A DNA stretch of 64,000 nt. Origin: Chromatiales bacterium. GTDB taxonomy: Bacteria > Pseudomonadota > Gammaproteobacteria > Thiohalomonadales > Thiohalomonadaceae. Both the position numbers and the translations under genes were made by a program. Every line of letters begins with the position of its first letter. Position 1 is the stretch's first letter. Where the stretch lies: the NCBI GenBank assembly GCA_003251535.1, contig QKFD01000024.1, positions 97,837-161,836 on the forward strand, given 5' to 3'. A model generated the notes under the pieces. That model worked only from the letters and a program-made list of their open reading frames with translations. It was not told the origin of the DNA and ran no database searches. This document shows, piece after piece, positions 1-64,000 of this stretch.

Positions 1-269
1 TCGGAACCACGCAGCGGCTGCACGGAGCCACCCAGCGGCACGATGTCAGCGTAGTGACGGGCTTCGATCGCCTGCTGCGGGCAGATCTTGACGCAGGAGT
101 AGCACTCCCAGCACTGCTCCGGCTCCTGGTTAAAGGCGCGCATCGAATGGCCGGTCTCGGAGCCATCCTTGTCCAGCTTCATGAGGTCATGCGGGCAGAT
201 GTACATGCAAGCAGTCTTGTCTTGACCCTTGCAGCCATCGCATTTGTCGGTACGCACAAATGTAGGCAT
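1..269 (-). CDS. aprB: Adenylylsulfate (APS) reductase beta subunit AprB, N-terminal part (gene continues beyond window start)
   Basis: Minus-strand translation from ATG (complement of 267-269) reads MPTFVRTDKCDGCKGQDKTACMYICPHDLMKLDKDGSETGHSMRAFNQEPEQCWECYSCVKICPQQAIEARHYADIVPLGG. This is the canonical AprB N-terminus with two ferredoxin-type Cys clusters. It runs off the window edge, so it is absent from the ORF track. Confidence 0.85.
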   Translation of the reverse strand, partial: MPTFVRTDKCDGCKGQDKTACMYICPHDLMKLDKDGSETGHSMRAFNQEPEQCWECYSCVKICPQQAIEARHYADIVPLGGSVQPLRGS

Positions 270-1195
270 TGCGTTGCTCCTCTTTTCGACTTTCGCTGTG
301 TTGTAGTTCGCGCCGTGGATGCGCCTTCCCGAACCTCACTCGGCGGGACCCGCAGCCATCCGACGGTTGGCCGGGTCGACCCGAGCCGGCGGTGGTCAAA
401 CCGCACGTGGATCAGGGCTTGCGCTCCGATCCGAGAGAGGAGATCCACCAGATTGGCAGCTTCCTCTCCAAGGGTTGTCGTTATTGCGCCTCACCGTGCG
501 GCCGAAGCAAAGATAGCCCACGGGGACGAAACGGGTGACCACCATAATCGCCTGATACGGCGAAGTCCAACCGGATCGGACTTTGCCTCATATAAATCGG
601 GCTTATGTATAAGCGCATGGATTTCTGAGAAAAAAACTTGGTTTATGGCGGGAGAGGGCGCTTAGCCCTGCGGGGTTGCCATCCTGGGCGCGGGGATTGG
701 GGCCTAAATCCAGACATCGCCCCGGGTCATCCCATCGTAACAATGTGCCCCACCCGATGAGATCAGTGGGGCACTCGCCTGCGCCTCGCATCTTAGACTC
801 TATCTACTCGGGAATATGGGCGGGCCTAGGAACAAAATGGTACATTAGCAATTCACCATATTCTGTTTACGGATATCGCCGGCCGGGTTGGGAGCCACCC
901 CGCCGATTCTCATGCCTAGCGGTTTTGATGGACTCAAAACCCCGCCGGGGATGCCACGTCAAGGTGCGGCTCTTGGCCGGAGATACCCTCCCCGGCCGGG
1001 CGACACCTCAGCGTGACGTCCGAAACGGAATTCCCCAACAGTGCAGTCGCAGGAGCACCCCAGCGTCAGCGACCACGCCCGCTGCGCCAAGCAACGGGCG
1101 CTGCAAGGGGCCCCTCCGGCTCCGCCGGCATGAGCATCGACGCAGTGGCTGTTCCTGGCCGACCCATCCAGTACAAACCAAGGGCAGTCGAGCAC

Positions 1196-4087
1196 ATGCA
1201 AGAGCCAACCAAGGGCGCCGCGGCTGGGCGTATCGAGGTCAAGAACACCACCTGCTACATGTGCGCCTGCCGCTGCGGCATCCGGGTCACGGTGCGCGAC
1301 GGCGAGGTGCGGTACATCCAGGGCAACCCGGAGCACCCCCTAAACAAGGGCGTCATCTGCGCCAAGGGGGCCTCGGGCATCATGAAGCAGTACTCCCCCG
1401 CCCGCCTCACCCGCCCGTTACGCCGCAAGCCGGGTAGCGAGCGGGGCGATGCCGAGTTTGAACCCATCTCCTGGGACGAGGCGTTTGCCACTTTAGAGGA
1501 GCGGCTGGGCAATATCCGCGCCACCGATCCGAAAAAGTTCGCCCTCTTCACCGGCCGCGACCAGATGCAGGCCCTGACCGGCCTATTCGCCAAGCAGTTC
1601 GGTACCCCGAACTACGCCGCCCATGGCGGTTTCTGCTCGGTGAACATGGCGGCCGGGATGATCTACACCATCGGCGGCTCCTTCTGGGAGTTCGGCGGCC
1701 CGGATCTCGATCGCGCCAAGCTGTTTGTGATGATCGGCACCGCGGAGGACCACCACTCCAACCCGATGAAGATCGCCATCTCGCAGTTCAAGCGCAATGG
1801 CGGCCGCTTTATCTCCATCAATCCGGTGCGCACCGGCTACTCGGCCATCGCCGACGAGTGGATCCCCATCAAGCCCGGCACCGATGCCGCGCTGCTGCTG
1901 GCCCTCATCCACGAGATCATCAAGCAGGGGCTCTACGACCGCGACTTCCTGGTGCAGTACTCCAACGCCGCCGAGCTAGTGAACCTGGACCCGGCCAGCT
2001 CTGAGTACGGCATGTTTGTCCGTTTCGAGGTGCCGCCAGAGGAGGGGTGCTTCGATCCGCAGAACAAGCTGTGGTGGGACCGCGATCTGGACCGCCCCAT
2101 CTCCACCCACACCCCCGGTGCCGACCCACGCCTGCTCGGTGAGTTCAACCTCTCCGACGGCACCCCGGTCAAGCCCTCCTTCCAGCTGCTCAAGGAGCGG
2201 GTGGAGCAGTACACCCCAGAGTGGGCCGCCAACATCACTGGCATCCCGGCCGAGACCATCCGCCGGCTGGCCTATGAGATGGGTATCACCGCCCGCGACG
2301 AGAAGATCGAACTGCCCATCTCCTGGACCGATGTCTGGGGCAATGAACACCAGACCGTCACCGGCAACCCGGTGGCCTTCCACGCCATGCGTGGTCTGGC
2401 GGCCCACTCCAACGGCTTCCACAGCATCCGGGCGATGTCGATCCTGATGTCGATCTTGGGCACCATCGACCGCCCCGGCGGCTTCCGCCACAAGGCCCCC
2501 TTCCCCCGTCCCATCCCGCCCTGTCCAAAGACGCCGAAGGGGCCGGAGGATGTGCAGCCCAACACCCCTCTGAATGGGATGCCGCTCGGCTGGCCGGCCG
2601 ATCCGGATGACCTATTTGTGGATGAGAAGGGCAATCCGGTCCGCATCGATAAGGGCTTCTCCTGGGAGTACCCGCTGTCGGTGCATGGCCTGATGCACAA
2701 CGCCATCACCAACGCCTGGCGCCAAGACCCCTACCCCATCGATACCCTGTTCATCTTCATGGCCAACATGGCCTGGAACTCGACGATGAACACCGAGCAG
2801 GTGCGGAAGATGCTGAACGACAAGGATGAGAACGGGGAGTACAAGATCCCGTTCATCGTCGTTGCCGACGCCTTCCAGTCGGAGATGGTGGCCTATGGCG
2901 ACCTCATCCTGCCCGACACCACCTATCTGGAGCGGCACGATGTGATGTCGATGCTCGACCGCCCCATCTCCGAGTTTGATGGGCCGGTGGACTCAGTGCG
3001 TATCCCGGTGGTCCCCCCCACGGGCGACTGCAAGCCGTTCCAAGAGGTGCTAATCGAGCTGGGCTCGCGGCTCAAACTGCCGGCCTTTGTCACCGAAGAG
3101 GGCAAGCGCAAGTTCCGCAACTACCCCGACTTCATCGTCAACTTCGAGACCGCCCCCGGTTCGGGTATCGGCTTCCTCGGTGGCTGGCGTGGCAAGGGGG
3201 GCGAGAAGCAGATGAAGGGCGAGCCCAACCCCAACCAGTGGGAGATGTACGCCAAGAACAACTGCGTCTTCCACTACGAGATGCCGAAGTCCTACCAGTA
3301 CATGCGTAACTGGAACCTCGGTTATCTGCGTTGGGCCCAGAGCCACGGCATGACCCGTTACGCCGAGCCCATCAATATCCACATCTACTCGGAAGTGCTG
3401 CAAAAATTCCGACTCGCGGCCCAAGGTAAGACCCATGGTCGGCAGCCGCCGGCCCATCTGAAGAAGCGTATCGAGACCTTCTTTGATCCGCTGCCGTTCT
3501 ACTTCGAACCGCTAGAGGCGCAGCTGACCGATAAGCACCGCTACCCGCTCAACGCGATCACCCAGCGGCCGATGGCGATGTACCACTCCTGGGATAGCCA
3601 GAACGCCTGGTTGCGCCAGATCCACACCTATAACCACATCTATGTCCACCCCCGGGTGGGTGCCGCCCAGGGCTTCGCCGATGGCGACTGGGTGTGGGTG
3701 GAGTCGCAGTGGGGCAAGGTGCGTGCCTTGTGCAAATACTCTGAGGCCGTGGAGCCCGGCACCGTCTGGACCTGGAACGCCATTGGTAAGGCCGCAGGGG
3801 CGTGGAATCTGGAGCCCAATGCCAATGAGTCGCGCCAGGGCTTCCTGCTCAACCACGTGATCAGTGAGGAGCTACCGCCCCACGATGCCGGCGAGCACGT
3901 CTCCAACTCCGATCCTGTCACTGGGCAGGCCGCCTGGTACGACGTGCGGGTGCGCATCTACAAGGCCAACCCGGAGGAGGAGAAGATGACCTGGCCGCAG
4001 TTCAAGCCGATGAAGCCAGCGCCGGGGACCCCCAAACGGCGCGGCTGGCAGGCCTTCTTCGCCGGTAAGTTCCTCAAGCAGGGTTGA
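1196..4087 (+). CDS. soeA: Molybdopterin (bis-MGD) oxidoreductase catalytic subunit, cytoplasmic (no Tat signal); SoeA-like sulfite-oxidizing enzyme subunit
   Basis: The 1024-aa ORF (1013..4087) carries the N-terminal Cys cluster CYMCACRCG typical of Mo-bisPGD enzymes and no RRxFLK twin-arginine motif. Starting at ATG 1196 (MQEPTKG...) gives about 963 aa. It is followed by Fe-S and NrfD-like membrane subunits and lies between aprB and sat. Alternative starts at 1013 and 1130 are possible. Confidence 0.7.
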   Translation: MQEPTKGAAAGRIEVKNTTCYMCACRCGIRVTVRDGEVRYIQGNPEHPLNKGVICAKGASGIMKQYSPARLTRPLRRKPGSERGDAEFEPISWDEAFATLEERLGNIRATDPKKFALFTGRDQMQALTGLFAKQFGTPNYAAHGGFCSVNMAAGMIYTIGGSFWEFGGPDLDRAKLFVMIGTAEDHHSNPMKIAISQFKRNGGRFISINPVRTGYSAIADEWIPIKPGTDAALLLALIHEIIKQGLYDRDFLVQYSNAAELVNLDPASSEYGMFVRFEVPPEEGCFDPQNKLWWDRDLDRPISTHTPGADPRLLGEFNLSDGTPVKPSFQLLKERVEQYTPEWAANITGIPAETIRRLAYEMGITARDEKIELPISWTDVWGNEHQTVTGNPVAFHAMRGLAAHSNGFHSIRAMSILMSILGTIDRPGGFRHKAPFPRPIPPCPKTPKGPEDVQPNTPLNGMPLGWPADPDDLFVDEKGNPVRIDKGFSWEYPLSVHGLMHNAITNAWRQDPYPIDTLFIFMANMAWNSTMNTEQVRKMLNDKDENGEYKIPFIVVADAFQSEMVAYGDLILPDTTYLERHDVMSMLDRPISEFDGPVDSVRIPVVPPTGDCKPFQEVLIELGSRLKLPAFVTEEGKRKFRNYPDFIVNFETAPGSGIGFLGGWRGKGGEKQMKGEPNPNQWEMYAKNNCVFHYEMPKSYQYMRNWNLGYLRWAQSHGMTRYAEPINIHIYSEVLQKFRLAAQGKTHGRQPPAHLKKRIETFFDPLPFYFEPLEAQLTDKHRYPLNAITQRPMAMYHSWDSQNAWLRQIHTYNHIYVHPRVGAAQGFADGDWVWVESQWGKVRALCKYSEAVEPGTVWTWNAIGKAAGAWNLEPNANESRQGFLLNHVISEELPPHDAGEHVSNSDPVTGQAAWYDVRVRIYKANPEEEKMTWPQFKPMKPAPGTPKRRGWQAFFAGKFLKQG

Positions 4088-4157
4088 ACCCCTTAGGCTC
4101 GCCGCGGGGTGCTGGAGCCCCCCGCGGTGCAGCGGTTGCTCTAAAAGGTTTTGCAAA

Positions 4158-4883
4158 ATGACACAGTTAGCACTGGTTATTGATCTCAACGTCTGCGTCG
4201 GCTGCCACGCCTGCGTCACCTCCTGTAAGGAGTGGAACACCTCGGGGCAGGCGGGGCCGATGTTTGACGACAACCCCTATGGCCAAGACCCGACCGGCAC
4301 CTTTTTTAATCGGGTGCAGACCTATGAGATCGGGGAGTTCCCCAACACAGAGACGGTTCACTTCCCCAAGAGCTGCCTCCACTGCGAAGACGCCCCTTGC
4401 GTCCCGGTCTGCCCCACCGGCGCCAGCTTCAAGCGCACGGAGGATGGCATCGTACTGGTGGACTACGACAAGTGCATCGGCTGCAAATACTGCTCCTGGG
4501 CCTGCCCCTACGGCGCCCGCGAGTTTGACGAACAGCAGAAGGTGATGAAGAAGTGCACCCTCTGCGTCGATCGCATCTACGACCAGTCGCTCCCCCCGGC
4601 CGAGCGCCGGCCGGCCTGTGTCATGTCCTGCCCCACCAGCGCCCGTCTGTTCGGCGATGTCCACGACCCTGACTCAGAGGTCTCCATCGCCATCCGCGAG
4701 CGGGGCGGTTATCAGTTGATGCCGGAGTGGGGTACCAAACCGGCCAACCACTACCTGCCACGGCGCAAGACCCGCAAGGTGATCCACGAGGATGAGCTGG
4801 TGCGCTCGGACAACCCGCTGCGCAAAGAGGAGATCGAATCGGAGCACTCCCGCGCTCCGACCCTCGACGACTGGCTCATGTAA
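4158..4883 (+). CDS. soeB: 4Fe-4S ferredoxin-type electron-transfer subunit of the Mo-enzyme complex (SoeB-like)
   Basis: It has four CxxCxxCxxxCP ferredoxin motifs (CVGCHACVTSC, CLHCEDAPCVPVCP, CIGCKYCSWACP, CTLCVDR...CVMSCP). It is 241 aa and lies immediately downstream of soeA. Confidence 0.75.
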   Translation: MTQLALVIDLNVCVGCHACVTSCKEWNTSGQAGPMFDDNPYGQDPTGTFFNRVQTYEIGEFPNTETVHFPKSCLHCEDAPCVPVCPTGASFKRTEDGIVLVDYDKCIGCKYCSWACPYGAREFDEQQKVMKKCTLCVDRIYDQSLPPAERRPACVMSCPTSARLFGDVHDPDSEVSIAIRERGGYQLMPEWGTKPANHYLPRRKTRKVIHEDELVRSDNPLRKEEIESEHSRAPTLDDWLM

Positions 4884-4983
4884 CGCGGCCCAACGGACGC
4901 GCTACGCGAGAGATCCCGTCAGGCGGGGGGGGGCGCCACCCCACCCCGCCGGCGTACAGACGAGATTTTGGGAGAATTACCAC

Positions 4984-5952
4984 ATGCATCCGGCGTTTTC
5001 GGTCATCTTTCTCACCACCCTCATCGGGGTCGGCCAGGGGCTATTCCTGGCACTGGTCACCGGTGAGAGCTACGCAGCGGTCAATCTGCTGCCCCAGCAG
5101 AGCAGCCGCGAGTTCTATGCGGTGGGTGCCCTGTTGGCCATGCTGTTCCTCATCGGCGGCCTCATCGCCTCCATCTTCCACCTTGGCCACCCCGAACGGG
5201 GCTGGCGTGCCGCCACTCGCTGGCGCACCTCCTGGCTCTCCCGCGAGGTGATCGTGCTACCGCTGATGATGGGCCTAGTCTTCCTCTACGGCGTGGTCCA
5301 CTTCTTCGACTGGCATCCTGACCTATTCGGCGTCGGCACGCGGAACCAGCTCACCCTGGTGATCGGGGCCATCGGGACGGTGGTCGCCTTCGCCCTGTTT
5401 GTCTCCACCGGCATGGTCTACGCCTCCATCAAGTTTCTCCAGGAGTGGGCCAGCCCGCTGACGGTAGTGAACTACATCCTGTTGGGCGGTGCCTCCGGCT
5501 TTACCTTCGCCACCGCCTTTGTCGCCTACAACGCCCCAGACTTGGTGACCTTCTACGGCACCTGGGCGATCATCATCACCTTCGCCGCTTTGGTGGGCCG
5601 AGTCGGCTCGCTGTTCCGCAACGCCCGCATCAAGCGCCACTCCAACATCCAGAGCGCCATCGGTGTACGCCACCCCCGGATCCAGCAGAAGGCGATGGGC
5701 TTCATGGGTGGCTCCTACAACACCCGTGAGTATCACCACGGAAAGGGGATCAGCGCCCTCAAGTCGGTGCGTTGGACCTTCCTTATCCTCACCTTTGTCG
5801 TACCGCTACTGCTGCTCTGGATCGGTATCGCCGGCAACGGCACCATCCTGTTAGCCGCCTTCGGGGTGCAGTATGTGGGTCTGCTGTTTGAGCGCTGGTT
5901 CTTCCTCGCCCAGGCCAACCACCCACAAAACCTCTACTACCAAACCATCTGA
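4984..5952 (+). CDS. soeC: Integral membrane anchor subunit (NrfD/PsrC/DmsC-like), SoeC-like
   Basis: The start MHPAFSVIFLTTLIGVGQGLFLALV is chosen within the longer ORF 4792..5952, which overlaps soeB in another frame. The product is highly hydrophobic with multiple predicted TM helices. It is the third gene of the three-gene Mo-enzyme operon. Confidence 0.65.
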   Translation: MHPAFSVIFLTTLIGVGQGLFLALVTGESYAAVNLLPQQSSREFYAVGALLAMLFLIGGLIASIFHLGHPERGWRAATRWRTSWLSREVIVLPLMMGLVFLYGVVHFFDWHPDLFGVGTRNQLTLVIGAIGTVVAFALFVSTGMVYASIKFLQEWASPLTVVNYILLGGASGFTFATAFVAYNAPDLVTFYGTWAIIITFAALVGRVGSLFRNARIKRHSNIQSAIGVRHPRIQQKAMGFMGGSYNTREYHHGKGISALKSVRWTFLILTFVVPLLLLWIGIAGNGTILLAAFGVQYVGLLFERWFFLAQANHPQNLYYQTI

Positions 5953-5978
5953 TCGCCATAGGTGATCGCACCACAAAA

Positions 5979-6004
5979 GGGGCGCCTTGCGCCCCTTTTG
6001 CTTT
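5979..6004 (+). terminator. Rho-independent terminator after soeC
   Basis: GC hairpin ggggcgc-ctt-gcgcccc followed by ttttgcttt. Confidence 0.6.
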
Positions 6005-6057
6005 AGCGGCGCAACCGCCATCCTTAGTGGGCAATCCCCTCATGGGTACCCACCACC

Positions 6058-6732
6058 ATGGAACTCCCCCCCGCCGTACAGAGCGCCCTCCGGGCCGGCC
6101 AGAAGATTGAGGCGATCAAACGGCTACGCGAGGAGTGGGCCATCGATCTCAGCGAGGCCAAACGACTCGTAGAGCAGTGGGAAGGCGAGCCGGCCTCACC
6201 AGCCAACACCCCACCCGCAACCCACGCCCCCAGCCCCCGTCTACCCCTACCAGCCCTACTGCTACTGCTCGCCTTCGCCTGGGCACTGGTCAACGCCGTG
6301 ACCCCGCTGGCGAGCCTGCTGGTGCTGTTCCACCTGGAGCACTACCGCACGGCCCCCTTTATCGTCGAAAGCCTTGAGTATCGAGATGACCCCGAAGAGG
6401 GGTTGCGCTGGGGTTTGGTAGGCCAGGTGGCAGGGAGACACGAGCGGCTCTATGCCCCGAGCCTGGCCGATGGCCACCGCCTCGGCTACCGCGGCCTGCA
6501 ACGTCAGTTCCCCGCCGGCCTGGAGTTGAGGGTGTGGTACAACCCAGAGGTCACCGACACCCTCTTTCAGGGGCGCAGCCTGCGGCTCCTCCCCTACAGC
6601 CCCAACCTGCGAGAGAGCGAACTGGCCCACCTGTATGAGTGGTTTGGCTACTGCCTGCTCCCCCTAGCACTGATCTGGGGCAATGCCGTGGTGTGGGAAC
6701 GCAGGCAGAAAGAGGCGGTAACACGTCGTTAA
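6058..6732 (+). CDS. Hypothetical membrane protein; N-terminal L7/L12 C-terminal-domain-like segment, central TM helix, C-terminal DUF3592-like region
   Basis: ORF of 224 aa. The N-terminus (QKIEAIKRLREEWAIDLSEAKRLVEQWEG) resembles the ribosomal L7/L12 C-terminal motif. It has a hydrophobic stretch (LPLPALLLLLAFAWALVNAVTPLASLLVLF). Codon usage is consistent with its neighbours. Confidence 0.4.
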   Translation: MELPPAVQSALRAGQKIEAIKRLREEWAIDLSEAKRLVEQWEGEPASPANTPPATHAPSPRLPLPALLLLLAFAWALVNAVTPLASLLVLFHLEHYRTAPFIVESLEYRDDPEEGLRWGLVGQVAGRHERLYAPSLADGHRLGYRGLQRQFPAGLELRVWYNPEVTDTLFQGRSLRLLPYSPNLRESELAHLYEWFGYCLLPLALIWGNAVVWERRQKEAVTRR

Positions 6733-6962
6733 AGACCGGCTTGCCGTTGCGCTCAAGTCAGCCCCCACAGTCACCGGCCCCCTCCCGCGACCCAGCGGAT
6801 CGCGCCCCCTCTATGCCCCCATTACCGCTTCCTATTACCCCGCTACCAACATTGTTTTGTATAGTCGCCCGCTGAACCCAGGCCCGGCGCACCAAGGCAG
6901 GGCATGACCGAGCAACGACACTCTTTTCCGGTTCCCGCCAGGGGTAGAGACAGGAGCACACA

Positions 6963-8153
6963 ATGATAAAGCCGCACGGTTCCGACACGCTGAATCCGCT
7001 GTTTGTTTACGACTCAGAAAAGCACGATGCCTTAAAGCATGAGGCGGAAGGCCTCCCCTCCCTACTGCTCAGCTCCGCCGCCGCCGCCAACGCGGTGATG
7101 ATGGGGGCGGGCTACTTCAACCCCCTCACCGGCTACATGAATCTGGCCGATGCCATGGGTGCAGCCGAAAAGATGCTGACCACCTCCGGTCTCTTCTTCC
7201 CGGTACCCGTGGTCAATCTCACCAGCGACGTGAGTGCCATTGAGGGCCACAAGCGCATCGCCCTGCGCGACCCCAACGTCGAGGGTCACCCGGTGCTGGC
7301 GGTGATGGAGGTGGAGGCGATCGAAGAGGTCTCCGCTGAACAGATGGCCTTCATGACCGAGAAGGTGTTCGGTACCACTGACCCGGCCCACCCGGGCGTG
7401 GCAGCCTTCAACTCTCAGGGCCAGAAGCTGCTCTCCGGCCCCATCCAGGTCCTCAACTTCAGCTACTTCTCCGAAGACTTCCCTGACACCTTCCGCACCG
7501 CCGTTGAGATTCGCAACGAGATCGCCGAGCGTGGTTGGGAGAAGGTGGTTGCGTTCCAGACCCGCAACCCGATGCACCGCGCCCACGAGGAGCTGTGCCA
7601 CATGGCCATGGATCGCCTGGGGGCCGATGGCCTGGTGATCCACATGCTGCTCGGCAAGTTGAAGCCGGGCGACATCCCGGCGCCGGTCCGCGACTCTTGC
7701 ATCCGCAAGATGGTAGAGCTGTACTTCAAGCCCAACTCCGCCATGGTCACTGGCTACGGCTTCGATATGCTCTATGCCGGCCCGCGGGAGGCCGTGCTGC
7801 ACGCCCTGTTCCGGCAGAACATGGGGGCGACCCACTTCATTATCGGCCGCGACCATGCCGGTGTGGGTGACTACTACGGTCCGTTCGATGCCCAGAAGAT
7901 CTTCGACGATCAGGTGCCGCAGGGGGCGCTGCTCATCGAGATGTTTATGGCCGACAACACCGCCTGGTCCAAGAAGCTCGGCAAGGTGGTGATGATGCGT
8001 GAGGCCCCGGATCACGTCAAAGAGGACTTCATCACCCTCTCCGGCACCAAGGTGCGTGAGATGCTGGGTCGCGGTGAGGCGCCGCCGCCGGAGTTCTCCC
8101 GTCCGGAGGTGGCCAAGATCCTCATGGACTACTACCAGAGCCTGGATAAGTAA
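6963..8153 (+). CDS. sat: Sulfate adenylyltransferase (ATP sulfurylase), dissimilatory type
   Basis: 396 aa with the conserved QTRNPMHRAHEEL motif and a GRDHAG-type motif. It sits adjacent to the soe and apr genes. Confidence 0.9.
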   Translation: MIKPHGSDTLNPLFVYDSEKHDALKHEAEGLPSLLLSSAAAANAVMMGAGYFNPLTGYMNLADAMGAAEKMLTTSGLFFPVPVVNLTSDVSAIEGHKRIALRDPNVEGHPVLAVMEVEAIEEVSAEQMAFMTEKVFGTTDPAHPGVAAFNSQGQKLLSGPIQVLNFSYFSEDFPDTFRTAVEIRNEIAERGWEKVVAFQTRNPMHRAHEELCHMAMDRLGADGLVIHMLLGKLKPGDIPAPVRDSCIRKMVELYFKPNSAMVTGYGFDMLYAGPREAVLHALFRQNMGATHFIIGRDHAGVGDYYGPFDAQKIFDDQVPQGALLIEMFMADNTAWSKKLGKVVMMREAPDHVKEDFITLSGTKVREMLGRGEAPPPEFSRPEVAKILMDYYQSLDK

Positions 8154-8178
8154 CCGCTACTGCGGCGGGTAACAGGCT

Positions 8179-8206
8179 AGAAGAGGCGCCCTTGGGCGCC
8201 TCTTCT
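8179..8206. terminator. Perfect GC hairpin between convergent sat and CZB genes (bidirectional terminator candidate)
   Basis: agaagaggcgcc-c-ttg-ggcgcctcttct. Confidence 0.45.
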
Positions 8207-8242
8207 GCGTTATGGGGTGATATATCCCGCGCCCTGCGCCCC

Positions 8243-8623
8243 TTAAGGCTCCAGCTCCAGGCTGATACGTGCCAGCTGCGCCTTGATCTGGTGGCTGGCC
8301 TTGGCATATGCCCCCCGGTTGAGGATATCCCGCGCCCCATCCCGATCCCCCTGGTCCACCAAGCGCACGATCTCACCCGCGCTCCGATGAAACTCCGCAT
8401 GGACATCCTTCATACTGGCAAAACGGGGGTGGCTACCGTAGCGAGAACCGCCTTCGCCATGGATCCAGCAGCCGAGGGCACACTGATCATCACGGCGCAC
8501 CGTCTCAGCCTCCAGCGCCTCGCCAGAAGTACCGTCGATATACCCCTCTAGCCGCACCTTCCAGCGGATGTGGGCCTCGATGGCAGACATGAAATCGAAC
8601 TCTTCTTCCAGATTGTTATTCAT
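8243..8623 (-). CDS. CZB (chemoreceptor zinc-binding) domain protein
   Basis: 126 aa. It carries a motif with His...Cys (DDQCALGCWIHGEG and HAEFHRSAGEI) that is consistent with the CZB zinc-binding signature. Confidence 0.5.
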   Translation of the reverse strand: MNNNLEEEFDFMSAIEAHIRWKVRLEGYIDGTSGEALEAETVRRDDQCALGCWIHGEGGSRYGSHPRFASMKDVHAEFHRSAGEIVRLVDQGDRDGARDILNRGAYAKASHQIKAQLARISLELEP

Positions 8624-8955
8624 GGCATCTCCTCATCGATAGCAGGGCCACCCCATGTGAAGCAGCCGTTTAAAGCGCGCACAGTGGGCGTCCAGACCCC
8701 ATACGCATAAACTACGTCACCCTGGACCATGGACCTCTGGCAGATGGACGGAGTGGCGGCTGCCCAAAGGCACCTCCCCTTTCCCACAAAAAGATCTGTG
8801 CCCCCAGAGGGCCAGCGCCCAAGCTACCCCCTTATGGTGATGGTCCACAATGCCACCATAGGACAGAATTTTACATCCCGGTTCAGTGTCTGAACGGGTA
8901 GCTGTTACCATTAAGCAGAGTAAATATCTCGGGTATTCCCCCGAGGGAGAGCACC

Positions 8956-9939
8956 ATGCGAAGAGGCCTTATCGATCCCTTCGGGCGTCGGATTGATTAT
9001 GTTCGACTGTCGGTCACCGATCGCTGTGATCTGCGCTGCTTCTACTGTATGCCGCCAGATTTCCATGACTTTGAGGCCCCCGACCACTGGTTGGATCTCG
9101 ATGAGATCGAGCGGGTCATCAGGGCCTTCAGCGAACTGGGCGTCGGGAGAGTGCGCCTCACGGGCGGCGAGCCCCTCACCCGCAGAGGGGTGCCGGAGCT
9201 AGCGGCACGCCTGGCGGCGCTGCCAGGGGTGGAAGATCTCTCCCTCTCCACCAATGCAATCCAGTTGGAGCGCCACGCCGCCGCCCTGCATCGGGCGGGG
9301 GTGAGCCGGCTCAATGTTAGCCTTGACTCCCTTGATCCGCAGCGCTTCAAGGCGATCACCGGCGGTCCACTGGAGAAGGTGTTACGGGGGCTCTCAGCGG
9401 CCAGTCAGGCCGGCTTCAGCCCCATCAAGATCAATATGGTGGTGATGCGTGGGGTCAATGACGATGAGGTGGAGGCGATGGTCGATTTCTGCATCGCCCA
9501 TGGCTTCACCCTGCGTTTTATCGAGACCATGCCGATGGGGGAGACCGGTCGGGAGGCGAGCGAGCATTTCCTCGATCTACGCGAGGTCAAGGCACGGCTT
9601 GCCCAACGCTACCGCCTGCTGCCTGGGGTGATGCCGGGAGGCGGTCCCGCTCGCTATGTGCGGGTGGCGGGAACAGAGCTGCGCATCGGCTTCATCACCC
9701 CCATCTCCCAGCACTTCTGCGCCAGCTGCAACCGTGTACGGTTGGCGGTGGATGGCACCCTCCACCTCTGCCTAGGCCAAGAGCACAGCACCGAACTACG
9801 CCCCCTGCTACGGGCCGGGATCAGTGACGCGGCACTCAAAGAGGCGATCCAGCAGGCGATCGCCCTCAAACCGGAAAAACATGAGTTCCGCGAACAGCCA
9901 GGCCAGGTGGTGCGCTTCATGTCCATGACGGGTGGCTGA
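8956..9939 (+). CDS. moaA: GTP 3',8-cyclase (molybdenum cofactor biosynthesis protein A)
   Basis: N-terminal radical-SAM motif LSVTDRCDLRCFYCMP. 327 aa. The C-terminal second Fe-S cluster cysteines are present (CASCNRVRL). Confidence 0.9.
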   Translation: MRRGLIDPFGRRIDYVRLSVTDRCDLRCFYCMPPDFHDFEAPDHWLDLDEIERVIRAFSELGVGRVRLTGGEPLTRRGVPELAARLAALPGVEDLSLSTNAIQLERHAAALHRAGVSRLNVSLDSLDPQRFKAITGGPLEKVLRGLSAASQAGFSPIKINMVVMRGVNDDEVEAMVDFCIAHGFTLRFIETMPMGETGREASEHFLDLREVKARLAQRYRLLPGVMPGGGPARYVRVAGTELRIGFITPISQHFCASCNRVRLAVDGTLHLCLGQEHSTELRPLLRAGISDAALKEAIQQAIALKPEKHEFREQPGQVVRFMSMTGG

Positions 9940-10091
9940 GCACCACAGCCCCCTATTGGGACACCCGAACCACCGAGTGCCCACTCCCCGCCAGTGCTAA
10001 GCCGCCAGGTTCTGATGGGGAGCACACTCCAAATGCGACCTACCACCCAACGCCCCCCTAACCCCGCCACCTAATATGCGGGGAGTTCACA

Positions 10092-10607
10092 ATGGAGCTG
10101 GTTGGAATGACTCGCAATGAAATGCTGAAGCAGGTAGGACGCCTCATTCGGGAACAGCGCTGGGCGGCACTGGCCAGTCGCAATGGCGAGGAGGTGCTCG
10201 CCTCGATGGTGGCCTACGCCCCTGAGGCCTACTTCCAGGGCCTGCTGCTCCACCTCTCTCGCCTCGCTCCCCATACCCGTAATCTGCTGACCTATCCTGC
10301 CGCCTCCTTGGTCATCAGTGCACCGGATATCGGGGGCGGTGACCCCCAGCAACTCCCCCGCATCAGCTTTGTGGGAGAGCTGGAGCCGATCGTGGGGGAT
10401 AGCGAGGAGTACCTGGTGGGTCGGGAGCGTTACCTGCGCCGGCTACCAGATGCCGAGCGGCTATTTTCCTTTTCAGACTTCATCCTGTTCCGTCTCATCC
10501 CCCACGAGGCGCGTTTTGTGGGCGGCTTTGCCGCTGCCCATAACCTCAGTGGCCAGGACTTAGAACACGCCGCACGCCTACTGGACGCGATCCCAGAAGC
10601 TAGTTGA
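10092..10607 (+). CDS. Pyridoxamine 5'-phosphate oxidase-like FMN-binding (split-barrel) family protein
   Basis: 171 aa. The N-terminal pattern (RWAALASRNGEEVLASMVAYAPE) is typical of the PNPOx/HugZ-like split-barrel family. There is a GGGGAG Shine-Dalgarno upstream. Confidence 0.5.
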   Translation: MELVGMTRNEMLKQVGRLIREQRWAALASRNGEEVLASMVAYAPEAYFQGLLLHLSRLAPHTRNLLTYPAASLVISAPDIGGGDPQQLPRISFVGELEPIVGDSEEYLVGRERYLRRLPDAERLFSFSDFILFRLIPHEARFVGGFAAAHNLSGQDLEHAARLLDAIPEAS

Positions 10608-10669
10608 GGCCATGCCCCTATTGCAGGCGCGTCTAGCCATAGGGGTTGGTTCACCCAGGCCAGGCGGCG

Positions 10670-11971
10670 TCAGAAGGTGGCGCTGGTACTGGCATAGAAC
10701 TTGGTCTCCTCCGACCCAAAACCGTAGGCGACATCGGCAGCGAGGGTGAGATCGACAAAGGTCTGCACCCGCCAGCGCAGCCCAAGCCCACTCCCCGCCT
10801 CTAGGTCGGTCACATCCATATCGTTGATGGATGGGTAGACGTTGCCAACGTCGGTAAAGACCACCCCGCGCAACTGCGGGTAGCCCGAAAGAGGCATGTG
10901 GTACTCCACATTGGCCAGGAGCATGGCATTGCCATCATCCAGCTCGTCATAACCCCGCAGGCTCTTACCACCGCCGATCTCAAACGCCCGGTCGCCAAAC
11001 AGGCTCCCATCGGCCAGGCCGAGCTGCACACGGGTATAGAGGCTGGGGCTCTTGGCGCCCTCCTGCCCTAAATTCTGATAGCTGCGCCAATAGAAGAGGT
11101 GGCGATCAAAATTGTGATCCGATCCCAGCTCCTCAGCGCCGGCCTCCCCCTCCCATCCGTAGGCCATCCCCTCGCGGTGGTACTGAAACTCGTGGACATC
11201 CACATACTCCACCCGGGCATGGAGGCTGAATGCCTGCGAGTCCTCATACAATCCCCAGGGACCATGCTCATAGCTATAGTCCCGCTGCCGCCAGGTGATC
11301 CCCCCACCTACCCGCCAACCGTTACTGGGCCCCGTCTGATCGATCCAGCGATTGAGCGTCAGGGTAGCCCGCTGCTCGGTGAGGAGATACTCGGCATCGA
11401 CCCCTGGGTAGTCCTCCTTCTCATTCACCCCCGCCTCGCGGTACTCCAATAACACCCCGAGATCGAGGGCGGTGCCGACAATGCGGGGATAGCGATAGTC
11501 CAGCGAATATTCCCGCTCCTGCTCCTCATCATCCGCCTCTTTGCTGACTTCATATCCCAACTTGAGGCGCTGGTTGAGGCCAAAAAGATTGTCGAAGTGG
11601 AGGTCTACCCCGTAGCCATAGTCCCCTTCAGCACGGGCATCGATCAGAGGAATGGGCAAAATGTAGAGCTTTTCATCGACCACATAGGTCACCACCACCC
11701 CTTCTGGGGTCTCCTGAAGCTCGCTCCGCACCTGTTTGAATAGGCCAAGGTCCATAATCGCCTGACGTGAGCGCTCGATCGCCGCCGGCTCTGCCGGCTC
11801 CCCCTCCTGGATGGTCAGCTCCTGCCGCAAAATGCTGTTTTGCGTTGTCTCGTTTCCAGAGAAGCGGATCTCCGTGATCGGCCGCGGCCCCGCCAAAACC
11901 GATGACTGCCACCAGAGGAGCGCCAATGTCACCAGTGATACGAATGGGGTTGACCGGGATTTTGGAATCAT
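10670..11971 (-). CDS. Outer-membrane Omp85/surface antigen D15-family beta-barrel protein with one POTRA domain
   Basis: Signal peptide at the N-terminus. POTRA-like segment (IRFSGNETTQNSILRQELTIQEGEP). The C-terminus ends in aromatic ...ATF, typical of OM beta-barrels. 433 aa. Confidence 0.6.
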   Translation of the reverse strand: MIPKSRSTPFVSLVTLALLWWQSSVLAGPRPITEIRFSGNETTQNSILRQELTIQEGEPAEPAAIERSRQAIMDLGLFKQVRSELQETPEGVVVTYVVDEKLYILPIPLIDARAEGDYGYGVDLHFDNLFGLNQRLKLGYEVSKEADDEEQEREYSLDYRYPRIVGTALDLGVLLEYREAGVNEKEDYPGVDAEYLLTEQRATLTLNRWIDQTGPSNGWRVGGGITWRQRDYSYEHGPWGLYEDSQAFSLHARVEYVDVHEFQYHREGMAYGWEGEAGAEELGSDHNFDRHLFYWRSYQNLGQEGAKSPSLYTRVQLGLADGSLFGDRAFEIGGGKSLRGYDELDDGNAMLLANVEYHMPLSGYPQLRGVVFTDVGNVYPSINDMDVTDLEAGSGLGLRWRVQTFVDLTLAADVAYGFGSEETKFYASTSATF

Positions 11972-12154
11972 GGTGTCACTCCGAGGGATCGATCACATGG
12001 AAAAAGAGTTGGGGTAACACGACCTAGCCAGCCAAGACATACCACACCAGCCTAACCTGACCCCCATCATGGTACAGCGACCCCGCTCGCGGATTGAGCG
12101 GCACAGCTCGCGGAGATAGCAACGGCTCAACATGACCAGAGGGGCTGAGCACTG

Positions 12155-12946
12155 TCACGCCAACCACATATGCAGACCAAGAAAGGCCAAAAACAGCGCA
12201 AAAATGCGCTTTAGTTGACGCGCTGGCAGCTGATGGGCCCAATGGGCGCCAAGCGGTGCAAAGAGGACGCTAGTCGCCGCTATCCCAAACCAAGCCGGCA
12301 GGTAGAGGTAGCCCCACGCCAGTGGTGGCAGGCGCGGGTCCCCCCAACCGGCAGCCAGAAACCCCAGTGCACCAGAGAGGGCAATGGGGAGGCCACAGGC
12401 GGCGGAGGTAGCCACCGCCTCGCGCATGGGGAGGTTGCACCAGGCCAGAAATGGCACGGTCAGACTCCCCCCACCGATCCCCACCAGGGCAGAGACGGCG
12501 CCAATGCCCCCACCAGTGGCAGCGAGCGCCACGGAGCCTGGTAGCTGTCGTCCGGGATTAGGTCTCAACTCTAGGGCCAGTTGAACGGCCACCGTAATGG
12601 CAAACAGGCCGAAAAAATCCTTCAGTAGCCACGTTGGAAGCAGCCGCACAACGAATGCGCTGGCCGCCGTACCGGCGAATAGACCGGGGGCCAGCCGCCA
12701 AACCACCGGCCAATGCACTGCCCCTCGGCGGTGATGGGCCCGAATAGAGGAGAGGGAGGTAAAGACAATCGTGGCTAGCGAGGTACCCAGTGCCAGCTGC
12801 ATCACCTGGCCACCATCAAAGCCAGAGCGCTCGAATAGCAGCACCAACACCGGTACGATAACTAGACCGCCCCCCACCCCCAGTAGGCCGGCAAGCACCC
12901 CTGCAACCGCGCCAATGGCAAGGAAAATCGCTAGTTCTGCTGCCAT
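12155..12946 (-). CDS. TauE/SafE family sulfite/anion exporter (DUF81)
   Basis: 263 aa hydrophobic protein with duplicated G-rich TM motifs (LAGLLGVGGGLVIVP, LVGIGGGSLTVP) characteristic of TauE/SafE. Confidence 0.8.
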   Translation of the reverse strand: MAAELAIFLAIGAVAGVLAGLLGVGGGLVIVPVLVLLFERSGFDGGQVMQLALGTSLATIVFTSLSSIRAHHRRGAVHWPVVWRLAPGLFAGTAASAFVVRLLPTWLLKDFFGLFAITVAVQLALELRPNPGRQLPGSVALAATGGGIGAVSALVGIGGGSLTVPFLAWCNLPMREAVATSAACGLPIALSGALGFLAAGWGDPRLPPLAWGYLYLPAWFGIAATSVLFAPLGAHWAHQLPARQLKRIFALFLAFLGLHMWLA

Positions 12947-13164
12947 ATTAGCTAGTTAACCGTAAGTGAGCGTTCACAAAAATCTCTCCGGCGATGGCCA
13001 AGTTAAGAGAGTCAGCGACTCCTCGGGTAGCAGGCTGTGGGCGCTTCGTCTCCTAGGGAGCTGGGCAGGTCTCTCCCTAAGGAGTCGCGCCAAGGGCCGT
13101 CAAGAGTGAAAGGGTGCGCTAGTATACAATCCGCTTTACCTATCCCTACCCCGGAAGCAAGCCT

Positions 13165-14124
13165 ATGAAACCAAAAAAAATCTGCATCATCGGCGGGAGT
13201 GGATTTGTGGGTCGCCACCTCGCCACCCGCCTGGTGCGGGATGGCCATCAAGTGCGCGTCCCTTCCCGCCATCCAGAACAACAACGTGCCCTGCGGGTAC
13301 TCCCTGGCCTTGAGCTACCCGCCATGCCCTCCACCCCCACCACCGAGACGATGGCCCGCTTGGTTGAAGGGTGTGATGCGGTGATCAATCTGGTGGGTAT
13401 CCTCAACGAGGCAGGTAACGATGGTAGTGGCTTTCGCAAGGCCCACGTAGAGCTACCACGCATGGTCATCGAGGGCTGCCGACAAGGGGGCATTGATCGC
13501 CTCCTGCACATGAGCGCCCTCGGGGCCGATAGCGCTGGCCCAAGTCGCTATCTGCGTACTAAAGCAGAGGGGGAGGCGCTGGTACTAGCCAACGACGCCA
13601 TTCATGCTACCGTCTTTCGCCCTGCTGTTATCTTTGGACCTGGCGACTCCTTCTTCAATCGCTTTGCTGGGCTGCTCAAGATCTCGCCCTATCTATTTCC
13701 GCTTGCCTGCGCCGGTGCTCGGATGCAGCCCATCTTTGTCGGTGACGTGGTGGAGGTCTTCACACGGGCGCTAGAGTTGCCACAGAGTATCGGCGCCACT
13801 TACAACCTCTGCGGTCCACGCCAATACACCTTGGGTGAGCTGGTGGCCTATACCGCACGCACCCTTGGCCTGAAACGGCACATCATCGATCTACCGGAGG
13901 GGGCATCGCGGCTACAGGCCCAGCTAATGGAACACCTGCCCGGTAAGCCGTTTACTACCGACAATTACCTCTCCCTTAGCGTCCCCTCGATCTGTAACGA
14001 ACCCTTTCCGCCGCTATTTGGTATCACCCCCACGCCACTTGAGGTGGTTGTCCCCAGCTATCTGGGCGAGGCTGGGGCGCGTAAGACCTACGATCGGCTG
14101 CGGCAGGAGGCACGGAGATCTTGA
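13165..14124 (+). CDS. NAD(P)-binding Rossmann-fold protein, complex I NDUFA9-like / NAD-dependent epimerase-dehydratase family
   Basis: N-terminal ICIIGGSGFVGRHL Rossmann motif. 319 aa. Confidence 0.75.
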   Translation: MKPKKICIIGGSGFVGRHLATRLVRDGHQVRVPSRHPEQQRALRVLPGLELPAMPSTPTTETMARLVEGCDAVINLVGILNEAGNDGSGFRKAHVELPRMVIEGCRQGGIDRLLHMSALGADSAGPSRYLRTKAEGEALVLANDAIHATVFRPAVIFGPGDSFFNRFAGLLKISPYLFPLACAGARMQPIFVGDVVEVFTRALELPQSIGATYNLCGPRQYTLGELVAYTARTLGLKRHIIDLPEGASRLQAQLMEHLPGKPFTTDNYLSLSVPSICNEPFPPLFGITPTPLEVVVPSYLGEAGARKTYDRLRQEARRS

Positions 14125-15368
14125 TGGCCGATCCACGCCTCGATGGGCTACAGGTCTATCTGGTGGGAGGTGCCGTCCGAGATCGCCTACTCGGCGTCCC
14201 CTCCCAGGATCGGGACTTTGTCGTCGTCGGCACCACCGCGGAGGAGATGATACGGCGAGGTTTTCGGCCCGTGGGCAAAGACTTTCCGGTCTTCCTCCAT
14301 CCGGAAAGTGCGGAGGAGTATGCCCTGGCGCGCACTGAACGTAAGACTGGAGCGGGTTACCACGGCTTCGCCTGTCACGCCACCCCAGAGGTGACCCTAG
14401 AAGAGGATCTCAAGCGGCGCGATCTCACCATCAACGCCATGGCTGAAACGATGGCGGGCGAGCTAATCGATCCCTTTGGGGGCGCGGAAGATCTACGACT
14501 CGGCCGTCTGCGCCATGTCTCCGAGGCCTTTTCAGAGGACCCCGTTAGGATCCTACGGATTGCCCGTTATGCCGCCCGTTTTGGCTGTTGGGGTTTCCGC
14601 GTGACCCATGCCACCAATGCCCTCATGCAGCAGATGGTGGTAAACGGGGAGGTGGATGCCTTGGTTCCTGAACGGATCTGGAAAGAGCTGTCTCGCGCCC
14701 TCGGTGAAACCACCCCTGCACGTTTCTTCGAGGTATTGCGTGGCTGTGGTGCGCTGGCGGTGGTATTTCCAGAGTTAGACCGCCTATTTGGGGTCCCCCA
14801 ACCCAAGCATCACCACCCGGAGGAGGATACCGGCCTCCATGTGATGTTGGTGCTGGAGCAAGCCGCCCGCCTTACTGACGATATCCGGGTGCGCTTCGCC
14901 GCACTGCTACACGATCTGGGCAAGGGAACGACGCCAAAGGAGGAGTGGCCAAAACACCATGCCCATGAGGCGCGTGGCGTGGAGCTGACCCGCGCCCTGT
15001 GCCAACGGCTCCGGGTGCCCGCCGAGTTTCGTGATCTCGCGCTCTTGGTCACCCAATACCATGGGCTCTACCACCGCAGCGACGAGTTGCGCCCAGCTAG
15101 TTTTGTGGAGACGTTTGAGCGCATTGATGCCTTTCGCCGACCAGAGCGTCTGGATCAGTTTCTCCTCGCCTGTGAAGCGGATGCGCGCGGCCGACCTGGG
15201 TATGAAAATCTAGAGCTAGAGAATGGCCACCGCTTTCGCCAAGCCTTCTCCGCTGCCCGCACAGTGGCCGCCGCGGAGCTAGTGGCCAAAGGCTACAAGG
15301 GAGCCCAGTTGGGGGAGCAGTTACGGCAGCAACGCATCGCAGCCGTCCAACACGCCTTAGCCAGCTAG
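14121..15368 (+). CDS. cca: Multifunctional CCA-adding tRNA nucleotidyltransferase with HD phosphohydrolase domain
   Basis: LQVYLVGGAVRDRLLG...DRDFVVVG polymerase-beta head motif. HD motif (HDLGKG) in the C-terminal half. 415 aa. Overlaps the upstream gene by 4 nt. Confidence 0.85.
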   Translation: MMADPRLDGLQVYLVGGAVRDRLLGVPSQDRDFVVVGTTAEEMIRRGFRPVGKDFPVFLHPESAEEYALARTERKTGAGYHGFACHATPEVTLEEDLKRRDLTINAMAETMAGELIDPFGGAEDLRLGRLRHVSEAFSEDPVRILRIARYAARFGCWGFRVTHATNALMQQMVVNGEVDALVPERIWKELSRALGETTPARFFEVLRGCGALAVVFPELDRLFGVPQPKHHHPEEDTGLHVMLVLEQAARLTDDIRVRFAALLHDLGKGTTPKEEWPKHHAHEARGVELTRALCQRLRVPAEFRDLALLVTQYHGLYHRSDELRPASFVETFERIDAFRRPERLDQFLLACEADARGRPGYENLELENGHRFRQAFSAARTVAAAELVAKGYKGAQLGEQLRQQRIAAVQHALAS

Positions 15369-15583
15369 CGCCCCCACGCTGCCACAGCGTGGACAAGTTG
15401 GCTTGCCATCGCCCAGCCTAACCTTCTCGTTTGTCCCTCCAAACGATCCCAACGGGATGGTTGCACACCCACCACGGCTGGCGAGGAGCCATCCCCACCT
15501 GGATGGGAGCTTGCTGGAGAACATGTGGCTTGGAGGAGAACCCTCCTGGTGAATAGCTGAAAGGGAAACGATCGCAACAAACC

Positions 15584-15618
15584 AAAAGAAAAGGGCGGGT
15601 GCCCGAAGACACCCGCCC
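15584..15618 (-). terminator. Rho-independent terminator downstream of porin gene
   Basis: Minus-strand hairpin GGGCGGGTG-tcttcggg-CACCCGCCC followed by TTTTCTTTTGG. Confidence 0.6.
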
Positions 15619-15644
15619 CTCTACCGCAAGCTTAAGCGTAATGC

Positions 15645-16694
15645 TTAGAACTTGTGGGTGATGCCCACTGCGAAGCCGCTCGGATCGCCGCCCAGCTCAG
15701 TAGCGCCGGCAGGACCCTTGTCGCCGTGGCCGTCACCGTTGTCGGAGACGTTGATGGCGGTGGCGTCGCCGTTATCCACGCGAGCGTAGACAGCGTACAC
15801 GCTGGTCTGCTTGGACATGGCGTGGTCGAAGCCGATAGCGAACTTGCTCACGTCGGTCTCGTTGGCGTCGTCGATCTCGCCAGCGTAGTAGTACTGGGCC
15901 TTGATGGTGTTGCTGCCCATGTCGAAGGCACCACCGATGCCCCAGGTGTTGCGGTCAGCACCGTCAACGCCACCCATGTCCACGTCACGCTGATACAGGC
16001 CGGCCAGCTTGAAGCTGCCGAACTTGTAGGAAGCGGCCAGCATGTGGGCGCTAGCATTCTCAGTGGCGCCGAGGGCGTCGTCAGAGATGCTCTGGGTAGC
16101 CAGGCCGACGTACAGCGGGCCGTTGCCGTAGGTCAGGGCCAGGGAGTAGGCGCTCTTGTCGGTGTCGTCAGTGCCGTCAGCGGACAGGTCGGTCACATAG
16201 GCAGCCAAGCCGGTGAAGCCGCTGAACTCAGGGGTCACATAGACGATGGTGTTGCTGGTACGAGCGTGCTGACCATTGTCGTTGATGATGGTACGGGAGT
16301 CACCCAGGGTGTCACCGAACAGATCAACAGAACGGCCCACGATCTTGTACGGGGTGTCGTGACGACCAACGAAGAACTGACCGAAACCGCCCTTCAGGCC
16401 AACGAAGGAGTTACGGGTAGCGAAACCGTTGGTGCCGCTCTCAGTCAGGTTCACGGTGGACTCAACCTGCCAGAAGGCAGACAGGCCGTTGCCCATGTCC
16501 TCAGTCCCCTTGAAGCCGATGCGGCTGGAGTTGGAGGACACGCCCATGCCGCTGTCGTCGTCAGCAGCGGAGTTGTCGTTGTCAATGGCCTCGATAGAAG
16601 CGTGCAGCTTACCGTAGATCTGCGCGTCGGCGTGGGCAGCCAGGGGAGCAACCAGGGCGCCGGCAACGGCCAGAGCGATCACTTTCTTGTTCAT
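15645..16694 (-). CDS. Gram-negative general porin (OmpC/Omp32-like)
   Basis: Signal peptide MNKKVIALAVAGALVAPLAAHA. Alternating amphipathic beta-strands. C-terminal ...GITHKF with terminal Phe. 349 aa. Confidence 0.75.
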   Translation of the reverse strand: MNKKVIALAVAGALVAPLAAHADAQIYGKLHASIEAIDNDNSAADDDSGMGVSSNSSRIGFKGTEDMGNGLSAFWQVESTVNLTESGTNGFATRNSFVGLKGGFGQFFVGRHDTPYKIVGRSVDLFGDTLGDSRTIINDNGQHARTSNTIVYVTPEFSGFTGLAAYVTDLSADGTDDTDKSAYSLALTYGNGPLYVGLATQSISDDALGATENASAHMLAASYKFGSFKLAGLYQRDVDMGGVDGADRNTWGIGGAFDMGSNTIKAQYYYAGEIDDANETDVSKFAIGFDHAMSKQTSVYAVYARVDNGDATAINVSDNGDGHGDKGPAGATELGGDPSGFAVGITHKF

Positions 16695-17632
16695 TCGTTC
16701 ATCTCCTAGTGGTTAACCAATACGAAATGCGTGGGGCTAAGCGTCAACGGTGCTTAATGTAGAACAGCAGCGCACCTAAGTGCAACAGCTTTTTTCAAAA
16801 AAACCACAGCTACCCATGGCTGTTGCAAAAACCCGACAAGGTGACCGTCTGAAGCGCAGAGAGCGGGGATTTCCGTGCCAAAGCTAGCAAAACGAGGCGC
16901 CCATATGGGTGCATTAGCACTATGCACGGTGGTGCTACAACCATAGATCGCGTAGCGCAACTCGGCTACCCCACCCCCAGCACAGCGCAACAGGGACATC
17001 GCCACCCTGAGCTGTACCTGAAATCTGTCTCCCCTAACCCGCGGGTGTTGCATCTACGAGTCAGGCGTGGTTTTCCTGAGCCTCGACAACAGGTTGTGAG
17101 GATCCGGTTATGTTACCAGCAACCTCATGGGCTATCCAGTTGCTAACGCCCAACTTATGTATGCTATCGGACGGAGAGGGCTCGATTAAGAGACACCCGT
17201 CGGTGAGGCGACTCAGCCGGACAGAAAGCGCTTTGAAGATCACCATGGCATGAAACCTAAAAGGCGTAGGGCCATGAGGGACGAGTACCAGGGCAGCGCG
17301 GCCCGTGGCGGCGCAGATGATGCCGGTGGGAGGGTAATGATTGGGGGTCTTATTTCGCTTGCCGCGCACGCGAACCGTTAGGGACTACCTTACCCAGCCA
17401 CGACGACTAGAGCGTGGGCCTCTAACCAGAGATACCGAGTGCGTAGCGGCTGCAATGGCGGCGAGTCACGACATACCAGCGCCTCGAACGCTGCAAACCC
17501 ACTCTAATAGGAGTGAGCTGCATCCACTGGTATATAGATAGTCGATGCAAAAACAGCGGCATCGGTGGCGGGGGGCCTCTGCGTCCCCAATAGATGGCTT
17601 GAACGCAGGTAATATCAGCAACTGTGGGCGGC

Positions 17633-17673
17633 CCAAAAACAAACAGGGGGCCACGCCTGCACGTGGCCCCCTG
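17633..17673 (-). terminator. Rho-independent terminator after tRNA-Gln (end of rplM-rpsI-tRNA unit)
   Basis: Minus-strand hairpin CAGGGGGCCACG-tgcagg-CGTGGCCCCCTG followed by TTTGTTTTT. Confidence 0.7.
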
Positions 17674-17680
17674 TCGGGGT

Positions 17681-17755
17681 TGGCTGGGGGACTAGGATTC
17701 GAACCTAGGTAAACGGAGTCAGAGTCCGTTGTCCTGCCGCTAGACGATCCCCCAA
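17681..17755 (-). tRNA. tRNA-Gln (anticodon CUG)
   Basis: Minus-strand sequence TGGGGGATCGTCTAGCGGCAGGACAACGGACTCTGACTCCGTT...GGTTCGAATCCTAGTCCCCCAGCCA. The anticodon stem-loop is ACGGA-CUCUGAC-UCCGU. The overall pattern matches bacterial tRNA-Gln (U1, CCAGCCA end). Confidence 0.8.
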
Positions 17756-17796
17756 ATTCATCCCCCACCGGCAGCAATAACGCTGCCGGGGAAGCA

Positions 17797-18189
17797 TTAA
17801 CGCTTGGAGTACTGAGGACGTTTACGGGCCTTGTGCAGGCCAACCTTCTTACGCTCAACCTCGCGGGCATCCCGAGTCAGGAAGCCGCCGCGGCGCATGG
17901 TGCTGCGCAGCGTCTCATCATAAGCAACCAAGGCGCGGGCGATGGCGTGGCGCACAGCACCGGCCTGCCCGCTGGCACCGCCACCACGAACAGTGACCTT
18001 GATATTAAACTTCTCGGCGACCTCAGCCATCTCAAGTGGCTGACGCACGATCATGCGAGCGGTCTCACGCGCGAAGTAGGTATCCAGGTTCCGGTCGTTG
18101 ACCATGATCTGCCCAGAACCAGGAGCGAGAAAGGCGCGGGCGGTGGCAGTCTTGCGACGGCCAGTGGTAGCGGGGGTCTGAGCTGCCAT
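17797..18189 (-). CDS. rpsI: 30S ribosomal protein S9
   Basis: 130 aa ending ...[14 protein letters not shown]. Confidence 0.95.
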
Positions 18190-18213
18190 CGATTCTTATC
18201 CGTAACTCTCGGT

Positions 18214-18642
18214 TCAGATGTCCAGCGGCTTGGGCTGCTGGGCCGCATGATTATGATCGGCTCCGCCGTACACCTTGAGCTTACGGAACATGGCGCGGCC
18301 GAGGGGGTTCTTAGGGAGCATACCCTTTACGGCAAACTGGATGGCCCGCTCAGGAGCGCGCTCGACCAGCTTCTCGAAAGTGAAGCTCTTAATGCCACCA
18401 GGGAAACCGGTATGGCGGTAATACATCTTGTCAGTCGCCTTGCGACCACTGACGCGAATCTTGCCTGCATTGACGACAATAATGTAGTCGCCAGTATCCA
18501 CGTGCGGGGTATACTCCGCTTTATGCTTGCCACGCAGGCGGCGCGCGATCTCGACCGCCAGGCGGCCTAGGGTCTTGCCCGTGGCATCAACCACGTACCA
18601 GTCGCGCTTCACAGCCTCGGGCTTCGCGCTGAAAGTCTTCAT
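18214..18642 (-). CDS. rplM: 50S ribosomal protein L13
   Basis: Start chosen at [29 protein letters not shown]... (142 aa). The ORF extends upstream to 18714, but L13 homology begins at MKTF. Confidence 0.9.
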
Positions 18643-18881
18643 GCCAATGCGCTCCAAACAGCAGGCCATCTCAATAAGAAGCGGAATCTTACCAACCGAA
18701 TCTGATGTCCGCAAGGCCTGAGGCGAAAATCAGTAGTTGGAGACAAAAAAAAGCGCGGCAAAGGGGGGAGAGCCGCGCCGAAACCACCAAAGGAGGATGG
18801 AGGAGTAAACCGATCTGCTAACCGAACAACAGCAAATCAGTGGATGCTAATATAGCAGCCGTGCGAGCGGTGTCAACACTC

Positions 18882-19589
18882 TCATTGCTCACTGTTGCCA
18901 CGTCCCCATGCCGCAAGCACCCTCTCCCGCAACCGATTCAAGCGCCCGTGAAAGAAGTGATCGGCATCGGCTAACCACTCATAACGCGGCCTCGGCCACT
19001 GCCGATGCACCCAGGCGGAGACCGCCTCGGGGGCCGTTACCTCATCTTTTCCCCCCTGTATCACCATCCAACTCCCCTCCGGTCCTTTGAGATTGGAGAA
19101 ATCAAACATTGAGACGGGCGGGGCAACCAGGAGCAACCGTTCGATCTGCAACTGCTGCGCGGCCTGCAATGCGACGAACGATCCAAAGGAGAAGCCAGCA
19201 AGCCACAACGGCGCCAGTGGATGGCGGCTACGCACCCAGCGCACCACGGCCAGCAGGTCTGCCGTCTCCCCCAACCCGTTATCGAAGCGCCCACCCGAGC
19301 GCCCCACACCCCGGAAGTTAAAGGTGACACTGAGCAGTCCTAGCTCATTGAAGGTGTTGGCCAGGATATGGACAACCTTATTGTTCAGGCTACCGCCATA
19401 GAGGGGATGGGGGTGACAAATGACAGCAATGGGACTCTCCCCCTGATAACACTGGGGGCAGGAGGTCAACAGCTGGAGTTGCCCGGCAGGTCCCTCGATC
19501 AGCAGCTCCTCCCCGGTACAGCTCTCCTCTTCCAGTCCGTCGTAGAGGTGGTGGTCATGCAGTGCAGAGAAGTAGATATCATCAGGCAT
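18882..19589 (-). CDS. Alpha/beta-fold hydrolase (esterase-like)
   Basis: Start chosen at MPDDIYFSAL (GGAG Shine-Dalgarno 8 nt upstream). Nucleophile-elbow-like GFSFGS motif. Overlaps the upstream ferredoxin gene by 8 nt. Confidence 0.55.
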   Translation of the reverse strand: MPDDIYFSALHDHHLYDGLEEESCTGEELLIEGPAGQLQLLTSCPQCYQGESPIAVICHPHPLYGGSLNNKVVHILANTFNELGLLSVTFNFRGVGRSGGRFDNGLGETADLLAVVRWVRSRHPLAPLWLAGFSFGSFVALQAAQQLQIERLLLVAPPVSMFDFSNLKGPEGSWMVIQGGKDEVTAPEAVSAWVHRQWPRPRYEWLADADHFFHGRLNRLRERVLAAWGRGNSEQ

Positions 19590-19911
19590 CGCACTGGGGC
19601 TCCTCAGTGAGCCGTAATCGCTCCACAGAGCGACCCGCCTGGAGGTGCTCGCGGATGATCTCGTCGATATCCTCACGCGAACTGTAGGTGTACCAGATCC
19701 CCTCAGGGTAGATAACGATCACGGGCCCCTCCCCACACCGCCCAAGGCACCCCGCAGTGTTGATGCGGATCCCACCAGGGCCAGCAAGCCCAAGCGCCTT
19801 GATCTGCGCCTTGGCGTAGTCGCGTAGGGCTGAGGCGCCAAACGCCTCGCAACAACCACGCCCGATACGCTGGTTGGTACAAAAGAAGAGGTGATACTTG
19901 TAGTCTGTCAT
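19582..19911 (-). CDS. Thioredoxin-like [2Fe-2S] ferredoxin
   Basis: 109 aa with the Cys pattern C11...CC...C...C (FFCTNQRIGRGCCEAFG...AGCLGRCGEGP) typical of thioredoxin-like 2Fe-2S ferredoxins. Confidence 0.6.
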   Translation of the reverse strand: MTDYKYHLFFCTNQRIGRGCCEAFGASALRDYAKAQIKALGLAGPGGIRINTAGCLGRCGEGPVIVIYPEGIWYTYSSREDIDEIIREHLQAGRSVERLRLTEEPQCDA

Positions 19912-19998
19912 TGCTCCCTACTCCGGACCGGGCGGCGCAGATCCGCTAGAATCGCACCACTTTCCCACCATTCTGTTTGGCTATTGTAAACCACCGCC

Positions 19999-21210
19999 TT
20001 GACCCGCCCCTTGGATATCCGCCAACGCATTCTCACCATCGCCGACCGCTGTGTGCTTTGCGGTATGTGCCTACCCCACTGTCCCACCTATCGCCTGGCC
20101 CAGGAGGAGACAGAGTCGCCCCGCGGCCGCATCTCACTCGCCCAGGCACTCGCGGCGGATCGCCTACCGGCCTCTGCGGGCCTCGCCAATCATCTGGATC
20201 ACTGTCTGGGCTGCCGGGCCTGTGAAGCGGTCTGTCCGTCAAAGGTGGCCTATGGCACGCTCTTGCGCGATAGCCGAGAGCTACTCGCCCAACAGCGCCC
20301 TCCCGGACTACCTGCCCGCCTCGCTCGACAGGCGTTGACCACCAAAGGTGGGGGCCGCCTACTCACCGCAGCCGTAGCCCTCCAACGCCACCTCCATCCC
20401 ATCAAGGCGGGGAGCACCGGCCTCGTGGCGCGGGCTGCGGCACGCCTACCAGCCGCGGCACCATCCACTGCCCTACCGAGACAACTCCCCGCCATCGGTC
20501 CACAACGCGGGCGGGTCACCCTGTTTGTGGGCTGTACGGGGAGGTTATTTGACCGCCAGACCCTCGCCGCTGCCCTTCAGCTACTGCCACTTGCCGGCCT
20601 TGAGCTGATCATTCCCCCAGGACAAGGCTGCTGCGGGGCACTGCATACCCATGCTGGGGAGGGGGAGCGGGCCCGACAGCTGGCAGCGACTAACCTACAG
20701 GCCTTTGCCGACCCAGGCGATGCGATTGTCGCCATAACCAGCGGCTGCGCCGCTACCTTATCCGATTACGAGGAGATGACCGGTCAGGCGTTATCCGCCC
20801 CAGTACGAGAACTCAGCGATCTACTGGCCGAACAGCTCCCAAAGGAGGGCCTACCACTCGCCCCCCTATCCAAGCGCATTGCCATCCACGAGCCGTGCAG
20901 CCAAACACGGGTGCTAAGACGCCCCGGTAGCGCACGGCGCCTACTGGAGCGCATCCCTGGAATCGAGCTATTCGAGCTGGCGAGCAATGAACTCTGCTGC
21001 GGGGCGTCGGGTAGCCATATGCTGACCCAGCCAGCCATCGCTGATGCCCTCGCTCAACCCAAGTTAGCGGAGCTGCACGAGCGGGGAGGAGAGCTTCTGG
21101 TGACCACCAACATCGGCTGTCTGCTCCATCTGAAGGCCAATCTAGGAGAGGCGTCCGGGGTTGAACTGCTTCACCCAGCGGCGCTGCTGGCACGTCAACT
21201 GCGCCCGTAG
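19999..21210 (+). CDS. Fe-S oxidoreductase with two 4Fe-4S motifs and two CCG domains (GlcF / HdrD-like)
   Basis: CVLCGMCLPHCP and CLGCRACEAVCP ferredoxin motifs followed by two CCG (Cys-rich) domains (GQGCCGA, NELCCGASG). 403 aa. Confidence 0.65.
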   Translation: MTRPLDIRQRILTIADRCVLCGMCLPHCPTYRLAQEETESPRGRISLAQALAADRLPASAGLANHLDHCLGCRACEAVCPSKVAYGTLLRDSRELLAQQRPPGLPARLARQALTTKGGGRLLTAAVALQRHLHPIKAGSTGLVARAAARLPAAAPSTALPRQLPAIGPQRGRVTLFVGCTGRLFDRQTLAAALQLLPLAGLELIIPPGQGCCGALHTHAGEGERARQLAATNLQAFADPGDAIVAITSGCAATLSDYEEMTGQALSAPVRELSDLLAEQLPKEGLPLAPLSKRIAIHEPCSQTRVLRRPGSARRLLERIPGIELFELASNELCCGASGSHMLTQPAIADALAQPKLAELHERGGELLVTTNIGCLLHLKANLGEASGVELLHPAALLARQLRP

Positions 21211-21321
21211 CGGCAAAGGTTCTGCCCCCCAGCAGTGGCAGCGCTCAGTGCCCTGGTTTGACCTTCCACCAGAGGCGAGGCGCGGTTATCCTCACCTTAT
21301 ATATATGCGAGGAGATCTCTG

Positions 21322-21966
21322 ATGTCGGCACGTGACTACACCCTGTTGGATCGGGCAATCCTGCACTTTGATACCGGGGTTCGTACTCTATTTGGCCGCC
21401 CCTTGCTCACCGAGCGCCCCAATCCGGCCAACCGCTGTGATGAGGCAGAGCTATCGGAGGGCGAACGTGACCTGGCCATCCGCCTGATGCGTATCAACCA
21501 TGCGGGCGAGGTATCTGCCCAGGGACTCTATGAAGGCCAGGCGCTCACCGCCCGCCTGCCTGAGGTACGCGACAAAATGGAGCGCGCCGCCCTAGAGGAG
21601 AACGACCACCTGGAATGGTGCGAACGGCGCGCAGTGGAGTTGGGTGGACGAGTGAGCTACCTCAATCCACTGTGGTATGGGGGCTCACTGGCCATCGGCG
21701 CCCTCGCCGGGGCCATCGGCGACCGCTGGAGCCTCGGCTTCGTAGTAGAGACAGAGCACCAGGTGGTGCGCCATCTGGACGAGCATCTTGCCCAGCTACC
21801 TGCCCAGGACCAGCGCAGCCGCGCCGTCCTGGCGCAGATGAAGGAGGATGAGGCCCACCACGCCACCGTTGCCCTGCACGCAGGGGGGAGCCCCCTGCCA
21901 GAGCCGGTCAAGAAGGTGATGCAGCTCACCTCCAAAATCATGACCCGTACAGCCTACTGGCTATAA
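21322..21966 (+). CDS. coq7: Demethoxyubiquinone hydroxylase (di-iron carboxylate), Coq7
   Basis: 214 aa with paired EXXH di-iron motifs (INHAGEVSAQ, EENDHLEW, ETEHQVVRHL, EDEAHH). Confidence 0.85.
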   Translation: MSARDYTLLDRAILHFDTGVRTLFGRPLLTERPNPANRCDEAELSEGERDLAIRLMRINHAGEVSAQGLYEGQALTARLPEVRDKMERAALEENDHLEWCERRAVELGGRVSYLNPLWYGGSLAIGALAGAIGDRWSLGFVVETEHQVVRHLDEHLAQLPAQDQRSRAVLAQMKEDEAHHATVALHAGGSPLPEPVKKVMQLTSKIMTRTAYWL

Positions 21967-22021
21967 GCGCCCCTGGCCCCAAGCGCCCTGCCGGGCGCCT
22001 GGGGGTGACCGAGTAGCCGGC

Positions 22022-22861
22022 TCACTTCCCGCCCGGCATCTTGGTGAGGTTACGGCCGTAGAAGATCTCCAGCATCTCCCGCTGGAGCTGGCGGCGGATC
22101 TTCTTCTTCTCACCCGGAGTTAGCTCCTTTTTCTTCACGCCAAACAGATAGTTATCCAGATCGAGATCCTTCAACATCATCTTGGTGTGGAAGATATTCT
22201 CCTGATAGACGTTGACGTCAATCATCTGATACCGCTCCTTGGTATCGGGCGAGAGGTAGTTCTGAATCGAGTTGATGCGGTGGTCGATAAAGTGCTTACG
22301 TCCCCCCACATCGCGGGTGAAACCACGGACCCGATAGTCCATGGTCACGATGTCGGACTCCAGGCTATGAATCAGGTAGTTCAACGCCTTGAGCGGTGAG
22401 ATGCGGCCACAGGTGGAGACGTCTATATCGGCCCGGAAGGTACTGATGCCATTGTGTGGATGGCTCTCCGGGTAGGTATGGACCGTGATGTGGCTTTTAT
22501 CGAGGTGGGCCACCACAGAGTCCGGTAGAGGACCGGGTGCCTCCGTGTTGGATAGCTCCTGGGAAACCACCGGCTCCTCGGAGATGAGCATGGTGACGCT
22601 CGCCCCCTGCGGCTCGTAGTCCTGACGGGCAATGTTGAGGATGTTAGCGCCAATGATGTTGGCAACATCGGTGAGAATATTGGTCAGGCGCTCGGCGTTA
22701 TACTCCTCATCGATATACTCGATGTAGGCCCGCTGTTCTTCATCTGTCTGCGCAAAGCAGATGTCGTAGATGTTGAAACTCAGTGTTTTGGTCAGGTTAT
22801 TGAAACCATGCAGCTTGAGCTTCGTCGGCTTGACCTTAATCACCGCAGGAACACCTCCCAT
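22022..22861 (-). CDS. speD: S-adenosylmethionine decarboxylase proenzyme (class 1B, E. coli type)
   Basis: [24 protein letters not shown] near the N-terminus and [12 protein letters not shown] around the processing site. 279 aa. Confidence 0.85.
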
Positions 22862-23029
22862 TCAGCCCGTCACCGGGTAGACAATAGACAATGCCCCGGG
22901 TAGGTCTTGACCCCCCGGGGCTCATGCGCGCGCTATTATCCACGATTTCCGTGTAGGTGCTAGTGTGCTGTTAGGCGCTTGCCGGCTATTCCAAGGAGAA
23001 GGGCGCAGAGCAAGCCGCTGGCAAGCGAT

Positions 23030-23461
23030 TTATGGTGCCTCTGGCGCCTCGTCCACCACCTCGAAATCGTGGGTGATGGAGGCCACTTTGCCGAGCATGA
23101 TCGAGGCGGAGCAGTACTTCTCGGCAGAGAGTTCCACTGCCCGTGCCACTTGTGCCTCCTTGAGCCCTCGCCCCTTGACGATGAAGTGGACATGGATTTG
23201 GGTGAAGACCTTCGGGACGCTCTCGGCCCGTTCCGCCGCCAGCTCCACAATGCAGTCAGAGACCGGCTGGCGCTGCTTCTTCAAGATACTCACGACATCA
23301 AAGGCGGTGCATCCCCCCATGCCCAACAGCAGCATCTCCATGGGGCGTGGCCCGAGATCGCGTCCGCCATGTTCCGGTGCGCCGTCCATCACCAGGGCAT
23401 GACCACTACCCGATTCGCCGACGAAGGTCGCCTGTTCTACCCACTTCACCCGTGCTTTCAT
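23030..23461 (-). CDS. osmC: OsmC/Ohr family peroxiredoxin
   Basis: 143 aa with the two conserved Cys (GMGGCTAFD...EKYCSAS). Confidence 0.85.
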   Translation of the reverse strand: MKARVKWVEQATFVGESGSGHALVMDGAPEHGGRDLGPRPMEMLLLGMGGCTAFDVVSILKKQRQPVSDCIVELAAERAESVPKVFTQIHVHFIVKGRGLKEAQVARAVELSAEKYCSASIMLGKVASITHDFEVVDEAPEAP

Positions 23462-23595
23462 CCCACCTCCCGCTCATAAGACCGCGCCGTTCCGCGGAGC
23501 ACCAATTCTGAGCACATTGCTTGCTTACCATGCAATGCACTGATATACGTATTAGCCATTGTGATCCTGATCTCTTTATTAAAGGGAATCCGTGC

Positions 23596-24222
23596 GTGCT
23601 GCGAGATACCGGTAACCCATCCATCGATCGTTTCCTAGAACACTGCCACCGGCGCAAGTACCCGGCGAAGAGCACCATTATCTGCGCGGGCGACAAGCCG
23701 GACGTCCTCTACTACATCATCAAAGGCTCGGTCGCGGTGCTCATCGAGGATGAGGAGGGGCGGGAGATCGTCCTGGCCTATCTCAACGCTGGCGACTTCT
23801 TTGGTGAAATGGGGCTGTTTGATGACAAACAGTCACGCTCGGCCTGGGTGCGCGCCCGCACCGAGTGCGAGCTGGCTGAGATCAGCTACACCCGCTTCCG
23901 GCAGCTCGCAGAGCAAGATAGCGACATCATCTTCGCCCTGGCCGGGCAGATGGCGGTGCGCCTGCGCAACACCAGCCGCAAAGTGGGTGACCTCGCCTTC
24001 CTCGATGTCACCGGCCGCATCGCCCGTATCCTGCTTGACCTGACCAAGCAGCCCGACGCCATGACCCACCCCGACGGGATGCAGGTGCGCATCACCCGCC
24101 AAGAGTTGGGACGCATCGCCGGCTGTTCCCGTGAGATGGCCGGACGAGTGCTGAAGACCCTGGAAGAGCAGGGCCTCATCACGGCCCACGGCAAGACCAT
24201 CGTAGTCTTCGGTACCCGCTAA
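23596..24222 (+). CDS. crp: cAMP receptor protein / Vfr-type Crp-Fnr family global regulator
   Basis: Near-colinear with E. coli CRP across the protein, including [64 protein letters not shown] and [15 protein letters not shown] start at 23596 with AAGGGA Shine-Dalgarno gives 209 aa. The longer ORF begins at 23521. Confidence 0.85.
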
Positions 24223-24259
24223 AGTGGGTCAGCGCATCCGCTGCGCCTGCCCCCCTCGC

Positions 24260-25066
24260 TCATAACCCGTCGAACAGCGCCGCCAGGGCCGTACCTGGAT
24301 CAGGGGCCCGCATAAACGCCTCCCCCACCAGGAAGGCGCTCACTCCGTTGTGGCGCATAAGCGCCACATCATCGCGGCTGAGGATACCGCTCTCGGTCAC
24401 CACCAGGCAGTCCGACGGGACCCTAGGCAGCAACCCCAAGGTGGTATCGAGGCTGACGGCGAAGCTACGTAGGTCGCGATTGTTGATGCCCACCATCGCC
24501 AGATCCAACGCCAGCGCACGCTCCAGCTCGGCCCCATCATGCACCTCCACCAGCACGTCCATGCCCAGTGCCCGTGCCGTCTGGTAAAGCTCCACCATCT
24601 GGCCCTGTGCAAGGGCCGCCACGATGAGCAGGATACAATCGGCCCCCAGCGCCCGCGCCTCAAACACCTGATAGGGCTCGATGATGAACTCTTTACGCAA
24701 CACCGGCAGGGGGCAGGCGGCGCGCGCCTCTAGCAGATACTGGTCAGCCCCTTGGAAGAAATCGACATCGGTCAACACCGATAGGCAGCTTGCGCCCGCA
24801 CTGGCGTAGCTAGCGGCGATCTCCGCGGGTACAAACTGTTCGCGGATCACCCCCTTGCTCGGCGACGCCTTCTTCACCTCGGCGATCACCGCCGGGCGGC
24901 CGGCGGCGATGGAGGAGTTGAGGGCTGCGACGAACCCGCGCGGTGCCGAGGGGTGTCCCTCGGCCCGCTGTCGCATCTCTGCCAATGGCACCGCGGAGGC
25001 GCGTTCAGCTATCTCCTCCGCCTTACGGGCCAGGATGCGTTTGAGAATATCTGGCGTATCGCTCAC
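24260..25066 (-). CDS. trpC: Indole-3-glycerol phosphate synthase
   Basis: 268 aa with [15 protein letters not shown]...GA.C.SVLTD core motifs. Overlaps trpD by 4 nt. Confidence 0.9.
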
Positions 25067-26097
25067 GCCCCCTCCTCTCTCTTCAAGCGATTGGATAGCT
25101 CCACCAAGGCAGCCAACTTTGCCTGCGCCGCGCCACTGGCGATCACCTCGCGGGCGCGCTCGATCCCCTCTGCCAGACTGGCCGCCACGTCGGCGGCATA
25201 AATGGCGGCCCCCGCGTTCAGCAAGACAATATCCAGCGCCGCGCCCGGTTCATTGGCCAATACGCGATTAAAGAGTTCGAGTGACTCCTCGCAGCTCTGG
25301 ACGGCCAAAGAGGCCAGCGCCCCGCGCACCAAGCCAAACTGCTCCGGGGTGATCTCATAACAGCTCACCTCCCCCCCCTTCAGCTCTGCCACTTGGGTAG
25401 GGGCGGCAATGGAGATCTCATCCAGGCCATCAGCGGCGTGGACAACCAACACATGGTGGCTGCCGAGCGCCCGCAGCACCTGGGCCACAGGCTCCACCCA
25501 CTGCCCAGAGAAGACGCCAACCACCTGGTTGGGGGCCCCGGCGGGGTTGGTGAGCGGACCGAGTAGGTTGAAGAGGGTACGGACCCCCATCTCCCGCCGT
25601 GGCCCAATGGCGTGTTTCATGGCGCCGTGGTAGTGGGGCGCAAACATGAAACCGACCCCCACCTCTTCAATACAGCGGGCCACCTGGGCCGGCGAGAGGC
25701 TGAGCTGGACCCCGGCGGCCTCCAGCAGATCGGCCGAGCCGGAACGGCTCGATACCGAGCGGTTGCCATGTTTGGCCACCTGCGCCCCCGCGGCAGCGGT
25801 GACAAAGGCGACGGTGGTAGAGATGTTGAAGGTGTGGGCGCCATCGCCCCCCGTGCCACAGGTGTCCACCAAGTGCTCGCCGCGGATCTCCACCGGCGTG
25901 GCCAGCTGGCGCATCACCTGGGCAGCGGCGGTGATCTCCGTGACAGTCTCCCCTTTCATGCGCAGACCGACCAGGAAGCCACCAATCTGGGCCGCCGTCG
26001 CCTCCCCACTCATGATGGTGTGCATCACCTCAGTCATCTCGGCACTGGAGAGATCACGTCGCTCCGTGACCGCCCGTAGTGCTGCTTGCATATCCAT
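25063..26097 (-). CDS. trpD: Anthranilate phosphoribosyltransferase
   Basis: 344 aa with the [24 protein letters not shown] motif. Confidence 0.9.
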
Positions 26098-26154
26098 GGA
26101 GAGCGCTCCAACAACTAAAAGGTCATGAATTCTCCCGGTGGAGACGGGCCGGGG

Positions 26155-27390
26155 TCAACCTGTAGCACGTCCCATGGAGCTGCGCCCCACCACCAGCCAC
26201 AGGGCGATCCCCGCCAACATGAACCCCCCCTGGCCCCAGGCCAACCCGGTGAGCGACTGCGCCAACCAGGCCACGGCCAAGGCGGTCACCAGGGCGTTGG
26301 TGGCCGTCTGGGCGAAGGTCTGCACCGCCGAGGCGGTACCGCGGTGGGTTGGGAAGTGTTCTAGCGACAGTAGCGTCAGACTCGGCATGGCGATGGACAT
26401 GCCGCAGGTGTAGACCACCACCGGCCCAATCACGGTGACGGCAGCGGCAGGCAGCAGGTAGGCCTGTAGCAAATTGAGGACCCACCCCAGCGCCATGATG
26501 GCGTAGCCCAGCACCACCTGCTGGGGTGGCAGCAGGCGACCCGCCAACCGCCCAGAGACCATCGCCCCCGCCATTAGGCCGACCACAACCGGCAGAAAGA
26601 GGCGAGCAAAGTCATCGGCACCATAACCGAGGTGGCGGTAGAGCAGCTCGGGGGAGGCCGCGACAAACAGGAAGAAGCCGGCAAAATTGAGGGCGATGGA
26701 GCTGATAAGCGCCATGAAGTGGCCAGAGCGCACCACCCGACCATAGGTGCGCGCCACCGCTAAGGGGTGGATGGTCTGGCGGCCAGCGGCCGGCAAGGTC
26801 TCCGGCAGACGAATCCAGATGAGCAGCAGTAGCAGCAGGCCGAGCACCACCAGAAAGGCAAACACCGCCCGCCACCCCCACCACTCCTGTAGGTAGCCGC
26901 CGATGACCGGGGCGATGGCCGGCGCCAAGGCAAAGAGCATCATCACCTGGGCCATCACCCGCTGCGCCTCGGCCCCGCTGAAGGCATCCCGCACCATCGC
27001 CCGGCCGATGACGATGCCAGCGCTAGCGGAGATCCCCTGGCCGATACGCCCAACATAGAGCATCTCCATACTCTGGGCCGAGAAGCAGATAAGGGAGGAG
27101 AGGATGTAGATCACCAATCCCCCCAACGCCACCGGCCGGCGTCCAAAGCGATCGGCCAGGGGGCCGTGGATCAAGGTGGTGATGGCAAAGCCAGAGAGAT
27201 AGAGGCTGAGGGTGAGCTGGAGGGCGTGGGTGTCGCCCCCCAACTCCGCCCCGATCTCCGGGAAGGAGGGGAGATAGGTATCGATGCTAAAGGGTGCCAG
27301 GGTTGCCAGCAGGGCCACGATCCCCGCTATGCGCAGACCGTGCCGGCGGCCATGTGCTCGCTGTGTAGCCACCTCAGTCGCGGCGCCCAC
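26155..27390 (-). CDS. MFS transporter, Bcr/CflA-like multidrug efflux family
   Basis: 411 aa with twelve hydrophobic segments and MFS motifs ([26 protein letters not shown]). It is embedded between trpG and trpD and overlaps the trpG stop. Confidence 0.7.
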
Positions 27391-27970
27391 CCTGCTGCCG
27401 CAGGAAGTTGGCTAGCATGGCGTGGCCGTTGCGCGTCAGGATGGATTCGGGATGGAACTGCACCCCCTCCACCAGATAGTCACGGTGGCGCAGCCCCATG
27501 ATCTCATCCAGTGAACCGTCACCCTGGGCGGTCCAAGCGGTGATCTCCAGACACTCCGGCAGGCTCTCCCGCTCCACCACCAGCGAGTGGTAACGGGTCG
27601 CCTCAAACGGACTCGGTAGACCAGCGAAGACCCCGAGCCCCTGGTGGTGGATGGGAGAGGTCTTGCCATGCATCACCTCCCGGGCGTGCACCACCTTGCC
27701 CCCAAAGGCCTGACCAAGGGACTGGTGACCCAGGCAGACCCCCAAGATCGGCATCACACCGGCAAAACGCTCGATGGCGGCCAGGGAGATCCCCGCCTCG
27801 GTGGGGGTACAAGGCCCAGGCGAGATCATCAAGTGATCCGGTGCCAGCTGTGCGATCTCCTCGACGGTGATCTGGTCGTTGCGATACACCGTAACCTCCG
27901 CCCCCAGCTCCCCGAGATACTGGACGAGGTTGTAGGTGAAGGAGTCGTAATTGTCGATCATCAGCAGCAT
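27374..27970 (-). CDS. trpG: Anthranilate synthase component II / glutamine amidotransferase
   Basis: [27 protein letters not shown]-terminus with a class-I GATase Cys-His catalytic pattern (GVCLGHQ). 198 aa. Confidence 0.85.
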
Positions 27971-28259
27971 ATGTGCCGTCCCTTTTACGATTATCTAGGG
28001 GGTGAAACCCTATGCAGCGTGTTGATACTCGGACCGCGAGTGACGGTTTAACCCGTGGGCGATCCGCGCATGTGGAAGGGTATCCATTGTCGCTAAGCAA
28101 AGCGGAGAAAGGAAGGCGGAATCGACCATGACCGCCCCGCCCTATCCCCCCATCCCCGACAAACTTCGATAACACCGCCCAGGAGGGCGCCGCCACTTTT
28201 CCAACGCCGAACCCGCTATTCTGAGTGGGTGGCCATCTGGCCCCCACGGAACTCGACCC

Positions 28260-28808
28260 ATGCTGCGAATCTTGCGCGCCCTTCTGCTACTACTCCCCCT
28301 CACCAGCTACGCCGCCCCCCCGACCACCGTCGCCGAGGCCACCGATCAGCTGGTGGGGCTACTGCTGGATGGCGCCGCGGCGGAGTATCGAGCGGCGCGC
28401 CGGATCCATACTCCAGACCCGGCCAGCGGGGTTGCTTACGTCTTTTTCGCACTGGAGGGGTTTGGCGGTGGCAACAACTACGCCGCCTATCTCGCCCTAT
28501 TTACGCCAGAACCGTTACGCGAGAAGGGGGCCACAGCGACCGTCCGCTACCGTCTGCTGGGTTACGCCTGGGTAGGTGGCAAATTGTGGCGCGACGTCGA
28601 TTTCGATCGGCTCACGGTCGATGGCCAGCGCATCACCTTGCAGACCAAAGAGTACGCCAGCGATGACGGCTCCTGCTGTCCCTCCATCGCCGCCACGGCC
28701 ACCTATGTCCTGGACACCCAGCTGCACGAGGTAACCGACGCCCAGGCAGAGGCTAAACCGCCAGCGATAGCCTCCCCACCGACGCACTCCCCCGCTGACC
28801 ATCAATGA
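28260..28808 (+). CDS. Hypothetical secreted protein
   Basis: 182 aa with an N-terminal signal peptide (MLRILRALLLLLPLTSYAAP). No recognisable domain. Codon usage is typical for this genome. Confidence 0.4.
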   Translation: MLRILRALLLLLPLTSYAAPPTTVAEATDQLVGLLLDGAAAEYRAARRIHTPDPASGVAYVFFALEGFGGGNNYAAYLALFTPEPLREKGATATVRYRLLGYAWVGGKLWRDVDFDRLTVDGQRITLQTKEYASDDGSCCPSIAATATYVLDTQLHEVTDAQAEAKPPAIASPPTHSPADHQ

Positions 28809-28881
28809 AACGGAGCCCCCCTCTCGCCACCCCTCCACCGCCTTGCCGGAACCTGGTAAAAGCGCCAAAAGTCGCTGGCAA

Positions 28882-30579
28882 TCATGCGCTATCGCTAGCC
28901 ACATGCACCGTCAACTGATCAAACGGCACCACCCAACCGTGGGCGTTGCACGCCTCCACCGCCACCCGTTGCAGAAAGCGGCGGGCGCTGAAGTACTTGT
29001 CCGCCGCACTGCCATGCATACTCACCACGATGATGAAATCCAGTGATGAGGGCCCAGCACCGTTGAACTCCACCATGATGTCAGAGACATGGGTATGCAG
29101 GGTGGGATGGGCCGCTAGCCGCTCCCGTACCGCCTGATCCAGTTCATCACGTACCCGACCGGTGATCTCTGGCTGGTGCATGTAGTCGAGGCCAAAGGTG
29201 ACTATCAGAGAGAAGCCCTCGGCGGAGAGATTGCGCGGGTTAAGGGCAAGGTAACTCTCCACGCTGAAGGTCTTGACCGACCCGACGACCTGCATCTGGA
29301 CCACCTCTGGGGTCTGGATCAGCACCTTGCCAAAGATGTCGCCATCTAAGATAACGTAGTCGCCCGTCCGGCTGGGGAACCAGGGTTCGCCCACGGCAAA
29401 GGGGCGGGAGTGGAGTTCGCCCAGCTCCATCAAGGAGAGACGAAAGGTGGCATTTAGCGCTGGATTGTAGAGGGTGGAGAAGACCCCAAGATTGGTGATC
29501 TCCCAAGGGATGCCACGATAGACCACCCGTTCACCATCTCGCACCGGCCCCATGTTGAGCAGGATCCGCGCCTCCATCAGGTGGCGCGGCAGCGACTGGC
29601 GCAGGGTCCAGGCGGCGGCCAGCAGAAAGATGAGCAGCAGACCAAGATTGAGCCAGTCACCGCGGGTGTAGAGCACCATCATCGCCGCCAGGACACTCAT
29701 CGTGAGGGTCAAGGTATCCGCCACCACCAGCACCACCCGCGGCCAGAAGCGGCTACGCAGCTTCTGGTGGTGGAGCAGCGTGCGTCGCAGCGAACGGACG
29801 GAGAGATAGAAGGCGAGATAGGTCAAGCCGAAGGCGCCGGCCCCCAAGAGCATGTTGATCCCACGCTCATGCAGGAACTCAGCGATGGCCGACCCCAGCT
29901 GACCGGAGATCCGCTTATCGGGATTGACCAGCTCATCCAGCTGGAGATTGACCAGGGTGAGTTTGGATTGGGTATCGTCACGCCGCTGGCGCCACTCCTC
30001 CTCCAGAGACCCCAGCTCCTTTTTCACCGCGTTATTGTCTACGCTTTTCTTCTGTTCACCGATCTTGGCCAGCGCCTGCTCCGCCACCGCTTGGCGCGAC
30101 TGTAGGTACTTCTGCTCGCCCCGCAACCGCTCCACCAGGCGTGGATGCTCGGTGAGCTTCTTTAGCTCTAACAGGAGCGGCCGGACCACCTCCTCAAAAT
30201 CCTGGACCAGATTGAACTTGGTCTCGTTGGACTCATAGAAGAGGCGGGTATCGACCCCGCCGGTGGCCAGCTTCTCCAGGGAGAGACGCTGTTCACTGAG
30301 CCGCTTGTTAAGACGTTCTAGATCGGCGTTGAGGGAGTCGCGCTCCTGGTCCTCTTTGGCCCGACGCAGCGCCTGCCGGACCCCGCTCAGCTCCTGTTTG
30401 GTGCTGGTGATGGCGTCCACCAGATCGGCCAACTGGGTGGGGAGATCGCGCGGCGCCGACTCCACCGGCGGCGGCTGGGTCTGCTCCTGCTCCGCCGCCT
30501 GCTCCTGCGCCGCAGCGGGCAACATCAGCAGCAACAGTAGGGTCACGAGCAGAGAGCGCCAGGGAGGGATTGTAGTCAT
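28882..30579 (-). CDS. Mechanosensitive ion channel, MscS/MscK-like family with long periplasmic coiled-coil N-terminal domain
   Basis: Start chosen at MTTIPPWRSLLVTLLLLLMLPAAA (AGGCAGG Shine-Dalgarno). It has a signal peptide, a long coiled-coil, multiple TM helices, then a C-terminal MscS beta domain (GDYVILDGDIFGKVLIQTPEVVQMQ). 565 aa. The ORF extends to 30699. Confidence 0.7.
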   Translation of the reverse strand: MTTIPPWRSLLVTLLLLLMLPAAAQEQAAEQEQTQPPPVESAPRDLPTQLADLVDAITSTKQELSGVRQALRRAKEDQERDSLNADLERLNKRLSEQRLSLEKLATGGVDTRLFYESNETKFNLVQDFEEVVRPLLLELKKLTEHPRLVERLRGEQKYLQSRQAVAEQALAKIGEQKKSVDNNAVKKELGSLEEEWRQRRDDTQSKLTLVNLQLDELVNPDKRISGQLGSAIAEFLHERGINMLLGAGAFGLTYLAFYLSVRSLRRTLLHHQKLRSRFWPRVVLVVADTLTLTMSVLAAMMVLYTRGDWLNLGLLLIFLLAAAWTLRQSLPRHLMEARILLNMGPVRDGERVVYRGIPWEITNLGVFSTLYNPALNATFRLSLMELGELHSRPFAVGEPWFPSRTGDYVILDGDIFGKVLIQTPEVVQMQVVGSVKTFSVESYLALNPRNLSAEGFSLIVTFGLDYMHQPEITGRVRDELDQAVRERLAAHPTLHTHVSDIMVEFNGAGPSSLDFIIVVSMHGSAADKYFSARRFLQRVAVEACNAHGWVVPFDQLTVHVASDSA

Positions 30580-30804
30580 CAACCTGCCTTGGGCCGCGGG
30601 AGCGGCAACTGGATTGTGAGGAAGGGATGGCAACGCCCCGCACCGCAATGGGTCGGGTGGGGCGCTACACCACGGCAGCACCTGACAAATGGGAGACAAC
30701 GGAGTCCATTAGTATGTCGTAACATGCTTGGCAACCGCCTCCCCCACCGGCCACAGCGGGTGGGGGGTATCCATTGGAGTCAGTGAGTAGGGAGTGATTG
30801 TACG

Positions 30805-31371
30805 GTGAGTGACAAATATTTGGGTCCCAGCGTTCTCGCGCTCGCGGCCACTTTTGGCCTGAACCTGCTGATCCTCTACGGGGTAACAGGGAGCCTACTG
30901 CCACAACCAGCGCCTGTAGCGACCCAGCCGGGGCAGCTCGCCCCAGTCGGTCAGGCCACCCCAGACACCCCCGCGCCCCCGCCGGCCCCCGCCGCCCCAC
31001 CCCCCCCGGCCGCACCGCCGGAGGTGGCAACGGAGACGACCACGGCCCCCCCGGCTGAGGCCCCCCCGCCGCCGCCAGCGGCTGCGGAGGATAGCCCGCC
31101 CGCAGAGGTGGCAGCGGCCGCCCCCCGCAGCGGTGAGGAGGTCTACAACGGCGCCTGCATCGCCTGCCACGCCTCCGGGGCGGCAGGCGCGCCTATCGTG
31201 GGTGACCATACCGCCTGGGCGCCGCGTATCGCCAAGGGGATGGAGACACTGCTGCAACACGCCATCAACGGCTTTAACATCATGCCCCCTCGCGGGACCT
31301 GTGCCACCTGTAGTGATGCGGAGTTACAGGCCGCCATCGAGTACATGGTGGGCAAAAGTCAGGGGCCGTAA
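30805..31371 (+). CDS. Cytochrome c5-family monohaem c-type cytochrome with Pro/Ala-rich linker
   Basis: N-terminal membrane anchor, PAPA-rich linker, then CIACHASGAAGAPIVGD...GTCATCSD, matching the cytochrome c5 haem-binding and disulfide signature. Confidence 0.8.
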   Translation: MSDKYLGPSVLALAATFGLNLLILYGVTGSLLPQPAPVATQPGQLAPVGQATPDTPAPPPAPAAPPPPAAPPEVATETTTAPPAEAPPPPPAAAEDSPPAEVAAAAPRSGEEVYNGACIACHASGAAGAPIVGDHTAWAPRIAKGMETLLQHAINGFNIMPPRGTCATCSDAELQAAIEYMVGKSQGP

Positions 31372-31376
31372 CGGAC

Positions 31377-31420
31377 CCGCGCCCGTGCCGCAGTCACGGC
31401 ACGGGCGCGGACCCACCCAA
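31377..31420. terminator. Bidirectional terminator between convergent cyt c5 and SPFH genes
   Basis: Perfect 14-bp inverted repeat ccgcgcccgtgccg-cagtca-cggcacgggcgcgg. Confidence 0.55.
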
Positions 31421-31433
31421 CGGCAGCGTTAGC

Positions 31434-32567
31434 TCAAGGTAGGCTAGGTAGCCTTACCAGGTCCTTCAACACCCCCTCTAAGCCGGAGTGGACCGTCAGC
31501 TGGCCGATACGCTCGGTCACCCGCTCCAGCACCTCCAGCTCTTTCAAGCGCATCAAGGTGGGGTTGCCCTCCATCATCTTGGCGGTGTTGTGCAGCGAGC
31601 GGGTGGCCGCAGTCTCCTCGCGCCGCCGGATGAGATTGGCCTCTGCCGCCTTCTCCGCCTCCACCACCTGATTGAGGATCCCGCGCATCTCCCCCGGCAG
31701 GATGACATCCCGCACCCCAACGCTGCGGACCACCACCCCCATGCCGGCCAGACGCCGTACCACCCCGGCCTGGATCCCCTGATCCAGGCTATCTTTGTCT
31801 GCCAACAGCTCATCGAGCGTGCGGGTAGCCACCGCCTCGCGCAGCTCCAGTTGCAGCTCCCGATAGAGGAGATCGGCCACACTGGCCACCTGCTGTACCG
31901 CGGCCACCACATCGTCGATGCGGTAGATGGCGAGCAGATTGAGCCGTAGGCCCACCCGATCACGGGTGAGGATCTCCTGCCCATTCACCTCCATGGTCTG
32001 CCAGCGGGTATCCACCACCCGTACCGCCACCCGCTGGCGGGCGCTCCAAAAGCCGTAACTGCCCGGGGCGAGCTGATCCCGCAGCTCGCCGTTGACATAG
32101 AGCAGCCCCACCTGGTGCGCCTCTACCTCGGCACTGGTGAGCACGCAGGTGGCGGCCGGCAGCGCCCGCAGCTGCACCAGCCACTGGGGTGGGACCTGCA
32201 ACTGCTCGCTGATATCGATGGTCTCCACCCGCACCGGCTCCGGCGCCAGCCAGTAGAGGCGCACCCCACCAGGGGGGATCAGGTCGATGAGGTTCGCCCC
32301 CTGAAACACCAGCCCCACCTCATGATCCCCCAGCTGATACGCCGCCAGATGGGGGGCGATGAGCGCCGCATGGGTGGTCAACAGTAGCTTGCCCAGCGGG
32401 TGGTTCAACTCACGCCGGCTGATGTCGAACAGGGTGAAGGAGAGGCGCCCAAAGGGATCGCTCAGGCGATAGTCGCCCGGCCCCAACACCTGCACCAGAC
32501 GCCGACGCTGAAAGAGAAAGGCCCGCTCGTGATCGGCGACCTCTATATATTTCCAAGGACGATACAT
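31434..32567 (-). CDS. SPFH/band 7 (stomatin-prohibitin-flotillin-HflK/C) domain protein without obvious TM anchor
   Basis: The C-terminal half has an SPFH-like pattern (RDRVGLRLNLLAIYRIDDVVAAV...EAEKAAEANLIRRREETAA). Start chosen at MYRPWKYIEV with AAGG Shine-Dalgarno, giving 378 aa. The ORF extends to 32663. Confidence 0.6.
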   Translation of the reverse strand: MYRPWKYIEVADHERAFLFQRRRLVQVLGPGDYRLSDPFGRLSFTLFDISRRELNHPLGKLLLTTHAALIAPHLAAYQLGDHEVGLVFQGANLIDLIPPGGVRLYWLAPEPVRVETIDISEQLQVPPQWLVQLRALPAATCVLTSAEVEAHQVGLLYVNGELRDQLAPGSYGFWSARQRVAVRVVDTRWQTMEVNGQEILTRDRVGLRLNLLAIYRIDDVVAAVQQVASVADLLYRELQLELREAVATRTLDELLADKDSLDQGIQAGVVRRLAGMGVVVRSVGVRDVILPGEMRGILNQVVEAEKAAEANLIRRREETAATRSLHNTAKMMEGNPTLMRLKELEVLERVTERIGQLTVHSGLEGVLKDLVRLPSLP

Positions 32568-32773
32568 GGCTCTACCTTTTGCGGCGCGCCCCCACAGGGG
32601 GCTCCGCGCTGAATTCGAGATAGGGGCAGCCACCGCAACGACGGGGCCGACGACATGGAGCAACGCAGGTCAAACGCTAGAGATCGCCGAGCCGTAACCC
32701 ATGGCTACGCGCAGGACGACTTGGCGCTCTCCCGGCCCTGCCCCAGCGGCCGCCCGCAGCCACCGCCGCAGCG

Positions 32774-32815
32774 GCTACCCGGGGACAACGACACTACTTA
32801 AAGGGGACTCGAACC
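32774..32815 (-). ncRNA. Duplicated tRNA 3'-half (variable region plus T-arm plus acceptor-like tail) immediately 3' of the tRNA-like element
   Basis: Minus-strand sequence TTGGTAGCCCGTTAGGGTGGGGTTCGAGTCCCCTTTAAGTAG. It aligns to the 3' half of the adjacent element (TCGGTAGCC...GGTTCGAGTCCGGCCTTCAGTA). Confidence 0.4.
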
Positions 32816-32892
32816 CCACCCTAACGGGCTACCAAGGTACTGAAGGCCGGACTCGAACCGGCTACCGACTGACTGAGAAGGTCAGCTGCTCT
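32816..32892 (-). ncRNA. tRNA-like element (Arg-UCU-like cloverleaf with non-canonical features)
   Basis: Minus-strand sequence AATGAAG-TA-GCTC-ATTGGGTA-GAGC-AG-CTGAC-CTTCTCA-GTCAG-TCGGTA-GCCGG-TTCGAGT-CCGGC-CTTCAGT-A-CC. It has canonical D-arm (G18G19), T-arm (TTCGAGT) and U8/U33. It also has an extra nucleotide between the D and anticodon stems, C at position 37 and an A2-G71 mismatch. It is located 160 nt downstream of rtcA on the same strand. Confidence 0.5.
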
Positions 32893-33055
32893 ACCCAATG
32901 AGCTACTTCATTGGTGTCCGATGCCACACCACGTTGCCGGTACCTCCCACCCCAGCGGGGCGGAGACCAGGCCGGCCGTTGAACCGGCACCGCTGGCAGT
33001 AGTGGCGGCGACATCAAACTCTGTGGTCCGCCCCGGATCCCGGGACAGAAAATGC

Positions 33056-34147
33056 CTAACCAGCGCCCTCAACCGCGACGCTCCAGACGTCAGTCGCCTG
33101 CTGATCGAGGGTGATGGAACATCCGCTGAAGGCCCGGATCACCTCCAGATTACTGAGCAGGTGGCTACTCGGCCGCACCGTCCGGAAGGTACCACCCGCC
33201 CCTATTACCAACGGCACCAGGAGCTGATCGGCCAGATGCTCCTCCACCTCCACTCCGGCCGCTACTAGGCGCCGCCAGCTGGCCACCGCCAGGCTGGCCA
33301 CCTGCTCAGCGGCGATGCCGATGCGTCCCACCCGCTCGATCACCGTGGCGTGCTGGCGATGGTGCAGACGCAACGAGAGCACATTGCCTGGTCCGGCGGA
33401 GGTCACCACCTCGCTCCGACACCACTCCGACTGCCAATTACAGAGCGCCTGCACCCTCCCCAACTCCCGTTGGGCGATATGGCCGGCGAGCTGGGCGCTG
33501 GTCACCACCGCCTCGCGCCACGCCACCGCTTCCGGCTCCGCCAGCGCCAATGGCCGGCGTTCCCGCCACGGCTGCACCTGCACCTGTAGCTGGCCGCCAC
33601 CCGCCGGATAGAAGCCGTGCCGCTTCAACTCCAGCGTCACCTCGGCCCCCATCTGCCGCAGCAGCGGCAGGAATGAGAGGGCGATAAAGTCACTACTGGG
33701 GGCCATATCGTTGTGGGTCCCCCCCTCTAGCTCCAGGCTGGAGGGGGCCTCCGCCAACAGCAGTGCCGGCAGGATGGTCTGCAACAGCAGCATGGTGCTG
33801 CCGGCACTGCCGATGACAAAGCGATAACTGCCCGCCCGAATCGGCCCTGGCCGAAACTCCACGCAGCTGGAGCCGGCACTATCCCCTACCACCTTGGCAC
33901 CACAGATCGCCTGCGCGGCGCGCACACAGGCGAGGTGCTGGCGCATTAAACCCGGCTTCCGCCGACCGGCCCGGATCTGCTCGATCCGCACCGGCCGGCC
34001 GGTCACCATCGACAGTGACAGCGCGCTCCGCAGGAGCTGTCCGCCCCCCTCCCCGCGCGAGCCGTCTATCGTCAACATCGCTCTATCTCCCATGTTTTCA
34101 CTTGCCATCCGTACCTGTGACTGGACGGCCGTTAACCCTTCACACAC
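33056..34147 (-). CDS. rtcA: RNA 3'-terminal phosphate cyclase
   Basis: 363 aa. N-terminus LTIDGSRGEGGGQLLRSALSLSMVTGRPVRIEQIRAGRRKPGL is the RtcA signature. Overlaps rtcB by 16 nt. Confidence 0.85.
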   Translation of the reverse strand: MCEGLTAVQSQVRMASENMGDRAMLTIDGSRGEGGGQLLRSALSLSMVTGRPVRIEQIRAGRRKPGLMRQHLACVRAAQAICGAKVVGDSAGSSCVEFRPGPIRAGSYRFVIGSAGSTMLLLQTILPALLLAEAPSSLELEGGTHNDMAPSSDFIALSFLPLLRQMGAEVTLELKRHGFYPAGGGQLQVQVQPWRERRPLALAEPEAVAWREAVVTSAQLAGHIAQRELGRVQALCNWQSEWCRSEVVTSAGPGNVLSLRLHHRQHATVIERVGRIGIAAEQVASLAVASWRRLVAAGVEVEEHLADQLLVPLVIGAGGTFRTVRPSSHLLSNLEVIRAFSGCSITLDQQATDVWSVAVEGAG

Positions 34148-35337
34148 ACCACCTGCCGCAGGGTATGCACCACCTCCACCAGCGACGTCTGCGCCGCCAT
34201 CACCGCATCGATGGGTTTGTAGGCCGCCGGGGTCTCATCGATCACGCCGCTATCCTTACGGCACTCCACCCCAGCAGTGGCCGCAACATGCTCCTCCAGG
34301 GTGATACGCCGCTTCGCCTCGCTACGGGACATGGCCCGCCCCGCCCCATGGCTACAGCTATGGAAGCTCTCCTCATTCCCCAGGCCGCGGACAATGAAGG
34401 AGCGCTCCCCCATGCTGCCGGGGATGATCCCCAACTCGCCGTGCCGCGCCCGCACCGCCCCCTTACGGGTGATCCACACCGCCTTACCGTAGTGCTGCTC
34501 ACGGGTGACGTAGTTGTGGTGGCAGTTGATCGCCTCGACATGGGTCTGGAACGGGATCCCGAGGCTGGCGCGCACCGCCGCAATCACCCGCGCCATCATC
34601 ACCTCGCGGTTGATACGGGCGAACTCCTGCGCCCACCCCACCGCTGCCACATACTCACCAAACAGCTCACTCCCCTCCGGTAGGTAGGCGAGATTGCGAT
34701 CCGGCAGCTGGATCATCCAACGCTCCATCTCCCGCTGCGCGAGGGCGATGAAGTGGTTACCGATGCGGTTACCCACACCGCGGGAGCCACTATGCAGCAT
34801 GAACCACACCTGCTGCGCCTCATCCAGACAGACCTCGATGAAGTGGTTACCGCTCCCCAAGGTACCGAGGTGGTGGGCGTTATTGGTCTTGGTCAAGACC
34901 GGATGGCGCGCCTCCAGCTCTCGAAAACCAGGCGCCAACTGCTCACCCCAAGCGGCAGCGACATCGGCCGGCAACTCACTGTTCCAACCGGCCGACCCAT
35001 GGGGCACCGCCGCCTCAATGGCGGCACGCACCCCAGCCAGCTGGTCCGGCAGTTGGGCCGCGCTGAGGGAGCTTTTGACCGCCATCATGCCGCAACCGAT
35101 ATCCACCCCCACCGCGGCCGGGATCACCGCCCCTAGCGTTGGCACCACACTGCCAATGGTCGCCCCCTTACCCACATGCACATCGGGCATCGCCGCGACC
35201 CAGCGGTAGATAAACGGCAGTGAGGCGAGATGCCGCAACTGACGCCGTGCCTCCTCATCAAACGCCACCCCAACGGTCCACGACTTCACCGGTACCCCCG
35301 GGTGGTCGCTCATAACTTCATAACTCTGCCCATCCAT
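34132..35337 (-). CDS. rtcB: RNA-splicing ligase RtcB (3'-phosphate/5'-hydroxyl RNA ligase)
   Basis: Conserved MPDVHVGKGATIGSVVPT, GVDIGCGM and HNY/HGAGR motifs. Start chosen at MDGQSYEV (GAGG Shine-Dalgarno), giving 401 aa. The longer ORF runs to 35502. Confidence 0.85.
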   Translation of the reverse strand: MDGQSYEVMSDHPGVPVKSWTVGVAFDEEARRQLRHLASLPFIYRWVAAMPDVHVGKGATIGSVVPTLGAVIPAAVGVDIGCGMMAVKSSLSAAQLPDQLAGVRAAIEAAVPHGSAGWNSELPADVAAAWGEQLAPGFRELEARHPVLTKTNNAHHLGTLGSGNHFIEVCLDEAQQVWFMLHSGSRGVGNRIGNHFIALAQREMERWMIQLPDRNLAYLPEGSELFGEYVAAVGWAQEFARINREVMMARVIAAVRASLGIPFQTHVEAINCHHNYVTREQHYGKAVWITRKGAVRARHGELGIIPGSMGERSFIVRGLGNEESFHSCSHGAGRAMSRSEAKRRITLEEHVAATAGVECRKDSGVIDETPAAYKPIDAVMAAQTSLVEVVHTLRQVVCVKG

Positions 35338-35406
35338 CGCCTCGACCTCACTGCCTGATGACGTTTCGACCCGGCCCGCTAGCCGGGTCGCGCTCTGGTG
35401 ATTAGA

Positions 35407-35423
35407 TTGCAGAGGCCGTGCCA
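35407..35423 (-). promoter_or_regulatory. Sigma-54 (-24/-12) promoter for rtcBA
   Basis: Minus-strand TGGCACG-gcct-CTGCA with exact GG-N10-GC spacing, about 70 nt upstream of the rtcB ATG. It is divergent from rtcR, which encodes a sigma-54 activator. Confidence 0.6.
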
Positions 35424-35557
35424 ACCTGGAGGCGGAATTCATAAACCTAACAACACTTTGATATTTAAATCCTTTTATCCACCCCCTAGCGTCCCCTTGC
35501 ATGATCTGACCCGCAATGGAATTATCTATCTCGATAACTCATATCGAGAACCATAGA

Positions 35558-37171
35558 ATGAAGACCGTCGTTATTGGTCTGCTGGGGACGGTGCTCGACC
35601 AGCGCGGGCGCTCGGCCAAGCGGTGGGAGAAGTGGCGGCCCACCCTCTCCCTCTGTCAGCACGAGGATCTGCTGGTGGACCGGCTGGAGCTGCTCTGCCA
35701 GGAGCTGTTCCGGCCCTTGGCGGAGCAGCTAGTGGCCGATCTGCGCATCACCTCACCGGAGACCGAGGTGAGGATCCACGCGGTGGAGTTTGCCGATCCG
35801 TGGGACCTCGGGATGGTCTACGGCGCCCTGCACGACTTCGCCCGTGGCTATCCATTCGATCTCGATCAAGAGGAGTACCTGGTCCACATCACCACCGGCA
35901 CCCACATCGCCCAGATCTGCCTCTTTCTCCTGACCGAGGCGCGCTATCTACCCGCCCGCCTGATCCAGACCTCGCCCCCCAAGAAGCCCAACCACCAGCC
36001 CGGCAGCTATCAGATCATCGATCTCGATCTCTCCCGCTACGACGCCATCGCCGCCCGCTTCTCCCGCGAGCAGCGGGAGGGACGCGCCTACCTCAAGGGG
36101 GGCATCGAGACCCGCAATGAGGCGTTCAACCAGATGATCGCCCAGCTGGAGCAGATCTCCATCGCCTCCACCGATCCCATCCTGCTCACCGGCCCCACCG
36201 GCGCCGGCAAGTCGCAACTGGCGCGCCGCATCTTTGATCTGAAGCACTACCGCCAACAGGTGGCGGGACGGCTGGTGGAGGTGAACTGCGCCACCCTGCG
36301 GGGCGACAACGCCATGTCGGCGCTCTTTGGCCACCGCAAAGGGGCCTTCACCGGGGCGCTCAGCGCCCGCAGCGGTCTATTGAAGGAGGCGGATGGCGGG
36401 GTACTGTTTCTCGATGAGATCGGCGAGCTGGGGGGTGACGAGCAGGCGATGCTACTGCACGCCATCGAGGAGAAGCGCTTCCTGCCACTGGGGGGCGACA
36501 GCCAGAGCCGCAGCGACTTCCAACTCATCGCCGGCACCAACCGCGATCTACTGGCCGAGGTGCGCAGTGGCCGGTTTCGGGAGGACCTACTGGCGCGGAT
36601 CAACCTCTGGAGCTACCGCCTCCCCTCACTGCGGGAGCGGCTGGAGGACCTGGAGCCCAACCTCGACTACGAGCTGGAGCGGTTTGCCGAGCGCCGCCAC
36701 AGCCAAGTGGGCTTCAACCGGACGGCACGGGCGACCTACCTCCAGTTTGCCCTCAGCCCAGAGGCGAGCTGGCGGGCCAACTTCCGCGACCTCAACGCCA
36801 GCGTCACCCGCATGGCGACCCTCGCCCCCGGCGGGCGCATCACCCAGGAGGTGGTGACCCAAGAGATCGCCCGACTACGCCACAACTGGGGGGGCACCGA
36901 CACCCCATCGCAGGGCGATCCACGCGCCCTCACCGCCCCTCTGCTGGAGGCCGCCACCCACGCCCAACTCGACTACCTCGAACATGTAGAGCTGGCGGCC
37001 ATTGCCGAGGTGTGTCGCCAGACCGATAGCCTGGCCGAGGCGGGCAGACGCCTCTTTGATCGCTCCCGCGAGCGCAAACGCTCCAGCAACGATAGCCACC
37101 GCCTGCGCCAACGGCTGGCGCGCTACGGCGTGGAATTTGAACAGCTGCGCCGGGCGGCTAAGGGGGAGTAA
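35558..37171 (+). CDS. rtcR: Sigma-54-dependent transcriptional activator RtcR (CARF-AAA+-HTH)
   Basis: N-terminus MKTVVIGLLGTVLDQRGRSAKRWEKWRPTLSLCQ resembles the E. coli RtcR CARF domain. Central AAA+ sigma-54 interaction domain (GPTGAGKS...GAFTGA...). C-terminal HTH. An alternative start at 35516 is possible. Confidence 0.85.
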   Translation: MKTVVIGLLGTVLDQRGRSAKRWEKWRPTLSLCQHEDLLVDRLELLCQELFRPLAEQLVADLRITSPETEVRIHAVEFADPWDLGMVYGALHDFARGYPFDLDQEEYLVHITTGTHIAQICLFLLTEARYLPARLIQTSPPKKPNHQPGSYQIIDLDLSRYDAIAARFSREQREGRAYLKGGIETRNEAFNQMIAQLEQISIASTDPILLTGPTGAGKSQLARRIFDLKHYRQQVAGRLVEVNCATLRGDNAMSALFGHRKGAFTGALSARSGLLKEADGGVLFLDEIGELGGDEQAMLLHAIEEKRFLPLGGDSQSRSDFQLIAGTNRDLLAEVRSGRFREDLLARINLWSYRLPSLRERLEDLEPNLDYELERFAERRHSQVGFNRTARATYLQFALSPEASWRANFRDLNASVTRMATLAPGGRITQEVVTQEIARLRHNWGGTDTPSQGDPRALTAPLLEAATHAQLDYLEHVELAAIAEVCRQTDSLAEAGRRLFDRSRERKRSSNDSHRLRQRLARYGVEFEQLRRAAKGE

Positions 37172-37269
37172 CCGTCCGGGCCTGGCGGCCCGGCAAGGGT
37201 ATAACCGTCGCCACGATAGCTCCGATATCAACAGAGGTAGCCCACCCATACAGACCACTACCTAGAGCG

Positions 37270-38754
37270 CTAAGATCTCTTTCTCCCCCTCCCGGCTGCC
37301 GCTTTGGGGGCGCGATTGGCCAATATCTGCAACTGCGCCAACACCTCGGCCGCTGGCAGCAGCAGCCCTTCGCGTCTCTCCCAGTTACCGATGGTGGGTG
37401 GGGAGACACCAATCAACTGGGCAAACTGGCTCTTGTTGAGACCAAGGCGCTGCCGTAGTGCGGCAACGGCCTCCGCTGTGGGGATGAATGAACCTCTCCG
37501 CCCTGTCTGCGCGGTGGCAGAGGAGTGCGCCGTACCGCCACGTGTCTGCCGCAATGTTGTATTGGCTGGTTTCACAACGCTGGTGCGCTCCGCCACTGGC
37601 TGTGACCTCTTGGCGGATGCCTGCTTGGCCGTACTCGTGCGCGCCGTCACTGGCGTCGCCCTCTTGGCGGACGCCTGTTTGCTTGTGCGTGGCGCCGCGG
37701 GTGCCTCTCTCTTGGCGGATGCCTGCTTAACCGCACCCGTGCGCGCAGTTACCGGCTTCGAGGTCTTAGCCGACGCCTGCTTAACCGCACCCGTGCGCGC
37801 AGTTACCGGCTTCGAGGCCTTAGCCGACGCCTGCTTAGCCGCACCCGTGCGCGCGGTTACCGGCTTCGAGGTCTTAGCCGACGCCTGCTTAACGGTGCCG
37901 GTGGGTGTGGTTACCGGCTCCGATCTTTTGGCTGATGCCCGCTTGGCGGTGCCTGTGCGCGACGCCACTGGGGCGGATCTCTTGGCTGGCGCCCGCTTGC
38001 CACCAGCGGCGCCCGGCGGCGCCGACTCCGCTCCTGTACCAGTGCCCAGCTCCACGCCAAAGATCCCCGAGAGCTGGTCATTGGCCAGCCGGCGGCGGCC
38101 GCTACTGCTGGGGGTTGCGGGTAGCTTGAGATCGGCGGCGGCGATCAGCTCCCGGTGATCCACTCCGCGCAGTTTGAATAGCAGCTCCGGCTGCTCGTCG
38201 AGGCGGGCGCCAACGCCATACAGAACGGCGGCGAGGTGTTTACACATGTCGGCCCAATCGGGACAGCTACACTCCATCTCGATCTCACTCGGCGAGGGGA
38301 ATAGGCCATGTTCTCGATGGGTAACGACCTCCATCACATGGTTGGAGAGCTTGCCTTGCAGTAGTTCAAGCATGGAGCCCACCTCGCCACTGCACGCCTT
38401 GCGCAGCTGCTTCCACTTGGTCGCCGAGAGCGGTTTGATGGTAATGGCGATCTCATAGAGTTCCGAGCCGCTCACTATCGCTTCGATCCGGCCCGGCTGG
38501 ATCTCAAGGTGGCACACCGAGCCGTTGCGCACGTAGGTACGCCCCCGCGGCAACCGGTTGGCATAGTCGCTGAATTTCTCCAGATGGTCGCACCACGCCT
38601 TGCCCCAGAAGGTGTGGACGATGGTGCGTCCACTGATCTCCACCGGGGTGATGAGACGCCCCTGTCTAGCCAGCTGCTGCATCTTGCGTTGGGCATTCGC
38701 ACGCCGCTTATGAACCGGAACGTAGGGTCTCCAACCACGGAAGGACATAGGCAA
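37270..38754 (-). CDS. SWIM zinc-finger protein with Lys/Ala/Ser-rich histone-H1-like tandem repeats and C-terminal XRE-type HTH
   Basis: N-terminal SWIM pattern (CSCPDWADMCKHLAAVLY). Central eight 18-aa repeats (AKxSKPVTARTGAVKQAS). C-terminal HTH (LGLNKSQFAQLIGVSPPTIGNWERREG). Starts 8 nt after the SNF2 helicase gene stop. Confidence 0.6.
   Translation of the reverse strand: MPMSFRGWRPYVPVHKRRANAQRKMQQLARQGRLITPVEISGRTIVHTFWGKAWCDHLEKFSDYANRLPRGRTYVRNGSVCHLEIQPGRIEAIVSGSELYEIAITIKPLSATKWKQLRKACSGEVGSMLELLQGKLSNHVMEVVTHREHGLFPSPSEIEMECSCPDWADMCKHLAAVLYGVGARLDEQPELLFKLRGVDHRELIAAADLKLPATPSSSGRRRLANDQLSGIFGVELGTGTGAESAPPGAAGGKRAPAKRSAPVASRTGTAKRASAKRSEPVTTPTGTVKQASAKTSKPVTARTGAAKQASAKASKPVTARTGAVKQASAKTSKPVTARTGAVKQASAKREAPAAPRTSKQASAKRATPVTARTSTAKQASAKRSQPVAERTSVVKPANTTLRQTRGGTAHSSATAQTGRRGSFIPTAEAVAALRQRLGLNKSQFAQLIGVSPPTIGNWERREGLLLPAAEVLAQLQILANRAPKAAAGRGRKRS
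37610..37981. repeat. Tandem 54-bp (one 48-bp) direct repeats, about 7 copies, within the SWIM gene
   Basis: Near-identical units cttagccgacgcctgcttaaccgcacccgtgcgcgcagttaccggcttcgaggt at 37712, 37766 and 37820, with degenerate flanking copies. They encode the 18-aa K/A-rich repeat. Confidence 0.8.
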
Positions 38755-38761
38755 TCTCCGC

Positions 38762-41461
38762 TTACGTCAATTGACTCTTGTTGATGTCGAGGGTCACGAG
38801 GCCCAGTAAGGTTTCATCATCCATCTCCGTGAGGGGCAGTTCACCACCCTCCCGCAGCAGGTCGTCCGCCAGATGGCGCTTATCGCACAGCAGGGCGTCG
38901 ATCTTCTCCTCAATGGTGCCTCGGCAGATGAACTTGTGCACCAGCACACTCCTCTTCTGACCGATGCGGAAGGCGCGATCAGTGGCCTGGTTCTCCACCG
39001 CGGGATTCCACCAGCGATCGAAGTGGATGACGTGAGAGGCCTCGGTCAAGGTCAGGCCGGTCCCCCCGGCCTTCAGTGAGAGGACGAAAAAGGGCGGCCC
39101 CGCCTCCTGCTGAAAGGCATCGACCCGCTGTTGGCGCTGCGCCACGGGGGTACCGCCATGCAGGATCAGTCCAGGGCGACCAAACTGCTCAGCCAGAAAA
39201 CGGGCCAGCGGTTCGATGATCTCGCGGAACTGGGTGAAGACCAGAACCTTCTCCTGCCGTGCGGCGATCTCCTCGCATAGCTCCGCGAGCCGCAGAAACT
39301 TGCCGCTCATGGCGGGCTCAAAGCGCCCATCTCCCACCAGCTGAGAGGGGTGATTGCAGATCTGTTTGAAGCGCAGCAGATAACTCAGCACCAGACCCCG
39401 GCGCTCTATGCCATCCAAGGTTTCGAGCCCCCGCTTCAGCTCCTTCACCGCCTGCTGATAGTGGGCCGCCTGCACCTTGGAGAGACCACACCAGGCCGCC
39501 ACCTCGGTCTTCTCCGGCAGATCCGCGATGATGCTCCGATCGCTCTTGAGACGCCGCAAGATGTAGGGCTGGGTCAACTGGCGGAGTGGCGCATACGGGT
39601 CATGGGTGCGGGCGGCCAGCCCCTTCGCAAAGGTCTTGAAGCGGCTACTACTGCCGAGCAGACCAGGATTGAGGAAGTCGAACAGCGACCAGAGATCAGC
39701 CAGGCTATTCTCCACCGGCGTGCCGGTGAGGGCGATGCGGGCGTCGGCCTCGATCTGTTTGACCGCCTTGCTCTGACGGGTGGCGGGATTCTTGATGGCC
39801 TGCGCCTCATCCAGCACCAGCAGACGCCAGCGCCGCTGGAGCAGCCAGGCGCGACGGGTGAGGGTGTGGTAGGTGGTAAGGAGTAGATCGCAATCGACCA
39901 GCTCTGCCTCATCCTCGCCCCCCTGCCCGCCTTTGGTATGGGAGGTGTGCACCACGCTGTAGCGCAGTGAGGGGGCAAAGCGTGCAAGCTCCGCGGCCCA
40001 GTTGGCCAGCAGCGATGCCGGCAGGATCAGTAGCGACGGCCGGACCTCCCCTTTGGGTGTGTGGCGCTTGAACAGCAGCAGCAGGGCGATCACCTGGAGG
40101 GTCTTACCAAGCCCCATATCATCGGCAAGGCAGGCGCCTAGCCCGAGCCGCGAGAGCAGCCAGAGCCAGCGCACCCCCTGCTCCTGGTATGGGCGCAGGG
40201 TCGCCCGCAAGTCGCGCCCCAGTTTCACCGCGGCAATGGCGGCGGGAGAGCGCAACTGGGTCAGTAGCTCAGCCAGCTGCGCACTCGGCTCCACCCGCGA
40301 CCACTCGCGCACCACCTCAGTGCCGTTATCGCGGTCAAGCTCGGCGTTGCTCCCCGCCAACAACCGCATCCCCTGAATGAAGCTGAGGCCATCGTGGCCC
40401 ACTTCGGACTCCACCCGCCGCCAGTGGGCCAGCGCCTCCTGCATCCGCTCCTGGTTGACCTCTACCCACTGCCCCTTGAGGAAGATGAGGCCACTCTGGG
40501 CGCGCAAGAGGTTAGCCAACTCCTGCTCGCTGAGGGACTCCTCACCGATGACTACCTGGAGTTTGAAGTCGAGCAGTGCAGCGGCATTGAAGCCCCCTTG
40601 AGGGGCCCCGCCGATGCGGACAGCCACCTGCGGTCGGCTCCGTTTACGCCACCAGTCGGGTAGACGTACCACCAGGCCGCACTCTTCGTAGAGGGCGGCC
40701 TCACGCAAGAAGCGGTACGCCTCCTCCGCCGTCCAGGCAAGCGGATGGTAGAGGTCGCCCGTGGCCAGCAGATCCGCCACCAGGGGGCTCGCCTCAGCGG
40801 CCCGCTGCACTGGCGAGAGTAGTCGAATCAGTGCCTGTCGATCCTTGGCCTGGGCATACTCCGTCAGCGCCTGGTGCAGCGGCTGATAGCGCTGACCGCC
40901 CTTGCCACTCGGCCCCTCGGTGGGGACGTAGGTCGCCATGAAGGCGAAGGGAAGCTCAGGGTCGCGGGGGTTCTCCGCCAGATGGAAGCAGACCCGTCCC
41001 GCCGAGTGCCACTGGGGTGCCCGCTGGCGGAGCAGCGCTGCCAGCGAGCCGTGGCTGCGGATCGCCTCGCAGACCCACGCATCCAGCTGACACCAGATCT
41101 GCTGTAACCCCTCTCTTGATAGGTACTCCAGCCCCGGCATGGGCGGCGCGCCCTGACGCCACTGATCGATCTCCACCTCCGTGAGCTGGGGCAGCGGCTG
41201 GGTCTGCTCCACCCCCTCCTCTAACCGGCAGCGCCCGCTTAAGTAGTGGGTAGCAAAATCGTGCCAATAGCGCAGCACTGGGTCGAGTCCTGCGCCGGGT
41301 TTATCGGCCGCCAGGGTAAACAGCCCCTCAGCGGGATCACGGCTCAACGCCTCCAGCAGAGCGGCCCCGTTGGAGGATGTCGCTTCGCCGTCGCCAGGGA
41401 AACAGTGGAGGCGGCCTGAAGGCAGCAGTCCGAGGGTGCATGGGGTGGGATGGTTGGCCAC
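38762..41461 (-). CDS. SNF2-family DEAD/DEAH helicase with N-terminal bacterial SNF2-associated domain
   Basis: 899 aa. Helicase motifs DDMGLGKTLQ (I), DEAQAIKNP (II) and C-terminal helicase motifs (QRVDAFQ...TDRAFRIGQ). Confidence 0.8.
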   Translation of the reverse strand: MANHPTPCTLGLLPSGRLHCFPGDGEATSSNGAALLEALSRDPAEGLFTLAADKPGAGLDPVLRYWHDFATHYLSGRCRLEEGVEQTQPLPQLTEVEIDQWRQGAPPMPGLEYLSREGLQQIWCQLDAWVCEAIRSHGSLAALLRQRAPQWHSAGRVCFHLAENPRDPELPFAFMATYVPTEGPSGKGGQRYQPLHQALTEYAQAKDRQALIRLLSPVQRAAEASPLVADLLATGDLYHPLAWTAEEAYRFLREAALYEECGLVVRLPDWWRKRSRPQVAVRIGGAPQGGFNAAALLDFKLQVVIGEESLSEQELANLLRAQSGLIFLKGQWVEVNQERMQEALAHWRRVESEVGHDGLSFIQGMRLLAGSNAELDRDNGTEVVREWSRVEPSAQLAELLTQLRSPAAIAAVKLGRDLRATLRPYQEQGVRWLWLLSRLGLGACLADDMGLGKTLQVIALLLLFKRHTPKGEVRPSLLILPASLLANWAAELARFAPSLRYSVVHTSHTKGGQGGEDEAELVDCDLLLTTYHTLTRRAWLLQRRWRLLVLDEAQAIKNPATRQSKAVKQIEADARIALTGTPVENSLADLWSLFDFLNPGLLGSSSRFKTFAKGLAARTHDPYAPLRQLTQPYILRRLKSDRSIIADLPEKTEVAAWCGLSKVQAAHYQQAVKELKRGLETLDGIERRGLVLSYLLRFKQICNHPSQLVGDGRFEPAMSGKFLRLAELCEEIAARQEKVLVFTQFREIIEPLARFLAEQFGRPGLILHGGTPVAQRQQRVDAFQQEAGPPFFVLSLKAGGTGLTLTEASHVIHFDRWWNPAVENQATDRAFRIGQKRSVLVHKFICRGTIEEKIDALLCDKRHLADDLLREGGELPLTEMDDETLLGLVTLDINKSQLT

Positions 41462-41821
41462 TGCGAGATAGGGGGTAGTGAGACGCTGGGCGCCTGAGGG
41501 CTTGGAGGGGGCGGATTATAGCGACTCTCCCCTCCCCCCGACTCGGGGCAGAGATGTTTTGGCAGCGTGCTGGAGAGATCTGAGAGGGGAGAAAGCGCTG
41601 TCCCGGGAGGCCAGGCACGCTATAACCAGTTGATTTTTTGTAATTTTAAAAGGGCCAAAACCGTTTTCTCAGCCAATCGGACGCCGCGGCGTTTGGCCGT
41701 GTAGCAGGACCAAGGAAGGGGATCGCGCTGCCCGTAGAGGGATCGAGCCGGCACGACGGACCCACCTATGGGCACAGGGTCGGTTGGCGGCTCTGGCGAT
41801 CTGCCGCTGGGTCGGCCTGGT

Positions 41822-42463
41822 TCACTGGCCGCGGCTACCCGGTCCCCACCAGATCTCGGCGCGCCGGCCAGCGAACTTCTCCTCCAGAAAACGGCCGTGG
41901 GCCATCAGGCGATCGGCATCGGCACGGTAGAGATCCTCCGCGATGGCCCGCATCTCGCTCTCCAGCAGCGTCAGCTGCTCCAGTAATAGGTCGCGGGCGG
42001 TCTTGCCAGCCCGTACCGGATGCAGCCGGGCGTAGGCGGGTGGCAGGTTGAGGTAGCTCTCCAGCATCTCCGGTAGATAACGGGTAGCCGCACTGGTGAT
42101 CTCGTGCACATGGCGATCCCCGGGATCCAACTTGTTGAGTCCCGGCAGGACGCTTCTCACCGCCTCCATGACCGCCTGTAGCCGCTGCTCTACCGGCGGC
42201 GAGAGCCGTCCGGCCACCTGCTGCCAGAGCCGCTCCAGAGTGGCCTCGGCCTGATCGATGGCCAGCTGGCGATCCATCGCCACCAGCTCGATATGTCGCA
42301 CGGGGGTGAGCAGCACACCGATGGCATAGAGGCCGGGGACGATGAGATACCACCAGCTCTTGATGAGCCCGGCAAAGAAGAGCGCCAACCCCACCAGCGC
42401 CAGCGTGCTGCCCACCAGATTGGGGGTGCCGTACCACCACAACCAGAAGCGGCGCCCCATCAC
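41822..42463 (-). CDS. Hypothetical inner-membrane protein (2 TM helices plus cytoplasmic helical domain)
   Basis: 213 aa with two N-terminal hydrophobic helices. Its start overlaps the stop of the upstream vWA gene by 4 nt. Confidence 0.45.
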   Translation of the reverse strand: MMGRRFWLWWYGTPNLVGSTLALVGLALFFAGLIKSWWYLIVPGLYAIGVLLTPVRHIELVAMDRQLAIDQAEATLERLWQQVAGRLSPPVEQRLQAVMEAVRSVLPGLNKLDPGDRHVHEITSAATRYLPEMLESYLNLPPAYARLHPVRAGKTARDLLLEQLTLLESEMRAIAEDLYRADADRLMAHGRFLEEKFAGRRAEIWWGPGSRGQ

Positions 42464-44031
42464 TGGTAACCGCGGATCTGCTTGAAGGCGTGGGCCAGCG
42501 AGGCCATGCCGTTGAAGGTCTGCCCGCCGGTGCGCTGCGCCAGCCGCTCCATCGCCGCTTGATCCGACTCACCAAATAGCACCGGGAAGGTGCGTACTGC
42601 GCGGGTCTCCGCCGGCAGCTGCGAGAGGAATTTGAAGAAGGCCTGCTCAGTGCCGCCCTGGTTGCTGGCACCATCGGTGAGCAGCACCACCGAGTAGAAG
42701 CGATCCGGCTCGCTCCGCTGCGCCTCACCGATCTGGCGGTAGGCCTCCATCAGGGCGCTGTAGATGGCAGTGCCCCCCCGGGCCTCCAGTTTGCCCACCT
42801 GCCGGCGGATAGCCGCCATAGAGGCCTCGCGGGCCTGCGGATCGGCATCGACAACAAACGCCTGCGTCCCCTGCACCGATTCAGCAAAGGGGAGCAAGGT
42901 GATGCGCTCACGGCTCCGAAAGCGGGCGAAGCGACCGGAGAGGGAGCTATCTAAACCGGTGAGGTTATCCAGCGCCTGACGCAGTGCAGCAATACGCGGA
43001 CCGCGCATGGAGCCACTGACATCGAGCACGTAGAAGGAGTGGCTGGGGCGGCGGTGCTCATCCTGGTAGGCGGTGAGGATGGCGTCGATCACCTCCAAGC
43101 GGGCAGGAAACGGCAACTCCACCAGCAGCCGGGCGGGGAATTGGCCATCGGGTCGCACCTGGGGGATGGCGGGCCGCCGCTGGGTCTGCGCCATCAACCG
43201 CTGCTGCATCGGCGGGCTGCGCAGATAGGCCACCAGCCGTTCATAGGCCGGTCGCTGCGCCTCTTGCAGCAACATCAGGGGATAGTCGGCCGTGACAATC
43301 CCCTCCTGCGGATAGATTAGATAGAGCGGTTCATTGAGCCGCCCCCCCTGATTGAGTTGCAGCAGTACCGACTCGTAGTTGATGAGCCCATCCAGATCCT
43401 GCTGGGCATCGACGTAGGCCTGGGCCAACCAACCGGAGCTACCCGCGGTGAGCTTCTGGCCGTGGAAAAAGGCGCGCAGGGCATCGCTATCCACCTGCTG
43501 TACCGCCACCGCGTCGGCGCTATTGGAGAAGGCGGCGGTCACCCCCAACAGGGCGGTAAAACCGGAGTTGGAGGAGGCGGGATCGGTCATGGCAAAGCGC
43601 AACTCGCCGCTGCGCGCACGCTCGGCGATATCGCGCCAGGTGAGATCGGTTTTATCCAACCAGCCGAAGGCGCGTGCCTTGCTCTGCTTGATACCAAGGA
43701 CCACCGGCGAGAGCATGATGCGCTCTTGTGCCAGGACCCGTCGCCCACTGCTCCCCATCAACAACGAGAGATATTTACCGTGGGAGAACCAGGCCAGATC
43801 GGGCTGCTTCTGCCCAGAGACGATCTGCTCGGCGCCATCGAGGGTGCCGATATACTCCATCTCCAGATGTACCCCGGTCTCCCGCTCGATCTCCCCCAAC
43901 AGGGGGGCCAGATCCTTCAGCTCCGAGCCGGCCAAGACAGTGAGCGTCTCGCTGGGAGGGTTGCCACAACCGGCCACCACCGACAGTAGCAGCGCCAGCG
44001 GTAGGAGCCGTAACCAATGCCGCAGTCTCAT
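42460..44031 (-). CDS. Lipoprotein with periplasmic binding-protein-like N-terminal domain and C-terminal von Willebrand factor A (vWA) domain
   Basis: Lipobox LSVVAGC. vWA MIDAS motif (YVLDVSGSM...TAIYSAL...LLTDG). 523 aa. Confidence 0.65.
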   Translation of the reverse strand: MRLRHWLRLLPLALLLSVVAGCGNPPSETLTVLAGSELKDLAPLLGEIERETGVHLEMEYIGTLDGAEQIVSGQKQPDLAWFSHGKYLSLLMGSSGRRVLAQERIMLSPVVLGIKQSKARAFGWLDKTDLTWRDIAERARSGELRFAMTDPASSNSGFTALLGVTAAFSNSADAVAVQQVDSDALRAFFHGQKLTAGSSGWLAQAYVDAQQDLDGLINYESVLLQLNQGGRLNEPLYLIYPQEGIVTADYPLMLLQEAQRPAYERLVAYLRSPPMQQRLMAQTQRRPAIPQVRPDGQFPARLLVELPFPARLEVIDAILTAYQDEHRRPSHSFYVLDVSGSMRGPRIAALRQALDNLTGLDSSLSGRFARFRSRERITLLPFAESVQGTQAFVVDADPQAREASMAAIRRQVGKLEARGGTAIYSALMEAYRQIGEAQRSEPDRFYSVVLLTDGASNQGGTEQAFFKFLSQLPAETRAVRTFPVLFGESDQAAMERLAQRTGGQTFNGMASLAHAFKQIRGYQ

Positions 44032-44040
44032 ACCCCCTCC

Positions 44041-45273
44041 TCAGATAAGCACTTGGCCCGCCGCTACACTGGGCGCCCCAGCCACGGCGGCGTCCGCCTC
44101 TTGGCGGCGCGTCCGCTCCAGATAGGTGCGCGCCTTATCCACCTCGCTGCTGAGGGTGGTGACGGTCTGCTGCATACTGTCGAGCGCCTTCATCTTGTAG
44201 TTGGCCATCTCATCCATGGCGGCGTAGATGTTTTGGAAGGCGGCCTTGAGCTTATCCAGGTCCACGGTGGCGTTGGCCGCCTGCTGGTGGATCTGGTTGC
44301 TCTGGCGTCGCATCATCTCGGCGGTGCCGGCGATCATGTCTGAGGTGGTGCGGTTGAGTGCCGTGATCTGATCCAGCACCAACTTCTGGTTGGCCAGTGC
44401 CTGGGCCACCATCACCGCGGTGCGCAGGGCGGAGACGGTGGTGGTGGTGGCGCGATCCACCCCTTTGATCAGCTCCAGGTTGTTCTTGCGGATCATGTCG
44501 AGCGCCAGATAGCCCTGGACACTCACCGCCAGTTGGGTGAGCAGGTCCTGCACCTTCTGCCGCACGTAGAAGAGCATCTCCTCTTTCACCACCCGCGCCT
44601 TCTCTGCATCACTCAGCTCGATCTCGGCGACGCGGGTGGTGAGGCTGGTGTCGATCTGCTTGCCGACATAGACATACTTCTCCAGGGTCTGCATGGCCGC
44701 CCAGAGATTGACCTTCTCCTGCTCGATGGTGGCGTTGTCGCGGCGTAGCTCATCCTGACCGCTATAGAGCGCCTGGAGGATGGTGGCCAGGTGGGCCTGG
44801 GCCGACTGATAACGCAGGAAGAAGTCGCGGATGCGGTTGCCAAAGGGGATGAGGCCAAACAGCCTTCTCGGCGTCAGCAGGTCCCCCTGCCGAGAGGGGT
44901 CGAGATCCTCCACCGTGCGCCGCAGATCCACCAACTGGGCCGAGAGCGGCGAGCGCTCATCCATGAGGCCGTTGTTGAGGGAGGCCACCGGCCGCTCCAA
45001 CATGCGGTTGGACATCTGTGCCGCAGCGCGGACCTCCTGATGCCCCATGTTGTGGACCAAGCTCAGCTTCTCTTTGAAGGCATCGCTGTGGACGGCCTGA
45101 CTCACCACCACGTCGATAAAGGCTCTTACCTTCTCATCCAGCGCCTGCTGCTCCTCCGCGCTGATGGGTACCATCCCCGCGGCCTGCTCCTGGGCCACAG
45201 GGGCCACCGGTGCGGGCGGAGTGAGGGCGGCAGGGGGGGTGAGGGACTCGATCTCCATGGAAACTCCTCGCAC
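44041..45273 (-). CDS. telA: TelA/KlaB-family toxic anion resistance protein
   Basis: 410 aa helical protein colinear with TelA family hallmarks (DLRRTVEDLDP...LQALYSGQDELRRDNATIEQEK...). A start at MEIESL is also possible. Confidence 0.7.
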   Translation of the reverse strand: MRGVSMEIESLTPPAALTPPAPVAPVAQEQAAGMVPISAEEQQALDEKVRAFIDVVVSQAVHSDAFKEKLSLVHNMGHQEVRAAAQMSNRMLERPVASLNNGLMDERSPLSAQLVDLRRTVEDLDPSRQGDLLTPRRLFGLIPFGNRIRDFFLRYQSAQAHLATILQALYSGQDELRRDNATIEQEKVNLWAAMQTLEKYVYVGKQIDTSLTTRVAEIELSDAEKARVVKEEMLFYVRQKVQDLLTQLAVSVQGYLALDMIRKNNLELIKGVDRATTTTVSALRTAVMVAQALANQKLVLDQITALNRTTSDMIAGTAEMMRRQSNQIHQQAANATVDLDKLKAAFQNIYAAMDEMANYKMKALDSMQQTVTTLSSEVDKARTYLERTRRQEADAAVAGAPSVAAGQVLI

Positions 45274-45278
45274 TGAAG

Positions 45279-46412
45279 TTACGGGGTGGCGGATTGGATG
45301 GGGGTAGCGTTGTGCTGGTAGCGCTGCTCGATGCGCACAATGGCCCCCTCCAGCAGCTCGTAGCTGGGGGGCTCGATGACATTGACCAGGGTGCGCGGGA
45401 TGGCCAGTTGGTGCTGCTGCACAAAGGCCCAGAAGGCGGCCACGTTGTCGTTGCGCAGCCCGTGCTCGATCGCCAGCTGTTGCAGCTCAGGGTCGTGGGT
45501 CAGCAGCTCGCCTAGTCGGGCACCGTCGTCGTTGGTGGGCAGCAAGATGTGTTTGGTGAAGAGGGTCGGCTCTGGATAGAGCAGCACCATATCGGGTCCG
45601 ATGGGGCTCCCCTGGAGCGCCGCCTGCTCCAGAAATTGCGCCTCGTAGATCATCACCAACGGCGCCTTCCCGAGCCCCATCACCAAGTAGTCGTTAAAGG
45701 GTTCGGCGGAGGAGCTTTCAATAAAACCTTGGCGCAAAAATAGCCCGGTCAGCGGCTCTATCAATGGATCGAGTTGGGCCTCCTGGGAGACCACCTCGTT
45801 GCCGTTCAACACATAGCTGGCCAGCGACAGGTACATGGCGGCGCTATTGGATTTGCGCACGTCGGTGGAGGTGATGAGCACCCCCTTATTGGCGGGGTAG
45901 CGATCCGCCCCTTGCAGATCCTTCCAACGGACCTGCTTGAGGGAGAGATCGAGCAGCGCCGCCATGTCGATCACATACCAGGCGCCATCGCGCTGGTGGA
46001 CGATACCGTTCTGCTCCAGCAGCTCCGCCACAGGGCGCCAGGAGGCGATCACCATGGGGGTAAAAAAGACCGAGAAGGAGCGCTTCAAACCGTGCTCCCG
46101 GCGGATCTTCTCCGCGGCGGGAACGCCCGCGGGAAAGACAAAATCGTAACGCTTGAGATCGAAACCGGAGATCTGCCGCGAGCCCGCCTTCTCCACCTGC
46201 ACCACTAGGCCGTGGCGGGAGAGCGCCGCCTGCACCTTGGGATCAGCAAAAAATGAGATCTTCTCCGAGCCCACCAGGCCATGCAGGGTCACGCTGTTGC
46301 GCAGCATCGACTGCTCGGTAAAGGAGAGATAGAGGGCGAAGCCGACCCCTACAATGAGCAGCAGCGAGAGGAGCGGGGCGAGGATACGGCGGGACATGGG
46401 CATCTCCTTCAC
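45279..46412 (-). CDS. Membrane-anchored periplasmic protein; domain paralogous to N-terminal half of the adjacent vWA lipoprotein
   Basis: 377 aa with an N-terminal TM anchor. Shares a T-x-D-x3-SNS segment and overall pattern with residues about 30-250 of the 523-aa lipoprotein. Confidence 0.45.
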   Translation of the reverse strand: MKEMPMSRRILAPLLSLLLIVGVGFALYLSFTEQSMLRNSVTLHGLVGSEKISFFADPKVQAALSRHGLVVQVEKAGSRQISGFDLKRYDFVFPAGVPAAEKIRREHGLKRSFSVFFTPMVIASWRPVAELLEQNGIVHQRDGAWYVIDMAALLDLSLKQVRWKDLQGADRYPANKGVLITSTDVRKSNSAAMYLSLASYVLNGNEVVSQEAQLDPLIEPLTGLFLRQGFIESSSAEPFNDYLVMGLGKAPLVMIYEAQFLEQAALQGSPIGPDMVLLYPEPTLFTKHILLPTNDDGARLGELLTHDPELQQLAIEHGLRNDNVAAFWAFVQQHQLAIPRTLVNVIEPPSYELLEGAIVRIEQRYQHNATPIQSATP

Positions 46413-46560
46413 GGGTGGGCAGGCAGTGGCCAGTGGACGGCCGAACGCCCCCCGGGGCGGAGTGATGGTATGAACTATTTATTACAGGAGTGCGGCCCCC
46501 AACCGCCGGTCAGGAACTTTCCTTGAACGCTGCGCTCTCCTGTGCGTCGCCCACTGCGCT

Positions 46561-47667
46561 ATGACCCAACAGAAGCCCCACGCCATGACACCACCGCTCC
46601 ACCAACACCTGCTCGGACTGCTGCTGGGGACGGCAGTGGGAGATAGCCTCGGCCTGCCTTTGGAGGGGCTCTCCCCCCGCCGTGCTCAGCGCCTCTTTCC
46701 GCCGCCGTTGCGCCAGCGGCTACTGCCCGCAACAGGCCTGCTGAGCGACGACACCGAACACACCATCATGGTGGCGCAGGCGCTGCTCGCCGCCCCCGCC
46801 GATCCCGAGCGCTTTATCCGGCACCTCGCCTGGCAGCTACGTCTCTGGCTGCTGGCCCTCCCAGCCGGGGTGGGGCTGGCCACAGCTCGGGCCATCCTCA
46901 AACTACTCATTGGCCTCTCCCCCCACCGCAGTGGGGTCTACTCAGCCGGTAATGGTCCCGCCATGCGGATAGCGATCATTGGCGCCTTTCATGCCGCCCA
47001 TCCGCCCCAGATGGAGCGCTTTGTCAGCGCTGCCACACGCATCACCCATCGTGATCCGCGCGCCCTCACCGGCGCCCGTGCCGTGGCGCGCATCACCGCT
47101 CGACTCACCACTGGGGAGTGGCAGCAACGGCCCCCACTACCGGCCCTGTTGGCAGAGCTGCGCAGCTGTGGTGACGACGCCGAGTGGTTGGCACTGCTAC
47201 AACGGTTGGAGGAGGGGGTAAAGACCCACTGGAGCGTGGCGCGTTTTGCCGTGGCCCTGGGGGCCGAGGGTGGGATCTCGGGCTATATCTACCGCACCGT
47301 ACCGCTCTGCATCTACGCCTGGTACCACCACTTTGGTGACTTCCGCGCCACCCTGGAGGCGACCATCGGCTGCGGCGGCGATAGCGACACCACCGGCGCC
47401 ATCGCTGGCGCCCTGGCGGGCTGTACCGTCGGGGAGGCGGGGATCCCTGCGCAGTGGCTGGCCCAGTTGCGGGAGTGGCCGCGGGGCCAACGGCTGCTGC
47501 GACAGCTGGCAGATGCCTTGACGGCGGCGGCCCCCACCGCTGCGGGACGGGCCGCCGCGCCAACGCGACCCGTCCGCTACGCCTGGTGGGCAGTTCCGGC
47601 GCGAAACCTGATATTTCTTGCCGTGGTGCTACTACACGGCGTACGGCGTCTGTTGCCCCCCTACTGA
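46561..47667 (+). CDS. ADP-ribosylglycohydrolase family protein (DraG-like) with C-terminal hydrophobic extension
   Basis: LLGTAVGDSLGLPLEG...LSDDTEHT...GNGPAMRI motifs. 368 aa. Confidence 0.7.
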   Translation: MTQQKPHAMTPPLHQHLLGLLLGTAVGDSLGLPLEGLSPRRAQRLFPPPLRQRLLPATGLLSDDTEHTIMVAQALLAAPADPERFIRHLAWQLRLWLLALPAGVGLATARAILKLLIGLSPHRSGVYSAGNGPAMRIAIIGAFHAAHPPQMERFVSAATRITHRDPRALTGARAVARITARLTTGEWQQRPPLPALLAELRSCGDDAEWLALLQRLEEGVKTHWSVARFAVALGAEGGISGYIYRTVPLCIYAWYHHFGDFRATLEATIGCGGDSDTTGAIAGALAGCTVGEAGIPAQWLAQLREWPRGQRLLRQLADALTAAAPTAAGRAAAPTRPVRYAWWAVPARNLIFLAVVLLHGVRRLLPPY

Positions 47668-47691
47668 GCGCTAGAGGGCCGCCCGTAGCCG

Positions 47692-47961
47692 TTAGAACAT
47701 TGCAGAAACGCCGTCGATGCGATCCAAGCGGACGACGATGCGGCTGGCCTGTTGGCTGCGACCGATCACATAGTGCTCATCCACCGCCGTCACCACCATG
47801 CCGATGTTGTTGCCCTGCACATGGAGATTGACGCCGCGGCTCTTCTCCTTGCTCTCCAGCAGCACGGCCTTCAGCGGGTCCTCCTCACCGGCAACGGCTG
47901 GGGCAGCGGCCACCATGGAGGCCATGAATAGTGCGGGGAGGAAAAACAGATGCTTTCTCAT
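47692..47961 (-). CDS. Small secreted hypothetical protein
   Basis: 89 aa with signal peptide MRKHLFFLPALFMASMVAAAPAVA. Confidence 0.4.
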   Translation of the reverse strand: MRKHLFFLPALFMASMVAAAPAVAGEEDPLKAVLLESKEKSRGVNLHVQGNNIGMVVTAVDEHYVIGRSQQASRIVVRLDRIDGVSAMF

Positions 47962-48197
47962 ATCACCGGCTCCTCAAACTCAGGCTAGGTCCGGGGTGGC
48001 GCCCGCCACCCCTTAAGACGGCATCCCGCCCCTGGACGCCAGGTTCGGTAGAGACGCCGAGCCATAGCATAATCGGCCGCCTAGGCAGGGAAAGGGGTCG
48101 TTTGCCCCCTCCCCCTATCCCTTTCGGGCAGGCTTGCCCTCTCCCCCGCGACCGACTATATACTTGACTTTATTAGTCAGGAATAGGGTAGAGAACC

Positions 48198-48611
48198 ATG
48201 CGCTCCCGTCTCCCGCAACAGCCCATCGTCCACAGCGACCGCCTCCGCCTACCGGCGGCCCACTACAACACCATCCGCCTGGCCCTGGGACGCCTGGGCC
48301 GGCCACTGCTACGGGTGTTGGGCCACCGCGGTCTCGATCTCTGGCTCGATAACGACGTCTGGCTCTGCTACGACCGCAACCTCCACTACCGCCCCCTCCT
48401 CGCCTTCACCGGCTTCCGTCCCCAGGAGCGTGAATCCCTGGCGGCCCCGGTCCCCTGCGAGCTGCTCCACTACCACCCCTACGGCCGCGTGGTCGCCCAC
48501 TCTCTGCTGGAGGAGCTGGCGGGCAAACTGACCACCCAGCTCGACAGCCACCCGATTGATCGACCCCGCGGCCAGCTCCACCAGCTGGCGCGCTATCGAC
48601 CCGAGGGGTAA
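48198..48611 (+). CDS. Hypothetical protein upstream of cbbM (uncertain)
   Basis: 137-aa ORF. TTGACT...TAGAGA promoter-like sequence immediately upstream. No recognisable domain. Confidence 0.3.
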   Translation: MRSRLPQQPIVHSDRLRLPAAHYNTIRLALGRLGRPLLRVLGHRGLDLWLDNDVWLCYDRNLHYRPLLAFTGFRPQERESLAAPVPCELLHYHPYGRVVAHSLLEELAGKLTTQLDSHPIDRPRGQLHQLARYRPEG

Positions 48612-48873
48612 CCGGCGGTGACCAACGAGGCGGCAGAGGTCGCTATTTCGTTGTAGGCTTTGCCCCCAGGCGTACGGCCTACCTAGGGGAGAGCGATCCG
48701 AACAGAGGCGGATCGCGGGTTGGGGTCATCAGGTTTCACTTATGGTTCCAATAAAAACACGTGAATATCCTTATGCCATGCCCCTCCGTATAGTACGCCT
48801 CCATTGAGGGGGTCACGCTTGGCAGTGGCCACCTCCTGATAACCACAAACTGACACACACTGAGGGTGAATTC

Positions 48874-50268
48874 ATGGATCAGTCCAATCGTTATGCCCGT
48901 CTTGACCTCAAAGAAGAGGATCTGCTGAAGGGTGGCCGCCACGTCCTGTGCGCCTACCTGATGAAGCCCAAGGCTGGCTACGACTACCTCTCCACCGCTG
49001 CCCACTTTGCCGCTGAATCCTCCACCGGCACCAACGTCGAGGTGTGCACCACCGACGACTTCACCAAGGGTGTGGACGCCCTCGTCTATGAGATCGACGA
49101 GGCCAAGGAGCTGATGAAGATCGCCTACCCGGTGGAGCTGTTCGATCGCAACATCATCGACGGCCGCGCCATGATGGTGAGCTTCATGACCCTCACCATC
49201 GGTAACAACCAGGGCATGGGGGATGTCGAGTACGCCAAGATGCTCGACTTCTACATGCCGCCGAGCCTGCTCAAGCTGTTCGATGGCCCCGCGATGAATA
49301 TCGTGGACATGTGGCGCGTGCTGGACCGCCCCATCACCAACGGTGGCATGGTGGTCGGCACCATCATCAAGCCCAAGCTGGGCCTGCGGCCGCAGCCGTT
49401 CGCCGATGCCTGCCACATGTTCTGGCTGGGTGGTGACTTCATCAAGAACGACGAGCCCCAGGGCAACCAGGTGTTCGCGCCGCTGAAGGATGTGATCCCA
49501 CTCGTGGCCGACGCCATGCGCCGCGCCCAGGACGAGACCGGCGAGGCCAAGATCTTCTCCGCCAACATCACCGCGGACGACCCGTTCGAGATGATCGCCC
49601 GCGGCGAGTACATCCTCGACACCTTCCGCGAGAACGCCTCCCACGTCGCGTTCCTGGTGGATGGCTATGTGGGTGGCCCCTCGGCCATCACCCTGTGCCG
49701 TCGCTACTTCCCCAACCAGTTCCTGCACTACCACCGTGCCGGCCACGGCGCGGTCACCAGTCCGCAGGCCAAGCGTGGTTACAACGCCCTGGTGCACATG
49801 AAGATGTCCCGCCTCCAAGGTGCCTCCGGTATCCACACCGGCACCATGGGCTACGGCAAGATGGAGGGTGACAAGGACGACAAGATCCTCGCCTTCATGC
49901 TGGAGCAGGATGAGGCGATGGGGCTCCACTACAAGCAGAACTGGCTCGGCATGAAGGCCACCACCCCGATCATCTCCGGTGGCATGAACGCCCTGCGTCT
50001 GCCAGGCTTCTTTGACAACCTGGGCCACTCCAACGTCATCCAGACCTCCGGCGGCGGCGCCTTCGGTCACAAGGACGGCGGCACCGCTGGCGCCAAGTCC
50101 CTCAAGCAGGCGCGCGACGCCTGGCTGGCGGGCGTGGACCTGGTGGACTATGCCAAGGATCACCCGGAGCTGAAGGGCGCCTTCGAGACCTTCCAGGCCG
50201 ACGCCGACAAGCTCTACCCGAACTGGCGCGAGAAGTTGGGTGTGACCGCCAGCGCAGCCCACAAATAA
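48874..50268 (+). CDS. cbbM: Ribulose-1,5-bisphosphate carboxylase/oxygenase, form II
   Basis: 464 aa. N-terminal [53 protein letters not shown] and the catalytic GGDFIKNDE / KPKLGL motifs of form II RuBisCO. Confidence 0.95.
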
Positions 50269-50320
50269 CCATAACTAAGCTACGCCCGAACTTTCGCAAG
50301 ACACCCCCCCTTCATTCCAA

Positions 50321-50346
50321 CCCCGGCCGCAAGGCCGGGGTTTTTT
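50321..50346 (+). terminator. Rho-independent terminator after cbbM
   Basis: ccccggcc-gcaa-ggccgggg followed by tttttt. Confidence 0.7.
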
Positions 50347-50350
50347 CGTT

Positions 50351-50815
50351 TTAAGTCCCCCCCTCAAAGCCGCACTGGCGCCACGCCTCATAGACCACCA
50401 CCGCCACCGCATTGGAGAGGTTGAGGCTGCGACTGCCGGGGCGCATCGGCAGCCGCAGGCGCTGTTCGGCAGGCAGGCTATCGAGCAGCGCCACCGGGAG
50501 ACCACGGCTCTCTGGACCAAATAGGAGGGCGTCCCCCGCCATAAACTGGGCGCTGGTATGGAGGCAACTGCCGCGGGTGGTCATGGCGAATAGCCGGCGC
50601 GGGGTCACCGCGGCGAGGAACGCCTCCAGGTGGGGGTGGACTGCCACGGCGGCGTACTCGTGGTAGTCGAGCCCGGCGCGCCGCAGACGGGCGTCGTCCA
50701 GGACAAAGCCGAGGGGCTCGATGAGGTGGAGGCGGGCACCGGTGTTGGCGCACAGGCGGATGATGTTGCCGGTGTTGGGGGGGATCTCCGGCTCAAAAAG
50801 GGCGACATGGAACAT
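50351..50815 (-). CDS. trmL: tRNA (cytidine/uridine-2'-O)-methyltransferase TrmL (SpoU family)
   Basis: 154 aa. [38 protein letters not shown]-terminus. Confidence 0.85.
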
Positions 50816-50897
50816 CGGGCGGCAGCGGTGTGCGGTATAGTAGCGGCCGTTTTTCTCGGCCGATGGGGGGTTGAAGGTGGAGACTCAGGACAGAAAC

Positions 50898-51842
50898 ATG
50901 CTGGCCCTCGAATTCTGCGGTATGCGCTTCGCTACACCGCTGGTACTACTCTCCGGTTGTGTCGGATTTGGCGAGGAGTATACCCGTGTTGCCGGCTTCA
51001 CCAACCGCGCGGCCGGCGCCGTCTGCCTCAAGGGGACCACCCTAGAGCCACGCCTCGGCAACGCCGCTCACCGCATCTACGAGACCCCCTGTGGGATGCT
51101 GAACGCCATCGGCCTCCAGAATCCAGGGGCGCGCCATGTGGTGGAACAGATCCTCCCCAGCCTCGACTTCAGCGAGACCCGCTTCATCGCCAACATCTCC
51201 GGCTCCACGGTGGAGGAGTACGCTGAGGTGGCGCGCATCTTCGACAACTCCCCCATCGATGCCATCGAGATCAACATCTCCTGCCCCAACGTCAAGGCGG
51301 GTGGGGTGGCCTTTGGCAACGACCCGGAGATGTCGGCCCGGGTGGTGGAGGCGGTGCGGGCGGCCACCCGCAAACCCATCATCACCAAGCTCTCCCCCAA
51401 CCAGACCGACATCGCCGGCAATGCTCGACGCTGCATCGAGGCCGGCACCGACGCCTTTGCCGCCATCAACACCCTGATGGGCATGGCCATCGACATCGAA
51501 AGCCGCACACCGCTACTCGGCAACAACCAGGGCGGCCTCTCCGGTCCAGCCATCAAACCGGTGGCGCTGCTGCGCACCCATCAGGTCTATCAGGTCTGTC
51601 GTCCCCACGGCATCCCCATCATCGGTCAAGGGGGGATCACCAGCGCCGAGGACGCCCTTGAGTTCCTCATCGCCGGCGCCTCCGCCGTCGGCATCGGCAC
51701 GGCCCTCTTCTACGACCCGGGCATACTGCCGAAGATCAATGCCGGCATCGTGGACTATTTGCAGCGCCATGGCCTCACCGAAGTGGCCCAGCTCACCGGC
51801 ACCTTAACCTTGAACGACCGTCGCCCTGGCTGCGGCTGTTGA
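50898..51842 (+). CDS. pyrD: Dihydroorotate dehydrogenase, class 1 catalytic subunit-like
   Basis: NAIGLQNPG and IEINISCPN(V) motifs. Start chosen at MLALEF. The ORF begins at 50871. Confidence 0.7.
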   Translation: MLALEFCGMRFATPLVLLSGCVGFGEEYTRVAGFTNRAAGAVCLKGTTLEPRLGNAAHRIYETPCGMLNAIGLQNPGARHVVEQILPSLDFSETRFIANISGSTVEEYAEVARIFDNSPIDAIEINISCPNVKAGGVAFGNDPEMSARVVEAVRAATRKPIITKLSPNQTDIAGNARRCIEAGTDAFAAINTLMGMAIDIESRTPLLGNNQGGLSGPAIKPVALLRTHQVYQVCRPHGIPIIGQGGITSAEDALEFLIAGASAVGIGTALFYDPGILPKINAGIVDYLQRHGLTEVAQLTGTLTLNDRRPGCGC

Positions 51843-52074
51843 TCTCTTAGGGGCAGCGAGCGCCCTGCGCCGGGCAAGGATGGCCCCAAGGTCCAGGTGC
51901 GAACGGCGAGTAGTCGGTGGAACGGGATGACAGTGGGGCGGTCAGAAGCGATATTGCGGTCGGCTTTCGTCTTCAGGAAGAGTAAGATGGCCGTTACGAT
52001 TCACCCTCTACGACCACCGCGGCCCACCCCCAGGCCGCTCCGGTGGCCACCGACGAGCCGCCCAGGTACGCGCG

Positions 52075-53247
52075 ATGTTTGCCCGACTCCTTGCCCTGCT
52101 CCTGCTGCTACTTGTTGCCCTACCCAGCGCTGCCACCGATCACCCGCCGGTGCTGATCGGGTTAGACGCAGAGTTCGGCCATCTCACCAGCACCTCGGCC
52201 CAGGCGGTGGAGCGGGGGATCCGCATCGCCATGGACGAGATCAACGCCGCTGGCGGGGTCTTGGGGGGGCGGCCACTGGCCCTGGTGACCACCGACAACC
52301 GTTCAATCCCCCTCATCGGCAAGGATAACTTCCGCCAGCTGGCGGCCATGCCAGACCTCGTAGCGGTGTTTGGCGGCAAGTTCAGCCCGGTCTACGTTGA
52401 GTGTGTCCCCCTAGCCCACGAGCTGGCGCTACCGCTGCTCGATCCGTGGGGCTCGGCCGATCCCATCACCGACCACGGCCACACCCCTAGTTACACCTTC
52501 CGCCTATCGCTGAAAGATACCTGGGCCGCCCCTGCCATGCTCAACTTTGCCCGGCAGGCCCACGGCGCCACCCGGATCGGTGTGCTGCTCCCCCATACCG
52601 CTTGGGGTCGCAGTAACCTCACCGCCTTGGAGCGGGCCGCGGCCCAAGGGGGGACCCAGCTGGTGGCGACCCGTTGGTATAACTGGGGTGACAGCAGCCT
52701 GATGACTCAATATCAGGAGATGCGCCGCGCCGGTGCGGAGGCGGTGGTGCTGGTGGCCAATGAGACAGAGGGCTCGCTCTTCGTCCGTGAGTTGGCGGCC
52801 CTGCCAAAAGAGCAGCGCCTCCCCATCGTCAGCCACTGGGGTATCACCGGCGGTGAGTTCGTCAAACTGAGCGGCGAGGCGCTCCAGGCGGTGGACCTGG
52901 CGGTGATCCAGACCTTCAGCTTTATCGATCAGCAGACCCCCATCACCGCCCGGGTACTGGCGAAGCTAGACCAAGCGTATGGGATCCCGACGGCGGCGGC
53001 GGTGAAGAGCCCCGTCGGGATCGCCCAGGCCTACGACCTCACCCACCTGTTGGCACGCGCCATCGATCGCGCCGGCTCGACCGATCGCCGCGCCATCCGC
53101 GACGCCTTGGAGCAACTTGGCCCTTACGACGGCCTGGTGCGCCGCTATGATCCCCCCTTTACCTCTCAACGCCACGATGCCCTCTCAGCGCAAGACCTGT
53201 TTTTCGCCCGCTACACCACCCATGACGAGCTGATCCCCATTCGCTGA
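52075..53247 (+). CDS. Periplasmic substrate-binding protein, LivK/branched-chain amino acid-binding (type I PBP) family
   Basis: Signal peptide MFARLLALLLLLLVALPSAA. 390 aa with a type I PBP fold pattern. Confidence 0.7.
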   Translation: MFARLLALLLLLLVALPSAATDHPPVLIGLDAEFGHLTSTSAQAVERGIRIAMDEINAAGGVLGGRPLALVTTDNRSIPLIGKDNFRQLAAMPDLVAVFGGKFSPVYVECVPLAHELALPLLDPWGSADPITDHGHTPSYTFRLSLKDTWAAPAMLNFARQAHGATRIGVLLPHTAWGRSNLTALERAAAQGGTQLVATRWYNWGDSSLMTQYQEMRRAGAEAVVLVANETEGSLFVRELAALPKEQRLPIVSHWGITGGEFVKLSGEALQAVDLAVIQTFSFIDQQTPITARVLAKLDQAYGIPTAAAVKSPVGIAQAYDLTHLLARAIDRAGSTDRRAIRDALEQLGPYDGLVRRYDPPFTSQRHDALSAQDLFFARYTTHDELIPIR

Positions 53248-53261
53248 CCGGAACCGCTCCT

Positions 53262-56200
53262 GTGGCCAGCCCTCCCCCTGCGCACGGCATCGACCCCGCC
53301 AACTCCCTCACCACCCGGTTCCGCCGGGCCGCCTTCTCGCTCACCATGTTGGTGGTGATCTGTATTGGCCTCACCTCCCTGCTGCTCTCGCTGTGGGAGA
53401 TCCCGCGCAAAGAGGAGACGCTCCACAACAACACCTTGCGGGTGATCGGGGTGCGGATGGTCGCCGACATCCGCAGTCGCCTGAACAATGTGCGGCAGTT
53501 GAGCCAAAGCTCAATGGTCTGGACCGCCCTCACCGACACCTCAGATCGGGAGATGTATCTCAAACCCTATCTGGCAGGGCTGGGTCAGGACGACGCCGAG
53601 CTTGGGGTGGTACTACTCGACTATCGGGGGCGACTCACCGCCGGTGAACTGCACTACGCCCTGACCGATCCGGATCTGATCCGGCTGGTGGAGGGGGTGC
53701 TGAAGGATAAGCGCTCCCACCTGTTGGTCCACCCCCACGATGCCACCCTGCTGGCCGCCTACCCGGTCCTCTACCCCTACACCCAGGATGCCATCGGGGT
53801 GCTGCTGGGCGGCTTCGATCTGCGCACCATGTTTGCCACCGACGTCGCCGGACTCGACCATGGCCACGGCGTGGCGTTACGGCACAACGGCCAACCCATC
53901 GTCCGCGTGCCGGAGCCCCCGCCCGCGGCCTTCTTTCCGGTACGCACCCCGCTCCTGCTGCCAGAGCTGGCCAGCGGCACCCACCTGGAGCTGGAGCTCT
54001 ACTCCCTCGACTACGACTGGCTGATGCCGCCCCTGGAGCAGCTGCTCATCTACCTGGTGGTCGGCTGGGGGGTCGCTACCCTCGTCTGGCCGCTCAGCGA
54101 GCGGCTGGCCGGCACCCTGACCAACCGCCTCAATCAATTGGTCTACGTCTGCACCCAGGTGGCCGAGGGCCGCCCACTGCTACCGGAGGTGCAGCCGGGG
54201 AGTGATGAGATCGCCCTACTCTCGCGCACCCTGCACGACGCCCTGTTGGCCCTGCGCCAGATCCAGGATCACCTGGAGGAGCGGGTGGAGGAGCGGACGC
54301 GGGCGCTGCAAGAGAGCGAGGAGCGCTACCGCCAAGGGTTTGAGATCAACACCGCCGTCAAGCTGCTCATCAACCCTGAAGATGGCAGCGTCGTCGATGC
54401 CAACGAGGCGGCTTGTGCCTTCTATGGCTACAGCCGGGCACAGCTGTTGGAGATGAAGGTCAGCGATATCAACATCCTCTCGCCGGAGGCGATCCGGACC
54501 GAGATGGAGAACGCCCTCGCCGAGCATCGACTCTATTTTCGCTTCCAGCACCGCCTCGCGTCGGGGGAGATCCGCGATGTCGAGGTCTATTCAGGCCCCA
54601 TCACGGTACGCCATCGGCGCCTGCTCCACTCCATCATCCATGACGTCACTGAGCGGCGCCGGGCGGTGGCGGCGCTACGCGAGAGTGAGCGGCGCTTCCG
54701 TACCTACGTCGAAAGTTCACCGGTGCCGGTGGCGGTGGTGGATGCCCACGGCGACTACCAAGAGGCCAATCCGGCAGCGCTGGCGATGCTCGGTTACGAT
54801 CTACCCACCCTCCGCAGCAAAAACTTCTTTGACCTCGCCCCGGCGGAGGAGCGCGAGGCGCTCCAACAGCGTTTCGCCACCCTCATGGCCACTGGCCACA
54901 TGGAGGGCGATATCCAGCGGGTCTGTGCCGACGGTTCGGTTATCTGGATCACGGTACGGGCGGTGGCCATTGAACAGGGGCGCTTTCTGCTCTTTGCCCA
55001 GGACATCACCCAGCGCAAGCGGGATGAGCAGGTCCTGCGCGACAGCCAGGCGCGTTACCAGACCCTTTTTGAATCGATGGCCGATGCCCTCTTTGTCTAC
55101 GAGATCGAACCCATCACCCAACTCGGTCAGCTCATCGAGTGCAACCAATTCGCGGTCGATTACACCGGCTACAGTCGGGCCGAGCTGCTAGGCAAAAACC
55201 TGCGGGATCTGGAGGCCCCCAACAGCGAGGTGAAGCTCGCCGCCATGGTCCAGACGCTACACGCCGGGCAGGCCATCAGCTTTGAACAGATCCATCTGAG
55301 TCAACAGGGGGAGCCGATCCCGGTGGAGATCCACGCCCACGCCTTCCTCCTGGAGGGGCGCCAGGTTGCCATCTCCATCGTGCGCGATATCCGCGAGCGC
55401 AAGCGCTCAGAAGCGGCCCTACGGCAGGCGGAGGAGAAGTACCGCTCCGTGGTGGAGAGCATCAAACAGGGGGTCTTCCAGATCGACAACACCAACCGCT
55501 GGAGTTATCTCAATCCGGCGTGGGAGGAGATCACCGGCTTTACGGTGGCTGAGGTGTTGGGACACAACAGCGCCGACGCGCTGCTCCCGACGGATCGGGC
55601 CCGCTACCTCAAGACCTTGGCACCGTTATTTGCCCACCAGGCCCCCCTCTGCCGCGACCAGTTCCGCTTTCTGTACCACAGCGGGGGCTACCGCTGGGTC
55701 GAGCTGTTTGCACAAGCCACCAGCGATAGCGCCGGCCACTATAACGGGATCTCCGGCACCCTCACCGACATCACCGAACGGCGAGCGGCAGAGACCCAAC
55801 TCCGACTCGCGGCCAGCGTCTTCCAACACAGCCACGAGGGGATCGTGCTCACCGACCGCGAGGCGCGCATCATCGATGTCAACGACGCCTTCACCCGCAT
55901 CACTGGCTATAGCCGTCACGAGGTGGTGGGGCAGAATCCGCGCTTTCTCAAATCGGGCCATCAGGATCCCACCTTCTACGCCAACCTTTGGCAGGCGCTG
56001 GAGCAGCGCGGCTTCTGGCAAGGGGAGGTGTGGAATCGGAGCAAGCAAGGCGAGGTCTACCCTGAACTCCTCACCATCTCCGCGGTACACGACGAGCAGG
56101 GTGGCACCAGCCACTACGTTGGGGTCTTCGCCGACATCTCCCCGCTCAAGAGCCATGAACAGCAGCTGGAGCGGATCGCCCACTACGATGCCCTGACCCA

Positions 56201-57506
56201 GCTCCCCAACCGCATCCTGCTGGCGGACCGAATGCAACAGGCATTGGCCCAAGCCAAGCGCGCCGGCCATCGGGTGGCGGTCTGCTACCTCGATCTAGAC
56301 GGCTTTAAGGCGGTCAACGACACCCGTGGCCACGCCGCCGGCGATGAGCTACTGACAGAGGTGGCACGCCGCCTCAAGGCGTGGGTGCGGGAGGGCGACA
56401 CCGTGGCACGCCTCGGTGGCGATGAGTTTGTGCTGCTGCTGTTGGGACTGGAGTCGGTGGATCAGTGCGAGGAGATCCTCGCGCGAGTCAACCACGCGAT
56501 AGCCGAACCGGTATTCCTCTCGGGTACCCCGGTGAGCGTCTCCGCCAGCATCGGCGTCGCCCTCTTTCCCGATACCGATGGTGATGCCGATACCCTCCTG
56601 CGCTACGCCGATCAGGCGATGTACGGCGCCAAGGAGGCGGGCAAGAATCGCTTCCAGCTGGTGAGCATGGAGCAGGATCGCTATGCCCGCCGGCGCCGCG
56701 CCCTACTGCGGGAGTTGGATCTAGCACTAGAGCGGAATGAGCTGCTGCTCCACTACCAACCCAAGGTCAATCTACACAACGGCCAAGTGGTGGGGGTGGA
56801 GGCGCTGCTCCGCTGGCGCCACCCCAAGCGCGGCCTCCTCGCGCCCAATAGCTTTTTGTTTGATCTCAACCACGCCCCCCTGGAGATCCGCATCGGCCGC
56901 TGGGTGCTGGAGAGCACCCTGGCCCAAGGGGAGCAGTGGCGGGCGAATGGCCTCACCCTGGGGCTCAGCGTCAACATCTCCGCCCCCCACCTGGAGGCGG
57001 GCGACTTCCCCGATCACATCGAGCAGCTAATGGCGCAGTACCCCTGGGCCAAGGGGCGATTCGAGTTGGAGGTGCTGGAGAGCGCCGCAGTGGAGGATAT
57101 CGATCGGGTAGCGCAGCTGATGCGGGCCTGCCAGGCGGCTGGGGTCAGCTTCGCCCTGGATGATTTCGGGACCGGCTACTCCTCCCTCACCTACTTCCGG
57201 CGACTACCGGCGGAGACGTTGAAGATCGATAAGTCGTTCGTCATCACCATGCTGGAGAACAGCGATGACCACGCCATTGTTGAAGGGGTGCTCGGACTCA
57301 CCACGGCCTTTGGCCGCACCGCCATTGCTGAAGGGGTGGAGAGCGCCGCCCACGGCCATGAGCTGATGCGGCTCGGCTGCCACCTGGTCCAGGGCTATGG
57401 TATTGCGCCACCGATGCCGGCAGAGGAGATCCCCGCCTGGGTCAACCACTGGAATGCCCACCCCGAACAGCGGCTGGGGTCATCGAGTAGTGAGAGAGCC
57501 GATTGA
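53262..57506 (+). CDS. Membrane sensor with five PAS/PAC domains, GGDEF diguanylate cyclase and EAL phosphodiesterase domains
   Basis: 1414 aa. RLGGDEFVLLL (GGDEF), EALLRWRHP (EAL), and multiple PAS blocks. Starts 15 nt after the substrate-binding protein gene. Confidence 0.85.
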   Translation: MASPPPAHGIDPANSLTTRFRRAAFSLTMLVVICIGLTSLLLSLWEIPRKEETLHNNTLRVIGVRMVADIRSRLNNVRQLSQSSMVWTALTDTSDREMYLKPYLAGLGQDDAELGVVLLDYRGRLTAGELHYALTDPDLIRLVEGVLKDKRSHLLVHPHDATLLAAYPVLYPYTQDAIGVLLGGFDLRTMFATDVAGLDHGHGVALRHNGQPIVRVPEPPPAAFFPVRTPLLLPELASGTHLELELYSLDYDWLMPPLEQLLIYLVVGWGVATLVWPLSERLAGTLTNRLNQLVYVCTQVAEGRPLLPEVQPGSDEIALLSRTLHDALLALRQIQDHLEERVEERTRALQESEERYRQGFEINTAVKLLINPEDGSVVDANEAACAFYGYSRAQLLEMKVSDINILSPEAIRTEMENALAEHRLYFRFQHRLASGEIRDVEVYSGPITVRHRRLLHSIIHDVTERRRAVAALRESERRFRTYVESSPVPVAVVDAHGDYQEANPAALAMLGYDLPTLRSKNFFDLAPAEEREALQQRFATLMATGHMEGDIQRVCADGSVIWITVRAVAIEQGRFLLFAQDITQRKRDEQVLRDSQARYQTLFESMADALFVYEIEPITQLGQLIECNQFAVDYTGYSRAELLGKNLRDLEAPNSEVKLAAMVQTLHAGQAISFEQIHLSQQGEPIPVEIHAHAFLLEGRQVAISIVRDIRERKRSEAALRQAEEKYRSVVESIKQGVFQIDNTNRWSYLNPAWEEITGFTVAEVLGHNSADALLPTDRARYLKTLAPLFAHQAPLCRDQFRFLYHSGGYRWVELFAQATSDSAGHYNGISGTLTDITERRAAETQLRLAASVFQHSHEGIVLTDREARIIDVNDAFTRITGYSRHEVVGQNPRFLKSGHQDPTFYANLWQALEQRGFWQGEVWNRSKQGEVYPELLTISAVHDEQGGTSHYVGVFADISPLKSHEQQLERIAHYDALTQLPNRILLADRMQQALAQAKRAGHRVAVCYLDLDGFKAVNDTRGHAAGDELLTEVARRLKAWVREGDTVARLGGDEFVLLLLGLESVDQCEEILARVNHAIAEPVFLSGTPVSVSASIGVALFPDTDGDADTLLRYADQAMYGAKEAGKNRFQLVSMEQDRYARRRRALLRELDLALERNELLLHYQPKVNLHNGQVVGVEALLRWRHPKRGLLAPNSFLFDLNHAPLEIRIGRWVLESTLAQGEQWRANGLTLGLSVNISAPHLEAGDFPDHIEQLMAQYPWAKGRFELEVLESAAVEDIDRVAQLMRACQAAGVSFALDDFGTGYSSLTYFRRLPAETLKIDKSFVITMLENSDDHAIVEGVLGLTTAFGRTAIAEGVESAAHGHELMRLGCHLVQGYGIAPPMPAEEIPAWVNHWNAHPEQRLGSSSSERAD

Positions 57507-57560
57507 GAGATGATGTGGTGTGGTCCCCGCCGCCATGGGCGGGGACCATGCAGGAGGTGC

Positions 57561-59369
57561 TCAGGAGGCCTCGCGCAGCGCCTGCTGCGATTGGTGGTAG
57601 GCGATAAACGCCTCCGCCTCCGCCTTACCCATGTAGCGCGCTAACACCTTCGGTTCGGTGTTGCGCAGGTCCACCATGATGAGGCCATCCAGGGCATCAT
57701 TGAAGTCGGGATCGACATTAAAGCCGAGCAACTTGCCACCCATCTTGAGGTACTGGCGCAGCAAGATAGGCACCCCCTTATTGTCCTCCTCGATGGAGGC
57801 CACCAACTCCGAGATCCCCTCTAGATCCTTCACCACCCGATACTCTTCGGCGTGGAAGTGGCGCCGCTTGGCCCCTCGGAATGGGCGGCGTGGCTTCACC
57901 ATACGGGCCAGTTGCGGGAGGAAACTGTTGCCCTTCAGAAAGTCCACCAGCAGCTGCTGCGAGAGGGTGGCGTACTCGTTGGAGATAGAGACCGGCCCAA
58001 ACAGGATGCGATAGCGGGGGTGGGCGGCGATGAAGGCACCGATCCCCTTCCACAACATCAGCAGCGGTGAGTAGCTGCGCTGGTATTCGGGACGGACAAA
58101 GGAGCGCCCCAGCTCAATGGCCGGATTCAACTCATCCAGTAGCCGGCGGCGATAGCGGAACAGCGACTGGGTATAGAGCCCACGCTTGCCGAACTTGGCA
58201 ACGATGTCGTCGGCCAGGCCGAGTCGATAGGCGCCGACCAACTCCTGCTTCTCCTCCTGCCAGACAAACAGATGCAGATAGTAGGCGTCGTAGAGATCGA
58301 TATCCCGCGAGCGGCCAGTCCCCTCCCCCGTGGCGCGGAAGGTAAGCTCCCGCAACCGGCCGATCTCCTGCATCAGCCACGGCACCTGCGCCGCCTTGGC
58401 GTAGTAGACCGCCATACCGCCGCTCCGCTCCAGACACTGCCCCGCCGGCAGCGCCGCCACCTCAGCGGCCAGTAGTGATGCGGGTGCCGCCTCTGCCAGC
58501 GGCTCACCATCGACACTAGTGCCCCCCTTGGCGAGGGCAGCCGCCGCAGTGCGCGCCTTGTCACCCAAGGCGTAACTGCGCAGCCGCAGCTGGCACATCA
58601 GCGCCTCATCCGAGTCGATCGCCTCCAACTTACTGAAGGGGATTGGCTGGCCAAAGGAGAAGTGGATTGCGCGGTTCTCCTTGTTGATGAACTCGCGCAC
58701 CAACATGAAGGTGCGGACCCGCGGATGGAGCATCCCCAAGAGCTGGAATGGCGCACCGTTCTGACCATGGACAAAGGTGGGGATCACCGGCGCCCCCGCC
58801 ATGCGGATAATGCGGGCGATGGTGGGGCTCCAGAGGGGATCGGTCACCCGCAGCCGCTGGAGATCAAAATGGGAGACCTCACCCGCCGGGAAGATCACCA
58901 GCAAGCCGCCACCGCGCACCCACCGCACCGCCTCCCGCAGGGGACGGGAGTTGGTGCGGGTGGCCGTCTGGCCGCCAAAGGGATCGACACCGATAAATAG
59001 CTCGGCCAGCTCCGGGATACGTTGCAGCAGTCCGTTGGCCATCAGCTTCACATCCGGCCGGATCCGCCGCAGCACCTCCGCCAACAGCACCCCCTCCACA
59101 CCACCAAATGGGTGGTTGGCCACCAGCACCGCGCCCCCCTCTCTGGGGATCCGCTCCAGCTCCCGCGCCACAACCTCCGAGCGAAAACCGAACAGCGTGA
59201 TCACCTGCTGCAAAAATTCGTCACAGCCCTCGGCTGGGGGCAAGGTCTTATAGAGCTGACTCAAATAGTCGAGGCCAGACACCTTTTCCATCAGGTACTC
59301 GACCCAGGAGAGACGCCCGGCGAGGGCCCCCTTGAGACGAAACGGCTCCGCTTTGACGACGTGCGACAT
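57561..59369 (-). CDS. Bifunctional acyltransferase: N-terminal PlsC-like O-acyltransferase plus C-terminal OlsB-like GNAT N-acyltransferase (OlsF-like ornithine-lipid synthase candidate)
   Basis: N-terminal domain has an HX4D-like block (VANHPFGGVEG). C-terminal domain resembles OlsB/haemolysin-like N-acyltransferases (GAYRLGLADDIV...). Start chosen at MSHVVKAEPF with GGAGTGGA Shine-Dalgarno, giving 602 aa. Confidence 0.5.
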   Translation of the reverse strand: MSHVVKAEPFRLKGALAGRLSWVEYLMEKVSGLDYLSQLYKTLPPAEGCDEFLQQVITLFGFRSEVVARELERIPREGGAVLVANHPFGGVEGVLLAEVLRRIRPDVKLMANGLLQRIPELAELFIGVDPFGGQTATRTNSRPLREAVRWVRGGGLLVIFPAGEVSHFDLQRLRVTDPLWSPTIARIIRMAGAPVIPTFVHGQNGAPFQLLGMLHPRVRTFMLVREFINKENRAIHFSFGQPIPFSKLEAIDSDEALMCQLRLRSYALGDKARTAAAALAKGGTSVDGEPLAEAAPASLLAAEVAALPAGQCLERSGGMAVYYAKAAQVPWLMQEIGRLRELTFRATGEGTGRSRDIDLYDAYYLHLFVWQEEKQELVGAYRLGLADDIVAKFGKRGLYTQSLFRYRRRLLDELNPAIELGRSFVRPEYQRSYSPLLMLWKGIGAFIAAHPRYRILFGPVSISNEYATLSQQLLVDFLKGNSFLPQLARMVKPRRPFRGAKRRHFHAEEYRVVKDLEGISELVASIEEDNKGVPILLRQYLKMGGKLLGFNVDPDFNDALDGLIMVDLRNTEPKVLARYMGKAEAEAFIAYHQSQQALREAS

Positions 59370-60054
59370 TTGATCCACTCCGCAAGGGCAGATTGACCGG
59401 CCCAACAGCCGGCAGTGCCGGCAAGCTTACGGAGGGTGTGTGATCTTCCTGTTCCGATTCAGTTGCTTCCGTGTGACAGGTGCAGCGCGTACCGCCGAGG
59501 GAGTGCTACCGGGGGAGATTTATACACAACGCCCAAGCGTCGGTCAGGATCTATAAGGTGGCTATCAGGGCGGTCTCACAGGCATGAGGAGAGGCGCGGA
59601 AGAGGAGATTAACTGATTGATTTCTATCTGAAGCGTACACCGTTATCCAAACACCTAGGCGCTTTGCCATGACGCCACCGCCATGGGGTGGAGGCGCCTA
59701 CGCCCCCAACTGTTCCACAGAGTTATCCACAGCTACGGTAACGGTGTTGGAGAGACGCAGCGCGCGGGATTTTTACCTCATAAAGCGGCCAACGGAACCC
59801 GGCCAGCGCCGCCCGCTCCGCCCCGCCAACAGCCCCTCTTGGCCTTACCTCCAACCAGCGTCGCCCAAGGCACCCCGCTGGCCCATCCCCGCCCCTCCCT
59901 GATAGCAGTCACCCGGGGGAGCGGGTGGGTCGGTGCGCCGTTCGCATGGCATGAACCCGGATGTTCCGCCCGTTCCCATAGCGCCCCCCGTACCACCCGC
60001 TCTCCCGGGCAACCGCTGCCAAGTCGTATCTCCGGCAGCGGGGTAATACCATCA

Positions 60055-61701
60055 TCAGACGCGGAACTGCTCCACCACCCGGCGTAGCTGCTCCGCCAGT
60101 TGCGCCAGATTCTCTCCAGCGGCCTGGGTCTGCGCCGCGGTGCGGGCAGTCCCCTCGGCGCTGGAGCTGATCCCCACCACATTGCGGTTGATATCTTCCG
60201 TCACCGCGGTCTGCTCCTCGGCCGCACTGGCGATCTGGGTACTCATCTCGCTGATGACCCCCACGGCACGGGTGATCGCCTGGAGCGCCTCACCCGCCCC
60301 TTGGGCGCTCGCCACGCTCCCGCTCGCCCGCTGGCGGCTGTTCTCCATCAAGCTCACCGCCTGCCGCGTGCGCCCCTGCAACTTTTCGATCATCGCCTGG
60401 ATCTCACCGGTGGAGGCGCCCGTGCGACTCGCCAAGGTACGCACCTCATCGGCGACGACGGCGAAACCGCGCCCCTGTTCGCCGGCCCTGGCCGCCTCAA
60501 TAGCGGCATTGAGGGCCAGTAGGTTGGTCTGCTCGGCGATCCCGCGGATCACATCGAGTACCCCACCAATACGTTCACTATCCTGCTCCAGCTCCTGGAT
60601 CAGCTGGGCGGTATTGTCCACCTCCTGGGCCAAGGCGCCGATGGTAGCGATGGCCTGCTCCACCACCCGCTGCCCCTCGCGGGCATTGCTATCGGCCTCC
60701 TGGGCCGCCTCAGCGGCATCACCAGTGGTCTTAGCGACCTCCTGCACCATGGCCGCCATCTGGGTGACGGCGGTCGCCACCTGCTCGGTGGCAGAGTGCT
60801 GTTCACTGATGGCACGGTTGGTCTCCACGGTGAAGAGGGAGAGCTGCTCCGCCGCCGCCGCCACCTGGTTGGTTGAGCTGTTCACCTGACCAATGGTCCC
60901 GTGCAGCTTGGTCAGAAAGGCGTTGAAGGCGAGTGCCAGTTGACCGATCTCATCCCGCCCGCTCACCACCACCCGAGCGGTCAGATCACCATCACCGTGG
61001 GCGATATCTTCCAAGCGTACCAACAGGTTCTGGAGCGGTTTGGCCACCACCAACGGAAAGATGATGGCCAGCGCCACACACAGCACCACGCCCACCACCA
61101 GGGCAATCAACTGATTGACAGTGCTACTATCGACCACCTGCCCCATGGTGGTGACCTCACCTTGAGAGGCCTTATCCAGCTGCTCGGTGAGGCGGTCGAT
61201 GACCCCACGCATCACCTTGAACTGCTCATCCGCGTGGCCAAAGCTCAGCTCAATCGCCGTGGAACGGCCTGCGCGGGTGTTGCTAGAGCGCTGCTTGGCC
61301 ACCTCTTCCGTAGTGGTTAACCACTCAGCAAAGCGGGCGTCAAACTCCGCCACCATCGCCTTGGCCTCCGCGGAGTGGGTCAGCTGACCAAAGCTATCCA
61401 CCCGCCGCTTTGCCTGCTCAATATTCTCCTGATGTTGTGCCAATAGGGCGCGGTACTGCTCAGAGTCAACATCCACGAAAATGAGGCTGCGCTCGGCCAC
61501 CTGCGCCTGATAGAGATCTCGATCGGCCTGTAGCACCAGACTCAGCCCCGGCATCAACTCCGCCGCAATGGTCTCGCCGCTGTGACTTAAACGCCACACA
61601 TCGCGCACCCCCATGGCGGCGATCACCGCCATCACCAACGCCAGCAGCAGGCAGGGGATGGCCAGCTTGTAGCGAAAAGGCAAGTCGTTAATCATCTTCA
61701 T
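60055..61701 (-). CDS. Methyl-accepting chemotaxis protein (4HB periplasmic domain, HAMP, MCP signalling domain)
   Basis: Start chosen at MKMINDLPF (GGAGGG Shine-Dalgarno). Two TM helices, HAMP, and a highly conserved signalling hairpin ([30 protein letters not shown]). 548 aa. Confidence 0.85.
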
Positions 61702-61743
61702 TGCAGCACCCTCCCGGGGCCCCAACGGCCGAACATGAACGGC

Positions 61744-62298
61744 CTACTTGTCCAGTTCGTCCAGGTTGATACCCACTGTCAGAGCGCCAATGGCATGGCC
61801 GGCATCCATCACAGGCACGGAGACCTGCACCAGGTAGGCCTGGGCGCTCTTATCGAACGTCACGTCACCGATATAGACCGCCCCCTTCCCGTGGGCGAAT
61901 GACTCGGTGAACTTCTCCTCATCCCCCTGCCAGTAGTCGGAGGTCTTGTTGGTCATGGCCACATTCGCCCCCTGGTTATCCATCAGGAACAGCTCCAGAA
62001 AGTAGGGGGCAGAACGCTCCAGCTCTAGCAGCGTGCGGGCGGCGTTGGAGCTCATCAACGCCTTCATATCGTCATTCAACCCCTCCGTAGCTATCCATAC
62101 CTCATCCTTGGCACGGATGGTAGTGAGGTCCATCCCTAGGTTGTTCTGCTCCTTCACGGCGGTCACCAACACGGGATTGCGACCCCACTCTTGCAACTTA
62201 GGGACAAGGGCCTTGACCGATGCGGGGATCTCCTCGGCATAGGCAACGCCGGAGCAGAGCCATAGGACGGTGACAAGCATGGAGATGAACCTGTTCAT
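61744..62298 (-). CDS. Periplasmic sensory-like protein (PDC/Cache-like fold candidate), secreted
   Basis: 184 aa with a signal peptide. Directly upstream of, and co-oriented with, the chemoreceptor gene. Confidence 0.45.
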   Translation of the reverse strand: MNRFISMLVTVLWLCSGVAYAEEIPASVKALVPKLQEWGRNPVLVTAVKEQNNLGMDLTTIRAKDEVWIATEGLNDDMKALMSSNAARTLLELERSAPYFLELFLMDNQGANVAMTNKTSDYWQGDEEKFTESFAHGKGAVYIGDVTFDKSAQAYLVQVSVPVMDAGHAIGALTVGINLDELDK

Positions 62299-62941
62299 GA
62301 CGAACCTCCAGACGGTAAGGGGCGCGGCCCGCGGCCGACACGGTAGTTAAGCGAAGGCAACGCGCGCTGGCGCAACCGATACAGCTCCACTATGCCCCCC
62401 CTAGGCCACCGCCCTCTATCAGCCAGGAGCGCGTCCTCCTGTCGGCCTCACGGTAGGGAGGTGTCGGTCTTGGTCCTACAGATGAGACGGCAGCCCACGG
62501 GGGGAACCATGACACCGTAGTGTCTGAAAAGCCGGTTTGCATGGCCACCGCCCCTCACGCCCCCCGAGGCGCCTTCTGTGGATAGGCAGCGAGGACCTGC
62601 TGTGATGAGTGGGAGGCCTATTCATGCGCCCCTCGAAGCTCTGACCGTTCAGAGGAGACATGTGGGGCCCGTGCACCTAATGAGGCAGCTCCGCCCTCCG
62701 CCATCCCGCCCTCTGGGGGCCCCCTGGAGCCATAAACAAGGATCGGATGACACAACCGCTCAAACTGTATGACAAAAAATAAACACATAACCTTCGCCAG
62801 GCCCCATCACAAACACAATAAGGCGTGACTACCAATTTTGGTCACCCATGATTGACCAAGGTCGTCCAATACGCACCACCCTCTTCTAGGCGCCGACCTA
62901 AAAAGCTAAATAACTCATGGACCACCCGCCCAAAACAACAT

Positions 62942-62957
62942 TGGCACGAGTCATGCA
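62942..62957 (+). promoter_or_regulatory. Sigma-54 promoter for pilA
   Basis: TGGCACG-agtc-ATGCA with GG-N10-GC spacing, about 58 nt upstream of the pilA ATG. Confidence 0.5.
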
Positions 62958-63014
62958 TTAAACCCGACCGGGGAGAGAACCCCAAACACAAAACAATCAT
63001 CAGGAGAAGCGGTC

Positions 63015-63500
63015 ATGCAGAAAGGGTTTACACTCATTGAATTGATGATCGTCGTCGCCATCATTGGCATTTTGACGGCCATTGCTACCCCTGCTTATAA
63101 CGAGTACACCATTCGCAGCAAAGTGACAGAGGGATTGGCCCTAGCCGCTGCAGCCAAAGTCTCTGTAGCGGAAGGGTACTATGCCAATAATGTCGAAGGC
63201 ATATCGGCGGCATCCGCATCATGGACAACCGAATGGGCGCCGACCAAATATGTGCAAGATATCTCTATCGATGGCTTCAGCGGCACCATTTTCATTACCT
63301 ACAGCAGTAATATTCCAGCGATTGGGGGTCTCACGCTTGTCTTGACCCCCAACTCTGGGGGGGGTCCCCTGACCCCTTCTGCGGAGGGTCCCATCGACTG
63401 GGCCTGTGCCAGCATGACCACCTATACAGCGGTCAGCCATGGCCTGACGGCGGTGGCTGGCACCTTGCCCTCCAAGTACGCACCAACCGAGTGCCAATAA
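63015..63500 (+). CDS. pilA: Type IV major pilin (type IVa, PilA)
   Basis: [28 protein letters not shown] prepilin leader/N-methyl-Phe motif with E5. C-terminal Cys pair (CASM...PTEC). 161 aa. AGGAGA Shine-Dalgarno. Confidence 0.9.
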
Positions 63501-63516
63501 GCAGTGAGGACTTAAA

Positions 63517-63547
63517 GGGAGACCGCCTTTGGGCGGCCTCCCTTTCT
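63517..63547 (+). terminator. Rho-independent terminator after pilA
   Basis: gggagaccgcc-tttg-ggcggcctccc followed by tttct. Confidence 0.55.
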
Positions 63548-64000
63548 ATCCAAAATAGACACCTAAAGAGGAGCACCTCACTCTGCATCACCGACGCACG
63601 CCATTTCCAACCAAAATACACCCGACACAGCACCACTAATCAGAGCCGCACCACAACCCCAACCGACGACACAAATGGCGCAACTAAACAAACCACCACA
63701 CAGGTAAAAAATGCGAGACAAAAACCCGTCAACGGGCACACCACAGTGCATCCATTCACCTTCACCACCACCAACCCACCCTCCAAACACCCATTCACAA
63801 AAATCCTAAATCACCGCCATAGACTAATCCCTTTTATTTTGCCTTTAATCCTTAACAAAAAACCCTATACCGGACCGACTGCCCCCCGTCAAACCGGGTT
63901 ATCGACGCCCCCACCGCCCTCGAACGAAGGCTCCATTCACTGCTTCCGCTCTCCGGTTGACAGCGCCTTTTTCTTACGCCTCTATCGCCGCCCCCTGAGG

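Follow-up and report, generated by a model that had tools for sequence, protein, structure and literature searches.

The closest described relatives of the RNA reported here are the b7a-tRNAs (band 7-associated tRNA-like RNAs), a class predicted by Burroughs and Aravind (2016, Nucleic Acids Res 44:8525), as described by Wang et al. (2018, bioRxiv 10.1101/312249). According to the latter, they adjoin Band-7 and RtcB genes, are proposed to be redundant with YrlA and had not been validated. In the literature searched, no later work on the expression, processing or binding of b7a-tRNA was found, and Rfam 15 contains no family for the class: only the generic tRNA model matches. A related system is that of the Y RNAs YrlA and YrlB (RF02553), found in rsr-yrlBA-rtcBA operons, where YrlA and the T-arm-only YrlB are processed from a single precursor (Chen et al. 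2014). In YrlA the tRNA-like domain is permuted (T-arm, closed acceptor-like stem-loop, D-arm) and is carried on a Ro-binding stem. A further term of comparison is the vault particle, composed of the major vault protein (MVP), the TROVE protein TEP1 and vault RNA; TEP1 has its TROVE domain in common with Rsr, the alternative partner in rtc operons.

The RNA lies within a window of 64,000 nucleotides, the whole stretch of DNA analysed; its features, and those of the surrounding genes, are listed in Table 1. It very probably belongs to the b7a-tRNA class: a tRNA-like cloverleaf is the co-oriented neighbour of a Band-7/SPFH gene, in an RtcB repair neighbourhood (rtcR, rtcB, rtcA and a sigma-54-like promoter), and is homologous in sequence and structure to other Band-7-linked copies, as indicated by a covariance model and by covariation. 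The class was already predicted in 2016: the element adds a member to it, not a new kind of RNA.

With YrlA and YrlB the element shares a tRNA-like D/T-arm elbow, the location in an RtcR-controlled rtc operon and the combination of a full tRNA-like RNA with a T-arm-only one. Membership in that family was nevertheless rejected: the score with the YrlA model is 17.9 bits, where 69 are required, Rsr is absent and the domain is not permuted, since the cloverleaf keeps the canonical 5'-to-3' order of the arms, anticodon arm included. No Ro/TROVE homologue was found in the 64-kb window by tblastn with a Pfam-verified Rsr query. A reading made earlier from the sequence alone (the sequence-only reading) had noted the lack of rsr and drawn the comparison with YrlA; both hold, and the RNA is a Ro-less counterpart of the YrlA situation.

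Table 1. Features of the rtcR-rtcBA-band7 locus. Coordinates are those of the window; on the minus strand, transcription proceeds towards lower numbers.
Feature	Position	Strand	Basis
rtcR, enhancer-binding activator for sigma-54, N-terminal domain RtcR/CARF; divergent to the operon	35516..37171	+	Pfam RtcR 1e-83, Sigma54_activat 5.9e-46
Sigma-54-type promoter-like site, TGGCAC-GGCCT-CTGC	35409..35423	-	pattern search, 1 mismatch
rtcB, RNA ligase	34132..35337	-	Pfam RtcB 1.1e-126; start inferred from translation
rtcA, RNA 3'-phosphate cyclase, 340 aa	33056..34078	-	Pfam RTC 6.6e-76; 340-aa gene call in identical public contig L167
Upstream RNA domain: AGCGG, hairpin with GGUUC-type loop (CCGG..CCGG), CUGG, second hairpin	32913..32995	-	alignment of 21 loci
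Invariant GUACC motif in upstream RNA domain	32943..32939	-	
Module 1, tRNA-like cloverleaf	32838..32912	-	ARAGORN, Rfam tRNA, covariation
Module 1, acceptor stem	32912-32906 with 32845-32839	-	
Module 1, D-arm	32903-32888	-	
Module 1, anticodon arm	32886-32868; 'UCU' at 32878-32876	-	
Module 1, T-arm	32862-32846; A32838 next to acceptor	-	
Module 2	32794..32837	-	covariance model R1, compensatory changes
Module 2, linker CCUU, then GGUA	GGUA at 32833-32830	-	
Module 2, hairpin P2a, GCCC-GUUA-GGGU	32829-32818	-	
Module 2, second T-arm GGGG-UUCGAGU-CCCC, then tail	32817-32803	-	
Structured leader downstream, to Band-7 ribosome-binding site	32568..32793	-	folding; blocks shared with L161
Long-range helix closing a domain of ~170 nt	~32786-32779 with ~32608-32601	-	
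SPFH/Band-7 ('slipin family') protein, 377 aa	31434..32567	-	Pfam Band_7 3.2e-28; identical public protein P0001

The cloverleaf begins 143 nt past the stop of rtcA (33056), a distance previously put at about 160 nt, and has the same orientation as rtcB and rtcA. That it accompanies the rtcBA operon, here taken to be RtcR/sigma-54-controlled, was proposed in the sequence-only reading and is supported; rtcA, rtcB and rtcR are confirmed by Pfam. The interval between rtcA and the next gene is free of genes, as had been stated, and measures 488 nt (33055..32568) instead of about 390. That next gene, encoding the SPFH/Band-7 protein, had been overlooked; its start, according to the public gene call, is the ATG at 32567, 270 nt after the cloverleaf, and not an upstream TTG. 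The sigma-54-like site precedes the rtcB ATG (35337) by about 70 nt; since the pattern is no more frequent in the window than expected by chance, the call rests on position. Sites of the form TGGCAC-N5-TTG are found 110-180 nt upstream of the cloverleaf at loci where the RNA comes first in the operon. Between 32300 and 35800, the rtcA-RNA interval included, there are neither terminator-like sites nor sigma-70-like sites on the minus strand. The conserved CUGG...GC immediately 5' of the cloverleaf was considered as an internal sigma-54 promoter and discarded as such: the GG-N10-GC spacing occurs only in the window and in locus L001 and fails in L004, L005 and L081, the motif forming a covarying hairpin instead.

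The cloverleaf is real, as had been proposed, although the range 32774..32892 then assigned to it omits its first 20 nt, the start being at 32912. ARAGORN calls it tRNA-Arg(tct) at 32836..32912, and the Rfam tRNA model (RF00005) matches with 48.4 bits, against a gathering threshold of 29; the sole other tRNA of the window, a tRNA-Gln, scores 61.4 bits with the same model. In 52 homologues, 96.5% of the cloverleaf positions expected to pair are paired, compared to 75.5% in shuffled alignments (none of 500 shuffles is as good), and 15 of 20 pairs show compensatory changes. The D- and T-loop nucleotides that form the elbow are strongly conserved.

A canonical bacterial tRNA-Arg(UCU) would share with this RNA the cloverleaf, the consensus D- and T-arms and the UCU triplet in the loop; the two differ in several other respects. 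In the Rfam alignment the anticodon loop needs a 2-nt insertion, which leaves a 5-bp stem with a loop of 9 nt; an equivalent parse features a 6-bp stem and a 7-nt loop, CUUCUCA, with anticodon UCU and C37, so that a 7-nt loop combining U33 with a purine at position 37 is not found. Nor is a fully paired 7-bp acceptor stem with encoded CCA: the pair 2-71 is A.G, flagged as non-standard, and the 3' end reads A-CCU, in contrast to the tRNA-Gln, where CCA is encoded. The non-canonical features read from the sequence, the C37 and the A2-G71 mismatch among them, are real. A tRNA is called by both programs, and it is not a canonical tRNA-Arg.

The family as a whole points in the same direction. Fifteen of the 52 anticodon loops (29%) do not have 7 nt, their lengths being 5, 6, 8 or 9 nt, and the 37 seven-nucleotide loops carry 16 different triplets; U33 is absent in 11 of these 37, while 34 have A37. 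In 42 of the 52 homologues, no pair is formed at the position equivalent to 1-72. At the syntenic position, L161, L005 and L004 carry GUA, UGU and UUU, respectively, and L002 has a 6-nt loop. L161 is the closest relative: there the 'GUA' is accompanied by G33 and the anticodon arm is different, in an RNA otherwise nearly identical. Because the 'anticodon' is not conserved, as shown by the 16 triplets, by the 29% of loops of other lengths and by the replacement of UCU with GUA in L161, the RNA, judged by these comparisons, is not a decoding tRNA; the sequence-only description of a tRNA mimic, as opposed to an ordinary tRNA gene, is in agreement with this. The existence of a functional tRNA-Arg(UCU), spare or nuclease-resistant, induced with the repair operon and replenishing damaged tRNA, is very improbable. 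It would fit the score above the Rfam threshold, the canonical look of some members (Lys-UUU in L004, 67.7 bits; L120, 68 bits) and the tRNA arrays next to some units; the irregular loop, mismatch and 3' end in the window, the other 'anticodons' or malformed loops of relatives at the orthologous position, and the unpaired 1-72 position all argue against it. Both ARAGORN and the generic tRNA model of Rfam take elements of the b7a type for tRNA genes, so that tRNA gene sets can gain spurious isoacceptors, such as 'tRNA-Arg(UCU)'.

The variability of the anticodon loop could also be taken as the mark of a decoy, offered as bait to anticodon nucleases: tRNA-targeting toxins would cut the tRNA-like arm, either sparing the real tRNAs or yielding 5' fragments with 2',3'-cyclic phosphate, which would be bound by the RtcR CARF domain and amplify the induction of the operon, and loop variation would track the toxins of each lineage. 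In 46 close relatives no segment varies more than the anticodon loop, which has 24 variants compared to 4 for the T-loop; the canonical 7-nt length is retained in 70% of the loops, mostly with A37; for YrlA, competitive inhibition of the nuclease has been suggested as a possible role; and tRNA gene arrays, again, adjoin some units. The frequent non-canonical lengths and the missing U33, however, suggest relaxed constraint and not faithful mimicry, the variability of the D-loop is similarly high, and YrlA is left uncut by the Salmonella nuclease. Moreover, neither the obligate Band-7 partner nor module 2 is explained by a bait, and the RNA cannot be the first sensor, because it is inside the induced operon. 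This explanation is considered unlikely.

The cloverleaf is directly followed by a second module, which includes another T-arm. The two T-loops have in common an exact 11-mer, GGTTCGAGTCC, in copies 44 nt apart. The sequence-only reading had interpreted this region as a duplicated 3' half: a second T-arm module does exist, but a duplication event does not account for it, since the module is conserved and has its own covariation. About 20 loci of different lineages carry module 2, with compensatory changes in 4 of 4 pairs of P2a and in 1 of 4 pairs of the second T-arm; in L161 the module has GAGGG/CCCUC. MAFFT had placed module 2 out of register, and the sequences were therefore re-aligned to a covariance model built for the purpose: in the resulting alignment of both modules (18 sequences), which is biased to the structure of the model, 7 helices are found, with compensatory changes in 23 of 33 pairs and no equally good result in 500 shuffles. 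An acceptor-like stem for module 2, between the tail and the segment before GGUA, was searched for by eye and rejected, as no consistent pairing across members emerged.

The alternative of a decayed tRNA gene, with its 3' end duplicated as an integrase att site, had been put forward as well; the repeat is indeed exact over 11 nt and has similar flanks. The copies, however, stand only 44 nt from each other and enclose no island; no tyrosine or serine integrase was found by Pfam among the genes neighbouring the cloverleaf, which are the Band-7 gene and then a cytochrome c gene; and module 2 is maintained in different lineages with compensatory changes. This alternative can be regarded as excluded. 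On the evidence of its covariation, module 2 is a second T-arm module both old and conserved. A 605-aa ORF, located beyond the cytochrome c gene, is without Pfam match.

The covariance model R1, which spans 32794..32913, scores 91 bits (E about 1e-20) on the window, whose own sequence is among the 16 seeds from which the model was built. Other Band-7-linked copies, several of them also seeds, score 60-135 bits, and L161, which is not a seed, 90.9 bits. The element is conserved across phyla, and conserved structure extends well to both of its sides. Upstream, two hairpins are predicted by RNAalifold, with compensatory changes in 7 of 10 pairs among 21 loci, and the domain is nearly identical in L161. 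Downstream, blocks of the leader and the helix closing it are conserved with L161, as read by eye; in acidobacteria-type loci a comparable long-range helix shows compensatory changes. The whole intergenic RNA (479 nt) folds with z = -3.62, and none of 100 shuffles folds as well. The element is the core of a conserved, structured intergenic RNA of about 480 nt. This extended architecture, as well as the two-elbow sub-class, is absent from Rfam, and both may be undescribed.

Synteny of the RNA with Band-7 is observed in 98 loci. Among the 86 Band-7 homologue loci having enough upstream DNA, a co-oriented ARAGORN call is found within 800 nt upstream of Band-7 in 76, and a co-oriented T-arm in 84; in the two exceptions (L029 and L036) the RNA precedes rtcB, within the operon that includes Band-7 but not adjacent to it. 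The RNA tracks Band-7 through four gene orders. Neither RtcB nor RtcA nor RtcR was found within 3 kb at the acidobacteria-type loci examined (L087-L127), indicating that the link of the RNA to RtcB is not universal; in one of them, L091, an AAA ATPase is found downstream of Band-7. The sequence-only reading had related the RNA to rtcBA; by synteny, its conserved partner is not rtcA but the SPFH/Band-7 gene, which, except in L029 and L036, directly follows it across gene orders. There is no overlap between 19 loci with Rsr and the 98 with Band-7, an exclusivity which suggests that the RNA occupies the same functional slot as Y RNA. Arrays of tRNA genes adjoin some Band-7/RNA units. Cultivable carriers include Microbulbifer, Pseudoalteromonas, Undibacterium and Pseudomonas aeruginosa, with a Band-7 gene at the rtc locus.

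The same arrangement may be seen as that of a cis-acting leader or punctuation element, in which RNase P/RNase Z would process the transcript at the tRNA-like fold and the surrounding structure of about 480 nt would be a 5' UTR, the two together separating, stabilising or regulating the band7 or operon mRNA, with no RNA acting in trans. The distance from the cloverleaf to the next ORF is typically about 260-450 nt, with about 510 nt reached in L128 and L132; in L029 and L036 it is rtcB that follows the RNA; conserved structure with long-range helices reaches the ribosome-binding site; and in many loci the RNA comes first behind the sigma-54 promoter. Yet the conserved elbow nucleotides and the second T-arm exceed the needs of a processing site, and the exclusivity with the Rsr-Y RNA system suggests equivalence to the RNA of a trans-acting RNP. 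A 7-bp acceptor stem matters for RNase P (Chen et al. 2014): the effective stem of 6 bp, with 1-72 unpaired, is a poor determinant. A purely cis-acting role is judged rather improbable.

Homologues of the Band-7 protein are numerous (6436 at E <= 1e-20 among 8000 candidates scored). No membrane anchor is predicted in it, as judged by eye, and its AF2 model (pLDDT 85.7) features three beta repeats, followed by the SPFH domain and by a long helix. Foldseek matches to the model include stomatin/HflKC and the major vault protein. The succession of beta repeats, SPFH 'shoulder' and long helix is shared with the latter over 410-467 alignment columns, gaps included, with E of about 1e-10 to 1e-11. 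In contrast to MVP, it is a protein of 377 aa with no more than three repeats, and its best structural matches are stomatin and HflK/C. A further likeness would be that a small structured RNA is paired with a cage protein of SPFH type, the Band-7 cage being a proposal only; vault RNAs, unlike the RNA of the window, are not tRNA-shaped.

The explanation that best accounts for these data, held with somewhat better than even confidence, is that a b7a-tRNA is transcribed from the RtcR/sigma-54 promoter, within an rtcB-rtcA-RNA-band7 operon, and serves as the cognate RNA of the Band-7 protein. The RNA would be co-transcribed with the three genes. Its tRNA-shaped body consists of an acceptor stem of 6-7 bp, an invariant D-/T-arm elbow and an anticodon stem, the constraints of decoding having been lost; in the sub-class of the window, a second elbow-like module (GG, hairpin and T-arm) and flanking structured domains are added. 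By analogy with Ro and Y RNA, the RNA is probably the partner of the soluble, vault/stomatin-like SPFH protein, to which it would bind; that the two act as a ribonucleoprotein, a mechanism suggested by synteny, is given even or slightly better chances. As an accessory to the RtcB/RtcA repair system, such an RNP would take the role that Ro (Rsr) and the YrlA/YrlB Y RNAs have in other rtc operons, and the tRNA shape of its RNA would engage tRNA-handling factors or damaged tRNAs.

A bolder version, regarded as doubtful, treats the whole 488-nt region between rtcA and band7 as one multi-domain RNA, made of the upstream domain with GGUUC-loop hairpin and GUACC motif, the cloverleaf, the second T-arm elbow and the closed downstream domain. 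Together with a soluble, mini-MVP-like SPFH cage it would form a bacterial 'mini-vault' RNP, sensing or handling broken tRNAs for RtcB, and its variable anticodon arm would be a bait that evolves with the anticodon nucleases it attracts.

Operons with RtcB and RtcA are widespread, and the Band-7/b7a-tRNA pair is an unstudied alternative to Ro/Y RNA. For the class, the present analysis provides a quantified association between RNA and Band-7, structures backed by covariation, a sub-class with two T-arms and a conserved RNA much longer than the cloverleaf. These results offer constructs with which tRNA mimicry may be tested as a scaffold, a bait or a processing signal.

In the gap downstream of rtcA, a tRNA-Arg(tct) is called by ARAGORN and matched above threshold by the Rfam tRNA model (see table), so that the element proposed from the sequence alone exists; the limits then given, 32774..32892, cut the cloverleaf short by 20 nt at its 5' end. 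The tRNA-Gln also found in the window scores 61.4 bits with the same model. The non-canonical features previously noticed are real: in the Rfam alignment the pair 2-71 is A.G, and two extra nucleotides are needed in the anticodon loop, which then has 9 nt closed by a 5-bp stem. The arm can equally be parsed with 6 bp in the stem, the loop then reading CUUCUCA, that is 'UCU' followed by C37. The cloverleaf ends in A-CCU, while the tRNA-Gln encodes CCA.

Localization of the described features; positions refer to the window, unless a comparison locus is named.
Feature	Position	Strand	Basis or remark
SNF2-family helicase with DUF3670, 899 aa	38762-41461	minus	near rtcR
494-aa protein, Xre/MqsA-like HTH domain at C-terminus	37270-38754	minus	adjoining rtcR
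rtcR	35516..37171	plus	Pfam
sigma-54-type site TGGCAC-N5-CTGC	~70 nt upstream of rtcB
rtcB	34132..35337	minus	Pfam
rtcA	33056..34078	minus	Pfam
upstream domain, 83 nt before cloverleaf	32995..32913	minus	conserved across groups
tRNA-Arg(tct)	32912..32836	minus	ARAGORN
Rfam tRNA model match	32912..32838	minus	48.4 bits, threshold 29
module 2: GGUA, 4-bp hairpin GCCC-GUUA-GGGU, second T-arm GGGG-UUCGAGU-CCCC	32833..32803	minus	directly after cloverleaf
structured RNA-to-Band-7-start region	32568-32793	minus	equivalents in L087-L160
SPFH/Band-7 protein, 377 aa	31434..32567	minus	Pfam 3.2e-28; next gene after RNA
tRNA arrays upstream of unit	L086 85-1991; L089 438-2566; L110 534-2339; L120 690-1517; L157 285-1763
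tRNA array downstream of rtcB	L037 4214-5380

Among 52 distinct cloverleaves, 96.5% of the cells are paired, where shuffled columns give 75.5% and slid controls 31-43%; compensatory changes occur in 15 of the 20 pairs, and the observed score is reached by none of 500 shuffles. The D-stem and T-arm core are invariant. Comparison of these copies shows the tRNA-shaped fold to be under selection. The anticodon loop measures 5, 6, 8 or 9 nt in 15 of the 52; the other 37, all of 7 nt, have 16 different triplets between them. For 46 closely related acidobacteria-type copies, 24 variants of this loop are found (4.03 bits), and 4 of the T-loop, of equal length (1.16 bits). The position equivalent to 1-72 is unpaired in 42 of the 52 (alignment A2, of the same cloverleaves), being C.A in 28: this mismatch is otherwise typical of bacterial initiator tRNA. 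A-CCA is encoded in just 15 of the 52 copies; there, following a 6-bp stem, it overlaps the next hairpin (CCAGU..ACUGG). The closest relative found, L161 (Band-7 66% identical, gene order as in the window), is nearly identical to the window in D-arm and upstream domain, and closely similar in the T-arm; its anticodon arm is entirely unlike the window's, GCCAG-CGGUAAC-CUGGC, that is 'GUA' with G33. From loop lengths, triplets, position 1-72 and the L161 arm, the window's 'Arg(UCU)' identity is thus incidental. Further evidence against a decoding use of the arm comes from L084 (2550-2704), where an insertion of ~23 nt produces a long extended hairpin. On these comparative grounds the element is a non-decoding tRNA-like RNA; a canonical tRNA is rejected by the C37 or 9-nt loop, the A.G at 2-71, the A-CCU end and the anticodon variability. 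A spare tRNA is a further, very unlikely rival reading. Another rival, in which the RNA would serve anticodon nucleases as bait or decoy and possibly supply cyclic-phosphate fragments to the RtcR CARF domain (Hughes et al. 2020), is ranked second, because heterogeneous loop lengths suit relaxed constraint better than faithful mimicry.

The T-loops of the non-decoding cloverleaf and of module 2 have one exact 11-mer in common, 44 nt apart, and module 2 had been taken for a duplicated 3' half. A second T-arm follows the first by 42-66 nt in the window and in about 20 other loci (L001-5, L081-84, L086, L110, L120, L121, L123, L128, L132, L142, L145, L157, L161), where GG(U)AA(A) leads into hairpin P2a and then T-arm 2. 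An optional hairpin H, whose loop has 7 nt, precedes them; it is absent from the window, L110, L128 and L161. R1, a covariance model spanning both modules and built in this analysis, scores 91 bits on the window (E about 1e-20) and 86-135 bits on members of the sub-class. In an 18-sequence alignment, derived from this model and fitted to it, seven helices are 95.8% paired, versus 75.6% in shuffles; compensatory pairs are 23 of 33 (H 4/5, P2a 4/4, T-arm 2 1/4), matched by 0 of 500 shuffles. Module 2 is a conserved module, not a duplication: its conservation, its compensatory pairs and the lack of an adjacent integrase rule out an att scar or att duplication. The GG conserved ahead of hairpin and T-arm suggests an elbow of the D-loop/T-loop type. 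The Y-RNA system is alike, in that one precursor yields both YrlA (full tRNA-like domain) and YrlB (T-arm only).

By alignment, the conserved RNA extends beyond cloverleaf and module 2. In the upstream domain, AGCGG is followed by a hairpin (CCGG..CCGG) whose loop is of the GGUUC type, the third such hairpin; CUGG and another hairpin come next, and then GUACC, which is invariant. The domain is common to proteobacterial and acidobacteria-type loci, shows compensatory changes in 7 of 10 predicted pairs (21 sequences) and has no Rfam match. On the downstream side, conserved stretches and a helix formed over a long distance, read by eye, extend nearly as far as the ribosome-binding site of Band-7. 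This helix joins GGGUAGCC to GGCUGCCC in the window and L161; its counterpart in acidobacteria-type loci joins CAUCGAGGUGA to ACCUCGACC, with compensatory CGGGG/CCCCG in L143 and L150. Such helices close a domain of about 170-250 nt. The whole 479-nt intergenic RNA has a folding z of -3.62. Rfam 15 holds no dedicated family for element or flanks, matched by the generic tRNA model only (39-68 bits). A role as cis-acting leader or processing site is a less likely rival explanation of the RNA.

The gene following the RNA is not an integrase, as an att origin would have it, but encodes an SPFH/Band-7 protein. Its start, ATG 32567, is set by P0001, an identical public protein, which leaves 488 nt free of genes, rather than the roughly 390 nt estimated before. 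Neither a terminator-like site nor a minus-strand sigma-70-like site is found in 32300..35800, which makes read-through from rtcA into the RNA plausible. No Ro/Rsr homologue is present across the 64-kb window, as already remarked.

Comparison loci were collected from genomes via RtcA (80) and from metagenomes via the Band-7 protein (80); the source organism has no close representative among them, the best matches being 53-57% identical. Band-7 homologues are found in rtc operons of several gene orders: rtcB-rtcA-RNA-band7 (as in the window), RNA-band7-rtcB-rtcA, RNA-band7-rtcA-rtcB and RNA-rtcB-band7-rtcA. Of the Band-7 loci, 86 offer 500 nt or more of upstream sequence; in 76 of these, ARAGORN at default settings calls a co-oriented tRNA within 800 nt upstream of Band-7, and in 84 a T-arm search is positive. 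The remaining two, L029 and L036, have the RNA in front of rtcB but still in that operon. In loci that begin with the RNA, a TGGCAC-N5-TTG promoter stands 110-180 nt ahead of it. This synteny shows an obligate operon linkage of RNA and Band-7. RtcB, RtcA and RtcR are absent within 3 kb of the unit in acidobacteria-type soil metagenome loci (L087-L127): the pair can therefore occur separately from RtcB. In L091 (4194-5333), the sole locus scanned, Band-7 is followed by an AAA-type ATPase gene. Several b7a-tRNA/Band-7(-RtcB) units are immediately preceded by long arrays of co-oriented tRNA genes, 5 to 22 in number, so that such arrays appear physically linked to the repair module. The L161 operon continues (5374-9134) with RlaP (PF10127), which Pfam describes as a nucleotidyltransferase of the RNA-repair pathway; the toxin-antitoxin pair HipB/HipA and an AbiEii gene come next, making this a conflict-system neighbourhood.

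Across L001-L160, Rsr is present in 19 loci and Band-7 in 98, with zero overlap: by gene content, Band-7 unit and Rsr-Y RNA show as mutually exclusive. Rsr loci (e.g. L013, L007, L061) carry YrlA-like T-arm/D-arm elements in place of the Band-7 unit.

The AF2 model of Band-7 (pLDDT 85.7) starts at the N-terminus with three beta repeats and continues through an SPFH domain into a long helix, a 'mini-MVP' architecture as modelled. Foldseek ranks stomatin and HflK/C at the top, and aligns the major vault protein with the full length of Band-7, over 410-467 columns, gaps included (E about 1e-10 to 1e-11). A membrane anchor is not obvious, and the MVP/stomatin-like model hints at a soluble protein that would form cages or rings.

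In its account of Burroughs and Aravind (2016), the preprint by Wang et al. (bioRxiv 10.1101/312249) describes the band 7-associated b7a-tRNA as strongly resembling authentic tRNA, apparently functionally redundant with YrlA, and at that time without experimental validation. No later study of this RNA was found in the literature searched; a 2026 paper mentions only in passing that the rtc locus of P. aeruginosa contains an SPFH gene, PaFlo8. The window element shows every testable defining feature of b7a-tRNA, and is a further member of this class, so far only computationally predicted; YrlA identity was tried and failed. The sequence-only reading of a tRNA mimic associated with rtcBA was right in outline, and missed the Band-7 partner. 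The RNA is probably co-transcribed from the RtcR/sigma-54 promoter as the cognate RNA of the neighbouring SPFH protein, and together they would serve the RtcB/RtcA system as its accessory RNP. Possibly new are the sub-class with two T-arms, the domains on either side and the variability of the anticodon arm as quantified here.

What the first reader, a model, noticed from the sequence alone, without database searches (positions are those of the whole stretch)
37270..41461. SNF2 helicase paired with a SWIM zinc-finger protein that carries a histone-H1-like K/A-rich tandem repeat and an XRE HTH
The two genes are separated by 8 nt, so they are probably co-transcribed. The SWIM protein has an unusual three-part architecture. 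It has an N-terminal SWIM domain, which in other systems is the partner or targeting module of SNF2 ATPases. It has about eight tandem 18-aa AKxSKPVTARTGAVKQAS repeats, resembling histone H1 / AlgP-type DNA-binding tails. It has a C-terminal helix-turn-helix. At the DNA level the repeats are near-perfect 54-bp units, so they are recently expanded and probably length-variable. The cellular role of bacterial SNF2-SWIM pairs is essentially uncharacterised. The 360-bp upstream region (41462..41821) contains a low-GC, promoter-like segment.
Basis: partly seen in the sequence, partly recalled or inferred. Interest (0 to 1): 0.6.

Follow-up and report, generated by a model that had tools for sequence, protein, structure and literature searches.

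The report
Conserved SNF2–SWIM DNA-motor gene pair
This is a real two-gene operon for a widespread but functionally unstudied bacterial DNA motor (an SNF2 ATPase plus a SWIM zinc-finger partner with a positively charged tail), and only the size of the repeat array in that tail is particular to this genome.

Summary
An 899-aa SNF2 ATPase (38762-41461, minus strand) is followed after 13 nt by a 492-aa protein. That protein has a 230-aa SWIM-containing N-domain, a disordered linker of net charge +33 holding eight ~18-aa repeats, and an XRE-type HTH.

The architecture is not unusual. The N-domain family has 6,355 clusters. In 80 genomes from at least eight phyla, the SNF2 gene lies directly upstream in about 72 of 78 testable loci. 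A basic K/R/A/P/T-rich tail is universal. The HTH is present in about half of the members, including all the Gammaproteobacteria sampled.

In a Wolbachia phage WO record the same N-domain is fused to a DUF3670-SNF2 protein. A near-identical strain differs by one SNP and exactly one 54-nt repeat unit, so length variation is shown directly. Only three of the eight units are near-identical.

The ATPase core is closest to Sulfolobus SsoRad54 (SSO1653). [quoted passage not shown]

The most likely mechanism is a two-subunit dsDNA translocase whose SWIM partner anchors or targets it to DNA. The cellular role is unknown, and no defence-island signal was found. I rate it a new member of a known kind, of moderate interest.

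The parts
38762..41461 (-). SNF2-family ATPase gene, 899 aa, GTG start
   Evidence: ORF. Pfam DUF3670 + SNF2-rel_dom + Helicase_C. Best solved relative is the Sulfolobus SSO1653 core, 1z63, E 4e-126. ATPase motifs are intact.
40202..41461 (-). SNF2 N-terminal region (residues 1-420), conserved along its whole length in the family; includes DUF3670 (residues 238-367, window 40361-40750)
38960..40189 (-). SNF2 ATPase core (residues 425-834: SNF2-rel_dom and Helicase_C)
38749..38761 (-). 13-nt intercistronic spacer GCGGAGATTGCCT with a GGAG ribosome-binding site 7 nt before the ATG
   Evidence: Sequence read directly. The same gene calls appear in L001. Short spacers or overlaps are the family rule.
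37270..38748 (-). SWIM / basic-linker / HTH partner gene, 492 aa from ATG 38748 (the mechanical ORF starts at TTG 38754)
38059..38748 (-). Conserved N-domain (residues 1-230) containing the SWIM CxCx6CxH motif at residues 160-171 (window 38236-38271)
37489..38058 (-). Disordered basic linker (residues 231-420): net charge +33, pI 12, A 22%, T+S 25%
   Evidence: pLDDT below 50 over most of 231-417. Composition. A basic linker or tail is present in all 81 loci examined.
37561..37986 (-). Tandem array of eight 54-nt (one 48-nt) units encoding AK(T/R/A)SKPVTARTGAVKQAS-like 18-mers. Units 3-5 (37717-37878) are 93-94% identical.
   Evidence: One unit is missing in the otherwise near-identical allele of L001.
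37309..37488 (-). C-terminal XRE/cI-type helix-turn-helix (residues 421-480), followed by a short basic tail (residues 481-492)
   Evidence: Pfam HTH_3, 28 bits, above the cut-off. pLDDT about 95. Foldseek matches to C.Kpn2I, CapH, P22 c2 and HigA2 at rmsd about 2 A.
41462..41821 (-). Upstream non-coding spacer. Contains one 40-nt low-GC block (41622-41661, GC 0.28) and a TATAAT hexamer near 41514-41519. It is a candidate promoter region and is unproven.
   Evidence: No Rfam family matches.

Best explanation
The two genes encode the two subunits of one ATP-driven double-strand-DNA translocase of the SsoRad54 (SSO1653) type.

The 899-aa protein is the motor. It has a catalytically intact SNF2 core preceded by a conserved 420-aa N-terminal region that includes DUF3670.

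The 492-aa protein is its obligate partner. I infer that its 230-aa SWIM-containing N-domain docks on the motor. I also infer that its polycationic disordered linker and C-terminal XRE helix-turn-helix hold on to DNA.

A motor tethered to DNA through a second contact cannot simply slide. It instead reels in DNA, generates torsion or loops, and can strip or reposition bound proteins. Anchored SNF2 remodelers work this way, and SsoRad54 changes DNA topology in this way.

The 18-aa repeat array is a lineage-specific, in-frame, slippage-prone expansion of the family-wide basic linker. It lengthens the tether and adds about +4 charge per unit.

Shown here: domain content, intact ATPase motifs, operon structure, conserved pairing, a natural fusion, linker disorder and charge, and copy-number polymorphism. 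Inferred: physical complex formation, DNA binding by the linker and HTH, and the remodelling outcome. The cellular process served is not determined. Recombination or repair support, or clearance of protein roadblocks, is my leading guess, by analogy with SsoRad54 and RapA.
For: - Motor: Pfam SNF2-rel_dom and Helicase_C; motifs I, Ia, II, III and VI intact. The closest solved structure is the SSO1653 core, E 4e-126. Full-length SsoRad54 is a dsDNA-dependent ATPase without helicase activity that alters DNA topology and stimulates RadA strand exchange (PMC2677860).
- Partnership: an SNF2 homologue lies on the same strand upstream in 77 of 80 genome loci. About 72 of 78 testable loci have it directly adjacent. 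These loci span Gammaproteobacteria, Desulfobacterota, Planctomycetota, Verrucomicrobiota, Acidobacteriota and others.
- Coupling: the spacer is 30 nt or less, or the genes overlap, in 57 of 77 loci.
- No third conserved gene was found.
- Fusion: in Wolbachia phage WO record MN180251, an N-domain homologue (34% identity, E 4e-23) is fused N-terminally to a DUF3670-SNF2 protein. This is a different order from the split genes, so it is not a simple read-through.
- DNA-holding parts: the linker has net charge +33 and pI 12 and is predicted disordered. A basic tail (K+R 13-49%) follows the N-domain in all 81 loci examined. The HTH is confident and fold-matched to DNA-binding XRE repressors.
- Repeat plasticity: one SNP plus one 54-nt indel separate two alleles. 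Independent in-frame repeats with different units occur in 17 of 81 family genes.
Against: - No direct evidence of a complex. A multimer prediction could not be run, and only adjacency and one fusion support it.
- The N-domain itself could be the DNA- or structure-recognition part rather than the docking part.
- The SWIM Pfam score of this protein is just below the cut-off.
- The HTH is absent from 37 of 81 family members, so it is not essential to the core mechanism.
- The linker is less lysine-dense (20% K+R) than real H1 tails, and DNA binding is untested.
- No phenotype is known for any bacterial member. B. subtilis YwqA, a poorly characterised Swi2/Snf2 translocase, gave no clear phenotype (PMC7385302). 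I did not test whether YwqA belongs to this subfamily.
Confidence: 0.6

Rival explanations
1. The pair is an anti-phage or anti-plasmid defence module, or a counter-defence or maintenance module carried by mobile elements. In this reading the SNF2 motor acts on invading DNA and the SWIM/HTH protein acts as sensor or regulator.
For: - The SNF2 core hits PADLOC ZorD and DpdE models strongly (E 1e-126 and 1e-113).
- The SWIM protein has a short hit to the candidate family PDC-S62 (E 3e-5, 42 residues).
- N-domain homologues occur on 147 plasmid records and in a Wolbachia WO prophage.
- Iyer et al. state that these ATPases are widely present in mobile systems (PMC5512222).
- A few flanking genes are defence-candidate families: 6 PDC-S01, 2 DpdF-like, 2 SoFic, 2 PsyrT among 121 nearest neighbours.
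Against: - The ZorD and DpdE hits cover only the generic ATPase core. NCBIfam scores are far below the family cut-offs: ZorD 301 vs 1500, DpdE 42 vs 500, DrmD 79 vs 950.
- No Zor, Dpd or Drm partner genes and no nuclease or other effector domain are present.
- The window neighbours are ordinary chromosomal genes: rtcR/rtcB/rtcA, TelA-VWA, ADP-ribosylglycohydrolase, RuBisCO.
- The nearest neighbours in 79 genomes are heterogeneous, with 152 Pfam families and mostly housekeeping functions.
- The N-domain is 52-67% identical across phyla. That is unusually conserved for a defence gene.
- Most plasmid hosts are large replicons (100 kb to several Mb), and 66 of 147 are non-mobilizable.
Confidence: 0.15
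2. The SWIM/HTH protein is mainly a transcription factor that autoregulates the operon or controls other genes through its XRE HTH. In this reading it is not a working subunit of the motor.
For: - XRE-type HTH with a confident fold, closest to controller proteins, phage repressors and antitoxins.
- A 360-nt upstream spacer with an AT-rich block and small palindromes could hold an operator.
Against: - 37 of 81 family members lack the HTH but keep the N-domain, the basic tail and the SNF2 neighbour.
- The most conserved part is the N-domain, not the HTH.
- The N-domain is fused to the motor in Wolbachia WO.
- No significant promoter or operator signal was found.
- The two roles are not mutually exclusive.
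Confidence: 0.1
3. The motor is a RapA/HepA-like RNA-polymerase recycling factor, and the SWIM protein is an accessory.
For: - Bacterial Swi2/Snf2 translocases such as HepA and YwqA are reported to interact with RNA polymerase (PMC7385302).
- There is a weak NCBIfam RapA hit.
Against: - The RapA model scores 55 bits against a cut-off of 576 and covers only part of the core.
- The closest relatives are SsoRad54-type, not RapA.
Confidence: 0.08

Closest known systems
[quoted passage not shown]
   Same: - The ATPase core is the best match among all solved structures (E 4e-126, residues 417-893).
- The association with a SWIM domain is the trait used in the literature to name this group (PMC5512222).
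- The expected activity is dsDNA-dependent ATPase and translocase without helicase activity (PMC2677860).
   Different: - Here the SWIM domain is on a separate polypeptide encoded downstream, and that polypeptide also carries a long basic linker and an HTH.
- The organism is a bacterium and has no RadA.
- No biochemistry exists for this or any bacterial member that I could find.
Fused SWIM-DUF3670-SNF2 proteins (example: 'SNF2/RAD54 family helicase' QHJ75532.1 in Wolbachia phage WO record MN180251)
   Same: Contains the same N-domain (34% identity over 165 residues, with the SWIM motif), the same DUF3670 and the same SNF2 core.
   Different: - It is one polypeptide with the N-domain at the N-terminus, whereas the window has two genes in the order SNF2 then SWIM.
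- The fused protein has no basic repeat linker and no HTH.
- It lacks the C53/H55/C79/H80 residues conserved in the window's subfamily.
- The record is marked UNVERIFIED, and the annotated CDS ends within the SNF2 domain.
Anchored eukaryotic SNF2 remodelers (ISWI/CHD type) and linker-histone H1 / Pseudomonas AlgP / Chlamydia Hc2-type basic tails
   Same: - The logic is the same: a Snf2 motor plus a separate DNA-holding element.
- The tail is polycationic, Ala/Pro/Thr/Ser-rich, repetitive and disordered.
- One family member (P0079) carries a precomputed Pfam HC2 (PF07382) hit in its KKTAA-repeat linker.
   Different: - This is an analogy only. The window protein has no sequence-family match to H1, Hc2 or AlgP.
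- Basic residues make up 20% of the linker, which I recall is lower than in H1 tails.
- There are no nucleosomes in bacteria.
- The comparison with AlgP and H1 rests on my own knowledge of their composition and was not tested here.
SNF2 components of defence systems (Zorya ZorD, Dpd DpdE, DISARM DrmD)
   Same: They share the SNF2 ATPase core.
   Different: - Family-specific scores are far below the cut-offs.
- There is no Mrr-like nuclease domain.
- None of the partner genes is present.
- The N-terminal region (DUF3670) is different.

Membership tests
SWIM-associated SWI2/SNF2 ATPases (SsoRad54 / SSO1653 subfamily) | SNF2-type ATPase core with intact helicase-like motifs | tested here: met
   Pfam SNF2-rel_dom E 2e-65 and Helicase_C E 5e-21. 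Motifs I, Ia, II, III and VI found.
SWIM-associated SWI2/SNF2 ATPases (SsoRad54 / SSO1653 subfamily) | Core closer to SSO1653 than to other Snf2 subfamilies | tested here: met
   1z63 scores E 4e-126. The next hit is ZorD at 2e-73, and eukaryotic remodelers score 1e-67 or weaker. No phylogeny was built.
SWIM-associated SWI2/SNF2 ATPases (SsoRad54 / SSO1653 subfamily) | Association with a SWIM domain, either fused or encoded by the neighbouring gene | tested here: met
   The SWIM gene is 13 nt downstream. The pairing is conserved in about 72 of 78 testable loci. A fused form exists.
SWIM-associated SWI2/SNF2 ATPases (SsoRad54 / SSO1653 subfamily) | dsDNA-dependent ATPase and DNA-topology remodelling activity | not testable with these tools
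   Known only for SsoRad54 (PMC2677860).
SWIM zinc finger (Pfam PF04434) | CxCxnCxH signature | tested here: met
   C160-S-C162-x6-C169-K-H171, invariant in 102 sequences.
SWIM zinc finger (Pfam PF04434) | Pfam score at or above the gathering cut-off | tested here: not met
   The window protein scores 18.8 bits against a cut-off of 19.6 (E 1e-3). Relatives pass: 66 of 102 at E<=1e-3, the Bradyrhizobium homologue at 22.5 bits and the WO fusion at 25.1 bits.
SWIM zinc finger (Pfam PF04434) | Structural similarity to a solved SWIM-containing protein | tested here: inconclusive
   [not shown]
SWIM zinc finger (Pfam PF04434) | Zinc binding | not testable with these tools
   -
XRE / cI-type helix-turn-helix (Pfam PF01381 HTH_3) | Profile match above the cut-off, and the expected fold | tested here: met
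   28 bits against a cut-off of 23. pLDDT about 95. Foldseek TM 0.6-0.7 and rmsd about 2 A to C.Kpn2I, CapH, P22 c2 and HigA2. HTH_3 is found in 101 of 102 close relatives.
Histone H1 / Hc2 / AlgP-type basic DNA-binding tails | Sequence-family membership (profile match) | tested here: not met
   No H1, HC2 or AlgP family at E<=0.1 in Pfam or NCBIfam for the window protein.
Histone H1 / Hc2 / AlgP-type basic DNA-binding tails | Polycationic, Ala/Pro/Ser/Thr-rich, repetitive and disordered | tested here: met
   Net charge +33 over 190 aa, pI 12, A 22%, T+S 25%, P 7%. pLDDT below 50. Eight tandem units.
Histone H1 / Hc2 / AlgP-type basic DNA-binding tails | DNA binding or compaction | not testable with these tools
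   -
Zorya ZorD / Dpd DpdE / DISARM DrmD defence helicases | Family-specific profile score and presence of the system's partner genes | tested here: not met
   NCBIfam ZorD 301 vs 1500, DpdE 42 vs 500, DrmD 79 vs 950. The neighbours are Rtc and TelA/VWA genes. No conserved third gene exists in the family.
RapA / HepA RNA-polymerase-associated Snf2 | Family-specific profile score | tested here: not met
   55 bits against a cut-off of 576.

The most novel reading that the evidence does not exclude
The SNF2-SWIM pair could be a general bacterial 'nucleoid remodeler'. Its partner subunit would carry a built-in linker-histone-like tail that tethers the motor to chromosomal DNA. Slippage in the repeat array would tune the tether length and charge, and so the remodelling range or affinity, between strains. 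This would be a prokaryotic counterpart of anchored chromatin remodelers, conserved across at least eight phyla and still without an assigned function.
Probability: 0.12. Interest if true: 0.7.

Novelty: new member of a known kind. Interest (0 to 1): 0.35.

Why it matters
Bacterial SsoRad54-type SNF2 ATPases with SWIM partners are very common. The N-domain family alone has thousands of clusters, spread over many phyla, megaplasmids and a Wolbachia prophage. I found no functional study of any bacterial member.

This analysis contributes three things:
- The module is a self-contained two-gene unit.
- The partner always carries a polycationic disordered tail and often an HTH. That points to a DNA-anchored translocase and gives concrete constructs to test.
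- The tail is a hotspot for independent in-frame repeat expansions, and copy-number change is seen between two nearly identical strains.

For this particular window the finding is ordinary for its family. Its value is as a clean, well-delimited example for biochemistry.

Full report
**What is in the sequence.** The window carries two same-strand ORFs at exactly the stated coordinates.

The upstream ORF (38762-41461, minus strand, 899 aa) has these Pfam domains:
- DUF3670 ("SNF2 Helicase protein", residues 238-367, E 2e-34)
- SNF2-rel_dom (residues 425-706, E 2e-65)
- Helicase_C (residues 726-834, E 5e-21)

ATPase motifs I (GLGKT), Ia, II (DEAQ), III (TGTP) and VI (QATDRAFRIGQ) are intact.

The downstream ORF is listed from TTG 38754. 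All homologues start at the ATG two codons later (MSFRGW...). The protein is therefore 492 aa (37270-38748). The spacer is 13 nt, GCGGAGATTGCCT, with a GGAG ribosome-binding site 7 nt before the ATG.

**The partner protein has three parts.**

(i) Residues 1-230 form a conserved domain with the SWIM signature C160-x-C162-x6-C169-x-H171.
- The Pfam SWIM score of this protein is 18.8 bits, just below the cut-off of 19.6.
- The four ligand residues are invariant in 102 relatives.
- SWIM is detected in 66 of those 102 at E<=1e-3, and above the cut-off in more distant homologues.

(ii) Residues 231-420 are predicted disordered, with pLDDT below 50 over most of the stretch.
- Net charge is +33 and pI is 12. 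Composition is 22% Ala, 25% Thr+Ser and 7% Pro.
- Residues 255-396 (window 37561-37986) are eight tandem units of 18, 18, 18, 18, 18, 16, 18 and 18 aa.
- At the DNA level units 3-5 are 93-94% identical. The others are 56-78% identical. The array is therefore an old repeat with a recently amplified core, not eight near-perfect copies.

(iii) Residues 421-480 are an XRE/cI-type helix-turn-helix.
- HTH_3 scores 28 bits against a cut-off of 23, and pLDDT is about 95.
- Foldseek matches C.Kpn2I, CapH, P22 c2 and HigA2 at about 2 A rmsd.

**Length variation is shown directly.** A metagenome contig (L001, Logan SRR7216773) has the same gene order: TelA, VWA, an unnamed gene, SNF2, SWIM. Its partner gene differs from the window's by one substitution and one 54-nt deletion, which is exactly one repeat unit (474 vs 492 aa). 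These two alleles are the only members of their 90%-identity cluster.

**How common the arrangement is.** The N-domain alone finds 6,355 clusters at 50% identity (E<=1e-3; 1,124 at E<=1e-30) among 1.84 billion representatives.

A scan of one genome per species returned the 80 best loci (L002-L081). They come from Gammaproteobacteria, Desulfobacterota, Planctomycetota, Verrucomicrobiota, Acidobacteriota, Alpha- and Betaproteobacteria and others. N-domain identities to the window are 52-67%.
- 77 of the 80 loci have an SNF2 homologue on the same strand upstream, 50-63% identical over residues ~10-898.
- Two of the other three have too little upstream sequence to judge, and one (L053) lacks it.
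- Over the 77 junctions measurable among all 81 loci (L001 included), the stop-to-start distance is 30 nt or less, or an overlap, in 57. It exceeds 400 nt in only six.
- No third gene is conserved with the pair. The window's own neighbours recur only in the near-identical L001.

**What varies in the partner.** In all 81 loci examined the N-domain is followed by a basic, Ala/Pro/Thr/Ser-rich segment (K+R 13-49%).
- A local HMM finds the HTH in 44 of 81: 15 of 15 Gammaproteobacteria and 9 of 10 Desulfobacterota, but 10 of 30 Planctomycetota and 1 of 8 Acidobacteriota. The rest end in the basic tail alone.
- Among the 102 closest relatives, 101 have HTH_3.
- Some members have two or three tandem copies of linker+HTH (P0033, P0062, P0016).
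- In-frame tandem repeats occur in the linker of 17 of 81 genes, with a different unit in each lineage. Examples are KKVV x5, SAK x12, a 40-aa unit x2.4 and TAKK-type decamers. P0079 has KKTAA and ASNKP arrays and a precomputed Pfam HC2 hit.

The basic tail is therefore a defining family feature, and repeat expansion in it is recurrent. The specific 18-mer is private to this lineage. The nearest outgroups, P0002 and P0003, have short non-repetitive linkers.

**Evidence that the two proteins work together.** Beyond adjacency and coupling, Wolbachia phage WO record MN180251 encodes a single protein with a homologue of the N-domain at its N-terminus. That homologue is 34% identical over window residues 38-202 (E 4e-23; SWIM 25 bits). 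It is followed by DUF3670 and the SNF2 domain.

The domain order in the fusion (SWIM first) is the reverse of the gene order in the split form, so the fusion is not a trivial read-through. On Bradyrhizobium plasmids the two genes overlap by 4 nt and are annotated "DEAD/DEAH box helicase" and "SWIM zinc finger family protein".

**The motor.** The best solved relative of the core is Sulfolobus SSO1653 (1z63, E 4e-126). It scores far ahead of ZorD (2e-73) and the eukaryotic remodelers. Full-length SsoRad54 is a dsDNA-dependent ATPase without helicase activity. It changes DNA topology in a topoisomerase-coupled assay and stimulates RadA strand exchange (PMC2677860).

**Mechanism proposed.** I propose a two-subunit dsDNA translocase. 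The SWIM N-domain joins the partner to the motor (inferred). The polycationic linker and, where present, the HTH hold DNA (inferred). ATP-driven translocation then works against a tether, which produces torsion or loops or strips bound proteins. Each added repeat unit lengthens the tether by 18 residues and adds about four positive charges. Slippage among the three near-identical core units explains the one-unit difference between strains.

The biological process is not established. Recombination or repair support, or roadblock clearance, is the best guess by analogy. The only bacterial genetics I found describes B. subtilis YwqA, a Swi2/Snf2 translocase, as poorly characterised and without a strong phenotype (PMC7385302). 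I did not test whether YwqA belongs to this subfamily.

**Defence reading.**

Points in favour:
- PADLOC ZorD and DpdE models hit the ATPase core.
- The family occurs on 147 plasmid records and in a prophage.

Points against:
- NCBIfam scores are far below every defence-family cut-off.
- No effector domain or system partner is present.
- The window is ordinary chromosome: rtcR/rtcB/rtcA, TelA/VWA, RuBisCO, molybdopterin oxidoreductase.
- The 121 nearest flanking proteins in 79 genomes fall into 152 Pfam families, with only scattered defence-candidate hits.
- The proteins are unusually conserved across phyla.

I keep this reading as a minority rival.

**Upstream region.** The 360-nt spacer (41462-41821) is GC-rich apart from one 40-nt block at 41622-41661 (GC 0.28). 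It also contains a TATAAT hexamer near 41514-41519. The only sigma-70-like match (CTGAGA-18-TAAAAT, 41672..41643) is no more than chance would give. No Rfam family matches. A promoter there is likely on general grounds but is not shown.

**Verdict.** The only lineage-specific feature is the size and recent amplification of the repeat array. I rate it a new member of a known kind, of moderate interest.

Noticed in passing
window 32836-32912 (-), next to 33056-37171: A tRNA-Arg(TCT) gene lies about 140 nt downstream of rtcA. It ends an rtcB-rtcA operon that has a divergent sigma-54 activator gene, rtcR (RNA repair cluster). rtcR converges on the SWIM gene.
   Followed up: partly
window 37176-37193: A GC-rich hairpin, CCGGGCC-GCCA-GGCCCGG, lies between the convergent rtcR stop (37171) and the SWIM gene stop (37270). 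It has no T-run on either strand. It may be a shared terminator or a REP-like element.
   Followed up: no
window 41822-46412 (-): A four-gene cluster, conserved with L001: a 377-aa protein with no Pfam hit, TelA (toxic anion resistance), a fused solute-binding/VWA protein, and a 213-aa protein with no Pfam hit. An ADP-ribosylglycohydrolase gene lies just beyond it (46561-47667, +).
   Followed up: partly
SWIM protein residues 53, 55, 79, 80 (window about 38507-38592): C53, H55, C79 and H80 are invariant or nearly invariant in this subfamily. They are absent from the Wolbachia fused homologue. This may be a second metal site specific to the split-gene subfamily.
   Followed up: no
P0016, P0033, P0062 (relatives of the SWIM protein): Some family members carry two or three tandem copies of a roughly 90-aa unit made of basic linker plus HTH. 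Whole DNA-binding modules are therefore duplicated, not only short repeats.
   Followed up: partly
L020 and L026 (Geobacteraceae / Desulfuromonadaceae MAGs): The SNF2 and SWIM genes are separated by about 5.9 kb and 2.8 kb instead of a few nucleotides. This suggests insertions into the operon. The inserted DNA was not examined.
   Followed up: no
window 37304-38158 (+): A 284-aa antisense ORF runs across the repeat array. It is repetitive and a by-product of GC-rich repeat DNA. Similar antisense ORFs inside the SNF2 gene cluster across 68 loci.
   Followed up: yes
window 48874-50268 (+); 1013-5952 (+); 53262-57506 (+): A RuBisCO large-chain gene, a molybdopterin oxidoreductase with a DmsC-like anchor subunit, and a 1,414-aa PAS-GGDEF-EAL protein. 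These suggest an autotrophic, probably sulfur-oxidising gammaproteobacterium. The organism was not identified.
   Followed up: partly
[not shown]
   Followed up: partly
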